A stretch of DNA of 61,276 nt, the filler included, from Nemertoderma westbladi (taxonomy: Eukaryota > Animalia > Xenacoelomorpha): assembly GCA_032718475.1 (NCBI GenBank). It is 3 parts of 3 records of this genome, joined end to end, with 100 filler letters (N's around TTAATTAATTAA, not from the genome) between each part and the next. Parts side by side here need not be neighbours in the genome. Positions count along the whole stretch, not along the records: positions 1 to 24,293 come from JAUCBJ010006029.1; 2 more parts are not named here. One strand, 5' to 3'. Below, one piece after another: positions 1-61,276 of this stretch (within the stretch, counting starts at the first letter, position 1; each line of letters begins with the position of its first letter). The notes beneath the pieces are model-generated. The model ran no database searches, had not been told where the DNA came from, and worked only from the letters and a program-made list of their open reading frames with translations. Made by a program: the position numbers and the translations under genes.

Positions 1-230
1 CCGGCACAGCATTCTTAAAAATGCAGCTGCAATGCAGCATGCCGATCCTAGTAGTAGTAGTAGTGGCCCCGGTGCAACTTTGTTGATAAACCGGCATAGC
101 ATTCTTAATGGCCGCTGATTGGGCTTGCCAATTGTAATTTGCATGATGGTGACAACATATTTTTGTTAAGCTGGCATAGCATCTCAATGTGCAGTTTGAA
201 TGCAGCAGGCCGATTATAGCAGTAGTAGGT
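1..230 (+). mobile_element. 3' tail remnants of an RTE-like LINE (one good copy plus degenerate copies), ending in (TAG)n
   Basis: 1-65 matches the 3' end of the LINE at 38303-38360 (ccggcacagcattctt...gcagcatgccgatcctagtagtag); degenerate copies lie at ~90-110 and ~170-228. Confidence 0.75.
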
Positions 231-245
231 TTTACAGTAGATCAA

Positions 246-700
246 CTACTGTACGGAGGATAAGTCGCATGCAGGATGTGATGCCTCATAAAGATTATCA
301 TGGTGGCCGAAGCTTTTTGTAGATAGGACAATCCCAAGGAAGTTGCAACTGTTGACAAATCGTATGGTGTTTCCATTAAATGTAAATTTATCGACTTTGG
401 ATAATCGTCCACCTCTGCGGAATTTCACCGTCTTTGTTTTATGCAGGTTCATGGTTAAGTGGTTGTCCTCGGAATTTATTGCTAGGCGACCCAGGGCTTG
501 CTGTTCAGAATCCATAGATCACCAGTCGTCGGCATAGAGCAAAACCATGACAGAAAGGCCAGCCTATAAAGCAGACTACCTAAACAGACTAAAGGACAGT
601 GGGGACAATATATCACCTTGGATAACCCAGACCATTTGTTTGATCGATTCAGTAACATAATCTCCAATACAAATCCTGATATATATTCAAGAAACAGGAA
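246..700 (-). pseudogene. Non-LTR retrotransposon RT C-terminal fragment
   Basis: LYADD motif on the minus strand (~525-545); ORF 246..515 has NLHKTKTVKFRRGGRL...FLGIVL, typical of a LINE RT C-terminus. Confidence 0.7.
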
Positions 701-744
701 AGATATACAATCAGCCTTTTACATTATTTTCAACTGATGTAACG

Positions 745-1090
745 TAAATGGTATGCAAGTTAATTTAATAAAAACAAAGATAGTAAAATTCCGCAAGGGT
801 TGCGATATGGTAAACATGATCAATTTAAATATGGAAATGTTGAAATTAAATTAGTAAACAACTACGAATACCTCGGAGTTACCCTTCAGACATCTTTATC
901 ATTCACTACCCATACCCACATAAAGATAAAGAAATGAAAGCTTTTGGAATTATTGGGTCGTTGTAGCATTTTCGTTTAATATCCACGGACACCGCCATTA
1001 AGATATTCAATATAAAAATATATCCTTTAGTAACATACTCATTCACATAAATAGGCCCGTTCTTCACTCTTGCTAACTTAAAAGAAATTG
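745..1090 (+). pseudogene. Degenerate LINE RT C-terminal fragment in the opposite orientation
   Basis: Translates to NLIKTKIVKFRKG...YEYLGVTLQ, similar to the 246-515 fragment. Confidence 0.55.
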
Positions 1091-1094
1091 ATAT

Positions 1095-2760
1095 TTTTTA
1101 TTATTATAGTATATTAATTCGCTCTAGGCGACAAAATTAAAATATTATAAATTAAAAATGCATCCAATGCACATAGTAAAATGTTTGTAGACATAAAGTT
1201 AGGTAATTAAAAGTTTAAAACTGTAATCCAAATCCAGTGTCAAGTATTTATACAATATTAAAATAACTAAGGATACGATCGTGCTCGGTCAGAAAGGTTA
1301 CATTAACCAAACCATATGTTTCATTAATGTAAGCTGCATCTAAGAGGTCCACTGGTAGTGGAGCTCCTGGAACAAGCCAGTTATCCAAGGACTTCTTTAG
1401 GTAGTTGTTATTCAACAATGACTTTATCGATGGTAATGAGCAACCAGTAATTCCAGATGTAAGTGTACTATACCCAGTCCTGAGTAGCTCAGGTTGTGTT
1501 TATTGGCCAAGAGGACAGAGTGAAGCCAATGATAGACAGTGATAGACAATGCTTTAATCCCATAAGTTCATATATCGTTGCATTACTAGTGCATCGTCCA
1601 ACGCAAAGTAAATTCCGAAGTGGCTGTCAATGGAGAGAGTCAAGAGATTCCATGTCAGAGGCACTCAGAGATCCCATAGAAAATCGGAGATTAAACAATT
1701 GCCCTCCATAGAGTTGATATAGTTTTTATTGGATACCACCGAGTTGTCCAGGACTTGCTATAAAACATGTTAGAAGTAAAAATTAAATCTCTTCGAACAT
1801 CTTGATAGACACCTCGATCATTTCGAAAAATTTTCACTCCTAGAAACATAAACTCACTCTTCCTTTGCAAGCATTGGCCCAGTATATTTAGATACATGGG
1901 TGCACAACTAACACGCCCTGGCGGATTACGGACAAGCCAACATGTCTTTGATGTTTCAATCTCTAAGGAAAGTTCCCTTGATTTGTAACTCAACATATTA
2001 CATAAGGTTTGAACATCGTTAGGAGATGAGCACATAATTAAGTAGTCATCCGCATAGTTAATCGCACCCAGCCATTGCCTAGCAATAGAACACTCAATAC
2101 CACTACTTTCCAGATATTTCATGATAGGTGATGTTACCAGGTTGAAAAAAGTTGGAGACATTAGGGAGCCTTGTTTCAGCCCATTAAAGACATTGAAACC
2201 AAAACAATCAACAAGGGGGCCAAATTTACAATGTAAAATTCTTTGACTGTAATAACTTATAATTAATAATAGAAGATTGGGATGGGTATGGTTTTCAAGG
2301 TTTCGATATAAGGTTAGGTGACTAACACTATCAAAGGCAGCAGCAAGATCCATCTTACATATATAAACAGGGGAACCTCGCCTTGTATAGAATTCCATTG
2401 TTTCCAAGACTGCTGCAACAACCGTCTCTGCTTATTTGTTTTTTATATGCAAACTGACTAAATCTGCAGGGAATATACTTTTATTACACATAAGATCACT
2501 CATTATAAGCGCCTCAAAAATCTTAGCAAAGATACTAACACTCGATACTGGGCGATACGAATTACTGAGTAGTTTACTACGGTTGCCTTCCTTGTAGATG
2601 CAGTTGATGACTGTTCGACCAAAGATAAGATGTTCGGTATCGGTACAATTCCCAATGACAAAGATGAATTCATAACAAATTCCAGTTGTTCTGCTAGTAT
2701 GCCAGGATCATGAAGTAATAAATGTTTCGGAACCAGAGAATAATAATCCGCTGGTTTCCC
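1095..2760 (-). mobile_element. 5'-truncated, degenerate non-LTR retrotransposon (RT domain)
   Basis: ORF 1691..2407 has RT motifs MDLAAAFDSVSH, GLKQGSLMSPTFFN and NYADD; ORF 2503..2763 is an upstream RT fragment. Confidence 0.85.
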
Positions 2761-5700
2761 CATAGGGAGTAGTCTTATCGCCCGATGAGAGACAGCGGAT
2801 TACTCAGATAGAGCCGACTATACAACAGAACCCTAGCCAGGAATTTATTACGAGGGATGAGTTAAGTGCTAGTTTAGCGCAAGCTATATCGCCGCACATC
2901 CAACCTATAACGGACATGCTTAGCAACCTACGGTTAAAGGAAGCAGCCCAGGTAAGAAGTAATTCTAATCCTAGCAGGCCTGAACTAGATAAAGTCCAAC
3001 CTAGTCAACGAGTATGCATATCAGAGGCAACTATACCACATAGACCTCAGGTAAGAACGCCTATCCCGACGATTTATAATCCCAACTTCGAGAACTCGGC
3101 CGAAAGGTTTATACAAGAAGCCTGGGTCAGGGCTTCGGCACGCAAACCAACGCGAGCGCTGAGGACTGACACAGACTCAAGCGATGAAGAGGAAGACATG
3201 AGACGTCAGAAGTCCCGAAACTATAAGGTATGAAGGACCGACGCAGAGCAGGTAAGTTTGAACCACCGGGAAAGGACCAGACTTAATAACCCTGCAGAAC
3301 TAAACCATTTGTTAACCTGGAACGACGCAACCCTTAGAGACATAGGTAAGTTTGCCGCTAGGCAAGGACTGCCGACGCAACAACCCCAAAAGTTTATGGG
3401 CAACCATAGACATTGGAGGACGTTCAAAACCTATGTCGACGAACAGCTGACCAACAGCACCTTTACTCCCAACGAGAAGTTCAACTATCTGCTTCAGATG
3501 CTCCATCGAGAACCTAGAGCCATTGCTGACAACTTCGTCGGCAATGAAAGAGCATTTGAGTTGGCAATGAAGACGCTTAGCGACATCTATGGGAATAAAA
3601 TCAAGATGGCACAGTCGATAGTGGAAGACTTGGGTAAGGGCAGAAGGATTACAACTCCGTTAGAGCTGTTGAACTTAGCGAACGCTATTTCGAACGCATT
3701 AGACATCTTGAGGACGGTGAATCTACCTCATCATGGTGATCACGCCGAAGTTTTGAAGAGCATAATAAGACGTTTAAACATGCGTTACCGACAGAAATGG
3801 CGCAAATTAGAGAATAAGTTAGAGGGTCAAGGTAAGGTGTTGACACTTCAACACATCCATGACATGATAGCCACAGACGCGGTAGCAGAGATGAACAAAT
3901 TTCTCAGAGGAGAATATGAGAGAGTCTAAACCTGTTACCGGTAAGTCAATGGTAAGTTTTGACGATGACATGACCACTGTGACTTTTAACTCAGTAGACA
4001 GATATAATTTGAGTACCCCTGCCTTTAGATCAGACTCGCGAGTATGGTCAGGTGAGCAGTCAGATAGACCTAAGTTAAAGCAACAGGAGTTGCCGGTTGG
4101 ATTTGTAGGTTGCCAATTCTGTTTACTAAAGGAGGTAAGATCTGACGACCATAAGTTAGACAGTTGCAGACGGTTCAAAGAATTAACTTCGGAACAGAGA
4201 AGAGTTCAAGTGCGGACGTAGGACACCTGTTGGGCATGTCTTGCGCCAGGTCATGTACTGCGGCAGTGCCCGAACAGTAAGGATAGATGCATGGAATGCG
4301 GCAGACTACATCACAAGTTGCTACATGCGGATTTCCATACCCCAACGGACCGTTACCTACAGAGAAATCCTCAAAGGAAGGGGAGCAGAGAACCCGTATC
4401 GATAAGAAGAAATACGTACACCGGCATCCAGGACGATGGTTATCAACCAGGTTCGTCGGACGAGGATGGCGAGGCGAGCGCGAGAGAAGTGACCTGCCAA
4501 GGGTTCACCGCGGGTAGTTCATCGACCAGCGCGCGGACATATTTGTCATCGGCCACGTCGGAAATATTCAGCGTGATTCCGGTGAAACTTACTGGAGATA
4601 AGGGATCAAAGAGAATATATGTGATGTTGGACACTGTGTCCACATTATCTTATATCGACGAGGAAGTGGCGAGAGCCGTTTCCAGCTTCCAGGATGCAGA
4701 GGAGATCCAAATAGAGTTAAAGTCCATGCATGGGGTAGGGGACCTCAAGGGACACGAAATTTCGGTTGAACTAGACTCCCTACTCCCAAGAGACCAGCAC
4801 ACTCGCCAAGAACGGAGAGCGTTGCCATTAGACGGATTCAAGTGTCTAGCTATGAAAGGGTTCGGCAGGCAGTTAGGTAAGGCGCCACCGATGAGTCCCA
4901 TAGCACAGGAGTATTTTGACAAGCTCAGAGTACCGAGACACCAGGTAAGTTATAGGAATGTATCTATGTTAATTGGTGCAGAACAGCTGATCGCACACCA
5001 AATATGGGAAACGAGACCAGCTGAGCCGCATGTAAATGGACCACATGCCCATAGGACTATACTAGGTTGGTATACACGAGTACCCATGTCTTATGAGTTT
5101 ACAGGTGGCGACAAGCCAAAGGATAGATACAACGGATTACAGCCTATAACTCAACCACCATTAGTAGAACCACCAGACATAGACGAGTTTAGGAGAGCCT
5201 GTATTGACCACTATAGTGACGTTAGCGAGTCGGACGAAGAGTTGATTCCTGATAATGTTAGATTGTCAGAACCACTCTATAACGACCGGACAGATAGTGA
5301 ACCCGAGGACTACTGTTATCAGACCCGTGGGTCTGGTTCAGCGGCCCACGCTACCTACTTGAGTAATGTTTTGACTTACACCGATATAGTGGAGGGTCAA
5401 GTGGCTAGATATCGAGACCTAGACACTTTCCAATACAGTGAGGAGGAATTGCAGGAGGAATTGTTACGCCAGGACCTCGAGACAGGAGCTAGAACCGTGG
5501 AATGGCTGGATAGCGATGCAATGGAACCCGGTGGATATGACCTAACCATGTCCACTGATGAGAAACGGTCGCTGGAGATGATGGAAGACACCATATGTCT
5601 GCTACCGACAGGACATTTTGAAGTTGGAATGTTGTGGCGTCGACAACCACCTAAGTTGGAGAACAACTACAACTTAGCCTTGAAAAGATTAAACGGAGTA

Positions 5701-8700
5701 AGGGCTCGGTTGCTGAAGAATCCAGACATTAGGGAGAAGTATTGCGCCCAGATAAACAACTATTTCGCAAGGGGGTTTGCTGGGAAGGTAGAGGACCCGG
5801 ACTTAGTGACGGACCAGACTTATTACCTCCCACACCACTATGTGACTCATCCTGACAAACCAGACAAAGTCCGATTAGTCAACGAATGCGCAGCAGTCTA
5901 TAGAGGTATGTCCCTGAATTCAGAGTTGATGGATGGCCCCAACCTGAATAATTATTTGATAGGAATACTGTTGCGCTTTAGACAGCGGCGATTCGCGTTT
6001 ACTTGCGACATCGAGGCGATGTTTCACCAGGTAAGAGCCTGCAAGGCAGACCAGGATAGCCTCAGATTTCTCTGGTACGAGAATGAAGACCTATCCGGCC
6101 CAGTGGTTACATACCAGATGTATGTCAGGATATTCGGTGCCCGCGATAGTCCCAATGGCACGCTGTTTGTTCTAAAGAAAACGGCGACGGCCCAGATTGG
6201 TAAGTATCCAGTAGATGTTATCGAGTCCATCTTGAGAAATTTCTACATGGACGACGGATTGGTGTCCAAGGACACAGCAGAACAAGCCATAGAAGTGGCT
6301 CACGGCCTACAGGAGTGCTTGGCTACAGGGGGTTTTCCTCTGACCAAGTTCACTAACAACTCAGAGGCCCTATTAGAATCGTTCCCGGTGAAAGATCGCG
6401 GGAGCGGAGACATTGAATTGGGGGTAGAACCCATCCCCATGGCGCGAGTACTGGGACTCGCTTGGAACCCGAACACGGATAATTTCCAGTTAAGAGTTAG
6501 GTTCGAGCCCAATAGTCCAGACAAAGTTTTGACTAAGAGAATCTGCTTATCCACAATGAGTAGACTATTCGACCTGATGAACTTTCTCAGCCCGGTAATA
6601 TTACAGGCACGAGTATGTATGAGGAAAATTTGGTTGTCCGACCTAGAGTGGGACGAACCAATATCCTATACATGCAAAGCATTGGAGAGAGTGGGAAGCC
6701 GAGTTGCATCTATTGAAAAACATAGATGTACCCCGCTCCTACTTTCCGAATCAGCTGGTATTTCCAGCTGATCTCGAACTGCATTTGTTCAGTGACGCAA
6801 GTGACACCGGCTTTGGTATGGTAGCCTACCTTCGCCGAGAGGTAAGTCAAGACAAATTTGAGACGGCCTTTGTGACTTCTAGATCAAAGACAATGTCGGT
6901 CAAATACATGACTGTCCCTCGTGCAGAGTTACAGGCGGCAGTAGTCTCAGTCGAGGTAAGTAAGCAGATAATAGAGGAGTTAGACACGACATTGACCTTA
7001 TTCTATTGGACGGACGCATCCTTAGTGTTAGTATACATTGCAGCCGACAATATTGCACTAAAGACATTTGTGGCCAACAGACGCGCTCAGATCGTCGACT
7101 TTTCGACGAAGGAACAATGGAGACATTGTCCGGGAGTGTTAAACCCGGCCGCCATAACTTCGAGAGGTGCTATGCCGGCAGAATTCTGTCAGGAAGAGTC
7201 CCAGGAGTTTTGGTTGCATGGACCTGATTTTCTAACGAGGACACAGGAACATTGGCCAGACCGACTGAAGATAGTGACCAATCCGATGCCAGAGGATGCA
7301 GAAGTCAAAGTGGAGAAAGTCTCCAAGTCTAAGTCGAAAGCCAAACTCAAGTTGTTGGATTGGCCTGAAGAGTCATTGGAGCGGCCTGAAGAGTCATTGG
7401 AGCGGCCCGGAGACCTGTCAGACCTAGAGACTTATGTGACGACTAGGTCTGGAAGGGTAAGTTATGACATAAAACCACCCTTACAGACTAAACAAGGGTC
7501 ACAATTGGTAAGTGACGGACAGAAAATGACCTACAAGATGGAGCCTTTGGTTTCCAAACCTGCGGGTTTGAATTCGAAACTTCCATTAACTAACGGACGA
7601 CCGTTGCTGGCATTAGAGCCATGTAGTATATATGACAAATTACTAAATTCGTCTGCCTCTTGGCTGACAATTTGTAAAAGAGCTGCGTGGTTAAGCCGAT
7701 ACGTTTCGTACCTTTGTTTAAAACATTTGGAACATTTAGGAGAACAAATGAGCACTAATATTGAGCGAATTCAGAAATTGAAACGACCTCTGACAGAGGA
7801 TGAGATTGATCAAGCGGAATTAAAGCATTTGAAGCATTATCAAATGTGTGCCTTCCCAAAAGAATTCTATCTATTATCGGCTCAATGACCAGTTCTCTAT
7901 AAACCCCTTAGAAAATGGAGCCCATTAATCCATAAGGGTTTGATTTGTCATAGATCGAGAATCCAGACTGTCGACATAAACTCACAGTTTAGGTTCCCAG
8001 TGATAATCCCTAGTCACCCAAAAGAATTGCAAAGAGCGATTCTATGGGATATACATAAGAGGTTGCATCACGCGGGAAAGTTACACTGTTTGTCGGCAGC
8101 GAGACAGCGATTCATTCTATTGCAGCCAAGCAGGGCAGTAGGTAGTATGTACGACGCTTGTCTGGTTTGCAAGAGAGTGAACGCCAGAGTATTGGAACAG
8201 GAGATGGCTGAACTCCCGGAAGCGAGAGTGCAGGCATATGACCCACCCTTTACAAATACAGGGGTGGACTGTTTTGGTCCGATTGAGGCAAAGAGTGGAT
8301 GGCTGACCCACAAGCGATGGGGCCTGCTACTGATATGCATGGCCAGTAGAGCCGTACATATAGAGCGTGTGGCAGACATGTCGACCAAATCTCTGCTCCT
8401 GGCCTTAAAGAGATTTATGGCCAGGAGAGGACTAGTAAAGGCGTTTTACTCCGACAAGGGTACAAACTTTGTCGGAGGGAATAGCGAGTTGAACGCGGCT
8501 CATAGGGCGGCGCAGAATAGAGAAATCTCTGCAGCACTTTTGCCGCAAAGAGTGGAGTGGAGATTTAACACTCCAGAAAGTCCTTGGAGAGGAGGAAGTT
8601 GGGAGCGTTTGGTTCGTTCTATAAAGCAGGCCATTGCTAAGACATTGCCTGTAAACAAACAACTTACCGACGACAAGCTGGTCACAGCTTTCATCGAAAT

Positions 8701-9218
8701 CGAGCATACACTAAACTCGAGGGCGATAGCTATGTTGCCAGACGGTGTTGCTTTAACGCCGAATCATTTGCTAATGCAGAGTCCAGCGTTTCTTGTGCCG
8801 AGCATCAGAACCCATTAGTGCCGACCTATACAGTCGTAAGAGCTGGAAAATAACCCAATTTGTTGCGTACGCATTCTGGGAATATTGGCGGGAATATTAT
8901 CTTCCCACCATATCCACCAGATCGAAGTGGTACAAAACGGTTCGGAGCCTCCAAAGAGGAGACTACGTATTGATAACCGAACCAGTTGTCAAGAGAAAAT
9001 ACTGGGAGACCGGAGTCATCTTGCACATACACCCAGACGTGCAAAATATAGTGTGCACCGTCACTGTGAAAATAAGGTGCAAGTGTCCGCACCCAAAGAA
9101 GTGTAAAACTAATGGTTTACACACCTTGGACCGACCGGTCCAAGATATCGTGTTATTAGAGGAGACACGCATCGAGACAGGAGATTATAATTTGTCTCCT
9201 GCCTCAAACCAAAATTAG
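2761..9218 (+). pseudogene. BEL/Pao gag-pol with several stops and frameshifts
   Basis: Gag DUF1759-like EKFNYLLQML; Zn fingers CQFC..H..C, CWACLAPGHVLRQC, CMECGRLHHKLLH; protease MLDTVS; RT FYMDD; RNase H LHLFSDAS; integrase HHCC, GVDCFGP, SDKGTNF, WERLV; DUF5641-like tail FWEYWREYYLP. Confidence 0.93.
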
Positions 9219-9977
9219 TGTTGGACGCAACTCACTTCGTATGCATTCCTCGTATGCAAATACTAGGAAATGCATAGGAGCGGGTTTGTGGTGATTTGCG
9301 TTGAGAATTTGTCTGGTGGGTATCAAAACAAAATTTTATCTTCAAAAATGTTTGGAAAATTAAAAATTTTAAAAATTTAGAAGTGAACCCAAGACAATTC
9401 CAGACGCTGTGTATAGACGCGTTTTAGAATTCGTCTATAGACATACAGTAATTTGAAAAGTCGTGAAGCCTGGAAAATAGCATTTAGAAACCATGGTGAT
9501 TACGGCTATATTACGTAGGAGTGTAAATTGAGTTTAGCAACTTCCACGGATTGGTGCCAACAGTACAACAACCAAGGTGCTAAAGGTTAGTAGCACCAGA
9601 GGCGTACACGGACCCCACTCAGTAGTTTGGAGTGAAGTGAGGTGTTCGATTATCAAACCTGCGGGTTTGGTATAGTCGAGCACCAAGACTATTGTCCTTT
9701 CTAACTACTGTAGTTTAGTACGAGTAATGGGAGTAGTTTTGGCATCAAAAAGTGAGTTGGTCACAGCCAGTTTATCTCCAAAGTTTTTGCGCTATGCATG
9801 GGAATAGGTTAGAGGATAGTTAGGAATGAGATGGGATCTAGAAAGTCGAACCTGAACTGCTGGAAGGCGGCTGGGGGGTTCGGGAGGTCTGTCCTTCGGC
9901 GTCATCTAACTGATTTACCCACAGTGTAATTAGTTACATAACGGACCTATTGGGATATATGTATATACGCTGCTATA

Positions 9978-11931
9978 ATGGAGAAGGAAATTAGAGCGCA
10001 ACCGAGGAGAGGATTTACTGCCAGAGAGGAGGCGGAACTACCATTTGCCCGACCCGGGTGTAAAGACTCAAACGTCTACTACCATGGGAAGTCGGTGATG
10101 GAATTGAATGGGAAGTACAAGCCCACGTATGATAAAGAGTTGAGGAGGGAACGGATGAGAGCGTTGGGAGACTGCATGGAGGTTTTAAGGAAGGAGTATC
10201 GCACTCGTTATCCCTACGACTTTGCCTTAGATGTATGTGACATTAGTGCAGACCCGGACGAGGAGATCGCACGGCTGTACCATATGAACATGTATTTATG
10301 ATACGACGAACCTCTACCTGCAGTCCGAGATCAGTTCGACGGAATGCATCTGTACCGGAGGACTCGAGGTGAGGATCAAGAAACGCCAAAGGTCTTCAGT
10401 GTATACAAGTTGTTCTACAAATGTGGTGAATGCATGAATAAACAAGACATGGCGATTCCCGATCAACTGAACGAGCAACATCCTGAACCGATATTAACGC
10501 GATGTCAAGCTCACCAGTTCCTTAGATACAATGAGGGCGGTTACCCGATGAGCAACCCGATGATCAGTATCGACTTTAGCGGAAAGCGACCTCCGAGACC
10601 CATTACACCGACCGTTACGACTTTAGATCCGTATACGGAGATTAAACCCTGTTCGACACCCAGTTTGATAGAGACGGCAGCGGCCATTTCGCTATACCGA
10701 GCCTATAAGGACCTAGAGGTGCGGCGCGAAGTGGCATGGGACTCGGGTACCAAACCCGCAGGTTTGGAGCTCTCGAGTCCATGGACTACGTTTACTTTGC
10801 CTCACCGAGCGAGAAATCTCACGCCTGAGCATCAGGACGACATAGATGCATTGCGGCAGGAGGAGCGAGCGGCGAAGGCGAAACAATTATTCGAAGAACG
10901 GGTAGCCGAGTATAATAAGACCGCGGATAGACATCAGGAGGAGACGAGGAGAGTGACCGGATTTGTTCCACAGGCCGTATCTCAACCCCGACCGATGTAT
11001 TATTCTGACGGCAACGAACCTGCGATATTGGTAGATCACCCGGAGTCGCGAGAAGCGATTAGATTCTTGCCGATGGAGAGAATGTCGGATCATTGGAACG
11101 TCGACTGCCTACGGGAAGTTCTTGCGTGACGTCCCAATGCAGATAACGGATTACGACACGCTAGACAAGATTGGAGCTCCAGGAAAGGATAGCAAGTTGT
11201 TTTGATGGTTGGATAAGTACATAAAGGTATGGGTCGCGGTGGCTACATTCCCAGACGACGAGGAGGTAGACCAGGCGTGGCTAAGGAGAAAGGGTTCCTA
11301 CACCCGATACGATGACCACAAGGCTATTGAGCGCATGTGGACCCCATCCGACGAGATCTAGCGTCAGTGGAGAAAGATGGAGGAATCACTACAAGATTGG
11401 CGAGTGATATTCTACGACAATGAGGGAGGGTCCCATCAAGAATGTTTAACTAGTAAGTGCATTCAAATTCGCGCGGCCGATGGTGTGACTCATGTGTTTA
11501 TGCGTGTGAGGGCGGACCGAGAGAGACCGGAGCCCATAATAACGATGCAATATCGGCGGGGGAAGGATCCCAGAGAACAGATTTTGGAGGTATGCAGGTG
11601 AGGAGGTATGCACGGAGCGGAGCGTATCGATGCCAGGATGCTACCCAAGAAAGTAAGAGAGGCGATTCTCAATCAAGATTATGTCAAGGTGGGATCGGGA
11701 GTCCAGAGCAATTTGGAGAGTGACTTCAACGCCATGACTGATTTGGAGGACAGATTGCCGAGACCGTTTGTCGACACCAAGCTATTGTTGCTATGGGCAC
11801 AGGATATTGGAATTTATAGGGAGTATCCCAACTCTGCCAAGACTGGTATGGGCTTCATAGTGCATTTGTTATATAATTGGGACTTCAAGTTAAAGACGCA
11901 AAAGAAATACGAGGAGGCGTATGGTGAATAT
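9978..11931 (+). pseudogene. Family A extra ORF, 5' part: unknown N-terminus plus DEDDy 3'-5' exonuclease-like ExoI/ExoII
   Basis: ORFs 9978, 10344, 11377 and 11608 are linked by point stops and one frameshift; IFYDNEG, CIQIRAADG, LPKKVREAILNQDYVKVGSGV and FVDTKLL resemble WRN_exo/Mut-7 motifs. Confidence 0.72.
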
Positions 11932-14900
11932 AACACGTCCGTGGGGCCTTCGCGCAGCACGAGGCCCAGTTATGAGATACAAATTAAAATTGTGCGACTG
12001 TATCACAAAATCAGGTTATGAGAGATTAACCCACACCACCAATTAATCAAAGAAAGGGGGACAGTACGTGTTCACCCCTTTTAATCTGCACCCCCCCCCC
12101 CCCCCCTCCCCCACCCACCAATACATAACCGCGACATCTACCACCCACGGAAGGGTAGCACGAACTTAATTCCAAACGCACGTTCAATATGCAAAGCCAG
12201 GTGGTTTATAGGAATATAATCAATGCAGTACTCGTCTTCATTATAAGCCTCTTTGCGTTCGACCTGCTTTGTATTAAAATATATTTATTAAACGCAGGCT
12301 GACGCTCTTTATAATAATAATACCTAGGGATGCCAGCTTCCAGACTTTCAATCTTTACTGCCACGCAAACCCCGCAGAGGAAGTTTTGGTTTGAGAGATC
12401 AAGCCCATCGGCAATTGGTGTTTCAATTTCGGTCCAGGAACTCTGACAATGGGATCATTCAATCTTAGCTGTGGTCCATTCCCGTGGTTTCGGCTCCCTT
12501 TTCTTCGTCCCAATAACAGATTCTTCTGAAGACGTTCGATTCGCTTTCAGTTTATTGTTGGCGTTTGTGTTTTGAAGTTGTATTCGAGTGGACAGTCGCG
12601 CCGGTTTCGAGGTAACCGCTTTCAGTTTATTGTTGGCATTTGTGTTTTGAAGTTGTATTCAAGTGGACAGTTGCGCCGGTTTCGAGGTAACCATACCGAC
12701 CTGTGATAAGCGTTGGTTTTGTTGAGTGTCGGTATTCATCTTCTCTCACCTCTCCAATGTCAGATGTTGCAAATACGAATAACGGTATATATTTCAATAC
12801 TTGTCAATAGTAATATAGATAATTTACTATTTTATATCTGTACTGTTGAGCAAACTCTACATAAATTCCAACCTGTGTATCGTCGGTAGGGCTGTTGCTG
12901 TGCAAGTGCTAGTTGCCACCGGTCAGCCGGTACCGGTAGTAGGGTGGTACCATGGCCTACTACACACAGGCCATGACAAGGACTTTGCTGTGAAATTAGC
13001 GTAGGCTGACTGATGAATTATCAAATATTATATTTTCCATGAATGCAGGGTCCACATTTAAAAGAAGATGACTAGATTTTCGTAAAGAATTTAATTGAAA
13101 CAGTATTTAATAATAAATAAATTAATTATCGCTCGAGTTCCTGCAGCTTTTATTCATGGCAGGAATGTTTGAACGCTAATAAGTCGGTCAATCATGGATG
13201 AAATGGAACCAAACTTGGTACTCATGTAGTCTATAAAAAATTTAGAAATTCTACACACAGACAGACTTCTACAGTTCCCCGGTCTGCCGTTAGGGGGCGA
13301 ATTAACAGAAACGTAAAAATAGCTGTAATTATAGAACCAACGATCAGATTCATCTGAAATTTAGTAGTAGTTACCTACGAGCATTGCTTAATTAGAAATT
13401 CTACAGAGACTTTTACAGTTCCTGTCTGCCGCTAGTGGGGAATTGTTAGAGCTCCAGTTCAACGTGCTTAGCACGGTTTAATAAACAATCAATTAATTAT
13501 TTTATTCAATACAGCAATTATAACAGTAAAATGCAATGTATTCTATTTTTTAGTGAAATCAAGAGATAGGAGGGGGGTGGGACTGGACGCAAATCCCATC
13601 TTGGCGAATTAATATCCCGCCTCAATATTAATTTCTAAATTTTGGGAAAGGAGCAGGTTACAGTGGCACGTTATTTTAACCAAAACAATAAAGTAAACAC
13701 AATAGAACAGGTTACAGTTTTATTTTTGAGAGTAATCAGCTGTTGTTATTTGCGTCCAATTTCCCCTGGAGAGGGATGAATTTTTATTGCGTCCAGTTCC
13801 CCCCCCCCCCCCCCCCCCTATCTTGAAATCAAATACCAAAAATATATTTATTATATGAACAATCTATTTGGAAATTGTAAGTTCGGCCTATCTCTTTACC
13901 ATAAGCTCAGTATCTTTATCTGGTGTGTTTTTATTATTTTACCAATTATTTAATATGTTTGATAGAATTGAACAACACCGCCCAACACAACCAACTCTCT
14001 ATCCGCCTCGAGCATCGAGAAATACCTGCTTATCCCAGTAGTATCCGTCCGTAGTCACCGGACCGCTGCGGTTTACTCCCGTAGAACAGTAGAATTCCCG
14101 CAGCTTCCGACCCAATTCGACAACGAATTCGCTTCACACTTTTGCGTCACAGAGAACGTAATCCAGTGCGATAACGTCTGCCCAACGTTCAACCATTTCC
14201 CCCAGGCGATCCCAGGATACGGGCCGCCGCTAAACCCTGATCGCACTCCTCGTCGATTCGTCCAGTCGTCGACGTAAGTCAGTAAGTGGGACTCTTCCCA
14301 CCGCACTCCAAGGTGGGTGACCGGAGTGAGGCATGATGAACTTGGCAGTGGCCCGCATTACGATCTGACCGACCGCCGTATTCCCAGTGTAGTAAATACC
14401 CAAATAGAATCGTACTGACAAACAAGCAATTCCGTAGTATTCCCCTGTTAATCACCTCTTGAAGCAAATCGGCTGTCGATACATCGGACTGTCGGGAGCG
14501 TTTCAGACAGTAATGGAGCGGCATTTGCGAATATTTCCAATGGTTTTATAATAAATAAGGGGATTCAACAGTTCAATGCTAAAACAAATGGATTATTCCT
14601 AACCCCACCCCAATACAGCAATATACCTAACAGTATATAGCTTAGGTACCACAGTCTGACAGTACCATAATCAGCACAGTCAGCCTACGCATGGGTGGTA
14701 CCTACGGTGCGCACTACAACGGCAGTACAGCAATACGGTGTACCGTGCCAATGACTGAATGATTAGCGGTAACTACTGAACTATCTAAACTATTATATTA
14801 TTATTACCGGTACTAGGCTAATTAGGCCTAAACTATAATCACCGCAAGGGTTTCCGGGGCCATGTTTAGATTACATGATATGGCATGTCTGCAGTGTATG

Positions 14901-15370
14901 GTACCGGCTGACCTGTATTGCAGTATTGACTGATTGCAGAATTCTCGATTCAGGAATTGAGTACAGCCTGACAGTACCGGTACAAATGGTACATGCAGAT
15001 TGGCAGACAGCCCCTATGTTTTGCAAAATTTGTCAGAAAACCAGCTGATTTATCCTACAGTAATAATAATTTAACGCATGTTAATTTTGGATAAATAAAT
15101 ATATTATAACTACAATAACAGTTACACCGAAGCTGCACGAAGGCCCCGCGCAAATTCTACTTGGAAAATTTTCAAACTTTTGCCAAACAACATGTGTACC
15201 AAGTTTGGATAGATTTCATCAAGGATTGGCCGAGTTATTAACGTTTAAAATAAAATACTGAAAAAAAACGCGACAGAACGACAGAACAACAGAACGACAG
15301 AACGACAGAACGACTGGTTGATTAATGGTACCACTACGCTAAGGCTCACTCACTTTGTGGCTCGCCCCAC
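11932..15370 (-). mobile_element. Helentron/HINE (DINE-1-like) non-autonomous element inserted in the extra ORF
   Basis: Removal restores the frame (GAA TAT|ACA CCA CCG); no clear TSD; hairpin gggcct...aggccc near one end, gtggggc/gccccac sub-terminal IR, (acagaacg)n microsatellite at 15270-15314; same two ends occur at 26182-26472. Confidence 0.75.
13970..14520 (-). pseudogene. Captured aldehyde dehydrogenase (ALDH3-like) fragment, frameshifted
   Basis: Stitched frames: TADLLQEVI..IYYTGNTAVGQIVMRATAK..TLECGGKSPTYVD..IAWGKWLNVGQT..REFYGSKPQRSGDYGRI, a class 3 ALDH core. Confidence 0.85.
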
Positions 15371-17013
15371 ACACCACCGGGAGCGGAGTTCAAATCCCAC
15401 TTCAAGCGGCAAGCGTTAGTGTATTGGAACATCTGCGCGCCACCCCGTGCGTCGCTGCAATATTATTTGGTGCTTGAGTCGAACACGGTAACTTGTTTAT
15501 TAGCGGATATCGTTGCGCGAGTTTTGAAGCGTCATCCATTGGTATTCGTTCGGATGAGATCAATACGTTCGCTCGAAAGGGGGAATCCAATCCGACGTGA
15601 TGAAGCGTTTCTTAACCCCGTTCTTCAACCAATCGTTAGAGAATACGTCAATGGTTAGGAGAGGATTAGCGATATTCGAAGGAGTATATCGACAGAACAT
15701 CGGAGATTTGGGAGACCGACCATCGATGGAGTATCCGACGCCAGAGGCCTTGGAGAAGTGGTTAGGGAATCAAACCCGCGGGTTTGGTACTCCCGTCCAC
15801 TTGGAGGCGGATAGACCCGTTAGAGAGGGTTGGCCGGAGACATTAGTAGAGGTGTTCGGAGTGGATCTTCCGGTGGAGAAGACATATCCGAAACGAACGC
15901 GGGAGGAAATATTGGAGATAGAGGACAAGGGCGAGGATGTTTACTTTGTTCCGGATCGACAACCTCTGACCAGAGAGGACGACATCGTATTAGATATTGG
16001 GAAGGAAGGGAGTGCGAAACCGATTGGAGACCTCATATATGAGAGGGGATGGTTTCCACAAGCGCGTAGATGCAAGCTGTGCGGCAGCACGAGACACAAT
16101 CAAAAGTCGTGCGACGCGGTAGTAGAGGCGGCGCATAAGGTCTGCCGTTGGTGTAAAGAGACAGATCACTCGTTTCATACGTGCACCGTCTTCATTTCTC
16201 AATGCGGATATTGTGGGGTAAAGGGACATCGTAGCGCGAGATGCCAACTACGAGATGATTCCTTCCAAAACCATAGCATTTTGGGCAGTAGACCCATCGC
16301 ACATTGCGTATGAGCCATATCTACAATCGTTACCGCAATATCAGGAGCTAATATTAACCGCTCAAGATCTTCCGCAGAACACTGGAGTTATTGTTGTTCG
16401 GGAATACTTTCGACAACTTAACATGGATAACAAATATACTTGGAACTTTGTTGCTATTTGCGACCGTATAACAAAGGGTCTATTTTCAGAAACCAGGAAG
16501 GTGGTGCACACGCGAGGAGACTGGAAAATGGCGGCTATACAATACCGCAATGAGTTCCTATTGACTCACATACCGGTGGGGTCATTGACCGCCGAGCGGA
16601 TAAAGGAGCAGCGAACCGCAGCGCCCACAGCGACAACCGCTGGAGCTCAAGGCTCGCAGCGAGAACCAGGAGGAGAGGTCCTAGACAAGCGTCAAGTCAA
16701 GGACGACCGCTATCATTCGATTATAGAAGCGCAGCGATTGCAGCGCAAGGCACAGGGGGCGTCCGAAAAGGCGCGTGTGCAATTGCAGAAGGAGGAGTTG
16801 GTGGAGGCGACCACAGGAGCACGACAATTGGGACGAGGCCGAGGGAGAAGTACCAGCCGAGAATCAGTCAGGGCCCAGGGAACATCGTCGCCGGTTCCGG
16901 GGAGTGACGCCTCACGGGCGCCGTCAACAGAGTCAACACGAGGAAGACTGGTGTATCTGGGGAGGGGGCGAAAAAGAGGAGCGAGCCCGAAGAGCCCAGG
17001 AGCGGGTCAATAA
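15371..17013 (+). pseudogene. Family A extra ORF, 3' part: ExoIII-like helix, three CCHC zinc knuckles, basic RG-rich tail
   Basis: YWNICAPPRASLQYYLVLE; CKLCGSTRHNQKSC, CRWCKETDHSFHTC, CGYCGVKGHRSARC; tail GRGRGRSTSR; two frameshifts. Confidence 0.75.
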
Positions 17014-17532
17014 TGCAATCGTATCACGGAACGACAGACTCTAGATATATACATCATTGTCGCTCTGATGTATATTGTAGCATTTTTGTAAATATTCGAC
17101 TGGACTCATATACACTAGTCGTACTAATTTGAATTTATATTATGAGAGAGGAGAAGGAGGCGATTGGGGAGACAAACCTGCGGGTTTGGCTTACTCCTTT
17201 CACCTGCCCTAGCAAGTTTTATATGAAGGCAATATTTAGTAAATTTAATTTTGTATGTAGTAATCATTATGTAGTACAAACGAGAAAGCAGTATTTTTGT
17301 AAATTTAATTTGTATGTAATAATCGTTAACATTGAGAGAGATAATATTTTTGTAAATTTGATTTGTATGCAAACCCATTATGCAATATATCTGCAATATT
17401 TTGTAAATACTTAGAATTATTATGATACCAAGTTAATTAGATTCTTTGAAAGTGAATTTATTTTGTTTTGTCTACATCGCCCTATATTCTTCTACAATTG
17501 GAGGGAAACATTGCTTGTTTCCCTTGGAGCGG

Positions 17533-19775
17533 TGTTACGATATATGGCGCTGTGTACCTATATTAGTCGTTATACAGTATATATATATATAGTATTAGAT
17601 AAGCCATAAAGACGTGCAATCATATTTAGATAAGGAAAGTAAAACGCCCATATTTGAATTTATCCATTTTATACAGTATGTAGTCCTACCTAGGTAATTT
17701 TGTAATAAAATATAAGTAAATAGTTCCATTGATATAAGCTTGCTGTTATTAGCCTCAATAGGACTAGCTGTGTATTGGGTTTAATTTTCTTTATATTTGC
17801 GCTAAATTAATTTCTATGTATCATATTATTAGTACCGCTAAATTAAGCATCACCAAAATTAACATATATGGTGACGATTTGTGATTTCAAGGAGCAATAG
17901 GTTCACAATCCGGCTTCCTTATTGGCCTAGCTGCTTCCAGGTTGGTCTAATGGTAGCGCAGATTGGGGAGCCAATCAGAGAACTATTGCATCATCCCTCG
18001 TGAATCACCTATAAATTGGCGGTATTTCCGGTATGTGCTGTGTAATTTTCTCATGATCTTAATCTCTCTATCTCTCACTATTCTGCTGTACTGTCACGAC
18101 TGTACCTTAGAATTATTCTGTATTTTGCGTATTTTGTAATTTTGTCATGATCTCAATCTCTATCTCTCACTATTCTGCTGTACTGTCACAACTGTAGAAT
18201 TATTCTGTATTTTGCGTATTTTCTGCTTTTTTCAATTATTTCTTGCAATAATTCGCTAATTTGTAATTTCTACTGATTTCTTGTTGTGTTTCTCAATTCA
18301 ATCCCAATGATTACTGCTAATTACAATCGGAACTATGATTTCTACCCTTTAGTTAATGGTTCTATGTATTCCTTTCGATGCAATAATCCCATGGGATTTC
18401 CTTAGACTGTCAGACTTTGTGATTGCATGCGCCGTTACGGTAGCTACCCATTAGATGGAGGGCTGAGGTACCGGTAGGCGCGGCAGGCGCATCGGGGGGT
18501 TAGCGACGAAGGGAGTGGGGAGGATTCAAAGGCAAGCAACGCTGGCGGGGGGTCACCGTTGCGGTCGGAAGGTTGGCAGTGTAGAGAGAAGACAGCTCGC
18601 TGGTACAGTAATTAATGGGCTGATGATCCAGATTTTGTCTCTATTTTGTAGTATTAGGGGGGCAGGAATCGGGTTAGTTAGGAAGCCTAGATGTACCCGG
18701 GAGAGGCCTTTGTGCTTTACATTGCGGACTGAATTGTAGACTGCGTCGCAAACTACGTTGCGAACTGTAGATTGCGAGTTGTGAACTGTGAATTGCTGAC
18801 TGCTGATTGTGAATTGTACATTAGGAACTATAATTGGTAAGTATAAATTATTGATTGTTACGCTGATTGGTGTGTTGCTAAAGTGTGCCTAATAAATCAT
18901 GAATGTTTAGATAGGCGCCCTTTTTCCTTTGATTGATTTCTATTTCTTAGTTTACGATAAATAATTACTGATTAGGTCGAAAATAATACAGTATTTAGGC
19001 TGTTACTAGTGCAACCCGTTGTGTAATAAATTAGAATTACGCATTCTGGAACACTTAGTAATTAGTACGCTGTTTCATATTTGTGACTGCAATTAATTAG
19101 TAAAATTAAGAATTTGTATGCAGCATAGCGGAGAGTAGTTAAGGTAATAATTTGGAGTACCGTAAACTATTCACGCTGGGCGGTTATTTGAAATTAGCGG
19201 GTAATAAGTTAGATAGCAGTATCCAGTACGCAGAACGCAGTAGTAAATTGCTGGCCTAAAGCCAGCCGAAGGCAAGTTTAGACCTATAGTAGGTATTAGT
19301 CCCTGATAAGACACTGCATCTTCCTTTTTTTGATTATTTAAATATTCTCACATTCACATATTCCGTTAGGGAACCCCAGTATTTGCTATTAGAAAGGACG
19401 CGGTTATTAGCGCGTTTTAGCAGTAAGATTAGGCCATAAAGAATATACTCTGAGTGTAAAGCCTCTCACACTCGTTTTAAGTAGCTTAGGGAGCCGATTC
19501 GGGTTTATTGTTTTGGTTTTCCCGCGTGGCTCATATATTCGAACAGTTAGCTCTCTATCGAGCGATCGGTAGAGAAAGGAACAAGCGATTTGCAGGAGCC
19601 GTAGAAAATTTGTAAAATATATTAGCGGATGGCAGGTTAGCGCCATCCAACGGTAAATAGCGGTTTTGTATTTAGCAGCCCTACAGTAGTAATAGCACGC
19701 TCCTGATCACCCCTGTTTAACAGTAGAGCAGTCTTTGTGTCTTTATTGGTTAGGCAGGGACCCGCTAGTTTAACA
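17533..19775 (+). repeat. 3' LTR of family A copy 1 (2243 bp)
   Basis: TGTTA...TAACA termini, preceded by a hairpin and GGAGCGG; homology with 45420-47499 ends exactly at TTTAACA. Confidence 0.88.
17965..18020 (+). promoter_or_regulatory. Putative LTR promoter (CCAAT + TATA)
   Basis: agccaat...cacctataaattggcgg, conserved in copy 2 (45901-45968) amid divergent flanks. Confidence 0.55.
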
Positions 19776-20169
19776 GTGGCCTATGATATTTTACCTAGTC
19801 ACTTGCAATTTATAACTAATCATTTGCAATTTACTATTATTGCATTACTTGTTGATTAATATATTGGACCAGAGATCAAATCAACTCGATTTCCACACGG
19901 TGAGTGTAAGTGCGCCTTGTCAGTAATAAGATTTGGTTCATTTAATGCGAATGTGTGAGTCCATAGTATTGTTATATTATTCCCAACTAGTAACTATTAT
20001 TTACCAGCGATGCAAGTGATTCGAGTAAATCGTGCGCTTATCACGCACTAGGCCAAGTAGCCTCCTACCTGTGATATATGTATGTCATATGTACATCCAC
20101 GTTGTATAGCGCAGTGAGAGTGAGAAGAATAAACGGGAGGACTTGCTTGATTGTGCTCATATAATATTT

Positions 20170-20995
20170 TGCATGGCCTTGTTATTGGTGGAGTTTCTTA
20201 TCAATTGTTCGATTTCCTCAAGTGAGAACGGTTCATTGTACCAGTCTGTTTCGTGAGTTCTGTTTCATCCGGCACAGGAGTTGATTCGCAGTTGATTGGG
20301 TCGTTTAACGTTCCTGGAAGAGATCGGAAGTGGGGTTCTAAGGTTGTTACGCCAATTTGAGCACCTGCCGGTTTGCTATTTTTCAATAAGGACCATGGTG
20401 TAACCTCGGCGTTATTAATCCTTTCTGAGAGCTTCACCTCTTCGTAACGCTCGCACTTCAACTTTATGAGTTTCTTGTATTGTCTGCGTAGACAATGACA
20501 TAGACACATCTGTCTGCATTCTGTATCGTACCATGGCTTACCTTTGCTACTAGCGCCAATGATTGGTCTGGTGGAGTGGTTGAGCAAATTAGTAAGGTTG
20601 CTTGCTGTTTGCCGCGTCGAGTTCACCTGATTTTATTATGAGATGATATACTGGGTAAATCAAGCCGATAGTGGAAGACGTTCATGTTTAGGTTTCGGGA
20701 GAGATTACTACGATGTTGAATCAGCACTGGAGGGTTCCCAAGCTGTAACGATGACACAATTGCTGGTGTTTTCTTATAGGGTTTTCTAACACCCGAATTT
20801 CAGGAAGAGGCGATTCTATTGGGCCAACAAACTTGATTAAAAGAAGATATATAGTGTTTTCTCCTTGTGGGGAGACATATGTCGAGGTGTTCGGGTTGTT
20901 TAAACACGCGAAACCTAAGCTGCAGAGTTGGGATACAAGTGCTGCACCGCGGTTGCCATGGTCCAGTCTGCAGTTAAAATCACCACCAATGACTA
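20170..20995 (-). pseudogene. LINE ORF2 fragment (AP endonuclease C-terminus and linker)
   Basis: Minus strand reads VIGGDFNCRLDHGNRG...LNNPNTSTY; ORF 20201..20626 has KPWYDTEC and PWSLLK. Confidence 0.75.
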
Positions 20996-21009
20996 TTGGA
21001 ATTTAGCCT

Positions 21010-21305
21010 GCTTCTTTAACCTGATCCTCCCCCTCAATTGATAAAAGTAATCGTTAATTGTTTTGGTTAGAAAAGCCTTCTTCTGTAACCTGCTCCTTTC
21101 CCTCAATGGGTAAAAGTAATCGTTTATGGTTTTGGTTAGAAAAGGTTGCCTCTGTAACCTGATCCTTTCCCTTAATTTGTAAAAGTAATCGTTTGATTGT
21201 TTTGGTTGAAAATCCCGCCTCTGTAACCTGCTCCTTTCCCTCATTTGGTAAAGTAACCGTTTATTGTTTTGGTTAGAAAAGCACGCCTCTGTAACCTGCT
21301 CATTA
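21010..21305 (-). repeat. Tandem repeat, ~60-bp unit (same family as 32480-33065)
   Basis: About 5 copies of gtaacctgctcctttccctca...gttttggttagaaaa. Confidence 0.85.
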
Positions 21306-21830
21306 CAGGTAACCGGTTTAATTATTATTTTAATTAGCAAGATTAAAAATAGCATTAAAAGCGTTATGTTACCCGATGTCAATTTAAACAGTTCAAGGAC
21401 ACAATCTTTCCTTACGTGGTATGGGGTATTAGTCCTACGCAGCATGTTAATAATGTACCAGAATAGCGACACTATATTCCAGGTCACGGTGTAGTCTTAA
21501 CTGAGTAAGATACCGTACGGCCACGGAATTGCTACATGAAACACTGAAGTTCCTTCCTCGTATTTGAGAATTACGCGGCATATGGCCGTGTATTGACGAT
21601 TTTGCACCGCGCAGCGTGAGAAGTCTACACCGCGGCGCAGGCGGCGTTAAAGTTCGTGCAAAGTGCAGAAGTGAGAACAAGAATTTGCCACAAAAAATTT
21701 CGCTCGCTTCGCACGCGTTTCATTTCCATTTGGTATTGTTAAAATGAAAAATGTCGCAAGCGTTTCTTTTTAATTTTGCATTTTAAGGATTAAAAAATTT
21801 CGCTCGCGTTTCTTTTTCATTTGGCATTGT

Positions 21831-22578
21831 TGTAATCCGGCGCACAACATGAAATTGCGGCGTACACTTGGTGTAGGCCTGCTTGTGAGGAACGGCGCAG
21901 AGTTGAGAGAGGGAGAGGGAGACTGCACCTGTTCCGTCGGGTCTTACCAAAGTGGGAGGGAGAGGGAGACTGCACCTGTTCCGTCGGGTCTTACCAAAGA
22001 GGGAGGGCTATTAGACACTCCCCGTTAAGAGTTCGATAAAGTGGACTGTATATTGGAAGGGAAGTTGAGATGAAAACAAGTAGAATCGATGTGAACTGCA
22101 GGAACTATTATATTATATCATTAGAATCAGGTATTATTAAGTACAGATAGTTGAGATATTACAGAAATACTATTTACAGATAAAAATGCCGCTAAAAATA
22201 TAAAAACTTTTACTGTTGTAAAAGTCAGGGGCTTCCGCAAGCAGAGGGTGAAGGTGCAAGTAGGTAAGGAAAGTGAGAAAACAGGCCCTTTTATAGCCAG
22301 ACATTACGCAAATCGGGATCGGAACGCTCTGAATGCTGATTGGTCGTAGCTCCTCCCTGATTGGTCGGCGCTACTGGTTGGCCAAACAGTTGCGTTTCGA
22401 TCCTATTGCACCTATGGGCTGGCGAGGGCAGGAGGTCGATGACATGGGTCATGTGACATAGAAACATATTAGCGTTTGGGATACCAAACGTGACTGACCC
22501 CACTGGACAAACCTACACGGTTCGATCTTATAGCATAATAGAAACGTACCGTCAGCGTTTGGATGGCCAATTATCACA
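21831..22578 (-). mobile_element. Possible solo LTR
   Basis: Minus strand begins TGTGAT and ends TTACA; CCAAT boxes then ctataaaagggcc (~22285-22297); internal ~50-bp duplication; no clean TSD. Confidence 0.45.
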
Positions 22579-22794
22579 GTGTTGGTACGCAAAGGGTTAA
22601 GGGCGGCACCGGCAGCGTAGATGAGTGTCCAGCTAAAGAGACATATTGGAATATGGAAGGTAGAAAGCTATAGATGCTGTAAGATGCAAAGGTGTTCCTC
22701 TGATACCGAAACATTCTAGTTTATTTATTAAAATTTTGTGGTTAATCGTATTGAACCCCTTTTTTATGTCTACTGTATGTATACGGTTGTGGCA

Positions 22795-23345
22795 GCATAT
22801 ATATATAAAAACAATCAAGTTGTTGTATATTATCTGAAATTTTATGGAGATTTCAAATATGCAATCGGTTTTGTCACACCTTTCTTAGTTTTCGAAATGT
22901 TTCACGAAAACCAATGGGTACTCAAAAAGTGGGTCCACCATGAAAGTTTCAATAATCCAGAATCTTTAAAACTCATCAAGGCAAATAAATGAGTATTACA
23001 TGTATCCGAAAAATGAAATTTTCATGTTGAACCAACATTTGGCACCCAGTGAAAAGTAGCATGTACCACATCAACCATTCGCCTGGAAAATATTTCCATC
23101 ATGTACGTTTGCCATCCTTGAAAACCTTTATAGGTCGCAAATGAGGGCTGACTGGTGAGTTTAAAGATTCTGGATTATTGAAACTTTCATGGTGAACCCA
23201 CTTTTTGGGTACCCATTGGTTTTCATGAAATATTTCGAAAACTGAGAAAGGTATGACAAATACCGATTGCATATTTGAAATCTCCATAAAATTTCAGATA
23301 ATATACAACAACTTGATTGTCTTTATACAAATATATATACATGCC
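22795..23345. repeat. Long inverted repeat (MITE-like)
   Basis: 22800-22975 is the reverse complement of 23158-23340. Confidence 0.8.
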
Positions 23346-24293
23346 ACGACAACGTTGAAAAATCGACCCACTAATTTTTTGGCCTTGCTGCCATTTGGCA
23401 GGCCGTATTTAAGCAGCCTAGGCCATGTCCAGGGCCTGGTTAATTTTATCTATAACTGAAAATAAAGCGTGAGATGTCGAGGTTTTTCTCCGAAATCCTA
23501 CTTGCTCGAATCGTAGGCATTAATTTCTTGGAAAAATATAGATTGGCCCTCAGTTTCACTAATGAAATCTAGGGCCAAACCTGAGTAATACTATCGGTCG
23601 AATATACTGTATGATATATGGATATTAATTATTTTTAGGAGGAAGATGCTGGTTTTTAAATTGTAGAAAAAGACCCAGGCATAATATCCCGGCACAATAA
23701 TTACACCACTCAACCTACTCTACTTCGCGGTAAAATAACACAGCCTTTCATCCAGGGTAATTGAAATCCAACTCGGAGTAATACGGTACACGGGCACTAC
23801 CCGGTTCGAAATACCTTACTAATTTAGTAAAACTTACACAAAATTTGCATGCCCCCAATTTTCCAATGATCGACATTATAAATTTTACAATATTAGCATG
23901 TAAACAGCAAGTTGTATTAAGTTTGTAAGATATATAAATTTTTCTAAACATAACAAGTGCATATCAAAAATTTAGTTATAAACTTGACAAATTTAGAAGG
24001 AGAATTAAACTTATTAAAATTGGTAAGTTATCCCTATGATTGTGTATGGTGAAAGGATTTCCTATTGGTTGGAATGTTTAGGGATCAGTGTCACAGACTG
24101 CAGTAGGCCTACTGCTGTACTGAGTAACGCCTGGCCTGCCCTGTCAGCCTATCTGTCTGCCTGTCAACCAGTACACAGTACAGCAGTCTGCAGTCAGGCA
24201 GTAGCTTCAGTGCAGCAGTGTGATTTCAGTTAATCAGTACTGCAGTCAGGCAGTGTACTGCAGTACTGTACAGGTACCTTTGCTGGTGTTGTC

Positions 24294-24393
24294 NNNNNNN
24301 NNNNNNNNNNNNNNNNNNNNNNNNNNNNNNNNNNNNNTTAATTAATTAANNNNNNNNNNNNNNNNNNNNNNNNNNNNNNNNNNNNNNNNNNNN
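24294..24393. other. Artificial contig linker
   Basis: 100 bp: Ns around TTAATTAATTAA (stops in all six frames). Confidence 0.95.
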
Positions 24394-25050
24394 GTGTACA
24401 CATTGGCAGGAGGCCCCAAATACGGCAGTATAACTCTGGGTTAAGAGAACTTGTACACATTTGGCAGGAAGTCCCAAATACGGCAGTATAACTCTGGGTT
24501 AAGAGAACTTGTACACATTTGGCAGGAAGTCCCAAATACGGCAGTATAACTTTGGGTTAAGCACGTGTACACATTGGCAGGAGGCCCCAAATACGGCAGT
24601 ATAACTCTGGGTTAAGAGAACTTGTACATATTTTGCAGGAAGTCCCAAATACGGCAGTATAACTCTGGGTTGAGAGAACTTGTACACATTTGGCAGGAGG
24701 CCCAACATACGGCAGTATAACTCTGGGTTAAGCACGTGTACACATTGGCAGGAGGCCCCAAATACGGCAGTATAACTCTGGGTTAAGAGAACTTGTACAC
24801 ATTTGGCAGGAAGTCCCAAATACGGCAGTATAACTCTGGGTTAAGAGAACTTGTACACATTTGGCAGGAAGTCCCAAATACGGCAGTATAACTCTGGGTT
24901 AAGAGAACTTGTACACATTGGCAGGAGGCCCCAAATACGGCAGTATAACTTTGGGTTAAGAGAACTTGTACACATTTGGCAGGAGGCCCAACATACGGCA
25001 GTATAACTCTGGGTTAAGAGAACGTGTAACGTGTACGCGCATTGGCTGGA
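24394..25050. repeat. Satellite, ~59-60-bp unit
   Basis: About 11 copies of gtacacatttggcaggaagtcccaaatacggcagtataactctgggttaagagaactt. Confidence 0.95.
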
Positions 25051-26181
25051 GGCAATCCTAACAAATCTTCTGTACTTTAATATTTATTAAGTAAAACACG
25101 ACCAGCACCACCACCACCCCCCCCCCCCCCCCCCCCCCTCGCCTAGCTTTAAGCAAACCTTTTAACCCTCCCAAATTCTCTATATTACCGCTGCAGGAAT
25201 CAAAAAGTCTCACATGATCGCCATTCCAGATCAACTAGAGAGAGCTTAAAAAAAGAAGAACGTTTATATATCTATTTTATTTTTTCATTGTATTTGTACA
25301 GGCCAAATGTCAATGTAAGCACCGCCTCGTCGGATTCAGATTGGCCCACACTCACCCAGGCGCGCCTTCTTCTTCGTAGCTTCAGTAGTTCACTAACTTG
25401 ATGGTCAGGTCAGATCAAACATTCACTGGAGATCACCAAATGGCGCGCTGTATGAAGTACCATGCAGACAATGACGATGATGATTTCAATTCAATACCAG
25501 TAACTAGAGTACGGCAATGTAGAATAATTGAATTCGTACATTTAATAATAATAATAGATTCTTTATTATTTTCAAAACGATATGAATTGTACATTTTACC
25601 AACTTGCTAAACAACTAGTAAAGAAAGACTAAAGAGCAGGTTACAGCTTAGGGTTTTACTTACCAAAACATTAAAATATATCCTTATCACAGTCCGAAAT
25701 AAAATGGCATCTCAGAAGAAATTAGTCAAAAAGATATTATATATATATATGTAGTGAATAAAATTTTAGTGATAAAAAATATATATTTTTCGATAGGTAC
25801 AATATTAAAAAGTAGAACGATCTATTTAATGTGTTATTTTAGTGACAATAATTTAGTTAAAAGAACATTTAGTGAAAATGGAATTGTTTTATCGGCTTAT
25901 AAAATGAATGCGAAAAAAAAAGTTAATTGTGACTACTTCATGTGTAAAATAACTTTGTAAAGTTTAATAACAACTGTACAGTACAAATATATCCCATACC
26001 AGCTTAGCAGTATGCTAATGCAAATGCTACTTTCCGATACTGCAATCTTACAGAGTCAACTTATAAACGATCTGGTGAAATCATCGTTGAGCAGCAAAAC
26101 TTATTATTATTGAGATGGTCTTGACTTCGTCCTTCAGTATGAGAGTGAGAGACATATAGGTTTATACTAAGTGCAGTGCAT

Positions 26182-26472
26182 ACACGAGTGGGGCCTTCGC
26201 GTAGCAAAAGCTGCAACCCATCTTAGCGAACAATTATAATTATAGTTATATGCCTATTCTGATCTTGGCTTCCAACACACACACAGACTTTTGGTAAACG
26301 GCCATAGTATAATTATAATAAATGGGTAAACACTGAAGTCTTACACCCCTTAATCAAACAAAAAAAAAGTTTATATACCACCAAGCCCCATTAGTCAGTA
26401 TGTCGGTACTTTCAATTATCATAGTATAATTATAACAGTTCGCTAATGGCTCGCAGTTTTGACTCGCCCCAC
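26182..26472 (-). mobile_element. Short copy of the HINE-like family downstream of WASF exon 4
   Basis: Ends acacgagtggggccttcgcg and cgctaatggctc...ctcgccccac match both ends of 11932-15370. Confidence 0.65.
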
Positions 26473-26581
26473 TTTCCCGAGCGTGATAAATAGATTTAAT
26501 CGTGGTACTACTTTTGTAAATTATTAGTGTTGCTCTTTGTTTCAATAAGGGAATTCATGTGTGTTTATTTTTATAACTTAC

Positions 26582-27161
26582 CTTTACGAATAGCATCAAG
26601 GAAGTTGGACCTGGAACCGGTTTGAGAAACCTGAGGTTTATCCTCTTCAGGTGCCGCTGTCAGACTAACGCCCTGTAGTTGGGCGGCGAGAGAGACGCCC
26701 TGGGCGGGGGGCGGTACGGGGGCGGGGGGCGGCGGAGGAGGGGCGGGAGGGGCGTTGACGTTGGGTGCGGGGGGCGGGGAGGAGGAGGGGGGCGCAGGGG
26801 GGGCCGCGCGGGTTGGCGAGATCGTTACGGGCTGCGGGGGTGGAGACGGCATGCGCTCGGGGGCCGAGTCGGGGGGCGCGGGGGGCGGAGGGGGTGGCGG
26901 TTCCGATGGCCTTTGTACCGACGTCGAAGGCCGACGGTACTCCGCCGGTGGTACAATCTCCGGGGGTAGGGCCTCCGTACTCCCGTACCCCGGCGTACCA
27001 CTAGAGGGCGTAGTAATGATGGAGCTACCCTCAGAGCGACCCCCTGCAGGTACGAACTCCTTTCCTTTACTCATATCTTCTCTAAGCTTCTTCGCCGCTT
27101 CTAATTGTCTTTCCTTTTTGGCAATAGCGGCTTCTGTAGACCCCTTTTCTGGTCGTTTTAC
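26582..27161 (-). CDS. WASF: WAVE/SCAR exon 4: basic region end, proline-rich region, start of WH2
   Basis: Acceptor tttag|GTA AAA in phase 0; poly-Pro; SRSNFLDAIRKG followed by donor gtaagt. Confidence 0.88.
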
Positions 27162-27539
27162 CTAAACAATGAAAAAATAATATGGAAGGCCACTCAAAAC
27201 AAAAATTAAAAAAAAAAACAATTCGCTTTTCTTTAGAGTATTATTTATTAAAAAAAAAAAAGTTTTTAATAAATTTTAATTTATGCCACCTGTGGCTGCA
27301 TAGACCCCCTGCCCATACTAAGGGTAAATCTGGTCCTGTAACTAAGACCCCCTTCGTACTGGGTTAGGGACGCCCTTGGTCCTGGGTTAAGGACCCATAT
27401 AATGCCAGTCCAGGACAGGCGATGGCAATGGCTGACCAGGAGTAGAGTGCTCTCATCTGACATGTGCATTGGTGATTTTCAACCACTTCTACTGCCACTG
27501 GTTGTTGAGGATGGTTTGTATTACCCGCTATTTATTTCT

Positions 27540-28005
27540 TTAATTAACGGATTGCTCAGCGGATTTCTCATTAACTTACGGCCGCTGTTTCTTTAACTAA
27601 CGGATTTCTCATTAACTTACCCACTGTTTCTTTAACTAACGGATTTATCATCAACTTACCCGCTGTTTCTCTAACTAACGGATTTCTCATTAACTTACCC
27701 GCTGTTTCTCTAACTAACTGATTTCTCATTAACGTATCCGCTGTTTCTCTAACTAACGGGTTTCTCATTAACTTACGGCCGCTGTTTCTCTAACTAACGG
27801 ATTTCTCATTAACTTACCCGCTGTTTCTCTAACTAACGGATTTTTCATTAACTTACCCGCTGTTTCTCTAACTAACGGATTTCTCACTAACTTACCCGCT
27901 GTTTCTCTAACTAACTGATTTCTCATTAACGTATCCGCTGTTTCTCTAACTAACGGATTTCTCATTAACTTACCCGCTGTTTCTTTAACTGGCGGATTTC
28001 TCGTT
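27540..28005 (-). repeat. 39-bp minisatellite made from the WASF exon 3/intron junction
   Basis: About 11-12 copies of gagaaatccgttagttagagaaacagcgggtaagttaat on the minus strand. Confidence 0.9.
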
Positions 28006-28097
28006 TCTTCTCAGTATCCTTAACCATCGCTTCGCGCCACAACTCGAAGAAAAAGTTTGGATTCGTGTAAAACTTGAGACAATCTTTCCCATCATCC
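27974..28097 (-). CDS. WASF: WAVE/SCAR exon 3 (end of WHD, basic region)
   Basis: (R)[41 protein letters not shown]; AG/GT boundaries with matching phases. Confidence 0.92.
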
Positions 28098-28312
28098 CTA
28101 CCAACAAATATATTGAGATTTAGTGCAGACATCGTGTCCATTGTATACCGTACAGTAGCGCGTATATATTACTTCAAATTCTATGTTAAGGTACATATAC
28201 TTTAGGTAAGAAAAAAAAACAGGAAATGGGAAGTACCGGTATTATAATATAACAGTAACAGTCAGACAGTCTTTGAAAGGTTGTTCAATGAATATATAAT
28301 ACCGGTACTAGC

Positions 28313-29140
28313 AGCAGCGCAGGCCGTGAGGCCATATTGTACGTGCAGTCGTACATATTATATACACCATAACCCTTAATACAACAACCATTTTTTAGGG
28401 GGTCGGAGCCCCACCCCCCTAATTTTTTTCAAATTTCAATAAAATACTACGAAATTCGGTATGATGATAGATCGACACCTTTTCATACTGGAGGCCTGGC
28501 CGGATTTTTCAATTTCTCAGTTATTTCCATACAACAAGCCCTTAAAAAATATATATTTAGCAATGTTTAACCACCTCCGTAGACTTTATTTTACGTCTTT
28601 GAAAAGTAATCTAGATATCATTAGAACCGCCTTCGTCTGTAGATTCCGAATCTGAAAACCGTTTTAAATTTCACCAGTAATTTCCTGAGATATTATCAAC
28701 ATTCAAAGGCATACATTTAATGACGTAAATCTACATTATTCTAATGTATTTTTACTCAATTCTAGAATATTAATTATTTACGCACAGCTTTTAGAACGGA
28801 GTTTTAAACGCTTAGCTAATTAATAATTAATATTCTAGAATAGAGTAAAAAATACATTAGAACAATGTAGATTTACGTCATAAAATGTATGCCTTTGAAT
28901 GTTGATAATATCTCAGGAAAAAATCCGGCCAGGCCACCAGTAAGAAAAGGTGTCGAACTATCATCATACCGATTTTCGTAGTATTTTATGGAAATTTGAA
29001 AAAAATTAGGGGGGGGGGGGGGGGGGGGGGGCTCCGACCCCCTAAAAATGGTTGTTGTATTAAGGGTTATGGCAGTATGGTGTATATAATATGTACGACT
29101 GCACGTACAATAGGCTATGGCCTCACGGCCTGCGCTGCTC
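28313..29140. mobile_element. MITE with long TIRs and a nested palindromic element in WASF intron 2
   Basis: agcagcgcaggccgtgaggccat...(~200 bp) is inverted at 28920-29140; 28680-28790 is inverted at 28820-28920. Confidence 0.8.
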
Positions 29141-29217
29141 GAAGGTGATGAAAAAAGCAACCTGATGCGGTAGGCGGGCTTTGATATCAACTGGGTGCTC
29201 ACTCACACCATTCTCAC

Positions 29218-29371
29218 CTGTGGGAGTTGAGTATTTGAAGGGCGGGGGGTCTGTCAATGGCTGAGTGGAGAGATATTAGTCCCGCTGGCATCGTGTTCCG
29301 GCTAACAACTTGTTGGTCTTCGCGCTCGGAGCTTCTAAATGCCTTCCTTTGGTCGATATCCTGCACCAATA
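29218..29371 (-). CDS. WASF: WAVE/SCAR exon 2
   Basis: VLVQDIDQRKAFRSSEREDQQVVSRNTMP...PPALQILNSHR; ttacag acceptor, gtgag donor. Confidence 0.92.
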
Positions 29372-29592
29372 CTGTAAAACATCGTGGGAAAAAAGCGTTA
29401 AATAGTAGCACTCTGCCAGTGCAAGTGGTATACTGGTATACAGTAGGCTACCGGTACTGCAGTATCGAGCATTAAAACGCTGAGCAGGGCATGCAGACTG
29501 TTAGGCTATTCCAATTATGGATTATTGGATTCTGGGATTAGGCTTATTAACGATTACTGTTAATGTATTAACTTCTGAAATTCGAGATTTAC

Positions 29593-29863
29593 CTGTCTCT
29601 ACAGTGGAGTCCAACTGCTGCGCTTTTGCTGAAAGGTTTTCGATGCGAAGTTGGAGTCCATTTGCCCGGTTTTGAATGGCCACAGCGTCCAAACACAACT
29701 CGCTAAATATACTCTCCGCGTGGACACTTAGATGACTCAATTGCTGAATGACGTGTGACAAACTGCTGTTTGTAACACACTCCAGTTCGTGGTCTTTTAC
29801 CGTTTCAACTTGTGTATTTCGGGCGAGTTCGATTGGTTGAACCAATCGTTTCGTAAGTGGCAT
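29593..29863 (-). CDS. WASF: WAVE/SCAR (WASP family verprolin-homologous protein) first coding exon, WHD
   Basis: MPLTKRLVQP...ELECVTNSSLSHVIQQLSHLSVHAESIFSEL...LDSTVE matches the WAVE N-terminus; donor g|gtaaa. Confidence 0.95.
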
Positions 29864-30291
29864 ACTTACAGACTTAAGTTGATTTACTTTTTACGTAGGC
29901 CTAAGTTCTGAAGTTCCGGTACTGACTACCGATGAACGCCTATCCAGCTATCTGCCTGTTGAATGGAATCAAGGCCTAGTAGAGAAGACTGACCGTGCAG
30001 CCTACTGCTAGACATTAAAACTTCTGGACTTATGGGGCGACTTTTATTAAGCTGTTAAGGGCAGTGATTTTTTATGTCCTTTTATTTGACTTTTTTTGTC
30101 CTCCTTTTTTTACGAATTGTGCATAATGACACTTTTGTCCCTTTAATGACTTTTGTTGTCCTTTTAATGACTTTTTATGTATGTATTTCTTCAAACTGTC
30201 AGACTGCTGATTTCTGGACTGTCAGACAGTTGATTTCAACATGCCTATGCCAAAACATTCAAAATTTGTTGATTTCTGGTCTGTCGGACAG

Positions 30292-32286
30292 CAGTGCCGG
30301 ATTAAGCCTCAGATGGCCCTAAGGCACATTTTAGTAATTTCCAAAAATGGCCCGAAAATTGATATTTTTCCGCAAACCCTTTCAAAAGAAAAAGCTGCTA
30401 AAAACAACGGAAATTGTGAAAATGTTGCGAAGGAAATATAAAGTTTTTTCGTCGGATTACTGCGTGCAAATAAGTACTAAGTACTTTAATAATAAGTACT
30501 TCGAAAAAATAGTTTTCATCAAGAATCTTTAACATTACTAATAAATGCCTATAAAACCTTTGCTATAAAATGTGTAATGGTTTTGGTAGAACTTCTGAAG
30601 CTTTAATTTTTAATATATTAATGGGACCATTACCCCAAATCTATTTGTTTTATTTATAAAGCTACTATTCTGAAACTTTAATACAATTATATGTGATCTT
30701 ATATATACTATTAAAACTGAGTATAGATACTGTAGTTTTATAAATTGTTTGTTCGAAAAATATGGAACTTTCTGAACAGTTCGGTATTTTCAAAAATTCT
30801 ATAAATTTGTGGCATTTCTATGTAAATTAGCTCATGTTAAGGATCTGTAATACCCTGCATTGAAGTTCTTGGTCCAAGACTTTGGTAAAATGGACCTAAA
30901 AATGTAGGCTATCTTCTATGATGATTTTAGCACAAAATTATTGTTTTAAAAAATTTAGGGGGGTTTTAGTATTTCCGGGCTATATTTTGAGAATAAATAT
31001 TTTGTGATAGACAAAGTGTAGCAGTTACTAAATCGGTTCTAGAAGATCCAAATGGCCATGTTTTACAAAACCAACGATAGTAGTCCTAAAGCTGCTGAAC
31101 ATTTTGTATGTTGGATGACAATTGAGTAAAAAATAAAATAGTATATAGTAGGGAATTTAGTGATGAAAAAAGTCAAAATTGACAAACTGAGAAAAAGGTG
31201 GTTTTATACAGAGAGTCATAAATATCAGCAATTTATTTATGTTGTTGAAAAGAGCAGTTTTGAGGTAAAAAAATAATTCACTGTTGAAAACCGATATCAC
31301 CTTATGAAAGCCCTTCTATCAAACTACAAAAAATTGTGCAAATTTTTTAAAATTTCATTTCTGTGGGGGTTATAGTTGGCCCCCTTAAGGCTGACTGGCC
31401 CCTGTAGGCATTTAGCAATTTTGATCGGATCTTGGGAATGTGTTATTTATTTGCTGTAGGTTTCGCGGGGTACTTATCTTTACAGGACTTGCTGAGAAAT
31501 ATACCACACCGTAAGTGTGGGCTTAGTGCAAAGATATAATATTTCTGATCTAGATTTGGACTTGCTGAGAAAGTAATGTTCTTCGATAAGAGAACAGTCT
31601 CGGAAATAAACACTTTTTATCGCTAATTTTAATTTACCCCAATTCAATTGTGCTGTCCGAGAGTTTTAGGTTTTGCAGGAATTGCACATAAATTGCCATC
31701 GAATGCAAAATTCAATACACGAGGGCAGAACATCTGAATTTCGGTTAAATTAAATTACAGTAGTGACAAGAAGTTATTTCTGAAATTATTTCTTTTTTTT
31801 ATCAACAACTATTTTATCTACAACTAATTTATCCTTTTTTTTTTTTTATCTAAGGGCCTATATTTATAAAACTAGTTTCCGGTAAAAAAAAATTAATTTC
31901 GCACTACCATATCTCCACGCCATACATTTACTACTGTATGAACTGTATTTCCAGTATGTCACCACGTCATTATTTGGTTGTTCTAGAAAGTTTAAAAGCA
32001 TAACTACAAATAATTCCCCACAAATAGATAAAATTAAATTCTCCACTGTTCATAATATAATTAGCACTTTAAAGTTTTACTGCCCATGTAAATATAGAAT
32101 TTTGCACTTTCTATCACAAATTTAGGGATAGAAAGTAGTCGAAAGATGCACTTTCTTGCTCTGTTTCCGGACTTTTCAGATAAAAATATTTTTTTCACAG
32201 GAATGACTCGCTGAGAAAAAATGGCCCGGATTTTCGGCTGGCCCTAAGGCACGTGCCTTATATGCCTTAAGGTTAATCCGGCACTG
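30292..32286. mobile_element. Non-autonomous hAT-type DNA transposon
   Basis: TIR cagtgccggattaa/ttaatccggcactg; 8-bp TSD tcggacag (30284-30291, 32287-32294); subterminal ggccctaaggcac repeats. Confidence 0.88.
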
Positions 32287-32479
32287 TCGGACAGTTGATT
32301 TCACTATGCCTGTGCCAAAACATTCAAAATTCCATGATTTATAGACTATGAGCGAGATTTCCATATGCGCCTGTGGTAAAAGACTGTAAATTTGATAGTT
32401 TGTGGTTGTTGTCGATAATCGATTACCACATGACGTAGCAAAACACTCATTTTATAGCCAAAAACAATTACCAATTGAT

Positions 32480-33065
32480 GGAAAGGAGCAGGTTAAGGCC
32501 GGATTTTCTAACCAAAACAATAAACAGTCACTTTACCAAATGAAGGAAAGGAGCAGGTTACAGAGGCTAGCCTTTCTAACCAAAACAATAAACGGTCACT
32601 TTACCAAATCAGGGAAAGGAGCACGTTACAGAGGCGGGATTTTCTAACCAAAACAATAAACAATCACTTTACCAAATGAAGGAAAGGAGCAGGTTACATA
32701 GATGGTCTTTTCTAACCAAAACAATAAACGATAACATTACCAATTGAGAGAAAGGAGCAGGTTACAGAGGCGGGATTTCCTAACCAAAACAATAAACGAT
32801 CGCTTAACTAATTGAAGGAAAGGAGCAGGTTACAAAGAGGCGGGATTTTCTAACCAAAAACAAAAACGATCATTTAACTAATTGAGGGAAAGGGGCAGGT
32901 TACAGAGGCGGGATTTTCTAACCAAAACAATAAACAGTCACTTTACAAAATGAAGGAAAGGAGCAGGTTACAGCGGCGGGCCTTTCTAACCAAAACAATA
33001 AACGGTCACTTTACCAAATCAGGGAAAGGAGCAGGTTGCAGAGGCGGGATTGTCTAACCAAAACA
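32480..33065 (+). repeat. Tandem repeat, ~60-bp unit
   Basis: About 10 copies of ggaaaggagcaggttacagaggcgggattttctaaccaaaacaataaac; dispersed copies at ~13645-13720, 21010-21305 and ~25635. Confidence 0.92.
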
Positions 33066-33899
33066 ACCGGTCAGCCGGTAGGCCTACCATTACCGTATTT
33101 AAATGGTAGGCTACACAATAGGCATACAGCAGTACCGGTGCCGGAACCGGTACTAAAATACCTGCTTTATACCTACATCTGTACATACGCCCAATACAGC
33201 AATACTGCAAAATAGTGCTCAATATACTAATACCGGTACTGATAGCCTAAGAGAACAGCAGTAGAACCGGTAGCATGGAACCTAACGGTAAATTTCTGGA
33301 GGACATAAAAAGTAAAAAAAAAACTAATACAGGTACTGATAGCCGGAGAGAACAGCAGTAGAGAAACCGGTAGCATGGAACCTAACGGTAAATTTCTGGA
33401 GGACATAAAAAGTAAAAAAAAGGACATCATGAGTGATTTAAACGGACAATAAAAATTATTGCGTTTTATTAAGTGCTGGTGCTACAGTTTTGACTAACTA
33501 ATGGATTTGTTGTGTTAATTGCGTCGTTTAAGGGGAAAATACATTGAGATGGTTTATAATTTACCGTATTATAGTTTAACGCTAATTATGGTAATAGTTG
33601 TAGCCCACCTAGGACCTACAACAGCTGTACAGTACTTTTCTGGCACCGCTGAAAACGGCGGTGTATTGTCTACGTACACACACAAGGACCTTTATACTGT
33701 TTGTATCTTGTCATTTACAGTACTTTCCTCGTTTTCTAACAGTTCTCAAGTTTGGTTCCCTCTGTAGTTCGAACGCCACGCCACCCCCCCCCCCCCCCCC
33801 CCCCCCCACACCCAAATAATTTGTACTGTATATTATTTTATGGTACTTAAAATTACTACTTTATATTATTAACAGGTACTTTGTGTTATTATTATATCA

Positions 33900-34740
33900 T
33901 TTGTACTATTACAGTGATGTGCTAATCTCATCTGTTAATTGCTGTATCCTAATATCTTTTACAGGACCATCAATAAAGCACACCAGATCAGCGAATTTAC
34001 GGAGAAAGGTTAGTCTGGGGTCAATACCAAATCGAAAAGGTGCCCGGTTGGGATCTCTAGGGCGTTTAAACCTGAAAGAAGTTTGTATATTAATAATGTT
34101 CCGGAACTTAGCAACAGTTTGAATAAATAGAGCAGTCTCCTTCCATGAATCTGTTGAAATTGCGCTAGTCTTTAATGCTGATACAGCCTCATCACAAAAC
34201 ACTTGAAGGGCCGATTTACATTTTGTTTATCTAAATTGTTTGGTGGATCTTTCTGTAAGTTTAGATAATTTCACAATGTAATATAATTGCTCTCGTGATA
34301 GAACAGATTTATCCAATCGCTTCACTTAACAGTCATTGCTTGCTTTTGACAAGAGTCTTCAATACTACTGTATACTGTAGAACTTCAATTGTTAGGTAAC
34401 TTCAAAAAGGAAATTGTTTCTGATGCACTAATAAAATATAAAAGCGTGTACAGGATAATATGGAAAAGAATCATTAGAGTCTATTACAGATCGGCAGATC
34501 CACGGTCGCTTTGCATTTATCGGTTCAAACTTTATAAAAATAAACAAAAAAAAACTTATATTATTCACAGATAAATTATCACCAGTGATACCTAAAACTG
34601 TAGCACCGCTGTAGTGTAAATCGATGCACAACCTTTTAACTTGGTCAAACTGGTACTCTGAATCCAAGTTGCAGACTGGAAGAAGTTTAGCAACAAATCG
34701 TCGGTGTGTATTAAAAAAAAACATATAACCATAAAGTGGG
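33900..34740 (-). pseudogene. P-element/THAP9-like transposase relic
   Basis: VAKLLPVCNLDSEYQFDQV...VLGITGDNLSVN and FCDEAVSALK...TALFIQTVAKFRNIINI...RDPNRAP...LTFL. Confidence 0.7.
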
Positions 34741-34744
34741 TTAT

Positions 34745-35236
34745 ATTGAAAAATATCGAGACATGAAAAATATCGAGAGTAAAAATAACGCGAGTAAAAA
34801 CATCGAGTGGTGAAAAATAACGATAATATCGAGAGTTCAAAAAATATCGAAAGTAAAAATATCGAGGGTAAAAATATCGAGAGTAAAAATATCGAGGGTA
34901 AAAATGTCGAGAGTAAAAATATCGAGTGTTGAAAAATATCGAGAGTAAAAATATCGAGTGTTGAAAAATATCGAGAGTAAAAATATCGAGTGTTGAAAAA
35001 TATCGAGAGTAAAAATATAGAGTGTTGAAAAATATCGAGAGTAAAAATATCGAGTGTTGAAAAATATCGAGAGTAAAAATATCGAGTGTTGAAAAATATC
35101 GAGAGTAAAAATGTCGAGTGTTGAAAAATATCGAGTTTTGAAAAATATCGAGTGTTGAAAAATATCGAGTTTTGAAAAATATCGAGTGTTGAAAAATATA
35201 GAGTGTTGAAAAATATCGAGAGTAAAAATATCGATA
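34745..35236. repeat. Compound 15/17-bp minisatellite (aaaaatatcgagagt / aaaaatatcgagtgttg)
   Basis: Direct reading; reverse-complement array at 40350-40705. Confidence 0.95.
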
Positions 35237-35799
35237 TAGTCCGGCAGCAAAGTGATGAACCGTGCAATTTTATACCCATAAAAAGTCTCATCAGTTTCAT
35301 GATCACAATACCATACTAATCGATATTAGGGAGGGTGTCGCTCTCTCAGCCTTGAGCTATTTGAATAAAACGTGTTTCCATGTCAACAGCGACTGAGACC
35401 CTAGCAACCGCTATTATAAACACTCAATATCTAGACAATTTTACACCAAATTGGTTTCTATCGATGATTGCCAATCCAATGAACCCAGTCCCGAAGCACT
35501 GTTGCCATGGTAACCGTTGTTAGGGGCAGTAATCTTCGGGTAACGGCATATTTAACACCAATTTAAGCAATAGAAAACTACAGTGACTCTACTCCTAGTA
35601 TATCAAGGTTATTCAACTTCGTTTCGAGTCACGGTTATCATCGTTGTTAAGTCCAATAGGATCTCCATAGGCCCCCTACCAACCAGCGATATAAGCATTA
35701 TATGACTACGATATCAAGATATATATATTCCACTGTAGGGCTACCGTCACTGGGTTACTATTGCACCCCGACCAGTCATTAAAAGATATAGATTTCGCA

Positions 35800-37250
35800 C
35801 TACTACTAGGATCGGCATGCTGCCATTGCAGCTGCATTTTTAGAATGCTGTGCCGGCTTGTCGAAAAAATTGCGCCGCCACAACTCCCTATCACCCATGA
35901 CATTTGCTAGATCATCCGCATTTTCAAGGCCAGTGTCCTTTAAGATGCGTCTTAAGAAAGTCATGGGCTGTCCATCATGCTTATTCACTCCATGAGGCTG
36001 CCAAAGCACAAGATTATGCACTGGCTGGTCCTCACGGCGAAAGCAATGTCCTTCAAAGCGGAGGCGACTTTGTTCTAGTGTCAAGCTTGGGGGAACCAAT
36101 GAGACACCTCCAATGTTATATAGTGTCTGGTTGGAGATGTGTGCATTGTACTTGATACAATGAACCCGGCGTAGCATTCTTGTGAATGTGCCATCCAGCG
36201 ATTTGGAGTCCTCAGCAGTTAGAGCCCAGCATGGAATCCCGTAGAGGAGTACTGGAACTACTGCTGCTCTAAATACTCGGACCTTAAGTTTCCGATTAAT
36301 TCTCTGTGACTTCCAAATACTGGAAAGCCTATTCATTATTATTCATTTTTATTATTATTATTATCATTATTATTAATTATTATCCTTCTAAGTATCAAAA
36401 TAGGCTCCATGGTCCCACGACCTTTACGGAACCCATTCTGTTTTCCACGGAGCAGTCTCTCAATGGGATCCCTGATGCGATTTAATATAATTCTATTGTA
36501 TAGCTTTGCAGCAATCGAGATTAATGAGATTCCCTGAAAAGAACCATAGAGTGTTAGGTTGCCCTTCCCGGGAACTGGCACCAACTTATTTGTTTTCATT
36601 TCTTGTGGGACTCTTGTTGTTCTGTAATTGTCTACTATGATGGGATAGATGAGCTTTAAACACTCAGGTATTTTAAAGACCTCAGGGGGAAGACCATCTA
36701 CTCAACTGGCACAATTGGTATTAATGCTCTTTGCAGCAGCCTTCACTTCTGCAAAGGAGATATCGCCAATGGGAATATCTGGGAGTACAGACTCAGACAC
36801 TTTTACTTCTATAAACTTATCAGGCAATACCCTGTCATTATTGAGGAGCTTTTCAAAGTGGGCCTTCCAACCATTGAGGCGATCGGCTGGTGATTCAGCC
36901 TTAACCTTGGTGGTTGGTTGGCTTTTCAAACCAGTAAGCAAGTTGATCGATTTCCATGCCTGGGATGATTCCCTGCTGTCGTCAGCATCATTGATGGCAT
37001 CAACCTGTTTGTTTATTAGCTCCTGTAGATTAACATAGTACTGCCTGTTCAGGGACCTAGATGCAGCCTTAACTGCATTCTTGGCTGCTGTAGTCTGTTT
37101 GAGTCGGGACTCTTTCTGCGCCTTATGGAGGTCATTTCGGCACTTTTGAATTTTGTAGTCAGTCCAGGGGGTCCTTTTCCTGTTTCGAGGGTATAAGGAA
37201 CTGTTTCTGCAGCTGCTAACTTAACTGCTTCTGTGAAAGCAGTATAGCCT
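35800..37250 (-). mobile_element. RTE-like LINE fragment with internal deletion
   Basis: ORFs 35806..36336 (VLLYGIPCWAL), 36339..36599 (GISLISIAAKLYNRI, QNGFRKGRGT) and 36702..36941; (TAG)n tail at 35800-35809. Confidence 0.88.
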
Positions 37251-37419
37251 TCACAGCCTAGTGATCTGCCGCCTCAGAGGCAAGAACCTCATACCTAAAG
37301 ACCTAACCTGACGCATGTGAGGCCAATTGTGTCCGGTAATTCCAGTGGCCTCTAGCGGCCGGGCCTCCGCATTACTAATGTAATCCATAGTGAGGATTGG
37401 GGGGGGGGGGGGGGAGCTT

Positions 37420-38360
37420 TTTTGCCGAGTCAGCTCTCGGGGCAAGGGTATATACCACACTCTGATTTGCCATTCCACAGGGTGGGTGTCACCTACTCCA
37501 GAAGTCGAGGAAATCCTGCCAAGTACCTAACTGATCTAGACTATGCTGGTAACTTAAGAGTACTCTCAGAATCACTAGAGGGAGCCCAACGCTCCTCAGC
37601 TCATAACAACAGGCTGCTTCTAGTGTTTGTCTTTTTATTAACTCCAGAAAGACCAAAATTTTGACAGTTAACTTTGAAAGTCATCAGCAAGTCTCTGACC
37701 GGAGGAGCATAAGCTCAAAGGATGGTATGCTAGAGCATGTGGACGACTTCTGTTACCTAGGATCATGGATCCGGAAGTCAGGTGTGGATCTTCGAATACG
37801 TAAGGGAAAGGCATGGGCAGTCTTGAATAGGCTTTCCAGGATTTGGAAGTCACCGAGAATTAATCGGAAACTTAAGGTCCGATTATTTAGAGCAGCAGTA
37901 GTTCCAGTACTCCTCTATGGGAGTCCATGCTGGGCTCTAACTGCTGAGGACACCAAATCTCTGGATGGCACATTCACAAGAATGCTACGCCGGGTTCATT
38001 GTGTCAAGTTCAATGCACACATCTCCAACCAGACACTATATAACATTGGAGGTGTCTCATTGGTTCCCCCAAGCTTGACACTAGAACAAAATCGCCTCCG
38101 CTTTGCAGGACATTGCTTTCGCCGTGAGGACCAGCCAGTGCATAATCTTGTACTTTGGCAGCCTCATGGAGTGAATAAGCATGGTGGACAGCCCATGACT
38201 TTCTTGAGACGCATCTTAAAGGACACTTGCCTAGAAGATGCGGATGATCTAGCAAATGTCATGGGTGATAGGGAGTTGTGGCGGTGCAATTTTGTCGATA
38301 AGCCGGCACAGCATTCTTAAAAATACAGCTGCAATGCAGCATGCCGATCCTAGTAGTAGG
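37420..38360 (+). mobile_element. RTE-like LINE 3' fragment, near-identical to and head-to-head with the previous copy
   Basis: DLDYAGN (degenerate YADD), FCYLGS, VLLYGSPCWAL; (TAG)n tail. Confidence 0.88.
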
Positions 38361-38679
38361 GTGGGTGTCGCAGTGGACTCAGATATGAGGCCCATCACCC
38401 ATACCTACTCTGACGCACATGACCCACCATTGGTTATTCAACTTGGTTTCGAGTCACGGTTATCATCGTGGCTAAGTCCAATAGGATCTCCATAGGCCCC
38501 CTACCAACCAGCGATATAAGCATTATATGACTATGATATCAAGATATATATATTTCACTATACCGTCACTGAGTTACTATGCCCTGACCAGTCATTAAAA
38601 GATGATATATATTTCGCACCCTAGTACATAGTAAGTCATATTATTTTATAATTAGCAAGTCGTAGGACTTGATTACTGT

Positions 38680-38985
38680 AAGAATTGTTCGCTGACTGGC
38701 TGACTGACTGGCTGGCTGGCTGACTGACTGACTGACTGATCTACAGCCAAAACTACTCTAACGATTTTGATGAAATTTTCACACCGGCTAGATACCGCGA
38801 TTCTAAGGTCCCTGGTATGTTCCGCTATTTCGTCCATGGAGCCGTGGGCTCGAAAATGATACATAAACGAAAAAACGCCATAGGCGCAATGGTAAAATAA
38901 CACCAATGACAGCTTGTTGATGGAATTTACATTTGACTGGATGACTTCCGACTTGGCTTAACGGCGTCTTGACGCCGTCTCTAGT
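38680..38985. mobile_element. Possible Helitron/HINE-type short element
   Basis: (ctga/ctgg)n microsatellite followed by acgattttgatgaaattttcacac; terminal hairpin acggcgtc..gacgccgt then CTAG. Confidence 0.55.
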
Positions 38986-40349
38986 ATTGATAATATGGTG
39001 GTATTGTATGCATATGTTGTTTTGGTGTAATTAAATTTTGAAAATATAATATTAGAATCACATATATTGTACTTAATAAAAGCAATCGCAATTACAGTAG
39101 ACACGGAATAATAATAATAATAATGCCACAAATTATTATAAGAATTATGTTATATTATTATAAGATTATATGATTATTACATTATATAAGATTATTATAA
39201 GATTATTAAATATAATATTATCTAATCAAATACCATAAAATAGAAAAGAGAATAAAAGCATTTTTTTTTATTTTAATTTTGATAATTGATATATCAATTA
39301 ATTATTACTGTAATAAAAATTGTGAACTAAAATACCTAAAGGTAAAATTCCTCTACAATAATTCCTGTGAATATCAACGACCTTTAAAATCATATTTGGA
39401 ATCATTGTCTAGTCTACATAGCAACAGTTGTCATGATAACTGTGGCCAGAAACCAAGTTCAATAAACCCACTATGCATGCACTATGTACGATACAGCGGG
39501 GGTATCTTGAAACAGTACAATCATATAGTCATAGAATGCTTGGGTCGCTGGTTGCTATTTAGTAGTAGCAGTAGTTAGTAGTAGTTCCCGTAGCAACGGT
39601 TGTCATAATAACTGTGACTCGAATACAAGTTCAGTATGCGATATACTGAGGGAATATGTTGATTCTGAGGTCGCATAATGGGTAAGGTGGTGTTTGCTAT
39701 GGCGTGAACCGTAGATTACTGCCCCTAGCAACGGTTGCCAGGGTAACAGTGGTTTGAAAATAAGCTCATCGAATTCGCAATCATTGGTTTAGTCAAGATT
39801 GGGGTAAATCCTGTAACCATTGTGTGTTTAAAACATGGCAGCTGCAGATAAACACCCCGGTAACCATGGTAACACGATGTTATGAGAAATGCTCAAGGTT
39901 GTAGGGGCGACACCCTCCTAAATATTGTTCAGCAGGGTCTAATGAGTACAAAACCGATGAAACATTTTATGGGTATAAAATAACACGGTTCACCAAAATT
40001 TGTGCTATTTGCTGCCGGACTAATAGTAACAATTTTTTAAAATAAGGATTGTATGATATTTTTTGACTAAAAATGTTCTAGAACAAAAATATTTATCAAC
40101 ATTTGGTAGCTTATACGTGTTCTAATATAATATTTAACAATATTTATATATTTATCAAAATTTATAGCTAGCACTTCTTTTATAATATTTATTTTAACAA
40201 TAGCAAAAACTAGCTAGTATAATAAATCTGGTAAATGGGTACCCAATGTGTATACATAATGCCATTCACTTGCACTTGCACTGTTGTAACCCATGCACTG
40301 CAATATTGTTCCATAATTCTAAATAAAATGCTCAAGCAAATTGCAACAT

Positions 40350-40705
40350 TTTTACTCTCGATATTTTTCAACACTCGATATTTTTACTCTCGATATTTTT
40401 ACTCTCGATATTTTTCAACACTCGATATTTTTCAACACTCGATATTTTTACTCTCGATATTATTCAACACTCGATATTGTTACTCTCGATATTTTTTAAC
40501 ACTCGATATTTTTACTCTCCATATTTTTCCATACTCGATATTTTTACTCTCGATATTTTTCAACACTCAACATTTTTACCTCTCGATATTTTTCAACGCT
40601 CGATATTTTTACTCTCGATATTTTTCAACACTCGATATTTGTACTCTCGATATTTTCAACACTCGATATTTTTCACCACTCGATATTTTTACTCTCATAT
40701 TTTTC
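40350..40705. repeat. Inverted copy of the 15/17-bp minisatellite
   Basis: (actcgatattttt)n; runs into the contig end. Confidence 0.95.
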
Positions 40706-40805
40706 NNNNNNNNNNNNNNNNNNNNNNNNNNNNNNNNNNNNNNNNNNNNTTAATTAATTAANNNNNNNNNNNNNNNNNNNNNNNNNNNNNNNNNNNNNNN
40801 NNNNN
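40706..40805. other. Artificial contig linker
   Basis: Ns around TTAATTAATTAA. Confidence 0.95.
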
Positions 40806-40821
40806 AGATGCAGAAGTCAAG

Positions 40822-42771
40822 GTGGAGAAAGTCTCTAAGTCGAAGTCTAAAGCCAAACTTAAGTTATTGGAGCGGCCTGAAGAGTCATTGGAGCGGCCTG
40901 AAGAGTCATTGGAGCGGCCTGAAGAGTCATTGGAGCGGCCTGAAGAGTCATTGGAGCGGCCCGGAGACCTGTCAGACCAACAGACTTACGTGACTACTAG
41001 GTCAGGAAGGGTAAGTTATGACATAAAACCGCCCTTACAGACTAAACCGGAGTCACAGTTGGTAAGTGACGGACAGAAAATGACCGACAAAATGGAGCCT
41101 TTGGTTTCCAAACCTGCGGGTTTGGATTCGAAACTTCCGTTAATTAGCGGACAACCGTCGCTGGCATTAGAGTCATGCAGTATTTATGACAAATTACTAA
41201 ATTCGTCTGCCTCTTGGCTGACAATTTGTAAAAGAACTGCGTGGTTAAGCCGATACGTTTCGTACCTTTGTTTAAAACATTCGAAACATTTGAGAGAACG
41301 AACGAGCACCAATAGTGAGCGAATTCGAAAATTGAAACAACCTCTGACAGAGGATGAGATTGATCAAGCGGAATTAAGGCATTTGAGACATTATCAAATG
41401 TGTGCCTTCCCTAAAGAATTCCATCTATTATCGGCTCAACGACCAGTTCTCTATAAACCCCTTAGAAAATGGAGTCCATTAATCCATAAGGGTTTAATTT
41501 GTCATAGATCGAGAATCCAGACTGTCGACATAAACTCACAGTTTCGATTCCCAGTGATAATCCCTAGTCACCCAATAGAATTGCAAAGAGCGATTCTATG
41601 GGATATACACAAGAGGTTGCATCACGCGGGAAAGTTACACTGTCTGTCGGCAGCGAGACAGCGATTCATTCTATTGCAGCCAAGCAGGGCAGTAGGCACC
41701 ATGTATGACGCCTGTCTGGTTTGCAAGAGGGTGAACGCCAGAGTATTGGAACAGGAGATGGCTGAACTCCCGGAAGCGAGAGTGCAGGCATATGACCCAC
41801 CCTTTACGAATACAGGGGTGGACTGTTTTGGTCCGATTGAAGCAAAGAGTGGACGGCTGACCCACAAGCGATGGGGTCTGCTACTGACATGTATGGCTAG
41901 TAGACCCATACATATCGAGCGTGTGGCAGACATGTCGACCAAATCTCTGCTCCTGGCCTTGAAGAGATTTATGGCCAGGAGAGGACTAGTAAAGGCGTTC
42001 TACTCTGACAAGGGTACAAACTTTGTCGGAGGGAATAGCGAGTTGAACGCGGCTCATAAAGCAGCACAGAATAAGGAAATTTCTGCAGCACTTTTGCCGC
42101 AAAGAGTAGAATGGAGATTTAATACTCCAGAGAGTCCTTGGAGAGGAGGAAGTTGGGAGCGTTTGGTTCGCTCTGTGAAGCAGGCCATTGCCAAAACATT
42201 GCCTGTGAACAAACAACTTACCGACGACGAACTGGTCACAGCTTTCATTGAAATCGAGCATACACTAAACTCGAGGCCGATAGCTATGTTGCCAGACGGT
42301 GTTGCATTAACGCCGAATCATTTGCTAATGCAGAGTCCAGCATTTCTTGTGCCGGCATCAGAACCCATTAGTGCCGACCTATATAGTCGTAAGAGCTGGA
42401 AAGTAACACAGTTAGTGGCGTACACATTCTGGGAATATTGGCGGGAATACTATCTTCCCACCATATCTACCAGAACAAAGTGGTACAAGACGGTTCGGAG
42501 TCTCCAAAGGGGAGATTACGTGTTGATAACCGAGCCGATTATCAAGAGAAAGTATTGGGAGACGGGAGTGATCTTGCACACACACCCAGACGTGCAAAAC
42601 ATAGTGCGCACAGTCACTGTGAAAATTAGGTGCAAGTGTCCGCACCCAAAAAAGTGTAAAACTAATGGTTTACACACCTTGGACCGACCGGTCCAAGATA
42701 TTGTGTTATTAGAGGAGACACGTATCGAGACGGGAGATTACAATTTGTCTCCTGCCTCAAAACAGAGTTAG
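40822..42771 (+). CDS. Pol C-terminus (integrase plus DUF5641-like), uninterrupted, 5'-partial
   Basis: 649-aa ORF with HHCC and DDE motifs; lacks the stop and frameshift of copy 1. Confidence 0.9.
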   Translation: MEKVSKSKSKAKLKLLERPEESLERPEESLERPEESLERPEESLERPGDLSDQQTYVTTRSGRVSYDIKPPLQTKPESQLVSDGQKMTDKMEPLVSKPAGLDSKLPLISGQPSLALESCSIYDKLLNSSASWLTICKRTAWLSRYVSYLCLKHSKHLRERTSTNSERIRKLKQPLTEDEIDQAELRHLRHYQMCAFPKEFHLLSAQRPVLYKPLRKWSPLIHKGLICHRSRIQTVDINSQFRFPVIIPSHPIELQRAILWDIHKRLHHAGKLHCLSAARQRFILLQPSRAVGTMYDACLVCKRVNARVLEQEMAELPEARVQAYDPPFTNTGVDCFGPIEAKSGRLTHKRWGLLLTCMASRPIHIERVADMSTKSLLLALKRFMARRGLVKAFYSDKGTNFVGGNSELNAAHKAAQNKEISAALLPQRVEWRFNTPESPWRGGSWERLVRSVKQAIAKTLPVNKQLTDDELVTAFIEIEHTLNSRPIAMLPDGVALTPNHLLMQSPAFLVPASEPISADLYSRKSWKVTQLVAYTFWEYWREYYLPTISTRTKWYKTVRSLQRGDYVLITEPIIKRKYWETGVILHTHPDVQNIVRTVTVKIRCKCPHPKKCKTNGLHTLDRPVQDIVLLEETRIETGDYNLSPASKQS

Positions 42772-43528
42772 TGTTAGACGCAACTCACTTCGTATGCATT
42801 CCTCGTATGCAAATACAAGGAAATGCATAGGAGCGGGGTTGTGGTGATTTGCGTTGAGTTTTGTCTGGTGGGTATCAAAACAAAATTTTATTTTCAAAAA
42901 TTTTTGGAAAATTAGAAAATTTTAAAAATTAGAAGTGAACCCAAGACAATTCCAGACGCTGTGTATAGACGCGTTTTAGAATTCGTCTATAGAAAACAGT
43001 AATTTGAAAAGTCGTGAAGCCTGGAAAATAGCATTTAGAAACCATGGTGACGGCTATATTACGTAGGAGTGTAAATTGAGTTTAGCAACTTCCACAGATT
43101 GGTGCCAACAGTGCAACTAAGGTGCTAAAGGTTAGTAGCACCAGAGGCGTACATGGACCCCACTCAGTAGTTTGCAGGATGTGTGATGTTCGATTATCAA
43201 ACCTGTGGGTTTGGTATAGTCGAGTATTGTGGCTATAGTCCTTTCTAACTACTGTAGTTTAGTACGAGTAATGGGAGTAGTTTGGGCATCAAAAAGTGAG
43301 TTGGTCACGGCCAGTTTATCTCCAAAGTTTTTGCGCTATGCATGGGAATAGGTTAGAGGATAGTTAGGAAGAGACGGGATCTAGAGAGTCGAACCTGAAC
43401 TGCTGGAAGGCAGCTGGAAGGGGGGTTCGGGAAGTCTGTCCTTCGGCGACATCTAACTGATTACCCACAGTGTAATTGGTTTGCGTAACGGAACACTTAT
43501 TGGGATATATATGTGTATACGCGGGCAT

Positions 43529-44601
43529 AATGGAGGAGGATATTAGAGCGCAACCGCGCATAGGATTTACTGCCAGAGAGGAGGCGGAGTTACCATTCGC
43601 GCGACCGGGATGTAAAGACTCGAACGTTTACTACCATGGGCGGTCGGTGATGGAGCTAAATGGGAAATACAAACCCACGATTCCCGACCGACTAGACGAG
43701 CAACATCCAGAACCGATATTAACGCGATGTCCAGCTCACCAATTCCTTAGATATAACGAGGGAGGTTACCCGATGAGCAACCCGATGATCAGTATCGACT
43801 TCAACGGAAAGCGACCTCCGAGACCCATTACGCCGACCGTTACGACATTAGATCCGTATACGGAGATTAAACCCTGTTCGACACCCAGTTTGATAGAGAC
43901 GGCAGCGGCCATTTCTTCGCTGTACCGAGCCTATAAGGATCTAGAGGCGCGGCGCGAGGCGGTACGGGACTCGAGTTCCTGGACCACGTTCACTTCGCTT
44001 CACCAGGAGAGGAAGCTCACGCCTGAGTATCCAGACGAGATTCGCGCCGTCCATCCGTCTACTAACTATATCCAAGATCCGCGGTTTATACGATATTTAC
44101 TCCAAATTATTTCGGGAAGTTTCGACGAACGCATTATTAAGCCCGAATATGTCCAATCCTTTATATATCATCGTCGCTCTGATATATACGTCTAGAATTA
44201 TTACCCAGCGCACAATTGGCGGCCTAAGGAGACTCGTTTGGGGTCATTGACCTCTGAACGAGTGGAGGATCAGGACCGCCGCGCCCACAGCGACAACAGC
44301 CGGAGCTCACAGCTCGCGGCATGTACCAGAAGGAGGAGTCCTTGGCAAGCGTCAAGCCAAGGACGAGCAGTTCCACTCTATAAAGTTGAAGGAGGAGTTG
44401 GCGGAGGCGCCCACAGGGACACGGCAAATGGGACGAGGCCGAGGGAGGAGCACCAGTCGGGAGATCGTCGGTGCCCAGGGAACGTCGTCGCCGGTTCCGG
44501 GAAGTGACGCCTCAAGAACGCCGTCAACAGAGTCTACAGGGGGTAGACTGGTGTATCTGGGGAGGGGAGCGAGCCCGAGAGACCCAGGAGCTAGCCGATG
44601 A
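43529..44601 (+). pseudogene. Internally deleted version of the family A extra ORF
   Basis: Start MEEDIRAQPR and end GRLVYLGRG are retained; exonuclease and zinc knuckles are absent. Confidence 0.85.
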
Positions 44602-45419
44602 GACTATAATATCACGGAGCGACAGACTCTAGATATATACATCATCGTCGCTCTGATGTATATCGTAGGTTTTGATCAATCATTCGACTGGACTCATATA
44701 CACTAGTCGTATCCATATTTTAGAAATTTATTTTCGAAGGCCGAAAAATATTGAAAGGAAATACTTTTATTTTGTAGTCCGATTGGAAATAGTAAATACT
44801 TTAACTATATTTGATTTTGTGTATATGACTTTATTTGCTCTAAAGTTTATTGAAAGAGGCAAAGGAAGTGATTGGGGAGACAAACCCGCGGGTTTGGCTT
44901 ACTCCTATCACTTACCTGAGCAATCATCAAACCAAGATGATTTGCGTTTTTTATAAGAAATTAAGTAAAGTCCGAAAATGAAAGAAATTATTACGTATTT
45001 TATATTTAATTTGATTATCGGCCTTTAATGCAATTTAGTTAAAAATTTAGCCTCAAATACGTTTATATTTAGTTTATCTTGTTAATATTGCTTGTTAATT
45101 TGAGATGGGAAATGGGGGACATTGTCCTAGCCATGTTTCATTTCAATATGTAGATCGTCAATTTGTAAGTAAGTAAAGGAAGTAATATTTTGTAATTTAA
45201 TTTTGTATGTAGTAATCATTATGTAGAACGAACGAGAAACAGTATTTTGTAATTTTAATTTGTATGTAATTCATTATGCAATATCTATGGCAATATTTGT
45301 AAATAGTAGAATTATTATGTTATTTAGATTGGTTGGAAGAAATTTATTTTGTTTTGTATACATCACCTTATACTCTTCTACAATTGGAGGGAAACATTGT
45401 ATGATTTCCCTTGGAGCGG

Positions 45420-47499
45420 TGTTACGGTATATGGCGCTGTATCCATAATATTAGTCATCATGCAGTATGCAATATTAGTCCGTTATGCAGTATGCAATAT
45501 TAGTCCGTTATACTGTATGTAATATTAGTCCGTTGTGCAGCATGATATTTTAGATAAGGCATAATAACGCAGTGGTATTTAGATAGGGAAATCGAAACAC
45601 CCATATATTTGAATCCATCCATTTTGTATAGTATGTAGCCCTACCTACGTAATTTTGTATTAGGTTATATGTAGATAGTTCCAGGGTAAGTTTATTCGGA
45701 CCCTGGATTCCGTGCTTGCTGATATTAGCTTTAGTAGGGCTAGCATATAGGGACGCTGTCCTGGCCATTCAGCAGCCAGAGACGTGAACCATTACCATAT
45801 ATGGTAATAATTCGAGGAAGGGGAGCAAATAGGGCTACAATCCGGCCTCCTTATTGGACTAGCTGCTTCCAGGTTGGTCTAGTGCTAGCACGGACTGGAG
45901 AGCCAATAAGAAAGCGATTGAGTCACCCTATTGCATCACCCCATCCGGATCACCTATAAATTGGCGGTGTGCCGGTAGAGCCTCACCAACTCATCACATG
46001 ACACCTAGCCCTAGCACCTGTCTTGCTGTTTTTTCTTGATACTTTCTGCAATTTGCTAATTTGATTAATTTCGTGAAATGATTTGCTAGTGCGATTACTT
46101 GCTTGTGTTTCTCAATAATTCCTTCGATTACTGCTAATTACAACTGAACTATGATTTCTACCTTTTGATTAATGGTTCTATGTGATTCTTTTCTGCGCAA
46201 TAATCCTAAGGGATTCCTGAGACTGTCAGACTTTGTGATTTGCATGCGCCGCTACGGTAGCTATTAGCATAATGGAGGGCTAAGGCGCCAGTGGGCGGTG
46301 GGCACATCGGGGGGTTAGCGACGAAGGGAGCGGAGGATTCAAAGGCGAGCAACGCTGGCGGGGGGTCACCGTTGCGGTCGGGCAATTTGCATTGTAGCGT
46401 GGGGGCAGCTCGCTGGTACAGTAATTAGGGGGCTGATGATCCAGGTTTTGTCTCTATTTAGTATTAGGGGGGCAGGAATTGGGTTAGTTAGGAAGCCTAG
46501 ATGTACCCGGGAGAGGTCTGCGTGCTTTACAATTGCGAATTGCATGTATTGCAGTATTGCGAATTATTATATTGTGCTGTGTAATTGCTAATTGCGTGCA
46601 TTGCGGATTGTACAATTGTGAATCGCGCATTGCGAGCTGTGATTGCTGACGCTGATTGGTGTGTTACTAAAGTGTGCCTAAGATTACGAATGCTTAGATA
46701 GGCGCTCTTTTCCCTTTGATTGATTTCTATCTCTTAGTTTACTGTAAATAATTACTGATTAGGTCAAAGTAATACAGTATTTTAGGCTGTTACATATTTG
46801 TGACTGTAATTAATTAGTAAAATTAAGAATTAGTACGCAGCATAGCGGAGAGTAGCTAAGGTAATAATTAGAGTACCGTAAACTATTCACGCTGAGCGGT
46901 TATTTGAATTAGCGGGCAATAAGCTAGATAGCAGTATTCAGTACGCAAAACGCATTAGTAATTTGCTGGCCTAAAGCCAGCCGCAGACAAGTTTAGTCCC
47001 ACTATAGGTATTAGCCCTAATAAACACTGTACCACTTTGATTATTTTAAATATTCTCGCATTCACACATTCCGTTAGGGAACCCCCAGTATTCGCGATTA
47101 GAAAAGATGTAGGCATTGGCGTACTTTAACAGTAAGATTAGGCGTAAGAATATACTCTGAGTGTAAAACCTCTCACACTCGTTTTAAGTCAGCTTAGGGA
47201 GCCGATTCGGGTTTGTTGTTTTGGTTATTCCCGCGTGGCTCATATATTCGAACAGTTAGCTCTCTATCGAGTAATTGGTAGAGAAAGGAACAAGAAATTA
47301 GCAGGAGCCGTAGACTGGTAGAAAATTAGTAAAACATATTAGCGGACGGCAGGTTAGCGCCATCTAACGGTAAGTAGCGGTTTTGTATTTAGCAGCCCCT
47401 CACATTAGCAATAATACGCTCCTGATTGCCCTGTCTAATAAATAGAGCAGTTTGCAGTTTTGTGTCTTTATTGGTTAGGCCGGGGTAGTTTGTTTAACA
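45420..47499 (+). repeat. 3' LTR of family A copy 2 (2080 bp)
   Basis: TGTTA...TAACA; homologous to 17533-19775. Confidence 0.88.
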
Positions 47500-48871
47500 C
47501 TACAGGATCTAAGTTCATCAAAGTCAGGCCCTACAGGATCTAAGTTCATCAAAGTCAGGCCCTACAGGATCTAAGTTCATCAAAGTCAGGCCCTACAGGA
47601 TCTAAGTTCATCAAAGTCAGGCCCTACAGGATCTAAGTTCATCAAAGTCAGGCCCTACAGGATCTAAGTTCAACAAAGTAATTCACTACAGGATCTAAGT
47701 TCATCAAAGTCAGGCCCTACAGGATCTAAGTTCATCAAAGTCAGGCCCTACAGGATCTAAGTTCATCAAAGTCAGGCCCTACAGGATCTAAGTTCATCAA
47801 AGTCAGGCCCTACAGGATCTAAGTTCATCAAAGTCAGGCCCTACAGGATCTAAGTTCATCAAAGTCAGGCCCTACAGGATCTAAGTTCATCAAAGTCAGG
47901 CCCTACAGGATCTAAGTTCATCAAAGTCAGGCCCTACAGGATCTAAGTTCATCAAAGTCAGGCCCTACAGGATCTAAGTTCATCAAAGTCAGGCCCTACA
48001 GGATCTAAGTTCAACAAAGTAATTCACTACAGGATCTAAGTTCATCAAAGTCAGGCCCTACAGGATCTAAGTTCATCAAAGTCAGGCCCTACAGGATCTA
48101 AGTTCATCAAAGTCAGGCCCTACAGGATCTAAGTTCATCAAAGTCAGGCCCTACAGGATCTAAGTTCATCAAAGTCAGGCCCTACAGGATCTAAGTTCAT
48201 CAAAGTCAGGCCCTACAGGATCTAAGTTCAACAAAGTAATTCACTACAGGATCTAAGTTCATCAAAGTCAGGCCCTACAGGATCTAAGTTCATCAAAGTC
48301 TGGCCCTACAGGATCTAAGTTCATCAAAGTCAGGCCCTACAGGATCTAAGTTCATCAAAGTTAGGCCCTACAGGATCTAAGTTCATCAAAGTAATTCACT
48401 ACAGGATCTAAGTTCATCAAAGTCAGGCCCTACAGGATCTAAGTTCATCAAAGTCTGGCCCTACAGGATCTAAGTTCATCAAAGTCAGGCCCTACAGGAT
48501 CTAAGTTCATCAAAGTCAGGTCCTACAGGATCTAAGTTCATCAAAGTCAGGCCCTACAGGATCTAAGTTCATCAAAGACAGGCCCTAGGATCTAAGTTAA
48601 TCAAAGTCAGGCCCTACAGGATCTAAGTTCATCAAAGTCAGGCCCTACGGTATCTAAGTTCATCAAAGTCAGGCCCTACGGGATCTAAGTTCATCAAAGT
48701 CAGGCCCTACAGGATCTAAGTTCATCAAAGTCAGGCCCTACGGTATCTAAGTTCATCAAAGTCAGGCCCTATGGGATCTAAGTTTATCAAAGTCAGGCCC
48801 TACAGGATCTAAGTTCAACAAAGACAGGCCTTACAGGATCTAAGTTCATCAAAGTCAGGCCCTACAGGATA
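47500..48871. repeat. 31-bp satellite (~44 units); resumes at 58999-59038
   Basis: ctacaggatctaagttcatcaaagtcaggcc. Confidence 0.97.
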
Positions 48872-49493
48872 TGTAAGCGGATTCAATTCCGTTTCATTAT
48901 CCACCTTAGAATGGGACCACAGGCATTTTATCAATATAGTTGGGGATACGAGATTACCAATAATAATCTCGCCTCATAACCAACTTTGGGAGGGGGGGCG
49001 ACACAAGCCCTAAAGCCACAGAGAGAGGTGAGATGTCAAACCACCTTGGAGGGAGAACACAGCTAGTAGAGGCTAGCAGCGGGGGGAAACACTCACAGGG
49101 AGTGCCAAAGTGACAATTAGTATATTACCCAATAGCGGGGAGGGAAGCACGTGATTGGAGATAGGAAAGCATCCACTGGGTACAGAGGGCCAAGTACAGT
49201 AAGAGGTGAAACCAATATCTGTGTGTATCAATCCAGACCGGTCATAGTATATGACCGTCACTGCTACCAACATAACCAATTAATATCTGTGTATTTTCTG
49301 CTGTTATTTTGTATCGTGATATTCATTACATACATAGTTCTGTGCTATTACCATTTCGGAAGATTAATATTGAGAAACACAAACTCTCTTATTTCCCCGA
49401 CGGCCTTCGGCTAAAACGACTATAGTACAGCAGCTCCAGCGAAATGGTGACGCGTACATATCTAACCCGGTCAGGATCTATGATCCCATCACA
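48872..49493 (+). repeat. 5' LTR, family B
   Basis: tgtaagcggattcaattc...cccatcaca. Confidence 0.88.
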
Positions 49494-49545
49494 GTCATAA
49501 ACTCACCAACTAAAGCAAACTGTGACTGCAACAAGACACAGCAAG

Positions 49546-52500
49546 ATGAGCCAACAGGAGCCCCGATTATCAGAGGGAGAGAGAACGTCGCTGAGGACCC
49601 CGGACGACACAAACCAAACGATCCGAGAGGCCGCTACAAGATGGTATCGGCCCGCCACGCCGGATTCGTCAATGAGGGACGATCCGGCTACCCAAGCGGA
49701 GGGCGGCCGTCAACCAAGAGGGAAAGACGAGTCGACGCACGATGACGTCGGCAGTCAGAGTACCGAAGTCGCCGGCCAGCCACAGGCCGAGGGCGACGGA
49801 CGGCCCACTGGAACGGCGACGGTGGGGCCACCGGTACGACGCCGGACGAGGAGAGAAGGTAGAGTCGACGAAGAGGACGTCGGGACAAGTGATCGGCTAC
49901 GACGGGCCTACAACGCCACCAAGAAACTACTCAAAGAGGCCAAGGAGGGGAGAAAGGTAGACCAGCCTAAACTATACCAGAGGCTAGGTGAGTCGAATAA
50001 ACATTTTCATTATTTAGTCCGTTTCGGACAGGGAGAACTGGCGAGTGAGAGAGCGAGGGGGATCGCCACAGAACTGTTTGAATTGTGGCGGTCCGGGGTA
50101 ATGGAGCCAGACGTAGTGTACGTAGGGCCTTACTTAGTGGATGCTAGGGGAATTAAGTTAGTGGGATGGGCGGACCCGCACGACGGCGAATCCGAGGTTA
50201 ACCCCGAGGATTCAATGTCGTCGGTTAGTAAAAACCCAGTAAACGGGGGAAAGTTAGTAGGACAGAGAGGCGACGGGAGTCCGTCGTGACCGATAAGTCC
50301 GCTACATCCTCCGCGAATGCAAGAAGGGTGTTAGAGATAGATCTGGCGTGTCAACTAGACATTGTGGCGCTGGATCAGAAGGAGTTGGAGAGGCAACTAG
50401 ATGAGGGAACCTCATTATTAGAGAGAGAGAGAGAGTTAGCGAGGGAATGTAAAGAGAGGGCCGAGAGGGTGGCGAGAAACTTTAGAGAGGGTGAGGAGAG
50501 GGAAATAAGGGAGGGCAAAGAGCGAGAGGCGAGAGAGGCGAACGAGCGCAAAGAGTGAGAGGCGAGAGAGGCAACAAGGATTGAGAGAGAAACGAACGAG
50601 CGCAAAGAGCGTGAGGCAAAGAGGGTTGAGAGGATTGCGAGAGAGGCAGAGTTGGCCGACCAAAGTATGAGGGAGGATAGAGAGAGAGAGAGAGAGGGCG
50701 GGCAGACGTATGCGGGATGATATGCATACCCAGTTGAGGGGGCTTATGCAATACCAAGCGAAGCAAAAGCACCAGTTAGAACTGGCAAAGTTGGGATTAT
50801 CGGAGAGTGAGGCTGGTTCGGGTAGTATTTACGAAGAACCAGAGGTAATGGAAACCTTTGTGAATACCCCACTTACAGGTACAGGACGACAGACCCAGGA
50901 CTGGTGTAACCGTACGATCGGGGGGGGGGGGGGGGGGGGGGGTGGGTAATAATAATACGTTAGAAGGAATTAATATTAATAGTACCATAATAGACAACCC
51001 TAATCAAACCTTTGTTGCAGGAAATAATATTTTACCCAGTAATAATAATTCTGATTTAAATGTGCAAAATAATCCAAATAATAATTCTAATTTAAATGTG
51101 CAAAATAATCCAAATAATTCTAATTTAAATGTGCAAAATAATCCAAATAATAATTCTAATTTAAATGTGCAAAATAACCCAAATAATAACCCTAATTCTG
51201 AACAAAATAATTTAAATAATTTAGGTAACAATGTTGCGTTAGATAATAATCCCGGGGAAATTAATCAAAATAATATTATCAATAACGGTGCAATTAATAC
51301 GAACGTAGGGGAGACAGATGGTCCGGCCAGCGAGAGCCTGCAAGGCCACGTAGTTACACAGGGAGTAGTGGGGGTGAGTCAACCCAACGAGAGCCTGCAA
51401 GGCCACGCAGTCACACAGGAGATTGCGAGTATCCCCAGGAGCGTCCAACCGGGTAGAGAGAGAGAGGTTGGCGCCGTGAGCGGGCAAGCGACAAGACGTC
51501 GAGCCCAGTCAGAAGATGGAAGAAGAACAGTGGAGTTTATCCGGGAGGTCGAAGCGAGATCTCAGAAAGGGGATTGCTACACTGAAGAGAGAAGAAGTGA
51601 AGAGAATAGAAGAAGTGTTGCTACGAGCAACCGGAGAGGAAGGACGGACAGTGAACCATCGGTAGCAGAGATGGAGTTAGAGAGCCAGTGGGGTCGAACT
51701 CCGGGAGATTGCCGTCGCCCTGGAGAGACGCAGCCTGGTGAGATATACCACACACAGGGAGAAGGGTACAGGATGTACCAGTACGAGGATGAGGACAGGA
51801 GAGGGGATCGAAGAGAAACTTCCCGACAGCGCGACAGGATGTAGCTGCTGATCGAGAGTATGGTAGTCACGGGGAGGACTTCTTGGAATATTCGAGAAGA
51901 TTAAACTTCGGTCCGGAAGGACACAGGCAGACTGCAGGACATACTGTAGGCCTTACTGCACATACTATAGGCCATGCTGGAAGAGATGGTGTAGGCGATA
52001 GGGTAGCGCGGAAAACGGGATTAGATCCGGAAGTCGCGGCATACATACCGGTAGGTAGGCAAGAAGTGGATAGGCCTATACCGGTACCTGCACACCAGTA
52101 TGACTATAATATACAAGGATATAACATATACCCAAGGGAGGGGGGAGCTATTGCCGATAGATGTATAGGCCCTAACATGGTAACATCAACCCCAATACCA
52201 AATATAACACTGGGGGGGGGGGGGGGGCAGGGTAACATTCCTCCATTACAATATCAGCAATATACTCAACCAAGAACAAAACCCCCAAACCCCTCGGACC
52301 AAAATAAATCGTGTGATACAGAGATATGAGATATATATACAGAGATATACAGAGATATATTCCGGCGTATGTACAGTAACGAGATATTGACAAAGAATCT
52401 GACGCAGGTGGAGTGCCTAAAATACTTACAAGTTTACACAGGGGGACCAGCATACGACATTACAAGGCAGTCAAGGTATCAAGGGTGGATTCACGACTGC

Positions 52501-55500
52501 ATGGCGGGCCCTAGACAGGGAATTCGGACATCCTGCTAAAATCATCCGACAAACCTTAAGGGGAATAACATCAGGTGGACTACAGGATAACCCTGTCAGC
52601 ATCAAGACTTTCGCGAATAAAGTCGAAAAGGCGCTGATTGTGCTGAAGACCTTCGATGCAACTTACAAACTCAATGCATCGAATAACATCACCACAATAG
52701 CGCAGGCACTGCCGATCTGGCTAAGAAACAAGTGGAGAAAGATCGCCTTCTCCTCCCAGGAGAAAAAAGGTGCGGAACCAGGCCTAGAGGAAATGTCGAA
52801 CTTCCTCAATTACGAGGCGGAACTAATCACAGACCCAGTCTACAGCGAGGATAGTCTGGGGAGGGTGCCGAGGACCGAATACAACAGGCCAAAACCAGAA
52901 CATAGTGCGGCAAATGAGTTACCAAAGTTAAGACAGTCGCTACCATACGCGGCGACATAGGGGACTGCAAGTCCACAGATAGCCGGGGGTAGGGCCACAC
53001 CGTGGCATGAACAGGGACAAAATAATAACATGAACAAATATAACCCCAACATGCCCAGTAGGCCAAATCCAAATAACCAAAACACTAAACCAGTAGATGT
53101 GAATCTTCGCGCAATACGTGTAGTGCTATACAAGGAACGTTACAACCCAGGATACAAATGTCAATTGCATAAAGATGGAACCCATAAGACCATGGACTGT
53201 AAGCATTGGCAGGTGTTACTCGAACAAGATCAGATAGCCTACGCTGATAAGAATGGAATTTGTCACCTATGTGTGGTAGGAGGACACAGAGTTGCAGAGT
53301 GTAAGGAGACACCAATAAGATTCGGTCAAGGCAAAGGTCAAACAATTGCGACAAGCACCATAGGAGCGAAGAGAAGGGGAACGGTACTACTCGGGGTGGT
53401 ACCGGTGAGGGTGATAGGAGAAAGCGGCCGATCAGTCACGACACTGATGCTGGTCAACAGCAGAGCAGCCTTCACGCTGGTGGAGAATTGGGTGGCCGAG
53501 GAGATAGGGTTGCAGACGAGGCCGAGTAGAATGGCGGTAACTACTATCTCGAGCAAGGATGAAGTCCTGGAGTTGAGAATGGGATGGTGCGAGATATCAG
53601 CAATAGCACCAGGATGTGATTATGGGGTGACCATCGATCCCATTCAAATAATAGAATCAATCAATATAAATGCCAGGTGACCCACTAGGATCGAGGTCGA
53701 GCAATACCGGTTCCTGGACGATATCGATTTCTCAACACCGGAAGTGGACGTCTCGAAGGTATCCATCATAGTCGGAATGGATTGTCCGATGGCACACGAG
53801 AGAGTACGGACCATATTCGGAGAGAACAGGCAGCGCAATCCGATGGCAATTCTCACGCCATTCGGATGGACGCTTAGCGGCCCAATTAAAACCAAAATTC
53901 AATTCTGGGTGTCGGAAACATCAGGGTTCATGTTCGCAGTGACAATGAGGGAGATGGAGGATGAAGGAGCAGAGGAGCAGCTTAAGAGGCTGCTGAAGTA
54001 GGACTTCGAGGGATTAAAGGAGGCCGGAGTCGGGACCTCGGTAGAAGATAAACAAGCTATAGAGAGCGTAAAGGAGTCGATGAAGTGCGAAGATGGACGG
54101 TACACCATAGGAATGGTGTGGAAACAACCAAAGATACCGTTACCAGATAACAACGGGATGGTACTCACGAGGCTTCGCAAACGGAAACAGACGTTCAGAC
54201 GGAGCCCCGAGAAGGACGAGTACATCCACAAGACAATCAAGAAATACGTACGTCGAAAAGGGGTGGGCCGTGGAGTTACCGGTCGACGAGCCAAACACAG
54301 ACAGAACCTACTATCTGCCACTGCACGTGGCTTTAGATCCAAAGAAGGGTAAACTGCGGATGGTGGTTGATGCGTCGGCCAAAACGAATGGCAAGAGCCT
54401 GAACGACTATTTGCTGGAGGGCCCCAACATCTACAACTCGGGGATAGAGGTCCTGTTGAGATTCAGAAATGGGAGGCACACCTTCACGTGCGACATTGAA
54501 GGCATGTTCAACCAAGTCCGTGTGACGGAAGAAGACAGCGATAGTCAGCGCTTCCTATGGTACAATGGCGACGAAGAACCGTCTGAGATACCGATGTACA
54601 AAATGGTGGTACAAAACATGGGGGCCAAGTCGTCCTCATTTACAATGACTACGGCTGTGAGAGATCAGTAGAGGGCAAGGAAGGAGAGTATAGTGCGAAG
54701 GCGATCGACATGAATCGACGCGGTTTCTATGTAGACGACGGGATGGGATCTGGAAACACGGTTGAAGAAATACTGGAGATAGGGTGCGAGGTTCGCGACA
54801 TCCTAAAAGGATCCGGGTTCAACCTTACTAAGTTCCAGTCCAGCTCAGAGGAATTCATGAAGGCCATAGAAGACAAACGACCGGAGTCGACCATGGACAA
54901 CCCCACAACAGCAAAGGCACAGGATATGGCAAACAAGAGAGTGGAGTCTCAGCAAAAGGCACTAGGGATCGTGTGGAACCGGGAGACGGATGAGTTGGAG
55001 TATCAACTGAGCCAAGAGGGTGCAGAGATCCACACTAAGCGGGGCTATGTATCGTACATAGCAAGGATATATGATCCCCTAGGCCTAGCATCCCCATTGT
55101 TAGTCACGGGGAAGCAAATACTAAAGAAAGTATACAAGTTAAAGGATGAGTGGGATACGGAGGTCCCGGAAGAAATAAGTAAACAGTGGAGTAAGTGGAC
55201 GGGGAGTCTAGAGGCATACAGTATGCCACGCGTGTATTTCCCAGATGGAGACATGACGGACCTGGATCTACACATGTTTTCCGATGCATCCTTGGAAGCA
55301 TATGGAGTGGCACTTTATTTAGTACAGCGAAAGGGGGCTCATAAGCCCAGACTCACATTTAGTAAAGCAAAGTCGACGCCACCAGATTCAGCATCAGTGC
55401 CGAAACTCGAGTTGACAGCTGCGAGGTTAGGAGTAAGGGCCACAGCTTACTTGATGGACACTATACCCAACATAGTGGAGACACACTACTGGATGGACTC

Positions 55501-57223
55501 CATGGTAGTGTTAGGGTGGCTACATAACGAGAAGATGAGATACCCTATATTCGTCGCGAATAGGATAGACGAGATAAGGGCGACGACTGACCTAGAAAGG
55601 TGGCATTACTGCCCTACCGACAACAATCCAGCAGATCTGTTATCGAGGGGCGTGGCATGCCGCACTTTCTCAAAGAAGGAAGAGTTGTGGCAGCATGGGC
55701 CACACTTCCTAAGCGATAGGTCGGCCTGGCCACCAATGAGGAAGGTGGACCCGGGCTCAGAGGAAGTAGTAGCAGAAGAGGAGGGGGAGGATTCAGAAGG
55801 GGAAGAGATATACAGCCAGTTGGTGAGGGAGATCAAGGAAGTGCCACTGTAATCAGAAGAACCATGCGATAATCTGACGGACAGGTTGCTCAGTTACAGC
55901 TCCAGCTGGTATAAGACTCAGAAGTTGGTAGCGTATTGGAGGGCCTACGGGGATTTTCTCAGGGGAGTTGGCAAGGATACCAAAAGGACGCCAACCATCG
56001 ACCTGGAAGGAGCAGCTAAAGCTGTAATACGATACGAGCAAAGAAAGGGGTACGCCGACGAAGTAGACAGAGTCAGCAAACAACAACACCTTCGTCGAGA
56101 CAGCGAACTCAACACGCTGTCCCCGCAGTTGAACGATGACGGGATTCTGGTGATGAATTCCAGGGTGGTGAACAACAACAGCTTAGTTGTCCCACCGAAA
56201 CCCATATTAATCCCCAATAAATCACCAATAGTCCATCAGATCATATGGGACTCGCATAAATCGATACTACACGGAGGCACGAATTAGACCCTCACGGAGA
56301 TACGAAGGATGTTCTGGATCACCCAACGTAGGAAGAAGGTGAAGGCGGTAGTGGGGCAGTGCCAGACCTGCCGACGGACGAGAAAGGAGAGGGCCGTACA
56401 GGAGATGGCGCCATTACCGGAATAGAACTTGTGCAGGACGCTACGGCATCGGCATTTATTAATGCCTTAGAAAGATTTGTAAACCGCAAAGGGGGAACAA
56501 TCAAGATGATATACTCAGATAACGGGACCAACTTCGTGGGAGCGGAGAACGAGTTGGCTGAGGCCTTCGACATCCTAGAGGGAGAAGATGTCAGGACGGC
56601 TATGAGAAACACGGCAAGTGAAGTGGGAAAGGAGAATGCCGTACGCGCCACATACGTTAGGGTGTGTAGAGAGATTAGTCGGTAGTTCCAAGCATTTAAT
56701 GACGAAGCTAATGAACAACCACATGGTCACAGAGGACATACTCAGAACGGTGCTAGCCAAGTGCGAGGGAATCATTAATAGCAGACCGCTATATCCAGAA
56801 AATGACAACAAGGAATCACTGGACGTACTAACACCAGGACATTTCCAAATGGAGAGGCCGGCGACGATCGACATACGGAGTGTTGACCCAGATGACATAC
56901 ACTCCCGTCAAAGCTAGGAAAGTCGCCAAGGCAATAAGTGCGGAGTATTGGAGGAGATGGGTAGAAGAATATCTTCCGACGTTGCATAGGAGAAGTAAGT
57001 GGAGAAACACCAATAGGGAGTTGAAGGTGACTTGGTAATCGTCACTGACGACACAATTATCAATAACCAATGGAGACTAGCGAGAGTGGTAGATACTTAC
57101 CCCGATGAGGACGGAAGAGTCCGGTCGGTGGAAGTGAGGATAGGAGGCAAGATAGGAGCCAAAGATAGGAAGACCTACAGGAGGGCTGTGGGAAAGTTCT
57201 GCGTATTGGAAGGGGCACCTTAG
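49546..57223 (+). pseudogene. Family B gag-pol, heavily disrupted
   Basis: LPIWLRNKW (Gag), CHLCVVGGHRVAEC, LTPFGWTLSGP, DIEGMFNQV, FYVDD, LHMFSDAS, SDNGTNFVGA, YWRRWVEEYLPTL. Confidence 0.92.
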
Positions 57224-57344
57224 AGTTTAGTCGTCCAATATGTTGGACTAAGGGGGGTGGGAATGAGGGTGAGACGCCCTTCCCACATAAAAATATAAAA
57301 AAAAAATAATAAGCAAATAATAAAAATAAGAAGCGAGATATTTG

Positions 57345-57545
57345 AAAGTTAGAAAGTTAGTTAGAAGTTAGTAAGAGTTAGTAAGAAGTAAGAAAATTAG
57401 AAAGTTAGTTAGAAGTTAGTAAGAGTTAGTAAGAAGTAAGAAGTTAGAAAGTTAGTTAGAAGTTAGTAAGAGTTAGTAAGAAGTAAGAAGTTAGAAAGCT
57501 AGTTAGAAGTTAGTAAGAGTAAGAGGAGAGTTAGAAGTTAGAGAA
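57345..57545. repeat. Tandem A/G/T-only repeat in the family B 3' non-coding region
   Basis: (aagttagaaagttagttagaagttagtaagagttagtaagaagtaag)-like, about 4 copies. Confidence 0.85.
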
Positions 57546-58329
57546 TATGGAGTGTGGTATATAGACATACCATGAGAGTAGTATCGGGGTACATAGTACC
57601 GTGGGAGTCAGAAGTTGTGGGCAGCGAGAGCACCACATAGTAAGAGAGTAGGGGGTATGGTATATAGGTATACCATAGGAGTAGTAGTAGGATACGTAGT
57701 ACCATAAGAGTTAGAAGTTGTGGGCACTGAGGGCGCCACGTAAGTAAGTAGGAAGGTAGATACGATAATAGCACAGACAGGGGAACAAAAAAAAATAATA
57801 AAATAAAGTTAGGGGACTAATTGACTAGAATGGCAGGACGAGACTTAGACGGACCCCACTAACATGATGCGCACATGCGTGGGACGTAATAAGTATATTG
57901 AGAATGAAAACGAAAATGGGGAATTGGGGGAAGTACGGAGAGGATGTGTTGACACGTGAGGGAGTGAGAGGAGTGCAATTCAAGTGTGGGCAATGAGCAG
58001 TAAGAGAGAGACAAAGGGACAATGAGGTCTGTGAGAGAGAGAGTAAGTGACAGAGATTTCCGAGAGTGAGATTAGAGCGAGGACGTAGAAAATTGTGTGA
58101 AGAGAGAGCACAATTGTCTCGAACAGAGACGCCAGATACCTTGGTGCAGCATAGCTCGCAATTGCACCAAGGAGGGGTAGTAATAACATACCCAGGGGGG
58201 GCGGTCAGGGAAGCCGACCCCGAGAAAAGAACTCCACCCCACACCCGATATTAGATTGGGTTCCAGCGGAATTGAAGCGCACTTAAGGTTGATGCTATCT
58301 TCTCACCGGGAAGATAGCATGGGGGGGAG

Positions 58330-58998
58330 TGTAAGTGGGTTCAATTCTACTTCATTACCCACCAGAAAATGGGACCAGTGGCATTTCACCAATAAGTTGG
58401 GGATACGAAATTACCAATATTAATCTCGTCTCATAACCAACATTGGGGGGGGGGGGGCGACACAAGCCCTAAAGCCACAGAGAGAGGTCAAACCACCTCG
58501 GAGGGAATACAGCTAGTAGAGGCTACCAGTGCAGCGGGGGGAAACACTCACAGGGAGTGCCAAAGTGACAATTAGTATATTAGCCAATAGCGGGGAGGGA
58601 AGCACGTTATTAGAGATAGGAAAACATCCATTGGATAAAGAGGGCCAAGTACAGTAAGAGGTGAAATCAATATCCAAGTGTGTTAATCATATATTATTCT
58701 GCATTACTGATTTACCGCTCAGTTCATTAGTTACTCAGTTGCAGACCAGTCATAGTTTATGACCGTCACCGCCACTAACATCAGCAATTATCTGTGTATT
58801 TTCTGCTATTATATCTGTGTCATTACTGATTTACCGATTTACCGATTGTGTTATTATCGTTTTGAATATCAACATCGAGAAACAGAAACTCTATTATTTT
58901 CCCCAACGGCCTTCGGCCAAAGCGACTTAGCATAACTGCCCAGCAGAACGGTGACGCGTACAACTCTAACCCAGTCAGGATCTTAGGATCCCGTCACA
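58330..58998 (+). repeat. 3' LTR, family B
   Basis: tgtaagtgggttcaattc...cccgtcaca, preceded by a hairpin and PPT. Confidence 0.88.
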
Positions 58999-59208
58999 GG
59001 ATCTAAGTTCATCAAAGTCAGGCCCTACAGGATCTGAGTTCGTTTTACCATTATTCACATAGAAATTGTCAAATGTACTGGTAGGCACCGATCATCAGTG
59101 TCAGATTGGCGACTCGTACCGGTACATTCAGACATTGGGCCTACCCTACCCCTACACACTACCTACTTACAGAATTATTCATTATTAATTCATAATCAAA
59201 TTTACAAA

Positions 59209-59448
59209 ATGATACGACGAAATCCGACTAGAATAGAACTTAAATTAGATGACTTGGACGAATATCTGAAGAAAAATGATAAACCAGGAACCAATGGTAA
59301 AGACCTGAGTTTATTGGATCAGTCGAAATCTGGGAGCACATCAAAGGATGACGAAATCAGGCGTCGGATTGGTTGCAGTACGAGTAACCACGGTAATCAT
59401 TCAAATGAGACGACGATAAGAATAACCAGAAGTTTAGCCAGATGTTAG
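59209..59448 (+). CDS. CDC26: Anaphase-promoting complex subunit CDC26 (APC12), 79 aa
   Basis: MIRRNPTRIELKLDDLDEY is the CDC26 N-terminal signature; later IRRRIG resembles INDRIG; aaaATG context. Confidence 0.9.
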   Translation: MIRRNPTRIELKLDDLDEYLKKNDKPGTNGKDLSLLDQSKSGSTSKDDEIRRRIGCSTSNHGNHSNETTIRITRSLARC

Positions 59449-59739
59449 ACGAAACTTCATGGACCGATCCGCTACCTATCACTGGACTACCACTACCGGT
59501 ACTGGACTATCCTGATCCACTGTCCGGTTTTTATTTTTCAAATGAGAACCACCTCGCCGCCGCGTACCGGTATCTGCATATCCATCCAATAATCCAATAT
59601 GCATATGCATTGCAATCCGCGAATCTTTGATTGATGATCCGTATTTGGGGAAATAAGTCGCAATGTCAGATAAGAAACCGAAACCAGTGTGCCGGTACAC
59701 AAGTCCCTAAAAGGTGCCACCCTGCTCCATAGCGCGGGA

Positions 59740-61017
59740 AATTCAAATGATTTTAAGACATTTTATTTCTGTATTAGATTTGTACTGGAAAGGGTGGAAG
59801 CTTAGATCTGCCACCTATCAGCCTATATATTGGCGGTAAATTCAAATCTGTTTTAACATTGAATACATGAATAGAGTAAGACTAATCTAATTCATTGAAT
59901 CTGAGTAAATTATTTCTTATCGGTTTAATTCATTCATCCGTAATTGTTGTTGTTTTATCTATTCTGGGACTTCGAGCAGCACGTGAACAACTAAACCAGC
60001 ACGTTAACTAGTCTGGGGCTTCGAGCAGCACGTGAACAACTAAGCTGACTGGTTAACTAGTCTGGGGCTTCGAGCAGTACGTGATCAACTAAGCTGACTG
60101 GTTAACTAGTCTGGGACTTCGAGTAGCTGAGTAGCACGTGAACAACTAAGCTGACTGGTTAACAAGTCTGGGACTTCGAGCAGCACGTGAACAACTAAGC
60201 TGACTGGTTAACTAGTCTGGTACATGTCTGGGACAGATATCGCAGTATATGCAGAGGCATTATACACTATTGTTATTACAGTAGGCCTACTGTACCTGCG
60301 ATATATTTTACTATCAGTTCCCTGCTATATTGTTATAATTATAATGTTCTGATGTAATTATAACTGATGCAAGCAAATAATAAATGTTCTTTACATTTTA
60401 CTGATAGAAGTCAAATCAAATCCCCCCCCCCCTCCCCCCCTCCTCAATTTGCAATTTTTTGTCGAAGTCCCAGACTTGTTAACCAGTCAGCTTAGTTGTT
60501 CACGTGTTACTGGAAGTCCCAGACTTGTTAACCAGTCAGCTTAGTTCTTCACGTGCTGCTCGAAGTCCCAGACTTTTTAACCAGTCAGCTTAGTTGTTCA
60601 CGTTCTGCCTGAAGCCCAGACTAGTTAACCAGTCAGCTTAGTTGTTCACGTGCTGCTCGAAGCCCCAGACTAGTTAACGTGCTGGTTTGGTTGTTCACGT
60701 GCTGCTCGAAGTCCCAGACTAGGTAACAGGCCAGTTTAGTTGTTCACGTGCTGCTCTGCCCCAGACTAGTTAACGTCAGGTTTAGTTGATCACGTGCTGC
60801 TCGAAGTCCCAGAATAGATAAAACAACAACAATAACGGATGAGAGAGTTAAACCGATAAGAAATAATTTATTCTGATTCAATGAATTACATTAGTCTTAC
60901 TCTATTCATGTATTCAATGTTAAAACAGATTTGAATTTACCGCCAAAATATAGGTAGCGTATGTGATCTGCCACCCTTTCCAGTACAAATTACATGTCTT
61001 TCAATCATTTGAATTTG
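59740..61017. mobile_element. Foldback/MITE-like element with long IR arms containing ~48-bp tandem repeats
   Basis: 59740-60220 is the reverse complement of 60465-61017; unit agtctggggcttcgagcagcacgtgaacaactaagctgactggttaact. Confidence 0.85.
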
Positions 61018-61276
61018 TATTACTTACATTGCAGGATAAGTTAGTGTACTGTAGATTGGTATTATTTTACTGTTTACGAGACCAGTGCTGACTCTTAATG
61101 ATTGTTTGATTCGTGTCGTTGAAACTCAGTTGTTCCGTATTCTGGTGTTTGGCACGTCACACTTACTTTTTTTGAGTGAATATATGGATGATTATATATA
61201 TATCATATATGATATTACTAACAGATCATGTAATATTAAAGAAAATTTTTTAATAATATTGACCGCGTTGGCTACC

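Follow-up and report, generated by a model that had tools for sequence, protein, structure and literature searches.

According to the excerpts of the reports cited here and below, the RSV NRS, a decoy located in gag (PMC3082916), binds U1 without splicing, and the genomic RNA stays unspliced (PMC3082916, PMC9143442). This NRS is a single structured unit that lies ~300 nt downstream of the true donor and combines a weak U1 site with an overlapping U11 site and a part that binds SR proteins. In the Arabidopsis Ty1/Copia element EVD, early termination is blocked by U1 at the gag-pol donor, which belongs to one conserved, truly spliced intron at the protease (PMC5580714). In host genes and reporters, sense 5′ splice sites block Restrictor and protect nascent RNA without splicing (PMC12211998). 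In Cer1 of C. elegans, as with HIV Rev, an accessory protein (CERV) is made from a spliced mRNA and the genomic RNA retains splice signals (PMC10309623).

Here we describe an array of 17 5′-splice-site motifs in the gag-to-RNase H part of family A, a multi-copy Bel/Pao LTR retrotransposon found in a window of 61,276 nt (the whole stretch of Nemertoderma westbladi DNA that was analysed). As in the RSV NRS, 5′ splice-site-like sequence occurs within gag coding sequence and upstream of a 3′ acceptor, but the family A sites are near-consensus, dispersed over 4.6 kb and without an excess of purine-rich flanks. An RSV-type NRS proper was rejected, since the array is not a single bipartite element and has no purine-rich SR-binding part. 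Family A would share with EVD the block of premature termination by U1, and differs from it in having an array of probable decoys. Unlike the sites studied in telescripting and Restrictor block, those of family A are packed in protein code, and its relatives avoid them. Cer1 is a Ty3/gypsy element, unlike family A, for which an export role is only predicted; family A has a predicted acceptor and an extra ORF with CCHC knuckles and no transmembrane segment, a candidate for an accessory protein of this kind.

Family A is an oversized Bel/Pao element

Family A carries Bel/Pao domains in the order DUF1759, Peptidase_A17 and Integrase_H2C2, with DUF5641 in copy 2 (Table 1). Its gag type and its pol order PR-RT-RH-IN are those of Bel/Pao. 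Its RT is nearest to Bel/Pao RTs (34–44% identity; PF05380 in 120/120 of the matches listed, which are 35–44% identical), and lies on a long branch in a tree of 79 Bel/Pao RTs without an outgroup. The domain set and order are thus common with Belpaoviridae, from which family A differs by its excessive size, a third ORF that is not env-like and a donor motif that is enriched rather than depleted. Its LTR of 2.24 kb and the whole element, estimated at at least 15 kb, are beyond the usual Belpaoviridae sizes (LTR 0.2–1.2 kb, genome 4.2–10 kb; PMC8742986), which are descriptive rather than defining. A search of viral_contigs found no relative. Each copy has one predicted 3′ LTR with TGTTA...TAACA ends and a short purine run, and both lack the 5′ end; the LTR limits were deduced from the termini and the two-copy match. 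The gag region of the first copy has lost its 5′ end, and stops and one frameshift interrupt its frame.

Table 1. Features of family A in the window, with positions counted along the whole stretch
Feature	Position	Strand	Remarks
Gag region, surviving part	2766..4320	+	DUF1759; Cys/His knuckles near 4110-4320
17 5′-splice-site motifs (G/GTAAG; slash, splice point) in coding sequence	2949..7513	+	G of each motif: 2951, 3050, 3251, 3345, 3633, 3831, 3940, 3951, 4134, 4876, 4944, 6030, 6199, 6841, 6955, 7456, 7507
Protease-RT-RNase H-tether region	4321..7520	+	Pfam Peptidase_A17; frameshift near 6650-6690
GGTAAG-free zone	7513..9924	+	Integrase up to 9215, and a spacer without coding sequence; 2.4 kb ahead of acceptor
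Predicted branch point and 3′ splice site	9905..9924	+	CTAAC at 9906; CAG ends 9924; no intervening AG
Extra ORF, 5′ part	9978..11928	+	Broken in this copy; no GGTAAG
Likely extra-ORF 3′ part, past inserted repeats	15558..17013	+	Three CCHC zinc knuckles, Arg/Gly-rich tail; no GGTAAG
Predicted 3′ LTR	17533..19776	+	2.24 kb long, with termini TGTTA...TAACA; TATA-like site at 18010
Second family A copy	40807-47499		91% identity to first copy
Homologous donors in copy 2	41008..41068	+	41010 = 7456, 41061 = 7507; both retained

GGTAAG is in excess on the sense strand and resembles a U1 site

All 17 coordinates in the preliminary description matched exactly, and its figure of 1–2 motifs expected in 4.6 kb is consistent with base composition (2.2 in 6.45 kb). 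The extended form AG/GTAAG, which it had called frequent, occurs in 11/17 and AG/GTAAGT in 5/17. Codon or dipeptide usage did not account for the excess: with the peptide and the codon usage held fixed over seven stop-free segments (6432 nt), GGTAAG was used at 17/33 encodable sites, where 3.58 were expected (P=2.6e-9; ~1e-5 after correction for 4096 hexamers). The expectation was 2.87 when codon usage was computed without the motif codons (P=7e-11), and 4.3 under an order-3 Markov null (P=3e-6). GGTAAG is the most frequent hexamer outright and ranks first among hexamers with at least 3 occurrences. The antisense strand has no GGTAAG in 2951–7512 (17:0), and the antisense control CTTACC was seen once against 1.17 expected.

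The nucleotides around the core also follow the U1 pattern. Given the core, position −2 is A in 11/17 (P=0.004 versus base composition) and +6 is T in 10/17 (P=0.001), and the near-miss GGTAA[ACT] occurs once against 4.65 expected. Eight or nine positions of the 9-nt U1 consensus are matched by nine sites on the sense strand and by none on the antisense strand. The extra ORF and the LTR have no site of this strength; all nine lie in the predicted intron. One host exon within the window ends in AAG/GTAAGT.

Taken as sequence patterns, these features make it well supported that the excess reflects selection on the motif. A neutral history, in which amplification to high copy without such selection started from a founder whose local composition or codon pairs were biased, or from a chance fixation, is highly improbable. 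It would fit the single lineage from which all family A data come, the favoured use of GTA and AGA codons and a copy-level conservation test that has nearly no power; but the excess persists under the codon-usage, leave-out and order-3 Markov nulls and the all-hexamer correction, occurs in two reading phases (six Gly-Lys pairs, 11 x-Val-Arg/Ser contexts), runs against a family-wide depletion and extends to the U1-matching flanks.

Binding by another factor, either a non-U1 RNA-binding protein or a DNA activator of the CAGGTAA type (Zelda/TAGteam or ZEB-like), is highly improbable. CAGGTAR is in excess (5 versus 1.25 expected), but CAG precedes the core in only 5/17 motifs, the reverse-strand YTACCTG is absent (0 versus 1.06 expected) and the variable positions track the 5′ splice-site pattern. 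DNA-binding sites are usually orientation-free, which counts against this reading.

The motifs are not private to the copy in the window: identical words reach depth 424 over 3831 and 473 over 3940/3951, compared with 44 for the flank contig. Among the loose ends, the sites at 3831 and 3940 are missing from diverged copies, which retain 3951, so individual sites turn over. Across 3822–3964, the copy comparison lists only two variable places, neither of them in a motif, and owing to edge effects this comparison is almost without power.

Other Bel/Pao elements avoid the motif

Bel/Pao relatives avoid or purge GGTAAG. Over 77 other loci, the sense strand has 40 against 103.6 expected and the antisense strand 95 against 98; grouped into 51 families, the counts are 27 sense and 57 antisense, and 38/51 families have no motif. 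The donor density of family A is ~25-fold that of other Bel/Pao families. Gly-Lys is encoded as GGT AAG in 6/8 cases in family A and in 15/250 in relatives, and [QEK]V[RS] is encoded as a donor in 8/11 and 10/199, respectively; the orthologous RT QV[RS] site is a donor in 1/28 families. Family B, in the same window and host, has no GGTAAG (1.9 expected), and the extra-ORF stretches likewise have none, in line with the lack of excess noted there at the outset.

A weaker excess (AG/GTAAG, 7 versus 0.6 expected) is present in L034, an unrelated family. This family is compact, with no extra ORF seen, which indicates that length and an acceptor are not required for the excess. L034, L040 and L054 all have an excess or a mild excess, and an extra ORF was not seen in the DNA examined. 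A single donor-rich clade was rejected: family A, L034 and L040/L054 stand apart in the tree, in which deep support is weak and family B is left out.

No support for the motifs as donors for the extra ORF

The preliminary description had offered two roles for the array: telescripting, or donors for a subgenomic mRNA of the extra ORF. The candidate acceptor ends at 9924, the position given there, with an upstream pyrimidine share of 0.65, and copy 2 has the same motifs near 43453–43470, where the two copies are just as alike (93%) as in the surrounding spacer. An in-frame stop directly follows the acceptor in the extra-ORF frame. Because joining any of the 17 donors, all within gag-pol, to 9925 leads to a stop within 1–2 codons, the sites cannot make extra-ORF fusions, and such splicing would truncate Gag-Pol. 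The general proposal of U1-type sites under RNA-level selection is supported by the 17:0 strand bias, the U1-like flanks and the depletion in other Bel/Pao; a donor role of the 17 sites for the extra ORF is not supported. That mRNA would need a donor located 5′ of gag, such as one within the LTR; donor-like sites at 19144 and 19653, retained in both LTRs, are candidates for the predicted true subgenomic donor.

Alternatively, some of the 17 sites may be real donors that join the 9924 acceptor and yield short Gag or Gag-protease mRNAs, setting the Gag:Pol ratio as in Ty1/copia. We consider this quite unlikely. The branch point and acceptor are good, each junction gains an immediate stop, sites 4876 and 4944 lie 3′ of both the knuckles of gag and the protease motif, and plant copia elements produce Gag from spliced RNA (PMC5580714, excerpt). 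However, nine sites inside gag would shorten Gag, 17 sites, spread across 4.6 kb and two phases, far exceed the needs of one isoform, and copia donors are positionally conserved whereas those of family A turn over. Real introns within gag-pol were rejected, as the sites sit in conserved RT motifs (e.g. MFHQVR) in open frames. Contigs of run X4, whose RNA origin is only guessed, are unspliced over seven donors and list no joint or loose end at 9925, which counts neither way.

The 3′ part of the extra ORF is tied to family A by copy 2 for 16577–17123 and by inference for 15558–16310; copy 2 lacks the knuckle stretch. No Pfam family or transmembrane segment was found in the extra ORF. A word search for relatives gave no match, and the Atlas gave a best value of 0.78 for one query and none for the other. 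Six weak matches were obtained (E 4e-6 to 9e-4), five of them on the knuckles. The single-sequence fold (pLDDT 38) was unusable.

RNA context of the sites

The gag-pol region has three A[AT]TAAA against 4.1 expected, so that no unusual cryptic poly(A) load was seen among signals of this canonical form; no AATAAA is common to the two LTRs. For acceptor-like motifs, gag-pol shows no clear depletion (TTTYAG, 0 versus 2.2; YYYYNCAG, 5 versus 4.9; pyrimidine runs, 26 versus 38). Fold exposure of the donors equals that of other GGT sites, and purine-enhancer-like words upstream score 0.82 at donors and 0.89 in controls. Recursive (ratchet) splice sites were rejected: YAG occurs in 7/17, but the upstream pyrimidine share of 0.25–0.60 is about background (0.44).

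U1 docking as the preferred reading

The reading we prefer, with a probability of about 0.5, is that the 17 motifs are selected, non-splicing U1 docking sites that would keep transcription of the long genomic RNA from ending early and perhaps brake splicing. U1 would load on nascent family A RNA every ~180 nt (median donor spacing, 176 nt), and the loaded U1 would block premature cleavage or Restrictor-type attenuation. The protected stretch would be what the predicted extra-ORF mRNA removes as a very long intron, and competition with the authentic donor, as by the RSV NRS decoy, is a further possible effect of the sites. Telescripting of the very long family A RNA is plausible. Strong 5′ splice sites occur on the sense strand only (9 versus 0 at 8/9 or better), as expected of telescripting or an anti-Restrictor function. 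Counting against U1 docking are the excess in L034 despite its lack of an extra ORF, the absence of motifs from family B, the lack of a canonical poly(A) excess in gag-pol and of an AATAAA common to both LTRs, the turnover of single sites, and the fold exposure and purine-enhancer content of the donors, neither of which exceeds that of other GGT sites. In human cells, unspliced 5′ splice sites in mature RNA lead to nuclear retention and decay (PMC9074902, excerpt), a cost that would need an offset.

Such retention might itself be what was selected. The donors would then retain unspliced RNA until a zinc-knuckle protein, translated from the donor-free spliced extra-ORF mRNA, released it, as with Rev or CERV. 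This export switch is compatible with docking, differing in what was selected, and we regard it as unlikely. It would account for the confinement of all nine strong sites to the predicted intron, and for an extra ORF with three CCHC knuckles, an Arg/Gly-rich tail and no transmembrane segment. According to the same kind of excerpts, 5′ splice-site motifs retain RNA through U1-70K and ZFC3H1 (PMC9074902), and CERV, from spliced Cer1 mRNA, is required for genomic RNA export (PMC10309623). Against it, L034, L040 and L054 show their excess with no extra ORF seen, the relatives of the extra ORF are limited to weak knuckle matches, copy 2 lacks the knuckle stretch and splicing at 9924 is a prediction.

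Intronless retroelements normally lose splice donors, as shown here for Bel/Pao (40 versus 104), and a successful family doing the opposite points to strong selection for U1 recruitment on RNA kept unspliced. If U1 docking is correct, family A would offer a natural system in which to study what U1 does independently of splicing (anti-termination, retention), and the array would be a means of countering host surveillance of intronless RNA, one that can be scored by sequence alone in any transposon library. A broader scenario, possible but doubtful on these sequence comparisons, is that some retrotransposon families have rewritten their coding sequence as a carpet of decoy donors, by which a genome without introns mimics an intron-bearing host gene and escapes premature termination; family A would add Rev-like zinc-knuckle export of the U1-loaded genome, and the strategy would have more than one origin within Bel/Pao (family A and L034).

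Donor density along the element

Sites close to the acceptor may have been purged because they would be used. The coding part of the GGTAAG-free zone has only four encodable sites, so protein constraint could also explain the zone (largest-gap P=0.016). Donor density falls from 6.2 per kb in gag (nine donors in 2766–4220) through 2.4 per kb in the protease-RT-RNase H-tether region (eight donors) to 0 (mean position, P=0.002), a gradient spotted after the fact and running from gag, under weaker constraint, to integrase.

Family A gag-pol overuses GGTAAG

As the preliminary description reported, the gag-pol of the Bel/Pao retrotransposon family A carries 17 sense GGTAAG motifs, every coordinate being exact. 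On the opposite strand of this region we counted none, and the excess is not mirrored there. Codon and peptide usage leave it unexplained. With the expectation derived analytically over seven stop-free segments, the peptide held fixed and family A's own codon usage applied, GGTAAG was used at 17 of 33 encodable sites against 3.58 expected (P = 2.6e-9), and it ranked first among hexamers occurring at least three times. The expectation dropped to 2.87 when the motif codons were omitted from the usage table; an order-3 Markov model gave 4.3 (P = 3e-6). Both possible phases, Gly-Lys and x-Val-Arg/Ser, show the excess. Flanking bases lengthen the match to the U1 consensus (A at -2 in 11/17 and T at +6 in 10/17, by a base-composition test only), and the near-miss GGTAA[ACT] is rare (1 against 4.65 expected). 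The excess is real, strong and contrary to the Bel/Pao norm, and there is good support for selection of U1-type sites. A neutral history of the motifs is very unlikely, and that they bind some other factor is the least probable reading.

Bel/Pao relatives are depleted of the motif

For comparison we used the best 79 of 525 Bel/Pao loci, from metagenome contigs, and counted the 77 with an ORF of at least 300 aa. In these, sense GGTAAG was depleted (40 against 103.6 expected; P about 1e-12 with redundant loci counted individually), and the antisense control was not (95 against 98). When these loci were clustered at 85% RT identity into 51 families, GGTAAG was absent from the longest ORF in 38, and the sense:antisense ratio was 27:57, with 16 of the 27 sense sites concentrated in three families. 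Its density is 2.64 per kb in family A and about 0.1 in these relatives. Gly-Lys is written GGT AAG at 6/8 sites in family A against 15/250 in the relatives, and [QEK]V[RS] is encoded as a donor at 8/11 against 10/199; the orthologous RT QV[RS] site is a donor in 1 of 28 of these families.

Of these three families, L034 has 7 AG/GTAAG against 0.6 expected (P = 2.5e-4 after 77 tests); the excesses of L040 and L054 are not significant individually. None of the three clusters with family A in a weakly supported tree, and no extra ORF (the third ORF, after pol, of family A) was seen in their contig sequence. Family B, another Bel/Pao family of the same host, has no excess, as first described (0 against 1.9 expected). 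The excess is therefore a trait of individual families, possibly with more than one origin in Bel/Pao. L034 (1538-5819) is a compact element unrelated to family A, with three of its seven AG/GTAAG[AT] in integrase.

Predicted outcome of splicing from the 17 donors

Donors become sparser towards the 3′ end: gag has 6.2 per kb, PR-RT-RH has 2.4, and the final 2.4 kb up to 9924, the end of the predicted 3′ splice site preceding the extra ORF, has none (P = 0.002 for the mean position and 0.016 for the largest gap, two patterns spotted post hoc). Since the integrase part could encode GGTAAG at only 4 places, protein constraint may contribute to its lack of donors.

LTR elements usually express a third ORF from a spliced message (PMC5408684), and the 17 donors had been proposed to serve an extra-ORF mRNA. 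The computed junction of any of them to 9924 meets a stop after 1-2 codons, and therefore no extra-ORF fusion can be made from them; real use of these donors in splicing is unlikely. The CTAAC...CAG arrangement recurs in copy 2, the second, partial family A copy, where its conservation is no higher than that of the spacer. The extra ORF lacks a donor excess, as noted initially, and neither it nor the family A LTR has a site reaching 8 of 9 U1-consensus matches. The LTR has two weaker donor-like sites (see table), whose 5′-LTR equivalents would lie upstream of gag and could donate for the predicted extra-ORF mRNA.

The predicted product of the extra ORF has three CCHC knuckles, a tail rich in Arg and Gly, and no hydrophobic segment; homology searches gave no clear relative. 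This third ORF (9978-17013) is an orphan, not env-like.

Proposed U1 docking as the simplest reading

The simplest reading is that U1 would dock on strong, sense-only, probably unused donors of an RNA that must remain intact. We give a probability of about 0.5 to such docking protecting family A RNA or braking its splicing. In reporter libraries, Restrictor is blocked by a 5′ splice site in sense orientation even when no splicing occurs, best near the start site (PMC12211998), which fits the 5′-to-3′ gradient of family A; U1 guards full-length RNA of EVD, an Arabidopsis Ty1/Copia element, at a gag-pol donor (PMC5580714); and the RSV NRS, a decoy donor inside gag, brakes splicing (PMC3082916, PMC9143442).

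Two points count against protection: gag-pol has no excess of poly(A) signals, and human cells retain in the nucleus and degrade RNAs that carry 5′ splice-site motifs (PMC9074902). The latter cost motivates the leading alternative, itself rather unlikely, of an export switch modelled on CERV, the accessory protein of Cer1 (PMC10309623).

The literature searched, mainly openly accessible, offers single decoy or real donors and no retrotransposon whose coding region carries a dispersed array of donors; the accessible part of PMC3118150 does not mention splicing. Bel/Pao coding sequence shows a general depletion of sense donors (40 against 104 expected in 77 loci, from the best 79 of 525).

Copies, layout and surroundings of family A

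The window is repeat-rich eukaryotic DNA. By domain content and RT (aligned with 24 of at least 120 homologues), family A is assigned to Bel/Pao, and it exceeds the Bel/Pao size ranges of the ICTV profile (PMC8742986). Its first copy has lost the 5′ end. Thousands of contigs in DNA sequencing runs match (16,754 in one run), so the family is multi-copy; the summed read depth over these matches is not a copy number. Copy 2 retains both donors within its span. Words identical to the first copy over 3831 and over 3940/3951 are roughly tenfold deeper than the flank contig, so these motifs are shared among family A copies; there are also diverged copies in which 3831 and 3940 are absent and 3951 is kept.

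Coordinates of features in the window
Feature	Position	Details
Gag (DUF1759)-protease-RT-RNase H-integrase, Bel/Pao type	2766-9215	domains; coding interrupted by several stops and frameshifts
Spacer after integrase		0.7 kb; precedes extra ORF
Predicted branch point CTAAC, AG-free run, CAG	9906-9924	sequence motifs
Extra ORF of family A, broken	from 9978	followed by inserted repeats
Further coding stretch beyond inserted repeats	ends 17013	
Predicted LTR of family A	17533-19776	2.24 kb
Weaker donor-like sites	19144, 19653	common to both LTR copies
Host exon	27161-26578	- strand; proline-rich; AG acceptor, AAG/GTAAGT donor boundary
Family A copy 2	40807-47499	91% identical to first copy
Family B, another Bel/Pao family	48872-58900	

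The host itself appears to use a GTAAGT-type donor, judging by a single host exon of the window with an AAG/GTAAGT boundary at its end. The final stretch of this exon is WH2-like; a Pfam search of the exon gave no match. A 39-bp minisatellite (27521-28070) repeats GGTAAGT on its minus strand and is the source of 7 of the 16 antisense GGTAAG of the window.

In the LTR after a TATA-like site (18040-19776), ATG occurs 17 times against 35 expected from composition, as could be the case in a long leader. Copy 2 directly abuts a 31-bp satellite (47499-48872), in which family B lies too, the unit resuming past its 3′ LTR (~58990); both families are located at one array. After pol (57300-57750), short AG-rich repeats of family B contain about 14 GTAAG that lack the donor's -1 G. 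Its 3′ LTR is followed by another PBS-like stretch and some 30 nt resembling the 5′ internal start (58905-58990), which suggests a tandem remnant.

Follow-up and report, generated by a model that had tools for sequence, protein, structure and literature searches.

Here we describe a 16-nt motif that recurs at six dispersed places, over 5320-17188, in one copy of a BEL/Pao retrotransposon of Nemertoderma westbladi. As the preliminary description of this DNA had proposed, the sequence supports a signal that would act at the level of the nucleic acid: the motif is read in two frames (KPAGL and QTRGF) and also found in non-coding sequence, its coding sites fall in unconserved protein linkers, its arms resist change, and one stem pair is altered in a compensated way. 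We favour, tentatively and at a little under even confidence, the reading that the motif forms a YGYG-tetraloop stem-loop repeated in the plus-strand RNA; it may bind the element's own CCHC zinc-knuckle proteins, zip two genomes together, or both, as a dispersed packaging/dimerisation signal.

Occurrence and setting of the motif

The window is the whole stretch of DNA analysed, 61,276 nucleotides with filler, and consists of three contigs joined by N44-TTAATTAATTAA-N44 linkers. All nine core sites belong to one BEL/Pao family (family A), two copies of which are present. The features are as follows.

3234..9218, + strand: family A copy 1 gag-pol (BEL/Pao), split over several frames
9942..17013, + strand: copy 1 downstream "ORF3" region, in pieces 9942-11129, 15558-16313 and 16222-17013
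40806..47497, + strand: family A copy 2, 5' side cut by the contig end, with internal gaps relative to copy 1
5320..5335, + strand: sixth copy 1 core site, QTRGSG in the protease-RT linker of pol
5318-5337, + strand: predicted apical helix of the 5320 site, 8 bp, third stem pair changed from A-U to G-C
7537..7587, + strand: predicted hairpin, core 7555-7570, loop TGCG, encodes KPAGL
9629..9697, + strand: predicted long hairpin, core 9654-9669, in the non-coding pol-ORF3 spacer, main stem 9641-9684
10726..10791, + strand: predicted long hairpin, core 10751-10766, loop CGCA, in ORF3 (KPAGL)
15747..15808, + strand: predicted long hairpin, core 15771-15786, loop CGCG, in the three-CCHC-knuckle ORF, QTRGF frame
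17146..17213, + strand: predicted hairpin, core 17173-17188, loop TGCG, downstream of the last ORF
41081..41153, + strand: copy 2 counterpart of 7555, core 41109-41124
43176..43242, + strand: copy 2 counterpart of 9654, core 43198-43213, loop TGTG
44856..44925, + strand: copy 2 counterpart of 17173, core 44881-44896 (CGCG)

A search of the whole window located CAAACCYGCRGGTTTG exactly at 7555, 9654, 10751, 15771, 17173, 41109 and 44881, the seven positions already reported, against an expectation of 0.00 in 100 dinucleotide shuffles. When up to two mismatches are allowed, the sole extra site is the TGTG form at 43198, likewise reported before (shuffle expectation 0.03). Allowing up to three adds a ninth core, CAGACCCGTGGGTCTG at 5320-5335 in pol of copy 1, which the earlier list of copy 1 sites had overlooked. 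This core reads CAGACC-CGTG-GGTCTG, with one stem pair altered on both arms; the expected number of sites that have a YGYR centre and a single exchanged stem pair is 0.0017 per strand and window, and 300 Markov-1 simulated windows together contained one. The centres are also as first described, TGCG at 7555, 9654, 17173 and 41109, CGCA at 10751 and CGCG at 15771 and 44881, the CGCG centre making the 15771 core a perfect palindrome. Asymmetric variants do exist, but what had been called their occurrence in both orientations is simply a transition to one side of the centre or the other.

Within copy 1, every 11- to 14-mer that recurs in at least three dispersed places derives from the 16-mer and from no other repeat. 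The motif is absent from the approximately 37 kb of window sequence outside family A, and family B of the same window has neither the motif nor a comparable dispersed repeat. Among 80 distant BEL/Pao loci (537,081 nt) there is no exact match to the 16-mer, nor does any of these loci hold a 12-mer at more than three dispersed places. A search of both strands of the whole window against Rfam 15 at gathering scores gave 0 matches.

The contexts of the sites were correctly given before: KPAGL in pol, KPAGL and QTRGF in the downstream ORFs, the spacer between pol and ORF3, and the region past the last ORF. The KPAGL site at 7555 falls within an insertion that is specific to the family and lies between RNase H and integrase, in their linker in pol; this insertion is absent in 16 of 16 relatives, and the 5320 site is spanned by only 2 of 96 tblastn HSPs. 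The 17173 hairpin stands directly 3' of a purine-rich tract and forms a conserved island in common with 44881. Copy 1 gag-pol encodes a DUF1759 gag, one CCHC knuckle at 4228, Peptidase_A17, Integrase_H2C2 and DUF5641. A regular-expression search of six frames for CX2CX4HX4C knuckles found those at 4228 (gag-pol) and at 16071, 16143 and 16203 (ORF3); the Pfam zf-CCHC match at 4228 is weak (E 0.079). The ORF3 region is interrupted at approximately 11505-15473 by other very high-copy repeats, is covered by contigs of a second organism label, and yielded no detectable relatives for its pieces.

The right end ...GTTTAACA is common to copy 2 and copy 1 (at approximately 19779 in copy 1). A contig end falls at the start of copy 2, which makes the absence of the 5320 site there uninformative; the 10751 site is missing through a 30-bp in-frame gap, the apical 30 bp being 10745-10774, and a larger gap accounts for the missing 15771 site. 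Neither the 5' leader nor the 5' LTR of the element is in the window.

Predicted hairpins and their variation

All nine cores are predicted to fold as a 6-bp stem with a 4-nt loop. The loops are UGCG (four times), CGCG (twice), UGUG, CGUG and CGCA, so that YGYG holds in eight of the nine, the CGCA loop of 10751 missing the second loop G. The core caps longer predicted hairpins whose lower stems vary from site to site; at 41109 a right-flank G lengthens the apical helix to 8 bp. When the core was kept constant and its flanks were taken from 1500 other places in the element, hairpin-only energies gave extended-stem p values of 0.30, 0.34, 0.006, 0.003, 0.007 and 0.064 for the six copy 1 sites, or approximately 4e-5 by Fisher's combination; a separate run had a similar outcome. 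Site-specific lower stems are predicted at four of the six copy 1 sites, the extended stem not being significant at 5320 and 7555 (the latter p 0.34, its copy 2 counterpart p 0.047).

Folding of the plus strand is favoured at 9654 and 43198, where the difference between plus- and minus-strand energies has p 0.018 and 0.004. Against a background in which 73.5% of control placements likewise fold better on the plus strand, most sites do not stand out, and the preference combined over six sites reaches a Fisher value of approximately 0.08. In the contigs of organism A, five of five variant positions in predicted 9654 pairs keep plus-strand pairing, 9642 G>A together with 9683 C>T, and 9681, 9684 and 9682 via G.U; relative to copy 1, the lower stem of 43198 changes G-C to A-U and G-C to G.U. 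Among organism A copies the most frequent centre at 9654 is TGTG, with 98-99% of depth in X1 and X3; as DNA, this centre is no palindrome. Since the commonest lower stem at 9654, the copy 2 form, is approximately 9-10 kcal/mol weaker than that of copy 1, hairpin stability is not maximised.

Changes in the core are unevenly placed. The nine cores show six independent single changes, each of them in the central four bases, to which every uncompensated change is confined; CpG decay is not obviously their cause, because the CpG observed/expected ratio is 0.9-1.1. The 5320 core replaces A-U by G-C on both arms with pairing preserved. Just outside the core, the -2/+2 pair is formed in eight of nine sequences and takes three forms (AU, UA and GC), and the flanks have a covariation score of 0.202 against 0.119 when shuffled, a value reached by 1 of 500 shuffles, with counts inflated by orthologous pairs. 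Between copies 1 and 2, 0 of 36 arm positions differ where 6.97 would be expected from the flanks of ±150 nt (P 0.0009), a result driven by the 17173/44881 island. The family is young, and its many copies are therefore expected to share an identical core by descent; in a 141-nt stretch around 9654 from organism A contigs, the core and the outer 40 and 37 nt are equally invariant.

In cofolding predictions every core can pair with itself or with any other core into a 16-bp RNA duplex; the homodimers lie at -17 to -29.5 kcal/mol, lower than two hairpins by 7-18 kcal/mol. Conversion from hairpin to intermolecular duplex is conceivable because every core is self-complementary, although as RNA the CGCA form of 10751 is not, its cofolded homodimer leaving two mismatches.

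A proposed packaging signal and its alternatives

In the mechanism that we tentatively propose, the 16-mer would be the conserved tip of a hairpin in the plus-strand RNA, a stem of 6-8 bp closed by a four-base YGYG loop, and the active form would be RNA and not DNA. The tip would act as a repeated recognition and pairing signal for the CCHC zinc-knuckle proteins of the element and would mark full-length RNA for packaging. By analogy with the UGCG loop of Rous sarcoma virus (RSV) SL-C, the exposed G residues of the tetraloop may be gripped by the Gag nucleocapsid (NC), by the three-knuckle ORF3 protein or by both, and a chaperoning NC could convert the hairpins into 16-bp intermolecular duplexes, linking two genomes at several points.

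The preliminary description had left the choice between a dimeric DNA-binding site and an RNA dimerisation or packaging palindrome. The RNA option fits better because the flanks form site-specific extended stems, because the 9654 variants keep pairing only on the plus strand, via G.U, and because the commonest centre at 9654 is no DNA palindrome. We regard as improbable a DNA-level site in which the inverted half-sites CAAACC-N4-GGTTTG are bound by a dimeric protein of the host or the element and serve, for instance, in silencing, transcription or tethering of the pre-integration complex, on integrated or extrachromosomal DNA. Such dimeric sites are classically laid out as a perfect inverted repeat with a variable centre, here of 4 bp, the half-sites are invariant at eight of nine sites, and a CG-containing centre could make binding sensitive to methylation. 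However, the half-sites at 5320 changed jointly, which keeps pairing but would alter both protein contacts; site-specific flank complementarity has no role in duplex DNA; pairing that depends on G.U at 9654 and 43198 is strand-specific; and the sites are spread approximately 1-2 kb apart through coding sequence and form no regulatory cluster. A GCM-type transcription-factor site has a ATGCGGGT-like core, and a resemblance to it (TGCGGGT) had been noted earlier; this candidate is not supported, as that core is not conserved, C and T being free at core positions 7 and 9 and TGTGGGT being the commonest form at 9654.

A stronger competitor, if still an unlikely one, is that the motif is a neutral by-product of mutation without function, a palindromic module copied into tolerant places by templated insertion or old internal duplications, whose arm changes were copied and whose inverted repeat was extended by palindrome-driven template switching during replication or reverse transcription. 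Identical 16-mers in unrelated flanks arise more easily by copying than by convergence, and the sites lie only where protein constraint is absent, as tolerated insertions would. Template switching in quasi-palindromes is an established mechanism, and it would also produce the symmetric change at 5320 and complementary flanks without selection; that the commonest 9654 lower stem is weaker than the rarer one suits this explanation too. The apical 30 bp of 10751 are an indel between the copies, flanked by CTCG/CTCG, which shows that clean gain or loss of the module can occur, but these 4-bp repeats belong to the lower stem of the site itself, and reading the flanks of the other five sites by eye revealed no target-site duplication. 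The 30 bp are kept in all three listed contigs that extend across 10751 (X1, X4 and X5 contributing one apiece), so copy 2 looks like a secondary loss. Free copying is also at odds with the zero copies of the motif in approximately 37 kb of other window sequence, with the lack of a comparable dispersed repeat in the 80 other BEL/Pao loci and family B, with arms unchanged between 17173 and 44881 while their flanks are 57% alike, and with lower stems that are imperfect and interrupted beside the core instead of being contiguous extensions of it.

Should plus-strand structure be what matters, it could serve another end, such as CTE-like nuclear export of unspliced RNA, a role as substrate or decoy for host enzymes that work on double-stranded RNA (Dicer, ADAR), regulation of how ORF3 is translated or spliced, or the pausing of reverse transcriptase in favour of strand transfer. 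The structural evidence is identical to that for packaging and dimerisation, and 9654 sits in the spacer ahead of ORF3; between its two lower-stem forms, three C>T and two A>G changes cluster at the stem base, a pattern that, speculatively, editing of double-stranded RNA could leave. We nevertheless give these roles little probability, since nothing links the hairpins to any of them, stems of approximately 20 bp with 4-nt loops are shorter than canonical Dicer or ADAR substrates, there is no Rfam match, and six copies with identical tips favour a single sequence-specific partner.

Known packaging systems and what the repeat may mean

Retroviruses are known to carry their packaging and dimerisation signals in the 5' leader; family A may have a conventional signal in that region, outside the window. 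Loops that expose G residues are familiar among them, HIV-1 having GGUG in SL2 and GGAG in SL3. In one study of RSV, the NC zinc finger at the N terminus stacks on G residues of the UGCG tetraloop of SL-C, and replacing UGCG by GAGA abolishes high-affinity NC binding (PMC5035970). The family A tips resemble SL-C of RSV muPsi in their short stem, their G-exposing four-base loop (4 of 9 cores carry UGCG) and their presence in an element that encodes CCHC knuckles. Unlike SL-C, a single 5'-leader copy within a three-stem-loop element, the six tips are distributed over pol, the spacer, ORF3 and the 3' region instead of having the leader location of a Psi-type signal; moreover, the family A stem sequence is itself conserved and fully self-complementary.

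HIV-1 DIS and MoMuLV PAL1/PAL2 are retroviral dimerisation palindromes. For Ty1, PAL sequences have been proposed to serve in dimerisation and as Gag-binding sites (PMC4974528). Like these, the family A cores are self-complementary stretches of genomic RNA predicted to switch from hairpin to intermolecular duplex; but the known palindromes are 5', single or few, and mutually different in sequence, whereas family A has the same 16-mer six times over approximately 12 kb, so that each core could find a partner in every other, in cis or in trans. Signals for packaging that are dispersed have been described for single-stranded RNA viruses and for the pregenomic RNA of hepatitis B virus (PMC6281560, PMC7612645). 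They too are scattered stem-loops with a common loop motif, coding regions included, theirs being read by the capsid protein; they are, however, degenerate, with variable stems and a short loop motif such as RGAG, whereas in family A stem and loop are nearly invariant and only the lower stems vary. Our literature search found no dispersed packaging signals or comparable hairpins described for BEL/Pao elements.

Rickettsia palindromic elements (RPE) and mitochondrial GC clusters are mobile palindromic repeats able to enter genes in frame; they are 50-150 bp long, genome-wide, and bacterial or organellar. The family A repeat is likewise a short hairpin module found in coding and non-coding sequence and tolerated in frame, as the in-frame 30-bp indel at 10751 illustrates, but it spans 16-26 bp and is confined within the window to one retrotransposon family. 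The target-site duplication per insertion typical of MITE- or RPE-like elements is not seen, flanking repeats occurring at 10751 only.

To our knowledge, retroviruses and yeast Ty supply almost all the packaging and dimerisation signals described for LTR retroelements, and those signals are single, idiosyncratic and placed in the leader. A repeated hairpin that is short and identical would offer a very tractable handle, as an RNA of 16-24 nt and a small zinc-knuckle domain suffice for the study of binding and dimerisation, and six sites with differing lower stems and compensated variants amount to a natural experiment on RNA structure written into coding sequence. If the neutral explanation is true, the family is a clear case of palindrome-driven templated mutation within a high-copy transposon. 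A bolder form of the packaging hypothesis, which we advance as a long shot, is that stem-loops at approximately 1-2-kb intervals along BEL/Pao (Belpaoviridae) RNA make up a multi-point "zipper and handle" system, in which knuckle proteins grip the YGYG hairpins and convert them into intermolecular duplexes. Were this so, a repeated module, and not a single 5' Psi region, would encode genome selection, dimerisation and compaction, and LTR retrotransposons would have their first described system of dispersed packaging signals.

The repeated core and the element that carries it

The element that hosts the motif is a BEL/Pao LTR retrotransposon, recognized by its Pfam domains (DUF1759 gag, Peptidase_A17, Integrase_H2C2 and DUF5641), and is referred to here as family A. 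A second BEL/Pao element in the window is called family B.

~3000 to ~19779: copy 1 of family A
40806 to ~47497: copy 2 of family A, its start being a contig end
48872-58999: family B BEL/Pao element, bounded by LTRs (48872-49494 and 58330-58999) that are ~87% alike in one segment and ~78% in another

The contig end at the start of copy 2 comes from the make-up of the window, three contigs strung together with N-TTAATTAATTAA-N linkers. Both joints (24294-24393 and 40706-40805) are identical, with 44 N, TTAATTAATTAA and another 44 N, and since this is a six-frame stop linker used to concatenate contigs, neighborhood across the joints is not biological. No 5′ LTR of family A is present in the window, where positions 1-4300 have no similarity to the 3′ region of either copy; a TGTTAA inverted terminus was sought for the LTR start and not found, and the purine tract and ensuing TGY at 17500/45386 give no more than a candidate LTR start. 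Downstream of pol come a spacer and then the ORF3 region with three CCHC knuckles, the fourth knuckle lying at the gag-pol start. The ORF3 region (9942-17013) is an orphan accessory gene of the element, broken in both copies. Two ORF3 pieces had no detectable relatives among 5.8 billion proteins, the protein atlas search with the CCHC ORF gave a sole lead (0.78) to CCHC-bearing proteins, and the relatives of the pol piece were all at most 42% identical.

In contigs of public sequencing runs, family A is extremely abundant under one organism label and present under a second. The comparison of contigs over 3000-20000 describes a very high-copy family (1702 variant rows); none of the runs is recorded as RNA, and taking run X5 for RNA is a guess. 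Within copy 1, the interval 11505-15473 has a summed contig depth of up to ~265,000 in run X1, which is several times the depth elsewhere in the element, and many contigs break near 13644-13744. Nested insertions of other very abundant repeats probably make up this interval.

Several other repeats share the window. Just upstream of the copy 1 start, the minus strand carries an RVT_1 reverse-transcriptase ORF (1691-2431) that belongs to another retroelement. Family B, whose 3′ LTR starts with TGTAAG and is preceded by a polypurine tract, interrupts a 31-bp satellite array (47376-48870), which picks up again at ~58997. Satellite arrays with 68-bp and 15/17-bp units occur inverted on different contigs (21009-21320 / 32426-33134; 34744-35234 / 40346-40705; 35607-36335 / 37824-38619). 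Within the second contig, 35800-36335 recurs in inverted form at 37824-38359 (~96% alike), and the adjoining 35607-35800 in direct orientation at 38432-38619 (~90% alike).

The motif itself is a self-complementary core of 16 bases, written CARACCYGYRGGTYTG or CAAACCYGCRGGTTTG, with two 6-nt arms around four central bases. The sites listed in the preliminary description were all recovered: CAAACCYGCRGGTTTG occurs exactly at 7555, 9654, 10751, 15771, 17173, 41109 and 44881 and never in 100 dinucleotide shuffles, while the reported TGTG variant at 43198 is the sole extra site at two mismatches or fewer (0.03 expected). Scanning the window at up to three mismatches adds a single, ninth site at 5320-5335, CAGACCCGTGGGTCTG, which departs from the perfect palindrome in having a central transition and two matching arm changes (A to G at core position 3, T to C at core position 14), so that one stem pair has been exchanged on both sides. 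For the 144 sequences of this type, 0.0017 occurrences per strand are expected in the window, and 300 Markov-1 simulated windows contained one. In copy 1, every 11-, 12- or 14-mer found at three or more dispersed places is a piece of the 16-mer.

No such repeat occurs in family B of the same window. A metagenome scan with alignment provided 80 distant BEL/Pao loci (537,081 nt; RNase H region 31-43% identical), which hold no exact motif, two matches within two mismatches, and in no locus a 12-mer at more than three dispersed places; the metagenome scan with a single integrase protein as query returned no relatives. Its absence from family B and from the distant loci argues that the repeat is peculiar to family A rather than a general feature of BEL/Pao elements.

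Variation in the core and its coding context

When the nine cores are compared with CAAACCCGCGGGTTTG, single changes fall at core positions 7, 9 and 10 only, within the four central bases, where the differing forms are TGCG, TGTG, CGTG and CGCA; in the arms, only the pair at 5320 has changed, with compensation. With changes shared by descent counted once, six independent single changes remain, all within 4 of the 16 core positions, and the plus-strand center is YGYG in eight of the nine. CpG decay was considered as a source of these variants and rejected, since the observed/expected CpG ratio of the element is 0.9-1.1 and strong decay is therefore not evident. Between copy 1 and copy 2 the arms differ at none of 36 positions, with 6.97 differences expected from the ±150-nt flanks (P 0.0009), a result whose weight comes from 17173/44881. 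At this pair a block of ~37 nt (purine-tract end, core and GCTTACTCCT) is identical except in the loop, and the flanks are 57% alike.

The motif is read in two frames, as had been proposed, encoding KPAGL twice and QTRG(F/S)G twice. The 7555 site (KPAGL) sits inside an insertion of ~100 residues in the linker between RNase H and integrase, which 16 of 16 aligned relatives do without. Just upstream of this hairpin the pol insertion (7300-7560 / 40806-41110) carries tandem PEESLER-type peptide repeats, with more units in copy 2. As for the 5320 site (QTRGSG), its stretch between protease and reverse transcriptase is covered by only 2 of the 96 tblastn HSPs that the 80 loci gave. The protein sense is thus incidental, and the sites lie where the protein tolerates anything. 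At the counterpart of 10751, copy 2 lacks exactly 30 bp, comprising the core, five bases on each side and one CTCG. This in-frame gap falls between two CTCG repeats of the lower stem, the predicted site-specific pairing outside the core. The gap is absent from all three listed contigs that span 10751 (one each from X1, X4 and X5), so the simplest account of copy 2 is that it has secondarily lost the hairpin tip. Flanking repeats like CTCG were not seen at the other sites when their flanks were read by eye.

One of the six copy 1 sites, 9654, was compared across genomic copies, using contigs of four runs over the 141-nt stretch 9590-9730. In the two large runs the 12 arm positions have no variant reaching 4%, nor does any position of 9643-9680 outside the loop. 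T predominates at 9662: it makes up 98-99% of the depth in X1 and X3 and is found in both X4 contigs and the one X5 contig. The commonest center is thus TGTG, as in copy 2, which is no DNA palindrome. Variation clusters in the two segments that pair to form the stem base, 9630-9642 and 9681-9693, and the rest of the stretch has no variant of at least 4% in the two large runs. The stretch varies no more in its outer 40 and 37 nt than in the core, so that the copies are identical mainly because family A is young. At all five variant positions in predicted pairs, pairing is kept on the plus strand: 9642 G>A (68% and 86%) accompanies 9683 C>T (93% and 96%), turning G-C into A-U, perhaps by way of G.U; C>T at 9681 and at 9684 leaves a G.U pair, and A>G at 9682 a U.G pair. 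Copy 1 has a stronger lower stem than the commonest form (about -32 vs -22 to -24 kcal/mol). The two lower-stem forms differ by clustered changes in 9630-9642 and 9681-9693, including three C>T and two A>G, a pattern that reads as editing-like or as the product of templated change. A depth peak over 9645-9679 was not used as evidence, because clipping of the diverged lower-stem form accounts for it at least in part.

Predicted extended hairpins and strand

In folds of the 76-nt contexts, each core is predicted to cap a longer stem, with outer arms that vary in sequence from one site to the next. Total-MFE z-scores against shuffles were discarded as evidence for these hairpins; because shuffling destroys the core itself, fixed-core controls were used instead, in which only pairs between left and right flank count and the same core is given flanks from elsewhere in copy 1 (1500 placements).

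Extended stems at the copy 1 sites, p against the fixed-core control
5320: 0.30
7555: 0.34
9654: 0.006
10751: 0.003
15771: 0.007
17173: 0.064

The six values combine to 4e-5 (Fisher), the three copy 2 counterparts give 0.047, 0.085 and 0.012, and an unrestricted fold with fixed-core controls yields similar values. The pair two positions outside the core forms in eight of nine sequences and is of three types (A-U, U-A and G-C). The flank covariation score is 0.202 vs 0.119 when shuffled and was reached by 1 of 500 shuffles, with counts inflated by three orthologous pairs. Plus-strand RNA folds better at all eight sites tested without 5320, as do 73.5% of controls; with 5320, which folds better on the minus strand, it is eight of nine. 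The preference is significant only at 9654 (p 0.018) and 43198 (p 0.004).

Taken as a model, these data are best accounted for by a family of plus-strand RNA stem-loops in which the apical 16 nt would be constrained in both sequence and pairing, and the lower stems, if at all, in pairing only.

Possible roles of the stem-loops

The YGYG loop (UGCG at four sites), the four CCHC knuckles that the element encodes and the self-complementarity of the cores lead us to commit, tentatively and at somewhat below even confidence, to repeated packaging signals that bind nucleocapsid (NC) and are capable of dimerization. The zinc-knuckle protein of the element would bind G residues of the loop, and the hairpins could open into 16-bp duplexes with themselves or any other site, joining RNAs; such duplexes are predicted to lie 7-18 kcal/mol below two hairpins. 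Beyond the predicted hairpin, all of this is what we infer. One study reports that the zinc finger of Rous sarcoma virus NC binds G residues of the SL-C UGCG tetraloop and that changing UGCG to GAGA abolishes high-affinity binding (PMC5035970). In being self-complementary and duplex-forming, family A cores resemble retroviral and Ty1 PAL or DIS sequences, and the Ty1 PAL sequences are also Gag-binding sites (PMC4974528). For ssRNA viruses and hepatitis B pregenomic RNA, packaging signals are described as scattered stem-loops with a common loop motif (PMC6281560, PMC7612645).

A neutral mutation process that generates palindromes is an unlikely competitor, since it would equally account for the symmetric arm changes and flank complementarity, and the clean indel at 10751 and the weak commonest lower stem at 9654 also suit it; the conserved island at 17173/44881, the lack of target duplications and the fact that the rest of the window is free of the motif speak against it. 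Less probable again is a dimeric DNA-binding site, which matches the half-site layout of the core but is at odds with the flank stems, the G.U-only pairing and the compensated change at 5320. The GCM-like resemblance of the core, suggested earlier, did not hold up, as it is not kept at variable positions in the contigs at 9590-9730, and resemblances to splice sites and tRNA/PBS, judged by eye, gave nothing consistent. Other RNA roles, such as export, a substrate for editing or Dicer, or pausing of reverse transcriptase, are about as improbable as DNA binding and are inseparable from the packaging reading with these data.

The literature searched contained no motif string of at least 12 nt and nothing on such a repeat under LTR retrotransposon palindromes, dimerization, stem-loops, packaging and BEL/Pao, and Rfam gave no match. 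The dispersed repeat is real, unusual and easily testable; its function is what we infer, with a neutral origin among the readings. Cis-acting stem-loops of retroelements are known, and what is new here is a dispersed, identical module of this kind in a BEL/Pao element.

Follow-up and report, generated by a model that had tools for sequence, protein, structure and literature searches.

A third gene with a probable DEDDy-type exonuclease domain and three zinc knuckles in a BEL/Pao retrotransposon family of Nemertoderma westbladi

The question raised by this locus of Nemertoderma westbladi (assembly GCA_032718475.1) is what kind of protein a BEL/Pao retrotransposon, a member of the family which we take to be the Belpaoviridae, encodes in the slot between pol and the 3' LTR that is usually held by env. 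In the window, i.e., the whole analysed stretch of 61,276 nucleotides, this slot contains an additional reading frame (ORF3) in two pieces (9978-11931 and 15371-17013) with a combined length of 1,199 codons, in agreement with the approximately 1,200 codons counted in the initial annotation of this DNA.

The carrier is recognized by its decayed gag-pol region (copy 1, 2785-9218), in which a domain profile search recovers DUF1759, Peptidase_A17, Integrase_H2C2, and DUF5641; this domain set bears out the proposed BEL/Pao identity, and the position of the integrase after the reverse transcriptase (RT) corresponds to the Pao-type order of gag-pol domains. The 5'-truncated and decayed gag gene (2785..4270, plus strand) is represented by DUF1759 (E 1e-10) and a knuckle at 4228, with the flanking contigs ending at 2784, and is followed by a decayed pol gene for protease, RT, and RNase H as well as integrase (4222..9218, plus strand), which contains Peptidase_A17, Integrase_H2C2, DUF5641, and a YMDD motif at about 6244. 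The 120 best database relatives of the integrase region share only 35-44% identity with it, indicating a divergent lineage. A second copy (copy 2, 40807..47498, plus strand), which is 91% identical to copy 1 over the pol end, consists of this pol end, an ORF3 that is internally deleted and lacks both exonuclease and knuckles, three hairpins, and an LTR. Both copies carry an LTR-like end of ~2.2 kb, represented in copy 1 by a probable 3' LTR (17533..19775, plus strand) with TGTT..AACA termini, which is located 3' of a purine-rich tract and is common to copy 2; it contains an internal duplication near 18041-18234. A search for paired LTRs and a target-site duplication yielded one 3' LTR-like end per copy and no 5' LTR within the window, both copies being 5'-truncated. 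As a lead only, a branch-point/acceptor-like CTAAC..CAG (9906..9924, plus strand) is present 5' of ORF3 in both copies, through which the ORF3 message may be spliced.

The surroundings of the two copies contain a decayed minus-strand RT of the non-LTR type (1691-2431, RVT_1 E 3e-21) beside the point where copy 1 is truncated at its 5' end, and a tandem array of about 45 units of 31 bases (47500-48900) immediately 3' of the copy 2 LTR. A third, unrelated BEL/Pao element at 49500-57300 (Peptidase_A17 E 6e-39) shows Asn-rich repeats in gag and contains neither an ORF3 homologue nor the hairpin described below. At 35837-38322, inverted repeats of 499 bases (96%) flank 1.5 kb with a weak match to DUF6451, and positions 1-58 of the window match the end of this unit. 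An open frame of 136 codons at 59038-59448 could be a host gene fragment.

ORF3 of copy 1 is not the single decayed frame that had been assumed, as it shows stops and three frame changes, located near 11115-11130, near 15545, and near 16250-16310. It is further split within the probable DEDDy domain by a high-copy, non-coding insertion without assigned strand, which had been noticed as an insertion, and whose ends are now corrected from 11932-15370 to about 11933-15368. The insertion is an independent unit, since contigs of public sequencing runs show its left end preceded, before 11928-11933, by a multitude of unrelated flanks, while in run X3 a loose end runs from the left ORF3 piece straight into sequence matching 15376 onward. 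Its features include a hairpin-like terminus, a microsatellite of 8 bases near its end, and seemingly nested repeats, and it may resemble the Helitron/Helentron-type non-autonomous elements.

ORF3 is a member gene of the family which is under purifying selection and is broken in copy 1. Its membership, as claimed in the initial annotation, is confirmed by contigs of other copies that read across the insertion site and by copy 2, which does retain both the start (43530-43979) and the end (44239-44591) of the frame. Four public sequencing runs from at most three samples contain the family, one of them (X4) being guessed to be RNA, and the three DNA runs cover both ORF3 and pol with thousands of contigs. 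Contigs across the first two frame breaks differ from copy 1 in net length by frame-keeping amounts, and those of other copies differ from it at all three stops tested within 11131-11931. Selection was judged from 40 of the 72 variant sites in 11050-11975, which were picked by support, so that the list leans to positions where copy 1 differs from most copies. Third codon positions account for 28 of these sites (p 2e-6), and the changes comprise 29 synonymous and 8 non-synonymous ones, plus 3 at the stops of copy 1. The resulting pN/pS among the listed sites amounts to 0.10-0.17 according to the weight given to transitions, which provides the dN/dS-type check suggested beforehand with a value not near 1. 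Where the state of copy 1 recurs in some other copies, 25/28 sites are synonymous, compared to 4/12 of the near-private sites (Fisher p 0.0007), among which are each of the three stops as well as the ExoII Asn of copy 1. Such a distribution, with shared sites mostly silent and near-private ones not, is that of a gene which selection preserves in active lineages and which decays once a copy has inserted. It extends to both ORF3 ends, where the comparison of copies 1 and 2 over 255 codons gives 52 synonymous changes and 43 non-synonymous ones, with 54/95 changes at third positions vs. 8/35 in a non-coding control; the corresponding values for pol are 58 synonymous and 36 non-synonymous changes in 500 codons. 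A chance open frame and a host gene captured by copy 1 alone were both rejected as explanations of ORF3. An envelope gene was rejected as well, because no transmembrane segment (top 19-residue hydropathy 1.34) and no family match were found.

Four parts may be discerned in the encoded protein, all on the plus strand. The N-terminal part (9978..11361) is interrupted by one stop, one frame break, and further stops, includes near 10422-10520 a CxxC..CxxH cluster, and shows a silent-site bias relative to copy 2; its 460 residues have no match in family databases, and no usable atlas match was obtained for 10302-11126. The probable DEDDy domain follows from ExoI to past ExoII (11362..11931), as suggested by profile tests and selection, and ends beyond the insertion with a KRQ..W..Y block and a weak ExoIII (15371..15544). 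After a spacer of ~180 residues, three zinc knuckles of the CX2CX4HX4C type are arranged in tandem (16071..16244, starting at 16071, 16143, and 16203); a six-frame search of the window yields only five such motifs, of which the two outside ORF3 lie in gag genes. An atlas match of the knuckle region is TUT7 at 0.78, which is taken as a lead only. The C-terminal part (16300..17013) consists of about 100 unassigned residues without a family match and a tail rich in R, G, and S. The three CCHC knuckles and the RG-rich tail noticed initially are both real features of the frame.

The assignment of the DEDDy domain started from short motifs, all of which are found where they had been reported: IFYDNEG as ExoI (D at 11416, E at 11422), the ExoII site at 11710, FVDT with its D at 11773, and a W at 15425 followed by the YY/E region (YY at 15461/15464, E at 15476). 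The D-x-E of ExoI follows a hydrophobic strand and reaches a block score of 6.0, and the ExoII and FVD blocks are obtained with p values of 0.005 and 0.001, respectively. In ExoIII, W and Y occur at canonical spacing and a Y-x3-E one residue further on, and each of the four registers tried gives a negative block score (best value -5.5). For profile tests, 41 natural DEDDy domains were collected as seeds, 18 of them WRN-like, and a profile of 11 WRN-like seeds ranks WRN, Mut-7, and EXD2 first in PDB. The 41-seed HMM assigns 5.5 bits to the broken domain (with X at the breaks), which none of 2,000 shuffles, 483 six-frame segments, or 589 segments of BEL polyproteins (pol) reach; a library search done blind would not count this score as significant, and the DEDDy family was selected once the motifs had been noticed. 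The 11-seed HMM yields 3.9 bits, reached by 2/2,000 shuffles, 0/483 six-frame segments, and 3/589 pol decoys, and the domain scores better with the WRN-like subset of seeds (3.8 bits vs. -1.6). Seven profile blocks in the proper order (IFYDNE, KCIQIR, THVFMRV, the VKVG block, FVDT, KRQ..W, and the YY helix) form a chain of 44.5 bits (z 7.2), compared to a maximum of 28.2 among 3,000 shuffles and to in-sample scores of 86-154 for true seeds. The chain score is the same without spacing limits, where 0/1,500 shuffles and 0/1,072 decoys reach it. With the ExoII core fixed and its flanks shuffled, only 6/2,000 attain this score, indicating that the remaining motifs give independent support.

Searches without prior choice of a family remained blank. 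The exonuclease piece shows no match in Pfam, PHROGs, NCBIfam, or PDB sequences, and does not reach the curated Pfam threshold for DEDDy, the query consisting of pieces of a decayed, insertion-split copy. Neither phmmer against 1.84 billion representatives nor word-index searches (longer and near) gave a match, none of 79 candidates among metagenome loci was confirmed, only 5 weak unrelated matches were obtained from plasmids, and 120 BEL polyproteins did not contain a DEDDy match. Alignment by hhalign of the ORF3 domain against DEDDy gave probabilities of 3% and 8%, and global alignment failed. A single-sequence AlphaFold model (pLDDT 40.5) gave nothing clear with Foldseek and VIA; a model with a guiding alignment (pLDDT 55.7) retrieves EXD2 at the top (E 0.11), a result which is circular. 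In this model, for which homologues of the C-terminal half served as guide, the N-terminal half stays under a pLDDT of 50, and the best VIA match has a Z of 4.0, with no DEDDy protein among the 50 listed. Taken together, the domain is likely to adopt a DEDDy fold of the WRN/RNase D type. The original claim of a DEDDy exonuclease finds support, as a probable domain, in the ordered blocks, but not in the ExoIII block or the database searches.

If the fold is accepted, the domain may equally well be an active or an inactive nuclease. It had been regarded as a possible pseudo-nuclease from the Asn in ExoII; however, this residue is private to copy 1, as every covering contig from four runs differs at this codon, and a second acidic candidate, the Asp at 11722, lies four residues further on. 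The argument from the Asn therefore fails, the residue not being shared by other copies.

The family is also characterized by a hairpin with a CAAACC/GGTTTG stem and a YGYR loop. The 16-base motif occurs 8 times in the window, compared to 0.03 occurrences expected, and a general scan for CC-YGYR-GG hairpins of at least six pairs retrieves nine sites, all within the two copies of the family. Copy 1 contains six of them on the plus strand: a diverged one with one compensatory pair (5320..5335) and a second one (7555..7570) in pol, one with a long lower stem between pol and ORF3 (9654..9669), two within ORF3 in different codon phases (10751..10766 and 15771..15786), and one in the 3' UTR (17173..17188). 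Those of copy 2 are located at 41109, 43198, and 44881, and the family carries hairpins in pol, in ORF3 in two codon phases, and in both untranslated regions. The 8-pair stem is paired to 94% and shows two compensatory columns, and its covariation score is reached by 2/500 shuffles; however, this test counts three orthologous copies among its nine rows and uses a structure obtained from the same sequences. Differences between copies at paired positions preserve the pair in 10/11 cases. With the core kept fixed, the flanks add stability at 9654 (reached by 0/400 shuffles), 10751 (1), and 41109 (4), have a marginal effect at 44881 (19/400), 43198 (22), 7555 (25), and 15771 (35), and none at 5320 (125/400) or 17173 (292). 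The plus strand folds better in 7-8 of 9 windows, which is weak evidence in view of its G-richness, and the core is palindromic, so that it may also represent a DNA operator. No Rfam family was found at gathering score, the one match (E 0.29) being located off the hairpins, and the pattern retrieved no BEL or ORF3 sequence from 120 metagenome stretches, with 22 viral loci carrying it as well.

A protein with these features might be a TbRND-like RNA-trimming factor, combining the knuckles with the probable DEDDy domain, and we tentatively proceed from this reading of ORF3. Single-stranded RNA would be held by the knuckles together with the basic tail and be trimmed at its 3' end by the exonuclease domain inside the element's own ribonucleoprotein, the substrate most simply being the element's own RNA or primer. 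The model is TbRND, which consists of an RNase D exonuclease domain and four CCHC fingers (PDB 7c42/7c45), and for which deletion of the zinc fingers is described to strongly reduce RNA binding and cleavage (PMC7797062).

It is less probable, yet deserves consideration, that the DEDDy-like domain and the knuckles form an RNA-binding adaptor which binds the element's hairpins and routes or packages the RNA, with catalysis being dispensable. This would agree with the weak ExoIII and with the confinement of all nine hairpin sites to the two copies of the family, the third BEL element having neither hairpins nor ORF3, but the co-occurrence rests on two families, and Gag is an equally good candidate ligand. 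As a precedent, the DEDDy protein Egalitarian (Egl) recognizes stem-loops with bulges, that of the I-factor among them, of which it reads two in each transcript; its signals are described as having no overt common sequence, whereas the hairpins of the ORF3 family have a fixed core (10.1101/2025.08.03.668247; PMC13186709). A counter-defence function, in which the ORF3 protein would degrade or over-trim host piRNAs or siRNAs, appears unlikely. It would fit to the multi-copy state of the family and to the action of host DEDDy proteins in small-RNA pathways, as in the case of EXD1 and of the profile relatives Mut-7/Nibbler, with EXD1 itself being an inactive, RNA-binding DEDDy member (PMC4712191); against it, rotifer elements with DEDDy-ORF3s are reported to be still covered by small RNAs and to show no clear gain in copy number (PMC5408684). 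More doubtful is a self-contained system of zip-code and reader, in which an Egalitarian-like ORF3 protein would read the six YGYR hairpins and route the RNA to the germline or particle, replacing an envelope gene. Drosophila Egalitarian resembles the ORF3 product in being large and containing a DEDDy domain, whose residues are retained but not needed for RNA binding, and its bulged stem-loop targets also include retrotransposon RNA; it is, however, a host gene with no knuckles in the descriptions covered (10.1101/2025.08.03.668247; PMC13186709), and the Egl-specific domain was not detected in ORF3. An action on DNA, either on cDNA ends or in proofreading as by the WRN exonuclease, is improbable: the preference for WRN-like seeds and the DEDDy domains of Dada transposons, which are thought to process DNA ends (PMC3706591), point in this direction, but the preference is small, and the three knuckles and the RG-rich tail suggest RNA. 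Equally improbable is a selected knuckle protein of another fold with a chance likeness to DEDDy, as the seven ordered blocks outscore every shuffle and decoy in spite of the blank blind searches and two AlphaFold models without a clear fold.

If the reading of ORF3 as a DEDDy-like protein with knuckles holds, enzymatic third genes would extend from rotifer elements to BEL/Pao. The family adds evidence of purifying selection for such an ORF; the rotifer study, which tested env and GDSL ORF3s, did not obtain such evidence within the genome (PMC5408684). To the question of what DEDDy ORF3s do, the family contributes a version with knuckles and an RNA that is a candidate ligand, so that binding and nuclease assays could tell the models of trimming, adaptor function, and counter-defence apart.

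A view on known systems shows precedents for each half of the protein. DEDDy-type ORF3s are described for the LTR retrotransposons Juno and Vesta of bdelloid rotifers (PMC5408684) and for Terminons (PMC6431247), DEDDy domains are present inside Dada transposases (PMC3706591), and a review names the domain among the accessories known from LTR elements (PMC6338049). Like Juno and Vesta, copy 1 is an LTR element whose env slot is taken by an additional ORF, here probably of the DEDDy type, but it is set apart from their descriptions by its BEL/Pao carrier, the length of about 1,200 codons, and the three CCHC knuckles; only a Cys-His-Cys motif is mentioned for some of the rotifer ORFs in the text covered (PMC5408684; PMC6431247). 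In the cellular members of PF01612 (WRN, EXD2, and Mut-7), the blocks ExoI, strand 2-3, ExoII, FVD, and W follow each other as in ORF3, which differs from them by insertions of about 40 and 25 residues, an unmatched ExoIII, and a score below the Pfam threshold. Compared to the BEL/Pao elements surveyed (PMC3118150), copy 1 has the same gag-pol domains in the same order and differs by a non-envelope third ORF; the term "exonuclease" is absent from the main text of that survey. TbRND likewise has its exonuclease domain followed by tandem CCHC fingers, but is the product of a cellular gene with about 375 residues, four fingers, proven U-tail trimming, and a linker of about 28 residues between domain and fingers, compared to about 180 in ORF3 (PMC7797062), and the likeness is probably convergent, with homology apparent only at the level of the superfamily. 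Given the exonuclease and CCHC combination of TbRND, the architecture has more of a precedent than was initially thought; in BEL/Pao, no DEDDy ORF or exonuclease-CCHC combination was found in the literature covered; prior annotation is possible in Repbase, Dfam, supplements, and most subscription journals, which lie outside this scope. The likely novelty is a BEL/Pao carrier of an ORF3 uniting a DEDDy-like domain with knuckles, whose two halves are preceded by the rotifer ORF3s and by TbRND, respectively.
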